A stretch of 54,144 nt of DNA, taken from NCBI RefSeq assembly GCF_004010195.1, contig NC_057718.1, forward strand, positions 2,738,996 through 2,793,139. The letters are read 5' to 3'. A program made the translations under genes and the position numbers. Below, piece by piece: positions 1-54,144 of the stretch; the first letter of the stretch is position 1; each line of letters starts with the position of its first letter. A model generated the notes under the pieces. That model saw nothing but the letters and a program-made list of their open reading frames with translations. It had not been told where the DNA came from and did no database searches. The stretch comes from Chiloscyllium plagiosum. Taxonomy: Eukaryota.

Positions 1-384
1 ATCAAAATGACCTGAAGAGATATGACTGTCACATGGGGAAATACGTGGAAATAAGCTGGGAAGTATGAACTTAATTATGCATGATGTAGATATAGGAGAT
101 ACTGTTTCAATTAAGCAACATCCAGGTTGGCATAACTCTCTAAACTTGGCACAGGTTGAAAAAGAGATTGAACGCATGCTCCAAGATGACATAATCGAAG
201 TGAGTTACAATGATTGGAGCTCACCCATGGTAATGTGCCAAAACTAGATGGTACCCATCGGATTTGTGTGGACTATTGCAAGGTCAATGCACTTACAAAG
301 ACTGATGCATATCTGATTTCATGCTTGGAAGACCATGTTGAGAAGGTGGGAAAAGCAGTTTATATATCTAAGTTGGACTTGCTC

Positions 385-620
385 GGAGGAGCTGAAAAAT
401 GTGTTGCTGGAAAAGCGCAGCAGGTCAGGCAGCAACCAAGAAGCTGGAGAATCGACGTTTCAGGCATAAGCCCTTCTTCAGGAATGAAGGGATTCCTGAA
501 GAAGGGCTTATGCCCGAAACGTCAATTCTCCTGCTCCTTGGATGCTGCCTGACCTGCTGCACTTTTCCAGCAACACATTTTCAGCTCTGATCTCCATCAT
601 CTGCCGTCCTCACTTTCTCA
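385..620. mobile_element. Palindromic Penelope-type terminal-repeat insertion with hammerhead motif, inserted in Gypsy RT
   Basis: Inverted arms of about 95 bp flank gaaggg. TTGCTC at 379-384 and 621-626 is a target duplication that splits LDLL|RGYWQ. Confidence 0.85.
496..524 (+). ncRNA. Minimal type I hammerhead ribozyme motif (Penelope-associated)
   Basis: CTGAAGA-a-gggc-ttat-gccc-GAAA-C-GTC: both conserved core boxes, stem II and the cleavage triplet are present. Confidence 0.7.
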
Positions 621-2949
621 TTGCTCAGAGGATATTGGCAGGTACTTTTGTCAGAAGGAGCAAAGGCAATTTTGGCTTTCATAATGTCAAATGCACTGTA
701 TCTGTTTAAAGTCATGCCACTTGGTATGAAAAATGCGCCAGCCACATTTCAGAGACTAACCAATAAGTTCATTGCCCCATTACCCAATTGTGTCAGAGAT
801 GACCTGGTGATTTTTAGTCACATCTGGAAGAAACATTTGCAACATTTATCAAACTTGATCGATCGACTTCAGTAGGCTGGTTTGGTGAGAAACATGGCTG
901 TGAGTGAATTTGTCAAAGGCCAAATCACCTTCTGGGCCATGTTATTGGACATGGACAAATAGCCCCACGGAATGCAAAAACAATGGGAATTGGAGAGTTT
1001 CCCACACTATCGACAAAAAGAGCAGTACTACAATTCATGGGATTTAGTAGATTTTATCGAAAATGCGTACAAAAGTTTAGCAGTGTGGCCACTCCACCAA
1101 CTGAATTGCTAAAGAAAGACAAGAAGTTTCAGTGGCCAGCAGACTGTCAGAAGGCATTTGACAGCCTGAAAGCTGTGCTAACCACTGCCCCAGTATTAGC
1201 TTCACCCAATTACCCAAAGCCATTCAAGATGGCTATGGATGAAAGTGATGTGGGTGTCAGTGCTGTGCTTTTGCAGGAAGATTACTCGAAGCTAAAAAAG
1301 ACCTGTTGGGTATTTCTCCAGGAAATTGAGCATTCATCAGCAGAAATATTTAACAGTTGAAAAAGAGACTTTGAGCTTGACGTTGGCTTTACAACATTTC
1401 ATTGTTCGTGTTACCGGAAACATCGAAGACAATTATATACACTGAACATAACCCATTGAAGTTTGTGGAGAAATTTAAGGATAAAAAATCCAGGTTGTTT
1501 AGATGGAGCTTGTTGTTACAGACATTAAGTTTGAAAATTGTGCATATGGCAGGTCAAGAAAATGTGACTGCCAATGCATTGTCGAGACTCGAATGAGAAA
1601 CTGAGGCATTCAGTGGCAGGAGTAATCAGTCTGAAACAGAATGTAATGGATCACGTTTGTATGATTATTGTTAATGTAATATATTATGTGTGTGTAATGG
1701 AGTACTAACAGTTCAGGACTAAGGGTTTCTAAAGTGAAGCCCTCTTTGGAGACTGATGGTTCACTTTTTTTAAGGAGAGAGGTGTGATACATAGCTTCCC
1801 TGGTTTGGTTTGGTTTTGGCAGGCTGGCTATTCACTGAAAGCAGTCAAGCAATTGTAAAACCTCCTGGACTTAAAGAAACAGGTCTATGCTGATCCTGTC
1901 TCTGACTTTTCTCCTGTAAGACACTGTGTTTCATTTTACATTTTGTGCCAAGAGGTGTTTTTGATGATTGTTTCAAATATTTGGAACAGCATCATTAAGT
2001 TGGGACGATCTGCTGGTTTTCAGATTCATTAAGTTATTCTGTATTCTGTTCTCTTTTGTTTGTGTTCCACTCAGAATCTTGTAAATAAATTTTATTTTGT
2101 TTAAAACTAGGTGATTCGATCAACTGCATCCCTTCTGCAATATCCATGTTATACCTGCTCAAAACAACAGTAAATTTAGAGTCTGAGCCACTTTCTTGAA
2201 ATGTTTTGAGGGGGTCTGACTTGGTCCATAGCAAACAGAAACTCAAACATTCCTGTTCTTTTTTATCTTCTTTTATTCTTTTTTGTTTTTTTTCTTTTAC
2301 TCCTGTTTATTTTTTTCTCTCCCACACTACCGCCTAACTGCGGTAGTGGTTAAATCAAAATAGAGTTGGAGGGGGAAATAATGCACTCCACTCCCTGCGG
2401 CGCCCACCTCTCCCTGAACAACTCCAGGGTGTTACACTTCTGTTCTTATCTGTCAGCCAGGGCTCCCTGATTGGACCAGGTTAACAGCCCCAGTCAGGGA
2501 ACTCATGTTCTATGATGTTCACCTGGCTAACTTCATTACAGTCATTGCAAAGAAACAATGATATATTCCCAAGATAGGATGATAAATGTTTGGAGAGGAC
2601 CTTGCAGGGGGTAGTGTTCCCATGTATCTGCTGCTCTTGTCCTTCCAGATAGAAGTGAACCGGAGTTTTGAACAAGCTGCAGAAAAAAAATGGCATGTCC
2701 AAAATATGATCAGAGTCTGACGAGAGTTGAGAAATATTATTAAACACACTGTCTATTTAATTGCTTTTGTTTATGTTGATGGATTTTTTTATAAGCTGAA
2801 TCAGTCATAGATACATCCCAATTGTTTACTGTAACAATGTGGTCTGCCTGTTTAACTCAAAACTTCTACTACTTTTTCAGATCTTTCATTATGGCAGTAC
2901 AGAGAATCCACTCTTGTGGGAATAAATCTTGTTATCTTCTTCTTTAAAG

Positions 2950-3294
2950 GCATCACTAGTCCAGTTCTTCTCCTATCTCCCAGCCTGGAACGTGTCACTG
3001 AGGGTCACACTACCCGGTTACAGTGCACCATGAGGAACGCCGCAGTGACACATATCGATGTTCACTGGTACCAACTGTCCCCAGAGCAAATTATGGAGCG
3101 GGTTTTAACACATCCAGGAAATGGCTCCATACAATGGACCCCAGGATTCATGCAGCGATTCCAGCCTTCCAGAGACTCCTCCAGTAACAGCTTCACTCTG
3201 ACTATCACAAACGTGCAGCCCAGTGATACTGGGGTCTATTACTGCTCAGTGTTAGAAAACATCCATAGGACAGGAAGCCAGCTCAATATCACTA
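2950..3294 (+). CDS. V1: single-exon VJ-type Ig V domain; open frame, splice donor mutated
   Basis: Acceptor ttcttctttaaAG. Translation ITSPVLLLSPSLERVTEGHTTRLQC...VHWYQ...RFQPSRDSSSNSFTLTITNVQPSDTGVYYCSVLENIHRTGSQLNIT has both Cys, the Trp and DxGxYYC. The donor position reads GAAATT where paralogues have GTAAGT. Confidence 0.85.
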
Positions 3295-3569
3295 GAAATT
3301 ATAGTTTACATGATAATCTCCTCCAGCAATTACCTCTTGCCCAATGAATGAAGTTGAGATCAGTTTGTGATCAAGAAGATTGAGGAGGTGATGGAGAGTG
3401 ATCTTGGGGATAGATTCTCTGTGGTGAGGAAGCTGAGCTCAAGTTCAGTAATTTATTTAATTGTTTTGTAAGGTGCAGTTGTCACTGGCTGGGCCAGCAT
3501 TTATTGCCCACCATTAATTGCCCTTGAGAATATGGTGCTGAGCTACCTTCTTGAACCACTGCAGTGACC

Positions 3570-3970
3570 CATTGATTGCCATTCCTGGGTTTAGGTCGGG
3601 CTCCTACACAATCTATTAAGACCCTGCTAAACGGTTCTTCAAAAGCTGTGATCAGAATTAATGGAGCTTTCATTGAGAGTTGAGGATTCCCCAAGTCCTG
3701 ACTTGGACGAGCTTGTTTGGTAAAATTTAATACCTTTACAGAACCCTGACCAATAGAAATTCTCTGACTGCGTTTCTCATCTGTAAGTGACCTGCCACTG
3801 GAATTTGATGAGCTAGTTTGTAAAATTTCATTCTGGTCCTCAGAAGGAGTGACCACCTGATGGACCACTATCCATTGCTCATCGCCTGGTACTTGGGATG
3901 GACATTAGTTCCTCATTAATACTTTATCTTTCAAACAATAACACTCAGAGACTGTTTCTCATTCCAGTTC
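3570..3970 (-). mobile_element. Gypsy integrase fragment
   Basis: KAPLILITAFEEPFSRVLIDCVGARPKPRNGNQ resembles the start of the integrase core of vertebrate Gypsy elements. Confidence 0.75.
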
Positions 3971-4472
3971 TGAAGATAAAAACAGAAATAGCTGGAAAAT
4001 CTCAACAAATCTGGCAGCATCTATGCAGATAAATCAGAATTTTTATTATGCGTCCAGTGACACTTGTATAGAACTAATGGCAACAAGGAAAATGATGGTT
4101 TTTATTCAGAAAATGGGGTGTGGAGGAGGGTGAGGATGAATGATAGATGGAGATAGAGCCCAGTGTGAGAGAAAAACTGTTGGACATACAAAACAGTGGG
4201 TAATGGTCTGTCTGGGGGAGTGAGCAGCTGCTGACGGGGGCAGTTAGTGGCTGACAATGGGTATTATGTGGTAGCTGACTGTGTAATGATCAGGCCTGGT
4301 GTGTGGGGGAGGGGGAAAGCAAGGGGAAAGTGCTCAGTCTCTAAAATTGTTGAACTCAATATTAATTCCAGAAGGCTGCAGGATAACCAAGTGAAAAATG
4401 AGGTGCTGTTGTTCCAGCTTGCTCTGAGATTTACAAGAGAATTGCAGCAAGACTGAGACAGAGATATTGGCC

Positions 4473-4796
4473 AGGGAACACAATGGTGTGTTGGAGTAGC
4501 AAGTAACTGGGAGGTTCAGCCCTTTTTTGCGGACAGAATGCAGGTATTCTGCAAATGGGTCACGCAGACTGTGTTTCATTTCCTAAATGAAGAGAACCCC
4601 ACATTGTGAGCAGCAAATACAGTTTGTCTCATCAAGGGAACACAATGGTGTGTTGGAGTAGCAAGTAACTGGGAGGTTCAGCCCTTTTTTGCGGACAGAA
4701 TGCAGGTATTCTGCAAATGGGTCACCCAGACTGTGTTTCATTTCCTAAATGAAGAGAACCCCACATTGTGAGCAGCAAACACAGTTTGTCTCATCA
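4473..4796. repeat. Direct tandem duplication, 2 x 162 bp
   Basis: agggaacacaatgg...gtttgtctcatca starts at 4473 and again at 4635; the copies are near-identical. Confidence 0.9.
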
Positions 4797-4799
4797 CAG

Positions 4800-5150
4800 A
4801 ATACTCAGAGGCCTGGATAGAGTGGATGTGGAGAAGATGTTTGTCGGAGAGAGTAGGATCTGGGGCACAGCCTTACAGTGAAAGGATGATCAATTACAGC
4901 TGAGATGAAGAGGAATTTCAGTCAAGAGGTGGTAAATCTATGGAACTCATTGCTGCAGAGAGCTGTAGAGACCAAGTCATTGAGCATATTTAAGACAGAG
5001 ATAGATAGGTTCTTATGAGCAAATGGATCAAGGGTTATGGGGAGAGAGAAGGAGAATGGGATTGAAACATATCAGCCATGATCGAATGGCAGAGCAGACC
5101 TGATGGGCTGAATGGCCTGATTCTGCTCCTATATCCTATGGCCTTATGAT
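4800..5150 (+). mobile_element. CR1 LINE 3' end
   Basis: Typical CR1 ORF2 C-terminal and 3'UTR sequence (gagatgaagaggaat..., tgggctgaatggcct...tatg tail). Confidence 0.75.
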
Positions 5151-5294
5151 CTATAGTGTCATGGTTAGTTTGAATAATTAACCCCACTGTCCATTCTGAC
5201 ACACTTCCTATCTGTCCTTTCTCATTAACTCTAAATTGGAGTTCTTCAGAAAGTTCAGATGAGTTTTAATTTATTCAAACGTTTTCTCTGAAAG

Positions 5295-5636
5295 GTGTAA
5301 GTGTCCCAGTCCTTCACCGATCTCCAATCTGGAACGTGTCACCGAGGGTCACACTGCCCGGTTACAGTGCACCATGAGGAACGCCACAGTGACAAACACC
5401 AACATTCATTGTGACCGTGAGAAGCCAAAAATAAGAAGGAGTGGGTTTTAACACGTGACATGAGGAACATCATACAATGGAGCTCAGGATTCACTGAGTG
5501 CTTCCAATCTTCTAGAGACCCCTCCAATAACAGCTTCATCCTGACCATCTTGAACATACAGCCCAGTGACACTGGGGTCAATACTGTAATGTGTGGGCAG
5601 ATATCAGTGGGAACGGAACCCAGCTAACTGTAACAT
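5295..5636 (+). pseudogene. V2: VJ-type V pseudo-exon
   Basis: Acceptor ttttctctgaaAG; homologous to V1. It has frameshifts, the conserved Trp codon is lost, and it ends YCNVWADISGNGTQLTVT with a degenerate donor. Confidence 0.85.
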
Positions 5637-6044
5637 GTGTCATGGAAATTAACTCGACTCACCTCAAATGCTAGCAAGAGCAAAGAAAAATTTTATTACA
5701 GGCCTTTGCAAAGGGACCCTCTGCACTTGACAAAATGCCTTATACAACGGGCACTTGAACATAATTTAGATACTCGTCTTATACTGTTTCTTATCACACT
5801 CTCAATGGCAAAGACTGGGAAAATTCAAGTTGTTATTTCTCATCCCCTGTTATTGGACATGACAGTTCTTCAGCTTTCACTGAATTTGACTATTGCAAGG
5901 TCAAGTTGAATGTTTACAAAGTTCAAACAGGGACAAGCTGGCTGCAAACTTCATCAAAGTATTGTTGACAAAGCACAGCATTAAATTTTAGAAAAACATT
6001 CTCTTTTAAATTTCACAGTAAATGTAAAATGTATTCATTTTCCA

Positions 6045-7630
6045 TTACATGTTTCCCCTTTTTGTCATTTTATGACAACAAGGACAACAACCAAAAAAAA
6101 GCCAGATTTTTAAAAAAAATACAGAGCCAGATAACTGAAAATCAGTGATCTTAACAGATCTCTGTGTTGTAAGGAGCACTTGAAATGGTCCCAGCCACCT
6201 TTTCACCTTCCAGTCTTTCCTCCTGAAGTCTTTCACCACTATCCAGTCTCCAGGTTCTAGATCATGCAGCTTCCCTCCTGCTGGTTGGGGTAATGCTGCT
6301 TTCACTTGATTCTGTATTTGAGATAAAAGTGTAGAGAGTTTTATACAGTAACACAACATCTCATCCTCACAGTGGTCTGTTATCTGTCTTCCCTTAGGTC
6401 TTGGGCCAATTCCTGTGTTGGGCGGCCTACCAAACAAAATCCCAAACGGGCTAAGATTAGCTCTTCCTCTCCTTCTAGATCTCATATACATCACCACAAT
6501 CGAAAGTGCCTTTGTCCATGCCACACCTAGTTCCTCACAACATTTTGTCAATTTAATTTTTTTTTTAGGGTAGCAATTTTCTCTTTCCACTGCCCCACCA
6601 CTCGCTGGATGGTAGGCACAGTGCTATCTCATGTTTATCCTAAATAATCACTGATCTGTGCAGGGCATTATTGATATATGGTGCCCCATTGTCACTACTG
6701 AGATGCCCCATTTTGGGATTTTTTCAGTTAGCAAAGCCTTGGCTACTGCACAGGCGTCCTGTTTAGACATGGGGATCACTTCCACACATTTGGAAAATAT
6801 ATCAATTATTACTAGACAATACCCTTTCCCTTCGCTAGGTGTTATTTCAATAAAATCAATCTGTAAATGATAAAAGGGTCTTTGGGGTTGGGGGTGTGTT
6901 GCCTGACTCATCTGTATTCCCCTTCCCACATTAATAGTGGCACAGATAATACATCATTCACAATACTTCTGGGAGTAATGAGTAAATCCCATAGTGTACC
7001 AGTCTGCTGAAATGCTTCAGTACTCCCCCCTTTTGACACATGGTCCTTATCGTGTGTCAGTTTGGCATAGAATGGAAGTAATGATCGTGGTAGACAGAGT
7101 TTACCATTGGGGCCACACCATACTCCTTCCCTCACACTGCATCCTGCTTCCGTCCACTCACGCTTTTCTTCTGGCGAGGCCTGTGACTGTAACTCCTGTA
7201 CATCTGCTGTTGGGGATACAAATTTTTGTCATACACATGTCAATCTGCTCACTTGGCAGCTGCTGGGCTGCCATTCCTGCTGCTGAATCTGACCACACAT
7301 TAGAATAATTATTTTTTGTGTGGGCTTCACATTTACACATCGAAATTGATTTCGGCAACAGGACCACTTCCAGGAGATCAGAAATCATGCCACGGTATAT
7401 GATGGGCTTTCTGGTAGAGGTTAAGAAGCCCCTGTGTTTCCACTGGGTTCCAAAATCATGTACAACCCTGCATGCATATCTGCTATTGGTGTAAATATTC
7501 ACTGTCCTTCCCTCAGCCAATGTACATGCCTCAGTCAAGGCAATAAACTCCGCTGCTTGTGCTGACAGATGAGAAGAGAGTGATCCCACTTTGACTACTT
7601 CATGGGTAGTCACTACAGCATATTCAACAC
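6045..7630 (-). mobile_element. Endogenous retrovirus (class I-like) pol remnant: RNase H + integrase
   Basis: RNase H: SAQAAEFIALTEAC...VNIYTNSRYA. Integrase: QIDFIEI...YCLVIIDIFSKCVEV, SPFGILFGRP, WLGPFQVLLTT. Frameshifted. Confidence 0.85.
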
Positions 7631-9331
7631 AGATAAATCCTGTTTACCTGAAAATAATCTGATACAGTAACCATTTCCACATGGATTTATTGGAGAGGAG
7701 AATGGGGGTAAAGAGTAAGCAGAGAGCTCAATATAAACATAGAACAATTCTCGGCTTTTACTCACAGATAGAATAAACTGCTTCTCCTCTTGGACCAGTT
7801 CCTCAATCTCAAACTCTTTAGAGTCTCTCTGTCTTTCCGCTTCTCTATCTCATTTGCTCTCAGTGCTGTATTTAACATTCTCCTGTCTCTGTCTGGTTTT
7901 GTTTTGTTCATTCTTGGGACATGGCCATCACTGGCCTGGCTGGTACTTGTTGTCCATCTCGAATGTCCCTTGAGAAGAAATGTCTTCTCTGCCATTGGAC
8001 ACAGCTGAGGCCAAAACATTGAAAGTCTTCAAGGATATACTTCTGAGAGGTAAAGGTTCAAAGGGTAAGGGAAGAACATGGGAACAATAGACTGAGTTGG
8101 ATGATCAGCCATGATTATGTTGAAATGCGGTATCCCTGTAATAGTCAACCCCATAAATTTAAACTTAAAAAGTAGTCAAAAAATGTAACTATTATTTGAG
8201 TATATCCGGTATGTGTAGACCTACATGCACTTTACAGTACTGGGCACTGGGATACAGTACGACAGCGCCATTCTACTGTGGCAGGCAGAATGGAGACAGT
8301 TATTTTGTTGATAAATATTCATTAATGGCCATAATTATTTTTTTTCCTTTATTTCATAAAGAAACCTGGTCATTAGTTGTCCATTTTTTGACTCATATTA
8401 AGCATGAATTGCATCCCCTCAAACACAATACTCATCTAAAAGTCGACCACCTATTTTCAGCTTAAAAAAAACTTAAATATTTTACCTTTATAACCACAAG
8501 TTATATACGGTATTTCTAAGTAAGGAGGGGAACCTGAAAGAGATGCTGTCCCATGTACCTGCTGCCTTTGTCCTTACAGATGGAGAGGCTGTGGGTTCAG
8601 AAGCTGCTGTTGGAGGAGTTTTGGTGAGTTACAGAATGGAATCTTGCTGATGGTACCCACTGTACATCAGTGTAAAAGGGAGTGAATGTTGAAGGTGCTG
8701 CCAATCAGGTGGGCTGCTTTCTTCTGGATGGCATGAAGCTTCTTGAGTGTTGTTGGAGCTGCACCCATCCAGGCAAGTTGTTCCATCATCCTCCTGATTT
8801 CTACTTTGTCGATAGATGGAAGGCAGGCTGTGGGAGGCAGAGTATGAGCTACTCATCTCGACTTGCTCTTGTAGCCACAGTATTTATTACACCGCTCCAG
8901 TTAACGGACAGGTTGGTGTGGACGCCCAGGTTGTGGTTCATCAGAGAATTGTCTCCCATTTTTCTGAGGGGATGTGGGCATCACTGACAAGGCCAGCATT
9001 TGTTCTTCATCCCTTATTGCCCTCAAACTGTGTCACTTCACTGTTTATTCCAGATGGCAGTAAGAACAATCACATCTCTGTGATTCACATGTTGGCCAGA
9101 CCAGATAAGGATGGTAGATTTCCTTCCCTGAAGGACATTAGTGAACCAGATGGGTTTTACAAGAATTGATGGGAACATCAGTGATATGTTTCCAGCTCTA
9201 AGTTAGCCTGGAATTGTTGTGTATGATTGTGTTATGAGTCATTTGTGAGCAAATTGAATAAAGAAGCAAACAGTTGGTGGCTTGCTTGGAGATGCTGTTG
9301 TCCATGAGAGGTCTGGGTGGTATAAGGGATC

Positions 9332-9360
9332 CTGATGAAGGGCTTTTGCCCGAAACGTCG
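9332..9360 (+). ncRNA. Minimal hammerhead ribozyme motif in a solo Penelope terminal repeat
   Basis: CTGATGA-a-gggc-tttt-gccc-GAAA-C-GTC, core intact. Confidence 0.7.
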
Positions 9361-9819
9361 ATTTTGCTGCTCGTCGGATGCTGCCTGAATTGCTGTGCTC
9401 TTCCAGCACCACTGATCCAGAATCCATGACTCTGTAATTGTCTAACGCTATGTTCACGTAGTGAAGGGTTCGGTGCCAAGGCTGCACACAGGACCTCAAC
9501 ATTACTCCATCAACCTGTATTTATCTTTCATTTGATAGTTTAACAGAATACAAAGCGATCAGTTTGTTCAAAACTTGTTGTATTCCGTCGACATTCACTC
9601 TCCTGAGTCAGTTCCACATTAAAACTGGATCTCTTTCTCAACATCATTTAAACTAAAGGTTAAACTGGGCTCCAGTGCAACTCTTGCAGCTCCTGTTCTG
9701 CTCAATGACACTCCCATCTCCACCTCCGATGTCCTTGTTCTGAGCTGAACCCTTCCTCACCCCCACACTGGTTACTCCCTTTCTTATGACCCTTTCTTAG
9801 TCCAAGAGACACAGAGAGA

Positions 9820-10225
9820 GGAACATAGGTACAGGAGTACACCATTCCGCCCATCATGCCTGCTCCACCATTCAATTAAACGATGGATGATCTGATATTA
9901 ATCTCAACTCTACATTCCTATATATCCCTGTTCACCTTTCACCCCCCGAGTCATCAAGAATCTTCCTCCCTCGGCCTTAAAAACATTTCAAGATTCTGCA
10001 TCCACTGCCTTTTGATGAAGAGAATTCCAAAGACTCACAACCCACTGAGAAAAAGCATTTCCTCATCTCTGTCTTCAACGTGCACTCCCTTATTTTTAAA
10101 GTCTGCCCCCTAGTTCTAGATTCTCCCTGAAGAGGAACTATCCTTGCCACTTCCACCCGGTTAAGTCCCCTCAGGATTTTACAGGTTTCAATGAAGGCCC
10201 TTCTGAGTCTAATGGGATCCAGAGT
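9820..10225 (-). mobile_element. CR1 LINE 3' end directly upstream of truncated V3
   Basis: Translates RLRRAFIETCKILRGLNRVEV...GESRTRGQTLKIR (CR1 ORF2 C-terminus). Confidence 0.8.
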
Positions 10226-10272
10226 GAACACATCTGGAGGAAGGGTTTGCAGCTCGAGGAAGTTTGGAATGA

Positions 10273-10558
10273 ATTGAGGAGCTGGAGTGTGCCATGTACA
10301 ATGCCAGTGTGATTGACACTGATGTCCACTGGCACTACCAGCGACCTGGCAGCAACAGGGAGTGGGTGATAAGCCAATTTGTGAATGGCACCCTCACCAA
10401 GGCCCAGGGTTTCCACGATCGGGTTCAGCTTTCCAGGAATGTCAGCAGGAACAGTTACATTCTGAGCCTTGTGAATGTGACTCTCAATGATGCTGCTGTG
10501 TACAGCTGCAGTGTGTGGAGCTACATCTATGGAGCAGGGAGCCAGCCCAATGTAACTG
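10273..10558 (+). pseudogene. V3: second-subtype VJ-type V exon, 5'-truncated, glycosylation-rich
   Basis: ELECAMYNASVIDTDVHWHYQRPG...DAAVYSCSVWSYIYGAGSQPNVT followed by an intact phase-1 donor GTAAGT at 10559. The A strand and acceptor are missing, and there is an in-frame TGA at 10270-10272. Confidence 0.85.
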
Positions 10559-10984
10559 GTAAGTCAATGGGAGGGAACACTGGTGTGACCAGGGGAGGGA
10601 GCACCTGGCTGCTGTGCTTCATCAGTGGAAGGGCAGAATGGCCATCAAGACCAGGTTGGATGGGGAGAGGCTTGGGGGGGGGGGGAATTTACACAGTGTT
10701 GTGCCCCCATGTAGCTGCTTCCCTTGTCCTTCTAGATGGAGGAGATCGTGGATTTGGAAGGTGTGCCTGAGGATCTCTGATGAATGTCTGCAGTATATCG
10801 TGTAGATAGTGCACAGCAGGGAGTCAGTGGTGGAGGGAGTAGATGGTTGTGGATGTGTTGACAGTCAAGTGGGCTGCTTTATCCTGGATGGTGTAAAGCT
10901 TCTTAAGTGTTGTTGGAGCTGCACCTATCCAGGCAAGTGGGGAATATTCCATCACACTCCGAACTTGTGCTTTGTAGGTAGTGG

Positions 10985-12865
10985 GAGAAAGTGAGGACTA
11001 CAGGTGCTGAAGATCAGAGTCAGCATGTGGTGCTGGAAAAGCACAGCAGGTCAGGCAGCATCTGAAGAGTAGGAGTAGGGAAAACGACATTTCGGGCAAG
11101 AGCCCTTCATCAGGAATGAGGCTGTGAGCCGAGGGGGTGGAGAGATAAATGGGAGGGGTGTGGGTCTGGGGAAAGTTAGCTGAGAGTGCGATAGTAGGAT
11201 GGAGGAGGGGGTAATAGTGATAAGTCAGCGGGGTGGGTGGAGCAGATAGGTGGGAAGGAAGATGGACAAGTAGGAAAGGTCATGAGGGCAGTGCCGATTT
11301 GGAAGCTTGGAATAAGGATAAGGTGGGGTAAGGGGAAATGAGGAGGAAATGAGTCCCTATGCACTTCTATCCGCCATGATGAATGCCTCCAAGCCCTCTG
11401 TTTCTTCCTCTCCTAGCGCCAGTCCTCCTCTACTGATGCTTTCATTCGTTTGGCTGAACTGGTTCTCACCCTCAATAATTTCTCCTTTGAATCCTCCCAC
11501 TTCCTCCAGATGAAGGGGGACCCATGGGCACCAGCATGGGAACCAGCTATGCCTGTCTCTTTGTCAGTTACGTGGAACAGTCCATCGTCCACAGTTAGAC
11601 CTTCACCATTCCCCACCTTTTCCTCCACTACATCGATGACTGTATCGGCGCCACCTCATGCTCCAATAAGGAGGTTGAACAGTTCATCAGGTTCACTAAC
11701 ATATTCCACCCTGACTTTAAGTTTAACTGGACCATGTCAGACACCTCCTTCCACTTCCTGGACCTCTGCATCTCCATTTCCGGTTACCGACTCAACACGG
11801 ACATCTTTCACAAACCCACCGACTCCCACAGCTACCTGGACGACACCTCCTCCACCCTTCTGCCTGTAAAAATGCCATCCCTTATTCCAAATTTCTCTAC
11901 CTCTGCTGTATCTGCTCCCAGGAGGACCAATTCCACAACACAACACAACAAATGGCCACCTTCTTCAAAGATGGCAATTTCCTCTCCCATATGGTCAAAG
12001 ATGCCCTCCAACGCATCTCATCCACTTCCAGAACTTCCGCTCTCGCACCACACCCTTCCAACCACAACAAGGACAAAAGCCCACTGGTCCTCAACTTCCA
12101 TCCCACCAACGTCCGTATACATTACATCATTCTCTGCCATTTTCGCCATCTACAAATGGACACCACCACCAGGGATATATTTCCCACTCCACTCCTGATC
12201 ACTTTCCGTAAAGACCATTCTCTCTGCAACTCTCTTGTCAGGTTCACACCTCCAACCATCCCATCCACAAATGTCATTTACTGTATCCATTGTTCCTGAT
12301 GCAATCTACTCTACATTGTGGAGACAGGATGCTTACTTAAGAACACTTCAGAGAACATCTCTGGTACATCCGCACCAACCAACCCCACTGCCCCATGGCT
12401 AAACAACTCAACTCCCCTTCCCACTCCGCCAAGGACATGCAGGTCCTGGGCTTCCTTCATCGCCACTCCTTTACCACCTGACACATGGAGAAAGAATGCC
12501 TCATCTTCTGCCATGGGACCCTCCAACCCAAGGCATCAATGTGGGCTGTTCCAGTTTCCTCATTTCCACTCCTCCCACCAATCCCAGTTCATACCTTCCA
12601 ACTCGGCACTGGCCTCAAAGCCTCTATTACCTGTCAAACTTCCTTCCCACTTATCCACTCCACCCTCCTCTCCAACCTATCACATTACCCTCACCTCCAC
12701 CCACCTATCAAACTCTCAGCTACTTTCCCTGTAGCTCCAACCCCTCCCATTTATCTCTCCACCCCTGCCTAATTCCTGATTGAAGGGCTCTTGCCCGAAA
12801 CATCGATTCTCCTGCTTCTTGGATGCTGCCTGACCTGTTGTGCTTTTGCAACACCACACTTTCGA
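10985..12865 (+). mobile_element. Penelope-like element (RT + GIY-YIG remnant) with inverted 5' terminal repeat
   Basis: ELVLTLNNFSF, FLHYIDD, HKPTDSHSYLD and TNVIYCIHC motifs. About 10985-11350 is an inverted copy of the 3' repeat at about 12560-12865. Confidence 0.9.
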
Positions 12866-12996
12866 CCATTATAGATAGTGGATAGGCTTTGGGGAGTTAC
12901 TGTCCTGAGGAGCTCAAAAGTAATGTTGTTGACAATCATGAACTTTGTTCAGACTGAAGCGACTAACTACAAAAGTAACATTCTGATATTTTACAG

Positions 12997-13147
12997 CAGA
13001 ATCTTCCCATGGTATTCCCCGGACTTCAGATCCCATTTTAATCATTGGCACCATTCTGGGCTTCGCTGTCTTGATCTGCATTGTCCTGTTCACATTTTTC
13101 CTTCGGAAACAAAAGCTGTGTTCATCAGTGAAGGACTCCACACAAGG
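12997..13147 (+). CDS. Stalk + transmembrane exon of the + strand receptor
   Basis: Acceptor attttaCAG(CAG), phase 1. Translation (A)ESSHGIPRTSD-PILIIGTILGFAVLICIVLFTFFL-RKQK-LCSSVKDSTQ is an uncharged hydrophobic stretch followed by a basic stop-transfer. Donor GTAAAT at 13148. Confidence 0.85.
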
Positions 13148-13223
13148 GTAAATCCCATTTCATCTTGGGTTTGATTCTGCATTGCACTGATATTGTTTTC
13201 AACATTGGGGTGATTGTTTTTAG

Positions 13224-13268
13224 TGAGTGCTGATATTCCCACTGCAGTGTACAGATCTATTGTAAATG
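13224..13268 (+). CDS. Candidate small cytoplasmic exon
   Basis: ttgttttTAG...GTGGGT, 45 nt. Read in phase 1 it gives SADIPTAVYRSIVN and fits the 17536 exon, but it does not match the phase-2 end of the TM exon. Confidence 0.35.
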
Positions 13269-13397
13269 GTGGGTCAATGACTGTCAAGACAATCCTACAC
13301 ATCCAGGTGCCCAATCACTGCCAGTTTCCTCTATCTCTGGTATCACACATCCTCCAGTACCAGGCCACAGTCAGAAAGTTTTGAATGGCTCAAATGT

Positions 13398-13748
13398 GGG
13401 TGGCACTGTGACTCAGTGATTAGTACTTCTGCATCACAGCGCCAGGGACCTAAGTTGATTCTCGCCTCGAGTGGCCGTCTATGTGGAGTTTGCATATTCA
13501 CCTGATGGCGTCACGGGTTCCCTCTAGGTGCTCCGGTTTCCTCCCACAATCCAAAGGTGTGCAGGTTAGGTGAATTGGCCATGCTAAATTGCCCATAGTG
13601 GTGTGTCAGTTAGGTGCATTAGTCAGGAGTAACTGTAGAGTAATATACTTGGGTAATGGGTCTGGTTGGGTTACTCTTTGGAGGGTTGGCTTGGGCTTGT
13701 TAGACCAAATGGCCTCTTTCCACATTGTAGGGATTCTATGATTCTATA
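13398..13748 (+). mobile_element. tRNA-derived V-SINE (HE1-like)
   Basis: A/B-box-like head, central tgtggagtttgca...ggtttcctcccaca core, and a CR1-like tail. Confidence 0.8.
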
Positions 13749-14711
13749 ATTCATTAGACAACACATGCAAGACCCCCGGTAGATATGGGACCATTACCCA
13801 CAAAGCCCAGAATCAAGGTCTGCCTTAGAGCTGAGGGTCACAGGCAGCAAAGCACCTCCTGCTGGAAGACCAAGGGTGTGTCAGACCACTCAACCCAACA
13901 GTCCATGCTGGCCTTTCACCTCCACATCAAATTCACTTCCACACAGCCAAAATCTAATTTCCCTTTCCTGCTCCCCCATCCATTTAATTCCCTTTATCCT
14001 CACACCCCTCTCCAATTGAATCCTGAATGTAGACATGTTTTTTGATTCATTCATGGCTTGAGGCTGTCACTGGCCAGGCCAGCACTTAAGACCCATACTT
14101 AATTGCCGAGAGGATAGTTAAGAGTCAGTCACATAGCTGTGCGTCTGCAGGCACATGTAGTCCATAATTATCGCAATATTTGGCTAGTATTTCTCTCTGT
14201 TCCAAACTTCCCTTTTGCACTGTCAGATTCCTGATGTGATTAATAAGCTAATGGTTAGAGCAGGTCAGTTGTCTGATGAACACAATTGATGATGAAAGGT
14301 CAACAGAATGAAGGTGGTAGGTTCTCCCTGGGCTTTTAGCTGCAGCTTGAACTGCCCCTCAGGGCAGCAATGCCGTAAAGAGCGACCCCGAAAATGGATG
14401 GACCTTCAAACACAGAAACAGCCTCCTGTAGTCCACCAGCCAACAGAGACAGATCTTTTGACATCTGTTATACCCCTTTCAGAGCCATTCTTTATTGAAT
14501 ATCTTTTGAAAATCCAAGTACAACACATTGCTAGTTCTGTCAATCCATTCTGGTGGGACTTCCTGTAAAAATCTGTAATGATTTAGTCAGACACGATTTT
14601 CCTTTCATGAAGCCATGTGGACTCGATTTGATTAGACTCTGCTTGATCAGATTAAATCACAAAAGGTTCATGCATTCTGTAGCCAGATGGTGGGACAGAA
14701 AGCAAGGTCGG

Positions 14712-17362
14712 AAAAAGTGAGGACTGCAGATGCTGCACATCAGAGTCGAAGAATGTGGTGCTGGAAAAGCACAGCAGGTCAGTCAGCATCCGAGGAGCAG
14801 GAGAATTGTCATTTTGGGCATCAGCCCTTCATCAGTAATGAGGCTTATGGGCCAAGAGGACTGAGCGATAAATGGGAGGGAGTCGGGGTGGAGGGAATGG
14901 AGCAGGGAATGCAATAGGTAGATGAAGGTGGGGGTGAAAGTGACGGAGATTGAAGCAGATAGTTGGGAAGGAAGATGAACAGGTAGGACCATTCAAGAGA
15001 GTGGTGCCGAACTGGAAGGTTGGGACTGAGATAAGGTCNNNNNNNNNNNNNNNNNNNNNNNNNNNNNNNNNNNNNNNNNNNNNNNNNNNNNNNNNNNNNN
15101 NNNNNNNNNNNNNNNNNNNNNNNNNNNNNNNNNNNNNNNNNNNNNNNNNNNNNNNNNNNNNNNNNNNNNNNNNNNNNNNNNNNNNNNNNNNNNNNNNNNN
15201 NNNNNNNNNNNNNNNNNNNNNNNNNNNNNNNNNNNNNNNNNNNNNNNNNNNNNNNNNNNNNNNNNNNNNNNNNNNNNNNNNNNNNNNNNNNNNNNNNNNN
15301 NNNNNNNNNNNNNNNNNNNNNNNNNNNNNNNNNNNNNNNNNNNNNNNNNNNNNNNNNNNNNNNNNNNNNNNNNNNNNNNNNNNNNNNNNNNNNNNNNNNN
15401 NNNNNNNNNNNNNNNNNNNNNNNNNNNNNNNNNNNNNNNNNNNNNNNNNNNNNNNNNNNNNNNNNNNNNNNNNNNNNNNNNNNNNNNNNNNNNNNNNNNN
15501 NNNNNNNNNNNNNNNNNNNNNNNNNNNNNNNNNNNNNNGTTGCAGCAGTCACAAACCTGACTGCCATGGTCAACCTATCGTCTCAGCCTGCTCCTGAATC
15601 ACTGAGCTTGTCTTTGCATACCTTGACACCGTCCCACTCCCCCTTAGTCCAGGAACCCGCCACCTACATTTGGGACATGACCCATGTCTTCCACCTCCTC
15701 CACGATTTTCATTTCCCCAGCCCCCAACACCTCATCTTCACCACGGACATCCAGTAGCTATACACATCCATCTGACCTGACAAAGGCCTACCCGCCCTCC
15801 ATTTCTTCCTCTCACACTGACCCAACTAGCCCCCTTCCACTGACATGCTCATCTGATTGGCTGAACTGGTCGTCACCCTCAACAACTTCTCCTTCCAATC
15901 CTCCCACTTCCTCCAAACCAAAGGGGCAGCCAGGGCACCCTCATGGGCCCCAGCTATGCCTACCTCTTCATCAGGCATGTGGAACAGTCCATTTTCCACA
16001 GCTACATCAGCACCATTACCCACTTTTTCCTCTGCTACATTGATGACTGCATCGATGCTATCTTGTTCTCCCATGAGAAGGTTGAGCAGTTCATCAACTT
16101 CACTAACACCTTCCCTCCTGACCTCAAGTTCACCTGGACCATCTCAGATACCTCCCTCTCCTTCCTGGGCCTCTCCATCTCCGTATTCAGTGACCAACTC
16201 AACAGCTACCTGGACTATTCCTCATCTGAACCTGCCTCCAGTAAAAACATTATTTCTTATTCCCAATTCCTCCACCTCTGCTGCATCAGCTCCCAGGACC
16301 AATTCCACCACAGAACACACCTGATGGCCTCCTTTTTCAAAGATGGAACTTCCCCTCCCACATGCCCTCCAGTGTTTCTCCTCCACTTCCCGCACCTCCG
16401 CATTTAAACCCCACCTCTCTGATCATAACACAGATAAAACATCCCTGGTCCTCACCTTCCACCCCACCAATCTTCAGATAAACTGCATCCTCCCCCATCA
16501 CATCCACCACCTACAAACAGACCTCACCACCAGGGACATATTTCCCTCCCCATCCCTAACAGTGCTTCGGAGAAACCATTTTCTCCATGACTCCCTTGCC
16601 AGATCCATGACCCCCACCAACCCCCACCCTCCCCTCCTGACACCTTCCCCTGCCATCATAGTAAGTGCAAAACCTGTGGCAAACCTCCCCCCTCACCTCT
16701 GTCCAAGGCCCCAAAGGATCTTTCCACATCTGAAAAACATTTACCTGTACTTCCACAAATGTCATCCACTGCATCTGTTGCACCTGATGTGGTCTCCTTG
16801 ACATTGGGGAGATAGGACATCAACTTATGGATCATTTAAGAGAACATCTCTAGGACACCTGCACTGTCCAACCTTACTGCCCTGTTGCTGAACACTTTAA
16901 CTCCCCCTCCCATTCCACCAAGGACATTCAGGTCCTGGGAATCATCCACCGGCAAACCCTAACCACCCGACACCTGAAGGAAGAATGCCTCATCTTCCCC
17001 ATTAGGACTTTCCAACCACACGGGATCAATGTGGATTTCACCAGTTTCCCCATTTGTCTTCCCCAACCTTATCCCAGTCCCAACCTTCCAACTAGGCTCC
17101 GCCCTCTTGAATGGTCCTACCTGTCCATCTTCCTTCCCAACTATCTGCTCCACCCTCCTCTCCAACCTATCATCTTCTCCCCCACCCTCATCTATCTATT
17201 GCGTTCCCCGCTCGCTTCCTCCCACCCCCACCCCCACTCGCTCCCATTTATCTTCCAGCCCCCTTGGCCCACCAACCTCATCCCTGATGAAGAGCTTTTG
17301 CTCAATTCTCCTGCTCCTCAGATGCTGCCTGACCAGCTGTGCTTTCCCAGCTCCACACTTTT
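14712..17362 (+). mobile_element. Second Penelope-like element with inverted 5' repeat, spanning the assembly gap
   Basis: TLNNFSF, MGPSYAYLF, YIDD and a GIY-YIG remnant. 14712-15038 is an inverted copy of the 3' repeat. Confidence 0.88.
15039..15538. other. Assembly gap (500 N)
   Basis: Run of N. Confidence 1.
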
Positions 17363-17535
17363 TGAGAAAGCCAGATACCAGTCTTTTCCATCTCCTTTGT
17401 TTAAAGCAATATCCTTTTCTGATTTTTCTCCCCAATCCAAAATAAAGACAATTAAAAAGATGTGGTCTTTATGGGGAAATGCTCTCAACAACATCCCAGC
17501 TACCCACCTGTGACATGTGATTATTTGTCTCACAG

Positions 17536-17609
17536 ACTCAGTGACAGCAGCTGGTAACCAGTGTCTCCCTGGAGCTGACAGAATCCCTCCTTCGACAGGA
17601 CACAGGCAG
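17536..17609 (+). CDS. Cytoplasmic exon A (phase 1 to 0)
   Basis: ttatttgtctcacAG / GTAAGC; (D)SVTAAGNQCLPGADRIPPSTGHRQ; phase-compatible with the next exon. Confidence 0.7.
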
Positions 17610-18176
17610 GTAAGCTTCACTGTTCTTCACTGTACATGTTCCTGGAACAGGGAGGAGCTGGTGTCATTGTCAATTTATGATTTCAAATCAATTTCTCCTG
17701 CACAGCCAACCTTTTATCTGAAACCCCTTGTTACATCGAACGGGGTTAAGCTGCTGGAAATGGAAACCAGCTATTTATGAACTGGTCACAAAATTTAAAA
17801 ATGTTTACAAACCATATTCAAGAAGCCATTTCCCTATCTTTTAGACACAGCATGACAGAACGCACATATCAGGTTTCTCTCCTTAACAAGAGTTCCTGTT
17901 TCGTACAAAGAAGTAGAATTCAGTTTTAGGAAAACAATGACATGTAGCTCTCCCAGTTAAAACTCACACCCTCGAATAAACCCCCCCTTTCACACATAGA
18001 GACTGGCATAGACAGATAAAAACATGGGCGTAATGAACAGTGGAAAGAGTGGGAAGACAGTTCAGAGTTCCCTATCCACAGGGTTTTCTGATTTGATTCT
18101 TGTGCTGCTCAGATGGTGTTTCTCAATCTTCCTTCTCCAGATGCTTTCACTTATTTACAGGAGGCAGAGGGGGAAC

Positions 18177-18441
18177 TGATTCACGCTGATAGCAGCTCCC
18201 TGAGTGATTCACACTGACACCATCTCCCTGACTGATTCACACTGACAGCAGCTCCCTGACTGATTCACACTGACACCATCTCCCTGACTGATTCACACTG
18301 ACAGCAGTTCCCTGACTGATTCACACTGACACCATCTCCCTGACTGATTCACACTGACACCATCTCCCTGACTGATTCACACTGACAGCAGCTCCCTGAC
18401 TGATTCACACTGACAGCAGCTCCCTGACTGATTCACACTGA
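18177..18441. repeat. 28-bp minisatellite, about 9.5 units, two unit variants
   Basis: ctgattcacactgac[agcag/accat]ctccctga repeated. Confidence 0.95.
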
Positions 18442-19280
18442 GCTTCTCACATTATTATTGCAAAGCAGAAGACTTTTGTTATAAATAACTAGTCACAGGT
18501 TCACAGAACACATGTTTTTGGTTAGAATTCCAGTATTACCTACCCTCCAGCCCCATCCTCTCCTTCCCACCCCAATTCCCTCACTCTCTCCACACTCCTG
18601 CTCTGTAAATCCTCTCCCCCTACTTCCCCAATGGGCAGCTGTGTAAACAACACTCACAGTGAGGATCAGGTTACTTGCTTTCAGAAAGTGCAGGAATCGC
18701 TCTACATTTCTTGGTTTCTAAACCTGTTAATTTTCCATTTCAGTTCACAGTCAAAAATACAAAACATTTCCACTCCTTGACAGCTCATGTCTCTCGAGAG
18801 AGACCAGGAGGACTGATCCCACATCTCTACATGATCTCTCAGACACCAATGAGGGGTTATTGGAGAGCAGCTTAGCATGGCTCATCTCCAACTATCCCTC
18901 ATGGTGACCAGTGACTGATCCTTCAGCAGGAAAACCAAATCACTCAAATTATCAAATGAGATGTACCCGTCCAACTTGTCTTGTGTAATTCATAATCAGG
19001 GTTAAGTTTGACCAGGATGTTCAGGTCCAAGTATTCCTGATTTTGTTCCTGATTTTCCCTCTGGGATCTACTTTTCTCTGAGAGCTCTATTCCTCTCATA
19101 TCCAGCTGTACTGTCAGCTGCCCACAGCTCTGATTCAGAAACTGTTTGACAAATCAGCCACTTTTTTGGAAATAGAAAGGTTTCAAGACTAATCCCTGAC
19201 TCTATCTAATCAGCATTCAGTCATCTCTCATTTCACAATGATTACTGAGTACAATATTTCTTGTTTCCTTCTAATTACAG

Positions 19281-19322
19281 AATGTGAAGGATTCTCCAGC
19301 AGATTCAGACTCCGCCTACATG
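19281..19322 (+). CDS. Cytoplasmic exon B, first half of ITAM (phase 0 to 0)
   Basis: ttgtttccttctaattacAG / GTAAAT; NVKDSPADSDSAYM. Confidence 0.82.
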
Positions 19323-20441
19323 GTAAATATCTTGCACTGCAATTAACATCTGGCTTTACAACATTCACCCTATTCCCAAAGTGTCCTGTTTCTGACTTTC
19401 CATTGGTCCCATCATCTGACTGACATTTCTATCCACCAATCATCATGAGTGGGAATAGGCTCAGTGCGAAGCAAACCAGAGTGTTCACCATGCTGGATTC
19501 CCAACTCAATTAATGAGATTTTCCTGTTCTCCACCAGAAGTTGAGCCCTCCTGGACCCTTCAAGTTCAAATCTCATCCTCTGCCACTCAGCCCCACGGCT
19601 ATCCCTTCTTCGATCATACCCAATCCCTGGTCTCCTCAGCCACTGCCAACCTCAGGAGCCAGCTACAATCATCACTGCATTCCATTATTCTCAGAAAGAA
19701 AATGTTTTTTCATTTACATCATTCCTCTCACAACCCCAGCATAGCTTGGGAGCCTTTACAATGACTGAAGAGTTTTGAAGTGTGGTCACTGTTATCAGAA
19801 AGAGAGGAACTGATTTAAACACAGCAACATCACTGGGAGAACAATGCTGCTTTAGAATATAAGAGCATAAGGAATAGGAGAAAGTATAAAGTTGACAGCT
19901 TCTTCAAGCTGCTCCACCATTCAATACAATCCTGGTGGATAATCTGCCCCAATTCCACTTTCCCAGCTGCTCCTCCTATCCCAGAAATTCTCAGAGAAAC
20001 CAAAGGTTTGTCCATTCCAACCTGAAATGCTCTCAGCGATGGAACATTGTCAACTCCTGCGGAGAGAATTCCACAGTTTCTTCCAAAAACATCATCTGTC
20101 CACCTGCTTGAGAAGACAGGGTTTCAGTTTGACATCTCATTGAAAGCCTGTCCTGCTGACAGTGCTGCACTGCCTCCGTACTGCACTGAGGGAGCAGCCT
20201 GGATGGTACGATCACATCCCTGGACTCGGCTTTCAATCGAAAAGCTCCAGTCTCAGAAACAAATGTTTTTCCACTGGGCCAACACAAATGAATGAAGGAG
20301 ACATGGATCTGGTTTCAGGGAGGGAAATCCCTTTTGCCCATAAGCAGTAAATATTGTTAGAATGTGAAATCATTCTAAATAAGCCATGATTTTGTCAACA
20401 TTATAGATCACAGGTTTTAACATATCTCTTTTTCCTGTTAG

Positions 20442-20484
20442 GCACTGCAGCATTGGGATCGCTCTATTTACAGTGAGCTTAAAG
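20442..20484 (+). CDS. Cytoplasmic exon C, second half of ITAM (phase 0 to 1)
   Basis: ctctttttcctgttAG / GTATGT; ALQHWDRSIYSELK. Confidence 0.85.
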
Positions 20485-22576
20485 GTATGTTTCTAGTTTT
20501 GCCTCCAGCAGGGTAGTTTACCAGCTGCAGCAATGTTCGTGCTGCCTCTGAGATCATGAGAATCTGGGTGCGGGGATTGTGTTATTCATGAGTCTAAGAG
20601 CTACTGTTATGTACAGCTACTGTAAAACTGGAGGAAACTCCTGTTATATGCAAGCATGACCTTCCTCAGGCTTTTCAATGTCAGGCCTAACATTAGTGAT
20701 TGGGTTACACAAAGCAAGATTATTTCTCATGCCTCATGTGATCAGATGCAAGATGGAGTCAGAGATCTTTGTACTCTCAGGTCACAGCTGTGATGCAGTG
20801 ATGATGTCATCACCATGAGGAATCATCATTCAGTAAAAAAGAGACCCTTCAGCCCATCGAGTCTGTTCCATCAATCATTACACTAAACCTCCACTAGTCC
20901 AAACTTCAACCACTACATTCACAGCCTTGAATATTATAACATTGCAGTTGCTTATCCAAGTTATTTCTGAAGTTTGAGGTTTCCCGCCTCAACTACCCTC
21001 CCAAGCAGTGAATTCCATATTCCCACTAATCTCTGGGTGAAAAGACCTTTCCTCAAATCCCCTCTAAACGTCCGGCTTTTCATAGATTCATGGAATCATA
21101 CAACACAGAAACAGACCCTTCGGTCCAACTCGTCCATGCTGATCATTTTCCCAAACTAAAATATTCCAAGTTGCATGTGTTTGGACATATCCAATGGAAC
21201 CTTTCCTGTTCATGTACCTATCCAAATGTCTTTTAAATGTTGCAATTGTACCTGCATCTCCCATTTCCTCTGGCATTTCATTCCACTTATGAACCACCCT
21301 CCATATGAATATATCGCTTCTCAGGTCCCTTTTAAATCTTGCTCCAGTCACCTTAAAAATGTGTGCCCTAGTTTTGCATCCCTTACCCACAACAAAAGAT
21401 CTTTGCTCTTCACCCTATCTATGTTCCTCCTAATTTTTAAGTTCACCCCTCAACCTCTTGAGCTCCAGTGAAAACAGTTCCAGCCTGTCCAACCTCTCCT
21501 TTTAACTGAGGACAAGCTCCCCAAGCTCCCTCTGTCCCCCTGAGCTTCCTCGTGTCCTGTCATTCATTGAGTCCTCCATGTCTCATACAGCTCCCCTGAC
21601 CCATTGACTGTGAGACTGAACACAACAACCGATGAAGTTGAATTAAAAATCCAGCCTCATGGTGACCACCGAAACCCAGTCGATAGTCATCAATAACTTC
21701 CCAGTTATTGAACGTATCTGTCAGAGATGAAAACCTGTAGGTTATACTTGGGAGGTCTATATGTGACTCCAGACCCACATCAATGTCATTGACTCTAAAC
21801 AACCCTCTGAAATGGCACTAACAAGGCAGTCAGTTCAAGAGGCAATTCGGGAATGGGTAGTGAATGCTGGCCCAGTCAGTGACATCCACATCCCATAAAC
21901 GAATAAAAAAAAACCATCACCCGACATGGTCTTGTGTTTATTGTAATCATTCTGGGGATGTGGGTGTGGTTGTGTCAGCTTTCATTGACCATTTCTAGTT
22001 GCCCTGGTGGTGGCATGAACTGAAAGTGGGCAGTGAGTGCAGTGTGATCACAGGCCATTATTGATCATGTCTGACACACACACACAAAAAAACATACACA
22101 CACACACACCTTGTGTTTTTTTTTATAGAATCCCTGCAGTGTGGAAACAGGGCCTTCGGCCCAGCAAGTCCATCCTGACACCCAAAACCAAAACCCAACC
22201 CTATTGTCCTATATTTACCCCTGACTAATGCACATCCCTACACATGATGAGTAATTTAGCATGGCCAATTCAACTAACCTGTACATGGGAGGAAAATGGA
22301 GCACCTGGAAGAAATCCAAGTAGACATAGGAAGAATGTACAAACTCCACACAGACAGTTGCCCTAGTTTGGAATTGAACCCTGTTCCCTTGCGCTGGTGT
22401 TCTGACCAACTGCAGCCTTGACTGACATTGTCTCTGGGATACATATATTCCCCACCAGCTGGTGAGACAAGGCTGGCAGCTTCCAGGCAGGAATCTCTGA
22501 GTTATCTCCTGGGTAAACCCATTACATGTGAAATTATCTTTTGGAAATTAATAATGTTTTTAATTTTATTTGACAG

Positions 22577-22602
22577 GGCCTAAAGCAACTCCTGAAACTT
22601 AA
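22577..22602 (+). CDS. Candidate terminal coding exon
   Basis: ttttaattttatttgacAG, phase 1: (G)PKATPET-stop. Confidence 0.6.
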
Positions 22603-25600
22603 ACTACAGAATCAATCCTTCTGTGCAATACCTGGGTCCTGGAACATAAGGATTATCAGATGCTGACTGCGGGGCATTATTCCCAGATTTTGCACACTCA
22701 TTGATAGAAATTGTAAATACTTGAGACCTCAGCACTGACCCTGTGACAATCTCTGATTCTTGCCCTGTCTGGCCTAATGTGACTCCAGAAGCACAGTTTA
22801 ATTTGATTAATGTATGTCTCCTCTCTGGGCACTTTGGAATGGCCAATAAATGCTGGCGAGCCATTAATGACAATATTCATGAACATGTGAAAGGTAGGCT
22901 TCACTAGTTACAGCCTGAAAATCAATCATTTATCATTGTTGTTTGTTGTTGTAAATCCAACAAGATAATCAACAAGATAATCCAACAAGATAATCAACGA
23001 GTCGATAATATTTTCACTTTCACAAAATCTTGGTGACTCTACCTGTCTGCATTGAGTTTTCAAAGTCTCTTGCTATAACAGCCTTGGGAATCAATTTGAA
23101 CAAAATGTTTGGTGAACTTCTTATTGTTTTCTACTGGCTTGGAAATTAAGTTGCAGGAGTTCCCATGTACCTGCTGCCCTTGACCTTCTAGATGGACATA
23201 GTTGTGAGTTTAGAAGATGCTTTCTGAGGACATTTGGTGAATTTCTGCAGTGCAGCTTGTCGAGGGTACACATTGCTGTTAATGAGTGTCAGTGGTGGAG
23301 GGAGGAGATGTTTGTATGTGTGGTGCCATTCAAGTGTTTGCTTTGTACTAGATGCTATCAAGTCTCTTTACTGTTGTTGGGATGTTCAAAGAAATGATTT
23401 GTGATGTACATCACATGGCCCACATTACAATGAGTGTCAGCTCAGTGGTTTGGACTGCTGTGTCAAAGCACCAGCAACCTAGGTTTGATTCCACTCTCAG
23501 GAACTTGTATGTGTGCAGTTTGCACATTCTCCCTATGGCTGCATGGGTTTGCTTTGGATGCTCTGGTTTCCTCCCACTGTCTAAAGACATGCAGATCAGG
23601 TGTATCAGTGTGTTAAATTACCCGTGGTGTCCAGACATAATCCTGTATTTCCCATGTTCTGGCCAGGTGGATGAGCCATGAGCCAGGTCATTTGATGCTC
23701 GAACCACTCACTGTGCAAAAAAAGTTGCCCCTCATGTCCTTTTTAAATCTTTCTCCTCTCACCCCAAAAACAGTCCTCCTAGTTTTGAACTCCCCTGTCC
23801 TCGGGAAAATATCTGAGCTATTCGCCTTATCTATGACACTCATGATTTAAAAGAAAACTCTACACAGTTACCCCTCAACCTCCAATGCTCCAGTGGAAAA
23901 AGTTTCAGCCTATTTTTATAACTCAATTCCTCCATTCCTGGCAAGATCCTGGAAATGGTTTCTGAACTCTTACATATTTAATAGTGTCCTTCTGATAGCA
24001 GGGTGACCAGAAGAGTCCCAGTTTGAGGGTTAGATGGGATGAGGGTAGAAGATGCAACAGGTAGATAACTGATCTATGGAGTGGAGACCTGTGACAAAGG
24101 CCTTCTTTCTTTTTTTTTAATTCATTCATGGGATGAGGATGTCATTGGCTGGGCCAGCATTTATTGCCCTTCCTTAATTGACCAGGGGCAGTTAAGAGTC
24201 AACCACATTGCTGTGGGTCTGGAGTCACATGTCGGCCAGACCAGGTAAGGATGGCAGTTTCATTCCCTGAAAGACATTAGTGAATCTGATGGGTTTTCCC
24301 AACAATCAACAGTGGATTCATGGTCATTGTGTGACTCTTAATTCCAGATTTTTGTTGAATTCGAATTTCACCGTCTGCCATGCTGGGATTCAAACCCAGG
24401 ACCCCCAGAACATGACCTGGGTCTCTGGACTAACAGTCCAGTAATAATACCACTAGGCCATCATCTCCCCATTTCAGCCTAACACCAACTATATGATTGC
24501 TTGCACTACACCTGATATGCTCCAAAAACTTGTGATTTCAAACAAACCTGTTGGACTATAGTCTAATGTTGTGTGACTTCTGACTATGTCCATCCCAGTC
24601 CAACACTAGCTCCTCCACATTATTGCTGGCTGAACAGCTTCTGAACATGAAAGGCTATAGCCAGAAGCCATCGGATCTCTGGAAATTGAGGTGGAGTCCT
24701 TTTCTCTGCAATAAAAGCTAACTAATGCCCAAAGAAAGCCAGTTTATTTTCCCTTACCAGCTGCTGCAAGCTGTTGGTTTTAAGCAGAATTTGTAAAACA
24801 GTCATTCTGTGTTTCCGACAAGGAAGTAGAAAACACCTGAAGAGAGAGAGAGAGAGAGAGAGATCAACAAGCAGCAAATCCTGATGAATAAAATGTACAT
24901 TAATTCACAGCCAAGGCAACACGGCTCTGCAGAAATAGTTTGAGCTGTTTTTAAAAATGCCTGAAACAAAGACCATCCCAGAGGGGGAAGGAAATCCCAT
25001 CAGAAGATGGAATGTGTTAGATTCTCAGAGTTCCTTCAATTTCTTGTCAATGAGGCTGATTCCAGAAAGTGAAACATTGATGGGAGATCTTCTGACCATA
25101 ATTCATATTCCAATTAGTAATTGTTCCAAATCCTGACATTGTAAACGTTATCTTTGCAAAATATTCATGCAGAGATTTTATCAGCTTTTTCCGTGTCTTT
25201 TACTGACTGAGAGGGAGAAACTGTGCAGCTGGTCCTCCTTGAAGATCTCTTCACTTTTTACCAAAAGAGAGGGATCTTTTCTCACTGTTTTTCGTCAGCT
25301 TGACAAGTTTGCTTCAGTTGTTCTCCTTAAATATCCAAACAGTTCCACATTCCGGCTTCTCACAGTGCGAGCATTTTTATGTCATCCTAATATAGGTTTC
25401 AGTTCAGTGTTTACTTTTTGCAACAGAACTTTCAAGGGTGGTTCTGATGTTCCCTTACATATTTCATGACTTTTTTTCAGCTGAAGAGTATACTCCCAGC
25501 TCTGTCTGCTCCTGCATACCCGATAGAATTGCACTTTTTACTAAAATTGTCTCCACTGCTCTTATTTCTCCATCCAATCTGAGTATCCTCACATCTGTCT

Positions 25601-26326
25601 GCATTACATCTGATTTGCTATTGGCTGCTCACTCCCTCACAATGGGACAAGAAGAGAAAGCCCCAGGAACTACCTGAGCCAGGATGGGGACTGAAGCCAG
25701 GCTCTCAGCAACATTCAACATGAAGCTCCAGCTAATTATGTTGGAAACTCCCAGAATATTATGATCACTCTTCCCTAGTCAGGTGACTCGGATGGCTGGA
25801 GTATAATGTAGAATAATCACAACATCTCCGCTTCAATCTCAGTCTCAGCTGTGGGAGCTCATGGAGATTAAGCCCCTCCCCTTTCCCTGTGCTCAATGTG
25901 GATCGAACCTATTGCCTCTCGAATGGGGAGAGATGTGTGTGCTCCTTTGTGCTCTGTGGTTCATTCCCAATCCCTGAGAGATTCCCCTGCAGATGTGACA
26001 CCTCACAGAGCAATCTCCCTGACTCTGCAATCCAGCCCGATGGCACTGACAATCTTGTGAGTTGAATGGAATTAATATTACTCATTCTCCAGGAAAAAGC
26101 TTCACATTTCCCACAAAATCCTCCTCCCATTGTCACAAATAAATCCCCTTTCTCCCAAACACACCACCAACACTTAACCTGAACTCAGCTTCCTCCCCAT
26201 AGTGAATCCATCCCTGAGATCACTCTCCATCATCTCCTCAATCATCTTGATCACAAACTGATCTCCAATTCATTCATTAAGCATGAGGTTTTTACTGGAG
26301 ATGATTGTCGTATAAACTCCACTTAC

Positions 26327-26510
26327 TGATTACAATGAGCTGGTTTCCTTCACCAAGGACACTTCCCTGCACTGAGCAGTAATAGACCCATGTCATTGGG
26401 CTGCATGTTTGTGATGGTCAGAATGAAGCTGTTACTAGAGGGCTCTTTGAAAGACTGGAAATGTTCAGTGAATCCTGGGCTCCATTGTGTTTTATTAAAA
26501 ATGTATGAGA
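26327..26510 (-). pseudogene. V4: 3' half of a VJ-type V pseudo-exon
   Basis: TQWSPGFTEHFQSFKEPSSNSFILTITNMQPND, then a 2-nt deletion, then YYCSVQGSVLGEGNQLIVI and donor GTAAGT. The 5' half is replaced by a Penelope fragment. Confidence 0.85.
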
Positions 26511-26514
26511 TAGA

Positions 26515-27270
26515 CATCTTGCAGTGGTTACCATGACAGTGTTGTTGTCATTTTTGTCCTGAAGGCTGGGCAGTTTGCTGCAAACAATGATCTGTTGAAG
26601 GTTTGGTGGTTGTTTAAAGGGAGAAGTGGAGAAGTAGGGAAGGCCACTACAGGACGTGTCAGAAAATCAACACAGATGCCATTATTACACGTAGGGACAC
26701 CACTCACCTTGTACACGGCAGGTATTCATGTGAATCAGCCTACATTGTCTATCTCATACGCTGCAGACAACGATGCCCCGAGGCATGCTACATTGGCGAG
26801 ACTGAGCAGACGTGACAGCAACAGATGAATGGACACCGCATGACAATCACCAGTCAGCATTAGAGACATTCAGCTTTGGACCTTCGGGTGACCATCATAC
26901 AAGGCAGACTTCGGGACAGGCTGAGCAGAGGCTGATAACCACGTTCTGTACCCAGGGGAATGGCCTCAACCGGACCTTGGGTTCATGTCACACTACAGGT
27001 GACCACATTGCACTTTACAGTCTCTCAAACACACACACGCACACACACACACGCACACACACACACACTCACACACACAAACACACACACTCTCTTACAG
27101 AGTCACACACTCACGTTGACCCTTTCTCATACACAAGCTCTCTCTCTTATGCACACACATACACCTCCCACACTCACATCCACACACGCACTCTCTCACA
27201 GGCTTACACCCCATCACACTCACACACACACTTTTCCAAGCTTGCACACAAGCAAGCCCACACTCTCTTG
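26515..27270 (+). mobile_element. Penelope GIY-YIG fragment with CA-rich simple repeat
   Basis: tacattggcgagactgagcag (YIGETEQ) motif, followed by a (CA)n-rich tract at about 27029-27270. Confidence 0.7.
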
Positions 27271-28614
27271 TAGAGAACATAGAACATCGAACATAGAAAA
27301 TACAGTGCAGTACAGGCCCTTTGGCCCTCGATGTTGCGCCAATCCAAGCCCACCTAACCTACACTAGCCCACTATCCTCCATATGCCTATCCAATGCCCG
27401 TTTAAATGCCCATAAAGAGGGAGAGTCGACCACTGCTACTGGCAGGGCATTCCATGAACTCACGACTCGCTGAGTAAAGAATCTACCCCTAACATCTGTC
27501 CAAAACCTACCACCCCTTAATTTAAAGCTATGCCCACTCCTTGCCACAGAGTGCTGTAGAGACAGAGTTCTTGTGTATGTTTAAACTGAGATAGATTCTT
27601 GATCAGTTGGAGAATCAAGCGCTACAGGGAAAGGGGCAAGGAAGTGGAATGAGGACTGTTGGATCAGCCACGTATCAAGGAATGTTGGACCAGCAGGCTC
27701 GAGTGGCTGGAAGGTATGCTCCTGGCTCTATTTCTTATAGTCTTAATACATTCTCCTAGAAACAGAGATTGTTGAAGACGGTTAAGGGAATAGGTTTCCT
27801 CAATGTAAAGGTTGTTGTTTATGAAAACATCCAGACGAGAGATATTTCATTGTAAATCTGCAAAAACTTTTAATGGAAGACTGAGAAAATCTTGGTAGCG
27901 TGAGTGCTCGTGGGAAAAAAAGCATCGCAGCTTATGAGACTGGAACAGTTAAATGAAACATGCAGATCTGGTAGTGAAGGAAAATTACCTCAAGTTTTGA
28001 ATAACTAGAACGTTTTTAGATTGATTCACTCATGGAACATGGGTGTTGCTGGCTAGCTGGCATTTATTGCCTGTCCATTGTTGCCCTGTGAGAAGGTGGG
28101 AGTCAGCTGCCTTTCTGAGCCATTGCAGCCCATGGACAGTAAGGAGACCCACAATGCTATTAGGGAGGGAATTCCAGGATTTTGACCCAGTGACAGTAAA
28201 GAAGAATGACACATTTCTAAATCAGGATGGTGACTGGCTTGGAGACACTTGCAGGTGGTGGTGTTCTGATGTATCTGCTGTCCTGGTCCTTCTAGATGGA
28301 AGTGGCTCTGGATTTGGAAGGGGCTAAGGATCTTTCATGAATTTCTGCAGTGTATTTTGTAGATATACACACTATCACTACTAAATGTCGATGGTGAACA
28401 AAGTGGGTGCAGTGCCAATCAAGTGTGCTGCTTTGTCCTGGATGATGTGAAGCTTTTTGAGTGCTACTGGAGCTGTACTTTTACAGTAAAGTGGGGAGTA
28501 CTCCATCACACCTGTGCCATGTAGATCATGGACAGGGTTTAGGGAGTCAAGAGTTGATTTATTCAATGCAGTATTCCGAGCCTCTGAGCTACTCGTGCAG
28601 TCACTGTGTTTATA

Positions 28615-28965
28615 TAGAATCCCTACTATTTGGAAAGAGGCCCTTTAGCCCAACATGTCCAACACCATCCCCCGAAGAGCATCCCACCAAAAAACATCTC
28701 CCTACCTTGTCCCTGCAACCCCCACGGCTAATCGCCAAACCTACACATCCCCAGACAATGGACAATTTAGCATGGCTAATGGCTAATCCATCTAACCTGC
28801 ACATCTTTGGACAGAGAAAGGAAACCACAGCACCTGGAGGAAACCCTTGCAGACATGGGAGAATGTACAAACTCCACATAGACATTTGCCCAAAGCTGGA
28901 AATGAACCCAAGCCCCCTGTGCTGTGAGGCAGCAGTGCTAAGCACTGAGCTACCGTGCCACCCCA
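28615..28965 (-). mobile_element. V-SINE (HE1-like)
   Basis: Reverse complement begins ggggtggcacggtagctcagtgcttagcactgctgcctcacagc. Confidence 0.8.
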
Positions 28966-29229
28966 GGTGGTGCGTCCAGATGAGTTGCTGGTCAATGGTA
29001 ACCTCCAGGATATTGAGAGTGGCGGATTCAATGATGGTAACACACTGAATAATTAAAGGTTGTGGTCATAATGTCTCTTAGTGTTGCTTGCTGGAAGAAG
29101 TCCGGCTCTGAATTGATGAGATGGGCTTCAAACACTGTGGCACATCTGGGAGGAGGAGAGTTCCCTGGAAGCTTTGTTTCAGGATACAGTCGCATCTGGT
29201 AGATTAATTATTTCAAATTTGGTAAGTAG

Positions 29230-30690
29230 GGTGTCACTGCAAGTGAGGCAGGTCGAGGGATTCTGCATTCAGGAACAGAGGAGCCTCAGCTCTTGACCTT
29301 GTCCAACAGGTACGAGGTATTTGCTCCCTGTGTGAATGAGGAAAAGGGCTGCAGGGAGAATGAATCAATTGACCACTGCACCATGGGACGGGAGGCCATT
29401 TAAGAAGCAGGAGCAAAAAGACAAGTGGTAGTTGTAAGGGATTCTATAATTAGGGGGATAGATAGTATCCTTTGTAAGCAGGATCGAGAGTCCTGCATGG
29501 TGTGTCGCTTGCCCGCTGCCAGGGTAAGGAATGTCTCTGACCAGCTTGAAAAAAGATTGGAGAGGGAGGGGGAGGATCCAGTTGTTGTAGTCCATGCCAG
29601 AACAAACAATATCGGCAAAACTAGGAAAGAGGACTTGTTCAGGGATTATCAGGAGCTAGGAACAAAATTAATGAACAGGTCCTGAAGGGTTATAATCTCC
29701 GGATTGCTGCCTAAACCATGTGCAAATTGGCATAGGGACACGAGAATAAGGGAAGTAAACACATGGCCAGAAGAGTGATGTGGGAAACAGGGGTTCCTTT
29801 TCATGGGGCACTGACATCAGAATTCGAACAAGAGGGATCTGTACTGCTGGGGCGGTCTCCACCTGAACCGAGCTGAGACCAATGTTCCAGCGAGAAAAAT
29901 AAATGGGCTGGTCAAGAGGACTTTAAACTAGGAAGTGCGGGGGAGGAAAGGGGTAAAACATCCCCCAGTGGGAAACAAAGCAGCAGGTTAACATCTGTAG
30001 GGCTGGATTCAAATGCATGGTAAAATATGAAAGAAATGACAGGGAAAGAGAACTTAGGAGAGGTTATTAAAGTCTCTAGCATTGACACAAATAGGACAGG
30101 GTGTTTGGAAGGGGTTCACAATCAAACTTCAAGCACACTGGACAAACAAATGACAATGAGAAGAGGGCCTGTTAATACAGGTCTGATGGTATTATATCTG
30201 AATGTACACAGTATAAGGAATAAAGTAAATGAGCTTGTGGCACAGATCGAAATTGGCAGGATTGACATGGTGGGCATCATAGAGATGTGGCTGCAAGGCG
30301 ATCAGAATTGAGAGCTGAATATCCAAGGGTTAACATTTTATCAAAAAGATAGACAGGTGGGCTGAGGGGTTGGGGTGATCTTATTAGTAAGAAATTGAAT
30401 TAAATCAATAGTAAGCAATAAAGTAGGGTCAGATGATGTAGAATTTGTGTGGGAAGAATTGAGGAACCGAAATGGTAAAAGAAATCTACAGTAGGAGTTA
30501 TGCACAGGCCTCCAAACAGTAGTCAGGAACTGGGCGCAAGAGACGCTAGGAGATAGAAAAGGAGCATAAGAAAGGCAAAGTTACAGTAATCATGGGGGAT
30601 TTCAATATGCAGGTGGATTGAGGACATCAGGTTGGTAGGGATTGTAAGAAAAGGAATTTGTGGAATGTGTATGAGATGGCTTTTTGAAGC
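29230..30690 (+). mobile_element. CR1 LINE 5' part (ORF1 SGNH esterase + ORF2 APE endonuclease), degraded
   Basis: VVVRDSIIRGID...LPAARV...VVVHARTNNI; YLNVHSIRNKVNEL; MGDFN. Confidence 0.85.
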
Positions 30691-30696
30691 AGCTTG

Positions 30697-31135
30697 TTAG
30701 AGGTCCCACTTTCCCCAGAAAGAACCCCAGTTATCCAAATACCGGAATCCCTCCCTCCTGCACCATCCCTGTAGCCACGCATTTAACTGTTCTCTCTCTC
30801 TATTCCTCAACTCTCTATCACGTGGCACGGGTAACAAACCAGAGACAACAACTCTGTTTGTTCTAACTCTGAGCTTCCAACCCAGCTCCCTGAAAGCCTG
30901 CCTAACATCCTCAGCCCTCTTCCTACCTATGTCATTGGTGCCAATGTGGACCACGAATTCGGGCTGCTCCCCCTTCCCCTTAAGGACCCGGAAAACACGA
31001 TCAGAGACGTCACGTACCCTTGCACCTGGGAGGCAACATACCAAACGTGAGTATCTATCGCCCCCACAAAACCGCCTATCTGTGCCCCGAACTATCGAGT
31101 CCCCAATAACTATTGCTCTGCTCTTCTCCACCTTT
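30697..31135 (-). mobile_element. CR1 ORF1 SGNH esterase fragment (young, open frame)
   Basis: IVIGDSIVRGTDRRF...CLPGARVRDV...VVHIGTNDIG. Confidence 0.9.
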
Positions 31136-31137
31136 CC

Positions 31138-31425
31138 GGCACGGTGGCACAATGGTTAGCACTGCTGCCTCACAGCGCTAGAGACCTGGGTTCAATTCCC
31201 GCCTCAGACGACTGACTGTGTGTAGTTTGCACGTTCTCCCTGTGTCTGTGTGCATTTCCTCCTGCAATTCAAAAATGTGCTGGTTTGGTGAATTGGCCAT
31301 GCTAAATTGCCCTTGGTATTCAGGGGATGTGTAGATTTTGTGCACTAGTCAGGGATAAACGTAACATAATAGGGTGTTGGTGGGTTACTCTTTGGAGGGT
31401 TGGTAGAGAATTGATGGGCTGATTT
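31138..31425 (+). mobile_element. V-SINE (HE1-like)
   Basis: ggcacggtggcacaatggttagcactgctgcctcacagcg...gggttcaattcc. Confidence 0.85.
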
Positions 31426-31789
31426 GAAAGTAAATTTATGATAAATTCTGTGTCCTATCACCCTGCATCTCTAGCTACCTGATTAAGGAGCAGTGCCCTG
31501 AAAGCTTGCGCTTCCAAATAAACCTGGTGTTGTGTGATTTTTAACTCTGTCCACTCCAGTCCAACCCCAGCACCTCCAGATCAGAACTAATAGAAGACAG
31601 AGAGTGAAGATAAAGGGGACATTTTCAGGATGGCAACCTGCAGCTATTGGAGTGTCACAGGGATCAGTGCTGGGCCATAATTATTTACACTCAGTTTTCT
31701 GGTCTGTGTTCCCAGCCTGTGGAGCTCTGTGTCAGCTGCACCAAACAATCCCGGACAGTGATAAATTCTCCTTGTGATACAGAATTTAC

Positions 31790-31835
31790 ACAAACTCCAC
31801 AGCAGCACAAACCATGAAAAGATCTTTTGTAGCAA
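31790..31835 (-). pseudogene. Leader (signal peptide)-like exon upstream of V4, with TTG at the start position
   Basis: 46 nt: TTG-LQKIFSWFVLLWSL plus 1 nt, then donor GTAAAT. Length, hydrophobic core and phase 1 match Ig/TCR-type leader exons. Confidence 0.55.
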
Positions 31836-32069
31836 GTTAAATTTCTCCAAAGAAAAGTTACAAATCATACAACACCAGATTATAGTGCAACAGGTTTATT
31901 TTGACTGCTCTTTCATCAGGTAGCTGTGGAGCAGGACCATAAGACACAAAATTTACAGCAAAAGAATACAGTGTCATGCAACTGAAATGATATATTGAAC
32001 AAACCAAGGCTGCTGTTAAGTCTTTCAGCTTTTAGAATGGGTTGCAGGTTTCGGTTCATTAATATGTAA

Positions 32070-32820
32070 ATCTCTGGATGTAGGTTTGCTCGCTGAGCTG
32101 GGAGGTTCATTTCCAGACATTTTGTCACCCTACTAGGTAACATCTTTAGTGGGCCTCAGGCAAAGCAGTATACATGATTCCTGCTTTCTATTTATATGAT
32201 TGGGTTTCTTTGGGTTGGTGATGTAATTTCCTGTTCTTTTTCTCAGGGGGTGGCAGATGGAGTCTAACTCGATGTGTTTGTTGATAGAGTTCCGGTTGGA
32301 ATGCCATGCTTCCAGGAATTCTCGTGCGTGTCTCTGTTTGGCTTATCCTAAGATGGATGTGTTGTCTCAGTCGAAATGATGTCCTTCCTCATCTGAATGT
32401 AAGGATACTAGTGAGTCAGGGTCATGTCGTTTTGTGGCTATTTGGTGTTCATGTATCCTGGTGGCTAGATTTCTGCCTGTTTGTCCAATGTAGTGTCTGT
32501 TACAGTTCTTGCACTGTATATTGTAAATGATATTAGTTTTGCTTGTTGTCTGTAGAGGATCTTTCAAGTTCATTAGCAGCTGTTTTAGTGTGGTGGTGGG
32601 TTTGTAGGCTGCCATGATGCCAAGAAGTCTGAGTAGTCTGGCAGTCATTTCTGAGATTTCTTTGAAGTAGGGGAGAGTGGCTAGGGTTCCTGGGAGTGTT
32701 TTGTCTGCTTGTTTGGGTTTGTTGCTGAGAAATCGGCAGACTGTGCTCATTGGGTACCCATTCTTTTTGAATACAAGGTATAGGTGATTTTCCTCTGCTC
32801 TGCGTAGTTCCACTGTGCAA
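32070..32820 (-). mobile_element. Penelope (Poseidon-like) 3' fragment with GIY-YIG endonuclease
   Basis: FKKNGYP...TLPY...TNIIYNIQCKNCNRHYIGQTGRNLATRIHEH. Confidence 0.9.
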
Positions 32821-33706
32821 CACTTCAGTTCAACACTGGCTCCTCCACATCACATTCTCCAAAGCAAACACTTACCCAAAGCAACACTGAGCGACAGCAT
32901 CACAGCAACTAGAGTTCCACTAATCATCTCAACAGAATGACAACCCAGTTTCTCCACACAGTTTATTGTACCTCCAGTTAATACTTGGAAACACAAAGTG
33001 CCCCAGCCAACTGCAGCTTCTTTAATGCCTTGTTTCAGGAGATGAAGAAGTTAAAGTATCAGTAAAGGAAAAACAGTGACAATAGAGTGCTGGCTGCTCT
33101 CTTCTGAAGGAGGATATTACTGGCTGGATTTTCTAAACGTGGCTCAGAGAGGTTTATTTCAGGAATGATGGGAATGACTTATTCAATGCAAGTTCCTCAG
33201 AGTCACCGAAACATCAAGAAATCACACATTTGTTGCAACCCTGTGAATGGTCAAAACACTTATTAAAAAACACACTGGGCCCAAACCCCTCCACTTTATA
33301 ACAATTGCCATTTATGTAGCAGTGTGTATACATACAATGAACACATTTTATCACCAATCAAGAAATGCAACCTAAAGACAATAAACCCCCAAAAAATCAA
33401 AAAACTGAAATTGCTGTAGGAACTCAGCAAATCTGGCAGCATCTGTCGGGAGAGAAACTGAGTTAACATTTCCAGTTCAGTGTTACTGTTTCAGAAACTT
33501 GATCAAATGGTTCAGTCTGAAGCAGAGTTCTAAAGGGAAGGGAACAATAGAGAAACAGGATGGGTTAATCTAGAGAATCCCTGAAAATAGACCGAGGGAT
33601 CGCAATGTGTGATTAACCCACAGCCAATCATTGTGGTCTCAGCCGGAGATCATCAAGCAGAATACAACATTAGTTAAATACGGAGTCAGCCCTTATATTG
33701 TTATAA

Positions 33707-33721
33707 TTATTTCTCAGCAAC
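33707..33721 (-). CDS. Candidate 4-codon terminal tail exon (VAEK-stop)
   Basis: cccccacAG GTT GCT GAG AAA TAA. Phase 0 fits the TM exon, and the paralogue at 39287-39301 differs only synonymously (AAG TAA). A minus-strand AATAAA lies at 32962-32967. Confidence 0.4.
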   Translation of the reverse strand, partial: VAEK

Positions 33722-34126
33722 CTGTGGGGGTGTACTGTACCACAGGGTGAGACTTGATCCCTGCCCTTGAGGTCTACAGTTAGGGACATTGCCAGTGTGC
33801 CACAGCCCCCTGATCCTGACATTGGTTACACATCTCAAGGGCAGCAGCTTCTCTCAAACAAATAGCTAGGACCATTTGTCATTTCTGTTGCTGTTCATTC
33901 AAGGCAGTTGTTGATAACACATGAATACACAGTGGGTTAGGGTGATATGGGTGGGGAAACTTTGTCACCTCAAATGTGCACAAGCTGCCAGCAGCTCCGG
34001 GTCATACTTTTCAATTAATTAGCTCAAGAACATAGACACACAGTTTAGTGGTCAGATAATTAGATTATTGAGAAACTGGTTATATCAGTGAAATTGAGTA
34101 CAATTTAAAATATCTGCTGAACTCAC

Positions 34127-34240
34127 TCTGTCAGTGATGATTAACAAAGATATAAACAAGAAGAAAACACCCAGACCACAGGCAGCAACTGTTGTTCTCA
34201 GTTGTTCACGATGTCATTTGCCAGTCTCTGACTGCAACAT
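34127..34240 (-). pseudogene. Transmembrane exon of the - strand receptor, with one in-frame stop
   Basis: tttcAG...GTGAGT; MLQSETGK*HREQ-LRTTVAACGLGVFFLFISLLII-TDR. Confidence 0.65.
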
Positions 34241-34671
34241 CTGAAACTGATATTAGGTCAAAATGTAGAAGCTGATGTGTGATTAGCTCAAACCTGATTA
34301 AAAACAACAGCTTGTATTTTACAGTGCCTTTAACACAGGAAAACTTTCCATGGGTTTCTCACATAGAGTCACATGGGGAGATATTAGTCTGGGTGACATT
34401 CCACAATGGCAGCTGAGATGAGGAGAAATTTCATCAGCTTGAGGTTGATGAATCTGTGGAACTCAATATGCAGAGGGCTGCAGAGGCCAAGTCATTGAGT
34501 GTACTTAAGACCGAGATAGGTAAATTCTGGATCAGTAAGGGGGCCAAAAGTTATTTGGAGTGACCTGGAGAATGAGTTTCAAAGACATATCAGCAATGAT
34601 TGAATGGCAGAGCAGGCTTGATGGGCAAAATGGCCTCATTCTGCTCCTAAATCTAATGGTTGTATATATGA

Positions 34672-34994
34672 AACTGAGGGTCAGTAATTGAATGGGTATA
34701 GCCCCACACATTGCAGGTGGAGACTGCACTGGGCTGTATGTTTGTAATGGTCAGAGTGAAGCTGTTCTAGGAGGGCTCTCTGGAAGCAGGAAAGCTGGAG
34801 GAGTTTCCTGGTGAATTATTTCTGGAACGAGCTATCATCTTGTCCTTTCTTTTCCTGGGGAGCTGTTGTTACCACTGAATGATCATTTCTGGCAGCTTGG
34901 TGTTCTTCATGGTGCACTGTCAGTCTCACTGTCTGATCCTCTCTGACATGATTAACTGTTGGAAATTGAACAAGCACTGGATTCAACATGGCAC
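34672..34994 (-). pseudogene. V5: third-subtype V pseudo-exon
   Basis: Acceptor ttattttccatttccAG; AMLNPVLVQFPTVNHVREDQTVRL/QCTMKN...IQW*QQLP...NSFTLTITNIQPS...CNVWGY. Stops and frameshifts; no GxG and no donor. Confidence 0.8.
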
Positions 34995-36719
34995 CTGGAA
35001 ATGGAAAATAAAGATCACTTTAAAAGCATTATGGTCAGGCAGTAATCTGCATCTGACAACAAAATCTGTATTTCCAATCGCTTCACCCCTCAGTTCCTCT
35101 GAGCTTCCTCATTTCTTATCATTTCGTGAGTATTCCCGTGTCTTGTTCTTTCTTCAAAGTGCATCACCTCACAGATATCAGGGTTTAATTCGAGCTGCAC
35201 TGATCTGGCCACCTGACCAATCCATTTCTATCCTCCTGCAATCTAATACCATCTAATACCATCCTCCTCACTCACAAGCACTTGGCTGATCTTTCTGTCA
35301 TCTGCAAACTTACTGACGATCCTTCACACTCAGATCTGCATCGTTTATGTACAGCATGGACAATGAAGGACTGACCACTGATTCCATCACTGGACGCTGG
35401 CCTCCAGTCACACAAACAGTCCTCTACTACTACATTATGTTGCTGGGTCAGAATCAATTTGGATCCAACTTGCCAAGTGATCCGAGATCCCATCAGCTTT
35501 TACTTTCATTATCAGTCTCCCATAGTGGGCCTTGACAAAGGCTTGGCTGAAATTCACAGAGAATTGAAGTTAAAGCTTTCTGGAGCTGAATTACGTGAAG
35601 GGATTTGGAGACATTATGTCAAAGTGCCATCGAGGTCATTGGTCATCCATCATTTAATTGAGTGGTGGAGCAGGCATTATGGGCTGAATGACCTACTCAT
35701 GTTCCTATGTCCCTCAGTCTGTATCTCTTAGGTTAAGGGGATGACTAAGAGGTGAGTAAACAGGGCGGCTATGAGGAAGGGCCAAGTGCATCAGAGGTGG
35801 AGGTGGGAATGTCATTGAGCAGAACAGAAGCTGCAGAAGGTTCTGGGAAATGATGGCCCAAAGACTCGAGAGCTGAGAGTTTGCAATTTCCAATTTAAAC
35901 CTCAAGATCATGAGACCGTAAGATATGTGAGCAGAAATGGGCCATTCAGCCCATTGAGTCTGCTGCACAATTTGATCATGACGGAAATGTTTCTCAGCTC
36001 CATTCTGCTTCCCTCTCCCCGGTGCATTTAATGTCCTTACGATACAAACACCTATCTGTCTCTATTTTAAATACACTCAGTGACATGGCCTTCACAGCCT
36101 TCTATGGCAATGGGTTCAACAGGTTCACCATCCTCTGGGTGAAGAAATTCCTCCTCATCTGAATTCTAAAAGATCATCCCTTAACTCTGAGGCTGTGTCC
36201 GAGTCTGTCATACTGGTGGAAACCTCTTCTCCACATCCACTTTATCCAGGCCCCTCAGTATTCTGGATGTTTTAATCAGATCCCACCCACTTCTTCGAAA
36301 CTTCAGTGAGTACAGACCCAGAGTCCTCAATTTGAAACAACTTAACGGGCTACAACAGAAACCAGTTCAACCTTTATTTTAAATGACACTGAGGTACAGA
36401 TCAGCCATGGTTCAGCTAAATGTGGAGTTAGCTCAAAAGAGTGAATATCGATGGAATATAATAAATTTCTAGAAAATAAATCACTTTGTATTCTGTCAAA
36501 CTCTCAAATCTCGATTATTAAAGATTAATACAGGCTGATGGAGTAATACTGGGAAACTTCCAGGCTAACCCAATGTTCCCATTAATTGTTGTAAAAACCC
36601 ATCTGCTTCACTAATGTCCTTCACGGAAGGAAATTTGCCACCTTTACCTGGTCTGGCCTACACATGACTCCAGACCCACAGAGATGTGCTCGCTCTTATC
36701 GTCTTCTCAAATAAACAGC

Positions 36720-38870
36720 GAAGTGACTCATTTGTCGAGAGGTGCGAGGGAGGAACAGAGGACTGCTGGGAAGATGAGTAAACAACAACATTTTTTGAAC
36801 AGAGCAGTGAGGAGAGAGGGCAGAGAGAAATGAGGATTTCCAGGAAGTTTTTAAGTGAGTGAGATCTAAACCCGAAACCCTGCACCATAGGGCTTCCCTC
36901 CCACCCACCTCCACTAACCTTACGAAGAGTCTGTAAACTCGGTAAGTTTTCAGTTTTTCTCCTTTTTTTTCTTTTCTTCTCTTCCTTGTTTAGTCCTGTT
37001 TGAGCTTTCAGAGTAGCAGGATATGGATGTTAGGGCAGTTGCATGTTCCTCCTCCAGAATGTGGCAGGTGAGAAACACTTCCTATGTCTCTGCCGACCAC
37101 ATTAGCAGGAAGTGCACCCAACTCCAGCTCCTCGAAAACCGAGTTAGGGAACTGGAGCTGGAGCTGGATGAACCAAGGATCACCTGGGAGGCTGAGGCAG
37201 AAATTGAGAGGTTGTACAGGGAGGTGGTCACTCCTCAGACACAGGATAAGGACAGCTGGGTTACTGTCAGGGGGAGGAAAGGGAGTCGACGGTCAGAGCA
37301 GGATTTCCCTGTGGCCGTTCCCCTCAGCAATAAATAAAACGTTTTGGATACTGCTGGTGGGGACGGCCTACCAGGAGAAAGCCATAGTTATCAGGTCTCT
37401 GGCACTGAGCCTGGCACTGTGACTCAGAAGGGAAGGGGGAAAATAGAAATGCGTGAGTGATAGAAGACTCAACAGTTAGATGGATTGACAGGAGATTTTG
37501 TGGTCAGGAACAGGACTCCCAGAAGGTATGTTGCCTCCCTGGTGCCAGGGTCCGGGATGTCGACGATCGGGTTTACTGGATTCTGAAGGGGGAGGGTGAG
37601 AAGCCAGAAATCGTGGTACATATTGGCATCAATGATATAGCCAGGAAGGGGATTGAGGATCTGAAAGTGACTACAGAGAGCTAGGTTGGAAGCTAAAGAG
37701 CAGGACAAGTAGAGTAGTGATCTCAGGTTTGCTGCCGTTGTCACAAGATAACGGTGAGGAACAGTCAGCAAATGCAGCTTAACACATGGCTGTGAGGCTG
37801 GTGCAGGAGGGAGGACTTCAGATACCTAAACCATTGGAATACCTTCAGGGATTGGTGGGATCTGTATATGAAGGATGAGTTGCACTTGAACTGGAGGCGC
37901 ACAAATGTTCTGGGTGGGAAATTTGCTTGTGTGGTTCGGGAGAGTTTAGACTAGTTTAGCGGGGGGGTGGGAATCAGAGCTACATACCTGAGAGAGGGGC
38001 AGTTGCAGATAGGGCAGTGTCAGGATGCAGTGAATCTATCGGGAAGGTTTCTCATGTGATGAAACAAAGAGATCGGTTAAAATGTGTCTACTTTAATGCA
38101 AGGAGTGTCAGAAATAAAAGTGACAAACTTAGAGCATGGATCAGTACTTGGGGCTATGATCTTGTGGCCATAACAGTAACTGGGTTTCACAGGGACAGGA
38201 ATGGTTGTTTGATGTTCCAGGGTTTAGAATGTTTAAAAAGTACAGTGCGGGTGGAAAAAGAGGAGGGGGTGTAGCATTGCTAATCAGAGAGTGCATCACA
38301 GCTACAGAAACAAAGGTTGTTGAGGAAGGTTTGTCCACTGAGTCAGTATGGGTGGAAATTAGGAACAGCAAGGGAACAGCCACCTCATTGGGAGTTTTCT
38401 ACAGACCCCCTAATAGCAGTAGAGAGATTGAAGATCTCATAGGCGGGCAGATTCTGGAAAAATGCAGATGTAGCAGGGTTGTTGTTCTGGGTGATTTCAA
38501 CTTTCCTAATATCAACTGGAACCTCCTTCGTGCAGATGGTTTGGATGAAGCCATTTTTGTCAGGTGTGTTCAGGAGGGTTTCCTTACTCAATATATAGAC
38601 ATCTGATGAGGAGAGAGGCCATTTTGGATTTGGTGTTCGGCAATGAGCCAGGAAAGGTGTCAGATCTCACAGTTGGAGAACACTTGGGTGACAGTGATCA
38701 CAACTGCCTCGTATAGCCTTGGAGAGGGAAAGAAGTAGTTACCAAAGGAAGATATTTACTTGGGGAAAAGGAAATTATGACACTATCAGACAAGAGTTGG
38801 GAAGTACAGACTGGGAGCAATTGTTCCACAGAAAGAGCACAGCAGACATGTGGAGACTGTTTAAGAATAG
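36720..38870 (+). mobile_element. CR1 LINE 5' part (5'UTR, ORF1, ORF2 APE), degraded
   Basis: MDVRAVACSS...KCTQLQLLENRVRELELEL; esterase motifs; YFNARSVRNK; GVFYRPPNS; LGDFNFPNINW. Confidence 0.9.
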
Positions 38871-39707
38871 ATTACTAACAGTGTGGAAACAGGCCCTTCG
38901 GCCCAACAAATCCACACCGACCCACCAAAGCGCAACCCACCAGACCCATTCCCCTACATTTACCCCTTCACCTAACACTATGGGCAATTTAGCACGGCCA
39001 ATTCACCTAACATGCACATTTTTGGATTGTGGGAGGAAACCGGAGCACCCGGAGGAAACCCACGCAGACTCTGTGACTCTGTTTCAGAAACTTGATCAAA
39101 TGGTATGGTCTGAAGCACAGCTTGAAAGGGGATGATGGATTAAACTGGGTTAAAGAATCCCTGAAAATAGACCCAGGGATCACAATGTGTGATTAACCCA
39201 CTGCCAATCATTGTGGTCTCAGCCGAAGATCACCAAATAGAATGCAACATTAGTTAAATATGGAGCCAGCCCTTATAATATTGAAATTACTTCTCAGCAA
39301 CCTGTGGGGGTGTGCTGTACCACAGGGTGGGACTTGATCCCTGGCCTTGTGGTCTACAGTTAGGGACACTGCCAGTGTGCCACAGCCCCCTGATCCTGAC
39401 ATTGGTTACACGTCTCAAGGGCAGCAGCTTCTCTCAAACAAATAGCTAGAACCATTTGTCATTTCTGTTGCTGTTCATTCCAAGGCAGTTGTTGATAACA
39501 CATGAATACACAGTGGGCTAGGGTGATATGGGTGGGGAAACTTTGTCACCTCAAATGTGCACAAGCTGCCAGCAGCTCCGGGTCATACTTTTCAATTAAT
39601 TAGCTCAAGAACATAGACACACAGTTTAGTGGTCAGATAATTAGATTATTGAGAAACTTGTTATATCAGTGAAATTGAGTACAATTTAAAATAGCTGCTG
39701 AACTCAC

Positions 39708-39802
39708 TCTGTCAGTGATGATTAACAAAGATATAAACAAGAAGAAAACACCCAGACCACAGGTTGTTCACGATGTCATTTGTCAGTCTCTGACTGCAAC
39801 AT
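39708..39802 (-). pseudogene. TM pseudo-exon, paralogue of 34127-34240
   Basis: Acceptor AG changed to AA, a 19-nt deletion removes the LRTTVA region, and the donor GTGAGT is retained. Confidence 0.6.
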
Positions 39803-40217
39803 TTGAAACTGATATTAGGTCAAAATGTGCAAACTGATGTGTGATTAGCTCAAACCTGATTAATCAGCAACAACTTGCAGTTTTATAATGCCTTTAACAC
39901 AGAAAAATGTTTCAGGGTTTCTCGTGGAGTCACATGGGGAGATATTAGTCTGGGTGACATTCCACAATGGCAGCTGAGATGAGGAGGAATTTCATCAGCC
40001 AGAGGATGATGAATCTGTGGAACTCAATACACAGAGGGCTGCAGAGGCCAAGTCATTGAATGTATTTAAGACTGAGATAGATAGGTACTGGATCAGTGAG
40101 GGGGTCAAAGGCTATGGGCAATGGCCTGGAGAATGAGTTTCAAAAACAAATCAGCAATGATTGAAAGGCAGAGCTCAAGCCTCATCTGTTCCTATATCAG
40201 ATGGTCTTCTAGATTAG

Positions 40218-40557
40218 ACTGAAGAACAGTAATTGAATGGGTATAACCCCACACATTGCAGGCAGAGACTGCAGTGTCAATGGGCTGTATGTTTGTAATG
40301 GTCAGAGTGAAGCTGTTCTAGGAAGGCTCTCTGGAAGGTTGAAATGAAGCAGGAAAGCTGGAGGAGTTTCCTGGTGAATTATTTCTGGAACGAGCTCTCA
40401 TCTTGTCCTTTCTTTTCCTGGGGAGCTGTTGTTACTAATGAATGATCACTTCTTGCAGCTCAGTGCTCTTCATGGTGCACAGTCAGTCTCACTGTCTGAC
40501 CCTCTCTGACACGATGAACTGTTGGAAACTGAACTAGCACTGGATTCAACAAGGTAC
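40218..40557 (-). pseudogene. V6: V pseudo-exon, paralogue of V5
   Basis: Homologous to V5; acceptor CAG changed to CAA; stops and frameshifts. Confidence 0.8.
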
Positions 40558-41595
40558 TTGGAAATGGAAAATAAAGATCACTTTAAAAACATTAAGGTCA
40601 GGCAGTAATCTGCAGCTGACAACACATTCTGTATTTCCAAACACTTCACCCACTTTCCTCTGAGCTTCCTCATTTCTTGCCATTCAGTGAGTACTCCTTG
40701 TCTTGTTACTTCTTCAAGGTGCATCACCTCACAGATATCAGGATTTAATTCTAGCTGCCACTGATCAGCCCACCAGACCAATCTATATTTATCCCCTGCA
40801 ATCTAACACCATCCTTCTCACTCTCAAGCACTTGGCCTATCATTCTGTCATCTGCATAATTGCCATTGTCCACATTCAGATCTGTATCGTTTTTCTACAG
40901 CATGGACAATAAAGGACCGAGCACTGATCCCTTTGGTACACCACAGGACACTGGCCTCCAGTCACAAACAGATCTCTACCATCACCCTCTGTTGCTGTGT
41001 CAGAACCACTTTTGAATCCAACTTACCTAGTGACCTTAGATCCCATCAGCTTTTACTTTCACTATCAGTCTCCCAGACCGTGCCTTGTCAAAGGCTTGGC
41101 TGAAATCCCAATAACCTACATTCCCCAGAGAACTGTGGAGACTCAGTTATTGGGATCATTCAAGACTGAAATTAAAGTTTTTTGGAGATGATTTACATGA
41201 AGGGATTTGGAGACAGTGTGTTAAAGTCTCACTGAGGTCATTGATCATCCACCATTTCATTGAGTGGTGGAGCAGACTACTCCTGTTCCTTTGGCCTAAG
41301 AAGGGGAGTAAACAGGGTATGAGGAAAGGCAAAATGCATCAGAGGTGGAGATGGGAGAATCGTTGAGCAGAACAGGAACTGCGGAGGGTTCTGGGAAATG
41401 ATGGCCCAAAGACTCAAGAGTTGTGATTTGAAATTTCGCATTTAAAATCTCAAGACCATGGTGGAGAAGGCTCGAGGAGTAGAATGGCCTACTCATGTTC
41501 CTATTTCATATTTTCTTATTGTCTTATATTCTAGAATAGACAGAAGGATTTTAGAGTAATAAAGGAGAAAGACTGAAAACAAAAAGTAAATCATA

Positions 41596-42725
41596 GGCAT
41601 TTGATAAGGTTCCCCATGATAGGCTCATTCAGAAGGTCAGGAGGAATGAGATACAGGGAACTTAGCTGTCTGGATACAGAATTGGCTGGCCAACAGAAGA
41701 CAGCGAGTGGTAGTAGAAGGAAAATATTCTGCCTGGAAGTCAGTGGTGAGTGGTGTTCCACAGGGCTCTGTCCTTGGGCCTCTACTGTTTGTAACTTTTA
41801 TTCATGACTTGGATGAGGGGATTGAAGGATGGGTCAGCAAGTTTGCAGACGACACAAAGGTTGGAGGTGTCGTTGACAGTATAGAGGGCTGTTGTAGGCT
41901 GCAGCGGGATATTGACAGGATGCAGAGATGGGCTGAGAGGTGACAGATGGAGTTCAACCTTGATAAATGTGAGGTGATGCATTTTGGAAGGTCGAATTTG
42001 AAAGCTGAGTACAGGATTAAGGATAGGATTCTTGGCAGTGTGGAGGAACAGAGGGATCTTGGTGTGCAGGTACAATGGCCACCCAAGTGGACAGGGTTGT
42101 TAAGAAAGCATAAGGTGTTTTGGCTTTCATTAACAGGAAGATTGAGTTTAAGAGTCGTGAGATCTTGTTGCAGCTCCATAAAACTTTGGTTAGACTGCAC
42201 TTGGAATACTGCGTCCAGTTCTGGTCGCCCTATTATAGGAAAGATGTGGATGCTTTGCAGAGGGTTCAGAGGAGGTTTACCAGAATGCTGCCTGGACTGG
42301 AGGGCTTATCTTATGAAGAGAAGTTGAAGAGAGTTTGACTGAGCTTGAACTTTTTTCATTGGAGAAAAGGAGGAGGAAAGGGGACCTAATTGAGGTGTAC
42401 AAGATAATGAGAAGTATAGATAGAGTCGATAACCAGAGACTATTTCCCAGGGCAGAAATGACTAACATGAGGGGTCATAGTTTTAAGCTGGTTGGAGGAA
42501 AGTATAGAGGGGATGTCAGAGGCGGGTTCTTTACACAGAGAGTTGTGAGAGCATGGAATGCATTGCCAGCAGTAGTTGTGGAAGCAAGGTCATTGGGGAC
42601 ATTTAAGAGACTACTGGACATGCATAGGGTCACAGAAATTTGAGGGTGCATATATGAGGATCAGTGGTCGGCACAACATTGTGGACTGAAGGGCCTGTTC
42701 TGTGCTGTACTGTTCTATGTTCTAT
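41596..42725 (+). mobile_element. CR1 LINE RT 3' part
   Basis: [38 protein letters not shown]; gttctat tail. Confidence 0.92.
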
Positions 42726-44189
42726 AGAATTCCTTACAGTGTGGAAACAGGCCCTTCAGCCCAACAAGTCCACATTGACCCTCTAAAGAGTAACTCACCT
42801 AGATTAATTCCTCTACTCTTCATTTACCCCTGAGTAATGCACCTAACCTAAACATCCTTGAACATTATGGGCAATTTAGCATTGCCAATTCACCTAACCT
42901 GCACATCTATGGATTGTGGGAGGAAACCGGAGCACCCGCAGGAAACCCACAAAGACATGTGGAGAATGTGTAATCTCCATACGATCGCCTGAGACTGGAA
43001 TCCAACCCGGGTCACTGGCACTCTGCAACAACAGTGCTAACCACTGAGCCACCATGCTGCTCCTGATTGACATAAATTAAAATGCTCCCATCTTGGTAAG
43101 ACTGGACATGCCAAAGTCAATGGGAAACTGATTGGAGTCAGAGGAATATCAAAAGAATTTTCAGAAAAAAGATCCATCACAAAAATAAATAACTATTGTT
43201 ATGATCAAGGCCAGACCACTCAAAACATTTTTAAGCAAGCAGTCCTAGATCTGACAAATTGTTTTGGTAGGTGTTCAGTGAAAATTACCCAGAGTAAGAT
43301 AACTAAGTTGACTATTATATTTTAAAACAGACAAAAATGTATTCACCAAATTACACAATGAACACAAACAACAGAATAATGAACCCTACAGAACTCAACC
43401 GTCAGAGGGAAATGGGTCTGGGTGGGTTATTCTTCAGAGGGTCGGTGTGGACTGGTTGGACCAAAGTGCCTGTTTCCACACTGTAGGGAATCTAATCTAA
43501 CCAGCAAGACTTAATTATATTGTTCCAAATCCACACAACAGTCCCAATATGCAAACTTCCTTTAAAACCCAGTATAAATGCTCACAGGTGGAAGTTGAAG
43601 GCAGAAAGAGAGAGAGTTTCCATACAGCTCCCTGTTGAACTTCCCATATCAAGACTCAAGTAAAACTGTTCAGCTCAGGTCAGCTTAGCGAGCTGACTGC
43701 TCCCCTCAATATACAGGTCACTTCCAAAGCATGACCACTTGGGCCTGAAGTCTCATGTGTTTACATATAAATTAAAGGTCTCTCAAAAATTCTTTTCATC
43801 TCTGTACCAAACCAGACTGATTGAAGTCTGGCCTGGTTTGTTGCCCCTTGAAAAAAACCAAAGACAGAGTCTCCTTGAGCCAAGGAACATCTGATAACAT
43901 GAATGATTTGAATGCACTAATGAGGGAGAGGGACAGCAATAGAGTCCAGAGAATTTGTCTTCAAATATGAATAAGGAGAGTGAGGATTTGATACTTAAGG
44001 GGAGTATTTCCTTCAGCTTCAAAGCCAGGAAGTAAACCAAGAAAGATCTTGAGATACACTGGAGCAAATCAATCCCTGATGCTGCCTAATGATCCTGTTT
44101 GTCTTCCAGAGAGATTAGTGAAAGAGTAAATATTAATTGGAGGCATTCATGTAGATTATGCAGAGTTAGATTAAAAAGTGACTTTAGCA

Positions 44190-46030
44190 CAATTGAAATG
44201 TGGAGCTTAAGCAAGGAACAGCTACTGTGTGTCCTTGATAGGTATGTAACTGTCAGGCAGGGAGGAAATGGGTGAGCGAGGGGGCTGTGGTTTACTAAGG
44301 AAGTTGAATCTCTTGTCAAGAGAAAGTAGGAGGCTTATGCTAAGATGAAATGTGAAGGCTCACTTAGAGCACTTGAGAGTTTCAAGTTAGCCAGGAAAGA
44401 CCGAAAGAGAGAGCTAAGAAAAGCCAGGAGTGGACATGAGATGTCATTGGCAGATAGGATCAAGGAAAGCCCGAAGGCCTTTTATTGGTATACCAGGAAT
44501 AAAAGAATGACTAGAGTAAGATTACAGCCAATCAAGGATTGTTGTGGGAAGTTGTGCATGGTGTCAGAGGAGCTAGGGGAAGCACTAAATGAATATTTTT
44601 CATCAGTATTCACACCAGAAAAAGACAATGTTGTAAAGGAGTGAACTGAGATACAGTCTGCTAGACTAGATGGGATTGAGGTTCACAAGGAGGAGGTGTT
44701 AGCAATTCTGGGACATTTGAAAATAGATATGTCCCCTGGGCTGGCTGGGATTTATCCTAGGATTCTCTGGGAAGCCAGGGAGGAGATTGCATAGCCTTTG
44801 GCTTTGATCTTTATGTTGGCATTGTCGACCGGAGTAGTGCCAGAAGATTGGAGGATAGCAAATATTGTTCCCTTTTTCAAGAAGGGAAGTAGAGAAAATC
44901 CTAATAATTATAGACCAGTGAGCCTTGTTTCGGTTGTGGGTAAACTGTTGGGAAAGTTTATAAGAGATTGGATTTATAATCATCTAGAAAGGAATAAATT
45001 GATTAGGGATAATCAACATGATTTTGTGACAGGTATCATGCCTCACAAATTATATTGAGTTCTTTCAGAAGGTGACCAAATAGGGGGATGAGGGTAAAGT
45101 GGTTTATGTGGTCTATATGGATTTCAATAAGGTGTTTGATAAGGTTCCCCACGGTAGGCTATTGCACAAAATACAGAGGCATGGGATTGAGGGTGATTTA
45201 GTGATTTAGATCAGAAATTGGAGAGCTGAAAGAAGACAGAGGGTGGTGGTTGATGGGAAATGTTCATCCTGGAGTTCAGTTACTAGTGGTGTATCGCAAA
45301 GATCTGTTTTGGGTCCACTGCTGTTTGTCATTTTTATAAATGACCTGGATGAGGGCATAGCTAGATGTGTTAGTAAATTTGCAGATGACATTAAAATTGG
45401 GAGAGTTGTGGATAGTGACAAAGGGTGTTAAAGGCTACAGAGAGACATAACTAAGCTGCAGAGGTGGGATGATGGGTGGAAAATGGAGTTTAATATGGAA
45501 CAATGTGAAGTGATTCACTTTGGAAGGAGTAACAGGAATGCAGAGGATTGAGCTAATGGTAAGATTCTTGGTAGTGTAGATGAGCAGAGAGATTTCGGTG
45601 TCCATGTACATAAATTCTTGAAAGTTGCCACCCAAGATGATAGGGTTGTTAAGAAGGCATACGGTATGTTAGCTTTTATTGGTAGAGAAATTGAGTTTCA
45701 GAATCATGAGGTCATGCTGCAACTGTACGAAAATCTGGTGTGGCCACACTTGAAGTATTACATACTGTTCTGGTCTCCGCATTATAGGAAGGATGTGGAA
45801 GCTTTGGAAAGGATTCAGAGGAGATTGACTAGGGTGTTAGCTGGAATGGAAGGAAGGTCTTACAAGGAAAGGCTGAGGGACTTGAGGCTGTTTTCATTAG
45901 AGATGTTGAGAGGTGATTTAATTGAGACATATAAGATAATTAGAGGGTGAGGTAGGGTGGACAGTGAGAGCCTTTATCCGCAGATGGTGATGGCTAACAC
46001 AAGGGGACATGGTTTTCAATTGAGGGATCT
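44190..46030 (+). mobile_element. CR1 LINE RT, degraded
   Basis: PEDWRIANIVPFFKKG...NYRPVSL; KFADD; FWSPHYRKD. Confidence 0.92.
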
Positions 46031-46365
46031 TAGATAGAGGCAAAAGTGAGGACTGCAGAGTCTAGGTTAGAGCGGTGCTGGAAAGGCACAGCAGCACAGG
46101 CAGCATCTGAGGAGCAGGAAAATTGACTTTTCAGGCAAAAGCCCTTCATCAGGAATGAACTGGGGAATGGACAGAGGTCCATTCGGTGGTCACTCCACCT
46201 GACTTCCAGAATGAAATTTCACAAATATTTCAATAAAATCCCAGTGTCAGGACTTCTAGGGATTACGAAAATGCAGGGAATTCAAGAAAATCGCAAACTT
46301 ATCTCAATTAATTCAGTGGGCAAGAGGTTACAGTTGGAGGAGATTGTTATGAAAACTGTACTTAC

Positions 46366-46707
46366 TGGTGAGCTGGCTTCCTCTCCCATAGATCTTTCCT
46401 CCCACTGAGCAGTAATAGACCCCAGTGACAGAGGGCTGCATGTTTGTGATGGTCAGAATGAAGCTATTACTGGAGGGATCTCTGGAAGACTGGAATTGCT
46501 CAGTGAATCCTGGGCTGCATTGTGTGAGAGACATATTTACCATGTGTAAAAATTTGCATCTTATTGGCACCCTGGTTTTTGATGGTACCATTTAACAGTG
46601 GTGTCAGTCACTGTGGGTGTTCCTCATAGTGCACTGTAACTAGGCAGTGTGACCCTTGGTGACCCATTCCAGGCTCAGAGACTGGAGAAGGACTGGAGGA
46701 TTTTCAC
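46366..46707 (-). pseudogene. V7: VJ-type V pseudo-exon
   Basis: tttttttccctgaAG / GTAAGT; ENPPVLLQSLSLEWVTKGHTA*LQCTMRN, frameshifts, then GVYYCSVGGKIYGRGSQLT. Confidence 0.88.
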
Positions 46708-49164
46708 CTTCAGGGAAAAAAATCGAGAATTTCAGAATCAGTTCTCCAGGTTACAATGTGCTGTCAGTTGTTCAAAGAGACAGTTCAGGTGGAACACCTT
46801 CTGTATTAAATAGAGAACTGGTTTAAGATTGAACCAATGGAGTTGAAGCAGATCAAACAAAGCATTTTTGAGTAATTAAATATCTTTAATGACTATTACT
46901 GTAAAGATTTAAAGAGGAACAGCTGGGTCAGAGTGTAGAGTGACGTGTCCTGAAAAACGGGCTGTTCCTCATTACAGTTCCCAGCCTCAGACTCTCCCCA
47001 CTCTCTGTCTCCACCAGATTCTCATGTATCCTGTTCCCTTCTCCCTGACCCACTCATCGCTCAGGTTCTGCAGCCTCTTCTGGGAAGCTCCCTCATTCCC
47101 CCCATTCTGCTCACTGCTTTCCCCAGAATGATCACCTTTCCCTGAACCAGACTCTTCACAATCCTCCCAATGCCATGTACACAGTGTAACTCACTCTCTA
47201 GCCAGTATTCTGCTCTGGGGACTGGTGTGAATGATGATCCCTCTGAGGACGCTAGTCAATATTCCCAGCTATATCAAGGGCTTCTGATGTTTATTGAAAA
47301 AGTCCATGTTATGAAGATGTGGGTGTACTATTCTTTTTAGAAAGTTCAAAGCTAGCAGAACTACCTGACAGCACCAAGTGTTCTAAACAAGATACAATGT
47401 AAGCTTCTGTTTCATTGTAATACCAAATCTGCAGCCTTCTGTGTTTGTTACAGTGAAAGACCGCCTCATTAAATAAAATTAACAATAATTAGATCCATCA
47501 AGTCAGATCTAACAATTGAAAATTGGTACCACAAGAAAGAAACTGACCTGGGTATAGGTGTAGGAGAAAGCAAGGTAGTAGGGTCAGGGATTCAGATCAT
47601 GCTGCTGCAGTGAGATTAATGAGAATGGAATCGTGGGAGAATTCAGAGAACTGAAAGGCTTGTTTCGATGATGATGAGCAAGGCAGGAGTTCAGGCAGAT
47701 CCCTAACATATCTCGCATAGACAGTGAGGATGGGGAAATAATCATCTGGAAAACTTCAGAGAAACTGGAGGAATAAAATGTCTGTGGCTGAAAGAGCAGT
47801 AAGTTCTGGAGAACAGCCAGAAAGATATTATCACCATAACGGAACAAGGCTGCAACCACAGAAAGGAGCATGTTTCCACTGTAATGATAAGAGACATACC
47901 AAAGAACAGAGAACAACACAGCACAGGAACAGGCCCTTTGACCCTCCAACCTGCACCAACACATTCACCCTTCCATACTAAAACTGTCTTCACTTTCAGG
48001 ATCCATATCCCTCTATTCCCTTCTTATTCATGTGTTCACCCGGGTGCTTCTTGAATGATTCTATTGTGTCAATTGCGAGAATGTAAACAGGATGCTGATT
48101 GCAGTCGTAGGAATATCAAAGGAATCTTCAGAGAAGGGGGCCATTGCAAAATTAATCACTGTTATGATAGGGCAGGACAGAGAGAACATGATCCTTTGAA
48201 AGTACAAATGAGGGAGAGGGTGCTTAGGACAGTCCTGAGAATTTGTATTTGGATATTAAAATCGGGAGTGAGACCACTGGAGGGTCTGAGTATTGTATCT
48301 CAAAGGAGATCATTTCTGCTTCAAAGCAAGGAGATAAACAAACAAATATCTTGAGGGACTGTTGGGTATGTGTGTAAACAATTAAAGACCCTGAGACATA
48401 AGAAATAGGAACAGGAGGAGGCTGCTCGGTCCCACAAGCCTGCTATGCCATCTGATATGGTTGTGACAGATCAACATTCCTCACGACCACTTCCCTATGA
48501 TTTCCCTGTAATGCTTGATTCCCTGACTAATGAAGAATCTCTCTGTAGCAAAGAGTTCCAAAGATTCACAATGCACTGACGGAAGAAATTCCTCAACACT
48601 TCAGTTTTAAATTCGTGCTTCATAATTCTGAGACTGTGTCTTCTGGACTTAGACTCTCCCATGAGGGAAATCATCCTTTCAGCATTGATCCTGTCAAGGA
48701 CCTTAAGAATCTGATATGTTTCAATGAGATCATCTGTCATTCTTCTAAACCCCAGTGAGGAGAGTCCCAACTTACATTTTTTATTCACTTGTGGAACATG
48801 GATATCGCTGGAAGAGCATTTATTGCCCGTCATGAGTTGCCCTTTAGAAGGTGGTGGTGAGGTGTCGCCTTGAATCGCTGCAGTCCATGTGCTGTAGGGA
48901 GACCCATAATTCCCTTAGGAAGGGAATTCCAGGATTTTTAATACCTATCTGGGCAAGTGGGGAGCATTCCATCACACGCCTGTAGATGGTAGGCAGGATT
49001 TAAGGACTCAGGAGGTGAGTGATTTACCATAACATTCCTAGCCTCTGACCTATCATTGGTGCCACTGTGTTTATGTGGAAAATCCAGGTGAGTTTCTGGT
49101 CAAGGATGGTGATCGTGTTGAATTCAGTGATAGTAATCCTATCGAATGACAGGGGGTGATTGTA

Positions 49165-49470
49165 GATTAGATTACAGTGTGGAAACAGGCCCTTCGGCCC
49201 AACAAGTCCACATCGACCCGCCGAAGCGCAACCCACCCATACCCCTACATTTGCCCCTTACCTAACACTACGGGCAATTTCCCATGGCCAATTCACCTGA
49301 CGTGCACATCTTTGGACTGTGGGAGGAAACCGGAGCACCCGGAGGAAACCCACGCAGACACGGGGAGAATGTGCAAACTCCACACAGACAGTCGCCTGAG
49401 GTGGGAATTGAACCCGGGTCCCTGGCGCTGTGAGGCAGCAGTGCTAACCACTGTGCCACCGTGCTGCCCC
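49165..49470 (-). mobile_element. V-SINE (HE1-like), young copy
   Basis: Reverse complement begins gggcagcacggtggcacagtggttagcactgctgcctcacagcgccagggacccgggttcaattcc. Confidence 0.88.
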
Positions 49471-50767
49471 AATGGGTGATGGTTAAACTTTGCCTTATTG
49501 GAGATGGGCATAGCCTGGCATTTGTTTGGCACGAATGTTACTTTCCCCTTACCAGCCCAAGCCTGGATAGTTTCCTGATCTTGCTTCATTTGAACATGAA
49601 CTGCTTCAGTATCTAAGAAATTGTCAATGGTGCTGAACCTGTTTAGCCATTGCGTGTAGGGTAATTTCTCAGTACCAGGATCATCCCAGTGAAACTTCTC
49701 TGATCTGCCACCAATGAAATGATATTTTTCCTTAAAAAGAGGAACAAAATTGCTCATTGTGCTCCAGATGTGGTCTGACCATCACCTTGTGGCACTGCAG
49801 TAAGACTTCCTAACTCTGATTGGCTAAATAAGGGCCAGAAGACACAGCAGGGGCTGAGTGTACAGTGACGTTACCTGAATAAAGGACAGCTCCTGATTAC
49901 AGTTTCCAGCCTCAGACCCTCCCCATTCCCTGTTCCCACCAGAGGCTCCTCGCTCCTTGCGCTTCCTTCTCCCTGTGATGTAATTATACTGGAAGGAGTG
50001 GAGAGGATACTGCCTGGGATGGAGCACTTCAGCCATGAGGAGAGGCTGGATACACTTGCAGTGTTTTCTCTGGAGTGAGAAGGCTGAGGGATGACCTGAC
50101 TGAGGAGTATAAGATGATAAGGGGCGTGGACACGTTGGATAGAAAGAATGTGTTCCCATTTAATTCAAAGGTCAATAATGAGATGTACAATTTTAAAGTG
50201 AAAGTCAGAAGGATTTGAGGATATTTGGGGAAAGATTCAATGGGCTGAAGGGCCTCTTCTCTGCTACCTTAATTGATGGCTTTGTCTCAGCTTCAATCCC
50301 AGTATCAGCTGTGGGTGCTCATGCAGAATGAGCCCCTTCCCTGGACCCATGCTCGATGTAGAGTGGTTCCCTTTAACCTGGATGCAGGTGCCCCTTTGTG
50401 CTCTCTGGTTTCATTCCCAATCCCTGGGAGACTCCCTGCAGATGTGGCACCTCACAGAGCAATCTCCCTGACTCTGCACATCCAGCCCAATGGCACTGAC
50501 ACCCTTTTGAGTCGAATGGAATTATTATCACTCATTCTTCAGGATAAAGCTCCACATTTCCCACAAGATCCTTCTCCCATTGCCACAAAAAATCCCCTTT
50601 CTCCCACCATTCACCAACATTGAACCACTTACTTCCTCCCCACAATGAATCCATCCCTGAGATCACTCTCCATCATCTCCTCAATATTCTTGATCACAAA
50701 TTGATTTCCAATTCATTCACTGGGCACAGTTATCACTGGGGGTGATTGTCATGTAAACTCTGCTTAC

Positions 50768-51105
50768 TGTCGATAATGAGCTGACTTCCTTCACCAGAGA
50801 CACTCCCCGAAACCCCACAGTAACTGACCCTAGTGCCTCTGGGCTGCACGTTAGTGATGGTCAGAATGAAGCTGTTATTGGAGGGGTCTCTGGAAGGCTG
50901 GAATCGCTCAGTGAATCCTGAGTACCATTGTGTGTTGTTCCTCATGTCATGTGTAAAAGTCTAGATCACCTTAATCCATCTTTCCAACCAATATCAGTAA
51001 ACACCATTGTGTGTCACTGCGGCGTTCCTCATGGTACACTGTAACAAGGCAATGTGACCCTCAGTGACATGTTCCAGGCTCGGAGACTAGAGAAAGACAT
51101 TTATG
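50768..51105 (-). pseudogene. V8: VJ-type V pseudo-exon
   Basis: ttttattttcaaAG / GTAAGC; SPSLEHVTEGHIALLQCTMRNAAVTHNGVY* (Trp to stop) ...RFQPSRDPSNNSFILTITNVQP...YCGVSGSVSGEGSQLIID. Three stops. Confidence 0.88.
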
Positions 51106-51531
51106 CTTTGAAAATAAAAAATACCAATAAATGAACAACAGTCTGATTGTTCTGTCTTTCCCATAGGCACAAGGTAGCTGAGGGAAATGGAGTAAACTGG
51201 ACTGAATGGAGACAAATGTAAGGGTCACAAGATTGTGCCCCTCCATCTCCGGGTAGAGGTTATGGAGCCAGTGATGATCCCAGGGTCAATCTGAGGGACC
51301 TACAGCTCAGTTAGTAATTTAGGGTGGGTCCCACTGGATGGTTGTCTCCCCTTGTCCAGCAATATTTCATCCCACTTCAGTGGAGATGCAGCACGGATTT
51401 GAAGGAACGCAGTTCTGGGTAAAGAATAAGAGAATACAGGCACAACAATCGCTGATTCTGGATGGCACATCAATTTGGTGATGACACCAAGATAAGGAAG
51501 AAAGTGAGTTATCAAGATGAGATGGAGACTC

Positions 51532-51568
<37 letters not shown>

Positions 51569-52499
51569 GAAATGATTAGGCAAAATGTGGCAAATGGAAT
51601 ATAATATTGTAAAATGCAATACAATTCTTCTTTTTGGAGAGTGTAGAAATTATTAAGTAGGTTGGTCAGAAGAATTAGAAGAGGAGTAAATCATTCAGCC
51701 CCGTGAGCCTGTTCCACCATTCAATGGAGTCACAGAGTCACAGTGTCATACAGCATAGAATCAGACCCTTCTGTCCGAACAGTCCATGGTGAACATAATC
51801 CTAAACTAAACTAGTCACACCTGCCGGCTCCTGGCCCATATCCCTCCAAACTTTTCCTATTCATATACTGATCCAAATGTCTTTTAAACATTGCAATTGG
51901 ACCCACATTGACCACTTCCTCAGGTAGTTCATTCCACCCTCAAACTACCCTCTGTGTAAATAAAAATACCCCTCATATCTTTTTTTAAAATCTCTCTCCT
52001 CTTAACTTAAAAATGGGCTCCCCAGTCTAGAGATCCCCCATCTTAGGGAAAAGACAATGACCATTAATTGTGTCGATATCTCCATCATTTTATAAACTTC
52101 TATCACGTAGCCTCTCAACCTCTTATGCTCTAGTGAGAAAAGTCCCAGCTTTTCCAGACTTTCTTTATAACTCAATTCTTCCATAGGCAACAACATCCTA
52201 CTAAATCACTTCACAACCATCTCCTGTTTAACAATATCCTTCCTATAATCGGGTGACCACAATTGGACACTGTATTCCAGAAGAGGCCTCACCAATATCT
52301 TATACAACCTCAATATCACTGTTGTCCCAACTCCTATAATCAAAGGACAAACCAATAAAGGCGAGCATGAAATGTCTTTTTAACCTCCCTGCCATCACCG
52401 TGTGAGGAAAACGTGAAAGAATTATGTACCAGCACCCCAAGGTCCTCGGCTGAACAAACAGTCTGCACATCCACTATCCTGCTCTTTCCTGGAAACTAA

Positions 52500-53793
52500 T
52501 CATAGAACATAGATCATAGAAAAGTACAGCACAGAACAGGCCTTTTGGCTCATGATGTTGTCCAAGATTTAATCCAAATGTAAAATATAGTAACAACCTA
52601 CACACCCCTCAACTCACTGCTAGCCATGTGCATGTCCAGCAATCGCTTAAATGTCCCCCATGACTCTGCTTCCACCACCACCAGTGGCAACGCATTCCAT
52701 GCATTCACAACTCTCTGTGTAAAAAACTTACCTCTGATGTCTCCTTTATATCTTCCTCCTAATATCTTCACACTATGACTTCTCGTACCAGTCAATCCTG
52801 CCCTGGGGAAAAAGTCTCTAGCTATTGACTCTATCTATTCCACTTAGTATTTTGTACACCTCTATCACCTGCACCTCTCTTCCTCCTTCTCTCTAGAGCG
52901 AAAAGTCCGAACATATTCAACCTTTCTTCATAGGGCAAGCCCTCCAGTCCAGGCAGCATCCTGGTAAACCTTCTTTGCACCCTCGCCAAAGCCTCTGTAT
53001 CTTTCCTATGAAAGGGCAACCAGAACTGGACACAATGTTCCAAGTGTAGCCTCATCAGAGATTTGTAGAGCTGCAGCAAAACCTTGCGGCTCTTAAACTC
53101 TATCCACTGTTGATGAAAGCCAAAACACCATATGCTTTCTTAATTCCCTATCCACTTGGGTGGAAACTTTGAGGGATCTATGTACTTGCACACCCAGATC
53201 CCTCTGTTCCTCCACACTGCCAAGAATTCTGTCTTTAATCCTATATGCAGCATTCAAGTTTGACCTTCCAAAATGCATCACATCGCATTTATCCAGGTTG
53301 AACTCCATCTGCCATTTTTCAGCCGAGCTCTGCATTCTGTCTATGTCACGCTGCAGCCTGCAGTAGCCCTCTATACTGTCGACGACACCTCCAACCTTTG
53401 TGTCATCTGCAAATTTGCTAACCCACCCCTCAACCTCCTCATCCAAGTCATTTATAAAAATTACAAAGAGCAGAGGCCCAAGAACAGAGCCCTGCAGGAC
53501 CCCACTCACCACTGACCTCCAGGCAGAATACTTTCCATCTACAACCACTTTCTGCCGTCTGTCAGCCAGTCAATTCTGAATCCAGATAGCCAAATCTTCC
53601 TGTATCCCATACTTCCTGACTTTATGAATGAGCCTACCATGGGGAACCCTATCAAATGCCTTGCTGAAATCCATACACACCACATCCACTGCTCGACCGT
53701 TGTCAATCTGTCTTGACACCTCCTCAAAGAACTCACTAAGATTTGTGAGGCATGACCTGCCCCTCACAAAGCCATGCTGACTGCCTTTATTCA
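52500..53793 (-). mobile_element. CR1 LINE RT 3' part
   Basis: [42 protein letters not shown]. Confidence 0.92.
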
Positions 53794-53794
53794 C

Positions 53795-54144
53795 AGCTGA
53801 AAAATGTGTTGCTGGAACAGCGCAGCAGGTCAGGCAGCATCCAAGGAGCAGGAGAATTGATGTTTCAGGCATAAGCCCTTCTTCAGGATTGAGGAGGGTG
53901 TGCCAAGCAGACTAAGATAAAAGGTAGGGAGGAGGGACTTGGGAGGGGGGCGTTGGGAATGCTATAGGTGGAAGGAGGTTAAGGTGAGGGTGAGGCCGGA
54001 GAGGGGGTGGGGCAGAGAGGTCGGGAAGAAGATTGCAGGTCAAGAAGGCGGTGCTGAGTCCGAAGGCTGGGACTGAGATAAGGTGGGGGGAGGGGAAATG
54101 AGGAAGCTGGAGAAATCTGCATTCATCCCTTGTGGTTGGAGGGT
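53795..54144 (-). mobile_element. Penelope terminal repeat abutting the CR1
   Basis: Same terminal sequence as 389-485, including a degenerate hammerhead motif. Confidence 0.8.

What the first reader, a model, noticed from the sequence alone, without database searches (positions are those of the whole stretch)
2950..22602. Intact signalling exons downstream of damaged ectodomain exons; all V exons are phase 1-1 cassettes
Seen: V1 has lost its donor, V2 is frameshifted and V3 has lost its acceptor, yet the TM and ITAM exons have no stops and keep their splice sites. Every V exon with readable ends starts and finishes in phase 1. Inference: either the gene died recently, or leader/V exons upstream of this window splice over the dead cassettes to the TM exon. 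Phase symmetry would allow multi-V ectodomains or alternative V usage with one shared signalling tail.
Basis: inference. Interest (0 to 1): 0.7.

Follow-up and report, generated by a model that had tools for sequence, protein, structure and literature searches.

The report
Dead shark activating-receptor gene copy
This shark immune-receptor gene copy has all four antibody-like exons broken and has also lost the small exon that keeps its activation signal in reading frame, so it is likely an ordinary pseudogene and not a rescued receptor.

Summary
The V-exon damage is real and worse than reported, but the signalling half is not intact. The transmembrane exon ends in phase 2, not phase 1. The 44-nt phase 2-1 exon that follows it in paralogues (it carries a YENV motif) is deleted at 14160/14161, so TM joined to the next exon stops after 7 codons. 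None of 8 canonical exon combinations puts the ITAM in frame. Upstream of base 1 lies a fourth V exon, also frameshifted, and no leader before a scaffold gap. Clean-looking tail exons are expected by chance: 1.9 lesions expected, 1 seen. The gene belongs to a ~2.2-Mb cluster of tandem-VJ receptors with ITAM or ITIM tails in a bamboo shark (G000:C9). This scan already noted the family in neighbouring windows; my literature searches found no paper on it. Phase 1-1 is the family norm. The skip-the-dead-cassette idea fits other genes: one ITAM paralogue has a single ruined V exon and an otherwise intact 603-aa frame. Verdict: likely pseudogene, low interest.

The parts
2950..3294 (+). V1: germline-joined VJ exon (Va type), open frame, donor GT>GA, G>R in the GxG strand; weak cryptic phase-1 GT at 3304
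   Evidence: Pfam V-set E 2.8e-16
5295..5636 (+). V2: VJ exon (Vb type), three 1-bp deletions, W>C, true donor displaced and mutated
5637..7628 (-). 1,992-bp retrovirus-like pol fragment (RNase H and integrase pieces, broken) inserted at the V2 donor
10286..10558 (+). V3 remnant (Vc type): a ~0.94-kb deletion removed the acceptor and first ~25 codons; donor intact; no usable phase-1 acceptor upstream
12997..13147 (+). TM exon, 151 nt, phase 1-2, no charged residue inside the helix
14160..14161 (+). junction of a ~0.9-kb deletion that removed cytoplasmic exon C1 (44 nt, phase 2-1, YENV motif in paralogues)
15039..15538 (.). 500-N assembly gap; both flanks align to the C1-C2 intron of paralogues, downstream of C1
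17536..17609 (+). C2 exon, 74 nt, phase 1-0; a weak internal AG before 17582 is the only nearby acceptor found that would restore the ITAM frame
19281..19322 (+). C3 exon, phase 0-0, ends with the first ITAM tyrosine
20442..20484 (+). C4 exon, phase 0-1, rest of the ITAM (YSEL)
22577..22602 (+). C5 coding part (PKATPET-stop)
22845..22850 (+). AATAAA, likely polyadenylation signal

Best explanation
The window holds a broken copy of an activating (ITAM-tailed) member of a shark tandem-VJ receptor family, with all four V exons disabled and the frame-bridging first cytoplasmic exon deleted, so it is likely a non-functional pseudogene. Shown: the lesions, the exon phases, and the out-of-frame ITAM under every canonical splice. 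Inferred: the ancestral gene read leader-(V)n-Va-Vb-Vc-TM-C1-C5 like XP_043552676.1. It likely acted as the activating partner of the near-identical ITIM gene XP_043551185.1, which lies upstream on the other strand. It likely decayed stepwise, with V2 dying first and being skipped while the gene still worked. The remaining tail exons look clean because they are short mutational targets.
For: TM+C2 gives QGLSDSSW-stop; 0 of 8 canonical exon subsets give an ITAM; the intact paralogue without C1 in silico fails the same way. C1 is present in 3 of 3 other ITAM paralogues with this TM type. A C1-type YENV/YETV motif is present in 4 of 4 close ITAM proteins from four shark species. The upstream V0 (G000:C9:2730687-2731025) has a 7-bp deletion and Cys>His. 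No leader was found upstream (best nhmmer E 1.7; positive control 136 bits). Seven frame or splice lesions in 1,380 bp of V exons predict 1.9 in 374 bp of TM plus tail; 1 is seen, P(<=1)=0.44 and P(0)=0.15. Private changes: 8 of 156 tail-exon sites versus 162 of 2,402 intron sites, Fisher p=0.51. pN/pS is 0.62 for TM plus tail versus 0.59 for the V exons. No protein record with this gene's tail appeared among 71 and 26 candidates. Decay is common here: 45 of 83 V loci are damaged, and 1 of 4 ITAM genes of this TM type has all exons intact. Stepwise decay: window-only changes are 31/342 in V2, 22/338 in V0, 11/345 in V1, 4/271 in V3 and 4/151 in TM; V2 versus V1 p=0.001.
Against: The substitution tests are underpowered (9 changes in TM plus tail; neutrality not rejected, p=0.36, but mild constraint not excluded). 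The TM exon has only 1 private change against six paralogues, which could be constraint or gene conversion. The C1 deletion rests on one assembly: an independent DNA run covers the region but no listed contig bridges the junction. A weak cryptic acceptor inside C2 would restore the ITAM. A leader could lie beyond the 500-N scaffold gap 14.5 kb upstream of base 1.
Confidence: 0.9

Rival explanations
1. Rescue by splicing: a leader beyond the scaffold gap splices over the dead V exons to TM, and TM splices to a cryptic acceptor inside C2 (17582), which would give a membrane stub with an in-frame ITAM and little or no ectodomain.
For: Leader and TM are both phase 1. The cryptic join reads in frame through the ITAM. 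TM, C3 and C4 splice sites are canonical. The assembly has gaps upstream.
Against: The cryptic AG has two competing AGs within 25 nt, and the true C2 acceptor 46 nt upstream is intact. No leader was found. Tail exons are not detectably more conserved than introns. The TM has no charged residue to pair with an adaptor.
Confidence: 0.03
2. Assembly or allele effect: the lesions are partly assembly errors, or belong to a null haplotype while other animals carry a working allele.
For: The cluster is repetitive, with many gaps. One DNA run shows contigs with the paralogue-type letter at 10492. No contig bridging the C1 junction was listed.
Against: At least eight independent lesions of different kinds, including a 2-kb insertion and two ~0.9-kb deletions with no N at their junctions, plus excess point changes in V2. 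The variant contigs have 3-4 times the depth of unique bins, which points to paralogues. No record of an intact orthologue was found in the protein searches.
Confidence: 0.07

Closest known systems
Unnamed elasmobranch tandem-VJ receptor family (RefSeq models XP_043552676.1 ITAM; XP_043551185.1 ITIM; XP_060686741.1; XP_059504760-764.1)
   Same: Same Va-Vb-Vc-TM order, same TM exon, same ITAM exons (70-93% amino-acid identity per exon to the ITAM relatives), same cluster.
   Different: This copy has 0 of 4 intact V exons, no C1 exon and no detectable leader; no protein record of its tail was found.
CEACAM1/CEACAM3-type paired receptors (PMC5112662, passages read) and merohomogenised pairs (PMC3210942, passages read)
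   Same: Near-identical V-type ectodomains with opposite ITIM/ITAM tails; ITAM YxxL split by a phase-0 intron; a YxN motif upstream of the ITAM; pseudogenes in the cluster; pairs in opposite orientation.
   Different: Ectodomain is a chain of germline-joined VJ domains with a GxG strand, not CEACAM N/C2 domains. No homology to CEACAM was tested; ligand unknown.
Non-rearranging VJ genes UrIg/UrIg2 and NCR3 (PMC12227049, abstract and passages read; NCR3 features recalled)
   Same: Single-exon VJ domains without rearrangement.
   Different: UrIg2 has constant domains. NCR3 has one V domain and a charged TM (recalled). This family has several V domains, an uncharged TM and its own ITAM or ITIM tail.

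Membership tests
Elasmobranch tandem-VJ ITAM/ITIM receptor family (unnamed) | Germline-joined VJ exons, phase 1-1, in the order Va-Vb-Vc before the TM exon | tested here: met
Elasmobranch tandem-VJ ITAM/ITIM receptor family (unnamed) | Uncharged TM exon (phase 1-2) and ITAM split over two exons by a phase-0 intron | tested here: met
Functional ITAM member of that family | C1 bridge exon (44 nt, phase 2-1) placing the ITAM in frame | tested here: not met
   deleted at 14160/14161; 0 of 8 exon subsets give an ITAM
Functional ITAM member of that family | At least one intact V exon | tested here: not met
   0 of 4
Functional ITAM member of that family | Leader exon upstream on the same strand | tested here: inconclusive
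   none in 44.6 kb, but that stretch holds gaps of 523, 500 and 86 N
Functional ITAM member of that family | Spliced transcripts | tested here: inconclusive
   no raw RNA reads on exon bins in about 2% and 6% of two single-cell runs of one sample; no positive control
Paired activating/inhibitory receptors (CEACAM1/3-like logic) | Near-identical ectodomain shared with an oppositely signalling gene | tested here: met
   V1 is 95% identical in DNA to the ITIM gene's exon and groups with it at 100/99
Paired activating/inhibitory receptors (CEACAM1/3-like logic) | Opposite transcriptional orientation of the pair | tested here: inconclusive
   opposite in the assembly, but a 500-N scaffold gap lies between the two genes
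Paired activating/inhibitory receptors (CEACAM1/3-like logic) | Shared ligand and opposite signalling shown experimentally | not testable with these tools
   needs binding and signalling assays
Rearranging Ig/TCR loci | V segments ending in an RSS, with separate J segments | tested here: not met
   no CACAGTG heptamer at the 3' ends of V1-V3; the J-like strand lies inside the exon
NCR3/NKp30 | One V domain and a charged TM residue (definition recalled, paper not held) | tested here: not met
   four V exons; no charged residue in the helix
UrIg/UrIg2 | V domain followed by constant domains (PMC12227049 abstract and outline) | tested here: not met
   Vc is followed directly by TM in the paralogue proteins and loci

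The most novel reading that the evidence does not exclude
A leader hidden beyond the scaffold gap splices over four dead V exons to TM, and a cryptic acceptor in C2 restores the frame, turning a dead receptor into an ectodomain-less ITAM adaptor: a receptor gene reborn as a signalling subunit.
Probability: 0.03. Interest if true: 0.6.

Novelty: new member of a known kind. Interest (0 to 1): 0.15.

Why it matters
As a pseudogene it matters little: loss of members is expected in paired-receptor clusters. It is a useful warning that exon-by-exon 'no stop, good splice sites' does not show an intact tail, because one missing asymmetric exon breaks the frame. The better lead lies elsewhere in the cluster. 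Phase 1-1 V cassettes appear to die one at a time inside living genes (the ITAM gene at G000:C9:3274895-3339778), which would let these receptors change length and ligand face without losing signalling. The family itself, about 120 germline-joined VJ exons with paired tails, was not found in my paper searches.

Tried and rejected
C1 hidden in the N gap: rejected, both flanks align to the intron downstream of C1 and the deletion junction lies 880 bp before the gap. Alternative V segments of a rearranging locus: rejected, no RSS, and the fixed Va-Vb-Vc order recurs in paralogues. V exons further right in the window as donors: rejected, they are on the minus strand and damaged. Three unplaced V-bearing contigs as the missing upstream part: no support; one matches a different gene at 99%, the others match at 75-88% across the cluster. 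Sequencing runs: no RNA holder listed. Reads were laid on 10100-22300 only, so V1, V2, C5 and the 3' UTR were not tested. Run X21 gave 333 partial, repeat-derived reads and zero depth in the V3, TM, C2, C3 and C4 bins; X22 gave none; there was no positive control, so this is no evidence on expression. DNA run X1 covered 30 of 30 bins but no listed piece bridged the C1 junction. A DNA search with an intron repeat was uninformative. PDB hits were only generic antibody V domains. No tRNA genes. Paper searches for the family gave 0, 1, 45, 1, 0, 1 and 1 papers, none describing it by title or abstract start; subscription papers and supplements were not searched, and two cited NCR3 papers were not held. 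A search for a citation on Ig exon phase gave nothing relevant, so 'Ig-domain exons are generally phase 1-1' is recalled. The V2 codon counts used a start one base off and are approximate; one search used the right start.

Full report
Setting. The window is G000:C9:2738996-2793139. A search with V1 gave 151 matches; about 120 of the 150 listed lie on C9 between 2.02 and 4.26 Mb. The 81 protein relatives found (lengths 201-2000 only) come almost all from sharks and rays. Several are labelled Chiloscyllium plagiosum and sit on a contig of the same length as C9. Those read carry tandem V domains, often a TM segment, and either an ITAM tail or a two-tyrosine ITIM-type tail. I fetched 97 ten-kb stretches of the ~2.2-Mb cluster plus three small contigs, so cluster counts cover under half of it.

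Observation check, V exons. V1 (2950-3294) is open, but its donor reads GA where 4 of 4 aligned paralogues read GT. V2 (5295-5636) has three 1-bp deletions and W>C. A 1,992-bp insertion sits at its donor, and the displaced donor is itself mutated. The insertion holds broken RNase H and integrase pieces on the minus strand. V3 lost 930-945 bp, including the acceptor and about 25 codons; no upstream AG enters it in phase 1 without a stop. Phase 1-1 holds, but it is the family norm: 34 of 83 V-like loci pass an intactness test that requires it, 45 are damaged and 4 lost a core residue. That Ig-domain exons are generally phase 1-1 is recalled knowledge.

Observation check, tail. TM, C2, C3, C4 and C5 have no stops and canonical splice sites. 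The ITAM fits the D/ExxYxxL/Ix6-8YxxL/I pattern and the phase-0 split described in PMC5112662 (passages read). But TM is 151 nt and ends in phase 2, while C2 starts in phase 1. In paralogues a 44-nt phase 2-1 exon (C1) bridges them. Here window 13610-14164 aligns to the intron before C1 and 14161 onward aligns to the intron 16 nt after C1, a deletion of 898 bp in paralogue coordinates. Only the 3' flank of C1 is found in the window. TM+C2 reads QGLSDSSW-stop, and 0 of 8 canonical exon subsets give an ITAM. The intact paralogue fails identically when C1 is left out. A C1-type tyrosine motif is present in 4 of 4 close ITAM relatives, and in 9 of 14 stored ITAM-bearing relatives by a strict pattern. 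The one escape found is a weak AG inside C2 (17582), which would restore the frame.

Upstream. An exon V0 at G000:C9:2730687-2731025 (about 8.3 kb before base 1) has a 7-bp deletion and Cys>His. A leader profile built from 13 leader exons finds nothing in 2697300-2741900 (best E 1.7) while scoring a known leader at 136 bits. That stretch has gaps of 523, 500 and 86 N. The 500-N gap is the centre of a ~95% inverted repeat shared with an ITIM gene on the other strand (XP_043551185.1, 4 of 4 V exons intact, also without a detected leader). So a leader is neither found nor excluded, and the head-to-head orientation is not proven.

Are the tail exons conserved? Seven frame or splice lesions in 1,380 bp of V exons predict 1.9 in 374 bp of TM plus tail. 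P(0) is 0.15; one is seen, P(<=1)=0.44. Private substitutions are 8 of 156 sites in C2-C4 versus 162 of 2,402 in flanking introns (p=0.51). pN/pS is 0.62 in TM plus tail and 0.59 in the V exons; neither departs significantly from neutrality, and the counts are small. Against my reading, TM has only one private change. Window-only changes are uneven (V2 31/342, V0 22/338, V1 11/345, V3 4/271, TM 4/151). This suggests V2 died first and was skipped for a time, or that V3-TM was homogenised by gene conversion; both are inference.

The minus-strand ITAM gene at G000:C9:3274895-3339778 has two 1-bp deletions and a stop in Vc only. Its other 1,806 bp of exons and all their splice sites are intact, against 15.6 lesions expected at the Vc density, and skipping Vc gives a 603-aa frame with the ITAM. 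A partial V duplicate also lies in that gene, and no transcript was seen. The model XP_043551196.1 omits a frameshifted Vc. Stegostoma isoform models XP_059504761, 763 and 764 differ in V content. These are gene models whose RNA support I did not see.

Expression and independent DNA. Results were inconclusive (see Tried and rejected).

Comparison. The gene works, or worked, like the activating half of a paired-receptor system. V1 is 95% identical to the ITIM twin's exon and groups with it at 100/99 rather than with other ITAM genes. This pattern is described for CEACAM and KLR pairs (PMC5112662 and PMC3210942, passages read). It is not a rearranging Ig/TCR locus, NCR3 or UrIg by the features tested. 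Seven searches of the held library found no paper on the family; PMC7677710 (three passages seen) has no hit for ITAM or immunoglobulin superfamily. Earlier notes of this scan describe the same cluster and a similar dead-ectodomain case in shark CEACAMs.

Verdict. Observation partly confirmed; rescue not supported for this gene; likely a pseudogene (0.9). Interest 0.15.

Noticed in passing
G000:C9:3274895-3339778 (-), loci L045-L051: ITAM paralogue with three lesions confined to Vc; leader, four V exons, TM and tail intact, and skipping Vc gives a 603-aa ITAM receptor. The RefSeq model XP_043551197.1 covers only its 5' part. Best candidate for a live gene skipping a dead cassette.
   Followed up: partly
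G000:C9:3270000-3370000: A second opposite-strand ITAM/ITIM pair whose last Va exons are sisters (100/99). Only one leader lies between them, pointing to the ITAM gene, and again a 500-N gap (3343545-3344044) separates them. A Hemiscyllium record (P0031) links similar V domains to an ITIM tail, so tails may swap by inversion or the scaffolding may be wrong.
   Followed up: partly
G000:C9:3594074-3640303 (+): ITIM gene modelled as leader-V-TM-tail (XP_043551196.1), omitting a frameshifted Vc; a C. punctatum record of the same length and layout exists (XP_072436318.1).
   Followed up: partly
window 26325-51107 (-): Five damaged V exons and one leader-like exon (32874-32966) on the minus strand; relics of other family members.
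   Followed up: partly
window 5637-7628 (-): Broken retrovirus-like pol fragment (RNase H, integrase) at the V2 donor; no second copy in the fetched DNA.
   Followed up: partly
G000:C9:3803662-3803704: The intact ITAM gene XP_043552676.1 ends with a stop right after YSEL where paralogues read on into C5.
   Followed up: no
G000:C9:2638452-2641396, 3250490, 3665491: ITAM tail exons with no TM exon of this type found beside them; orphan tails or tails of other TM types.
   Followed up: no
window 18174-18441: Tandem repeat of a ~28-bp unit in the C2-C3 intron, shared with ITAM paralogues.
   Followed up: no
window 1-1600: Degenerate LTR-retrotransposon-like pol sequence, read by eye only.
   Followed up: no
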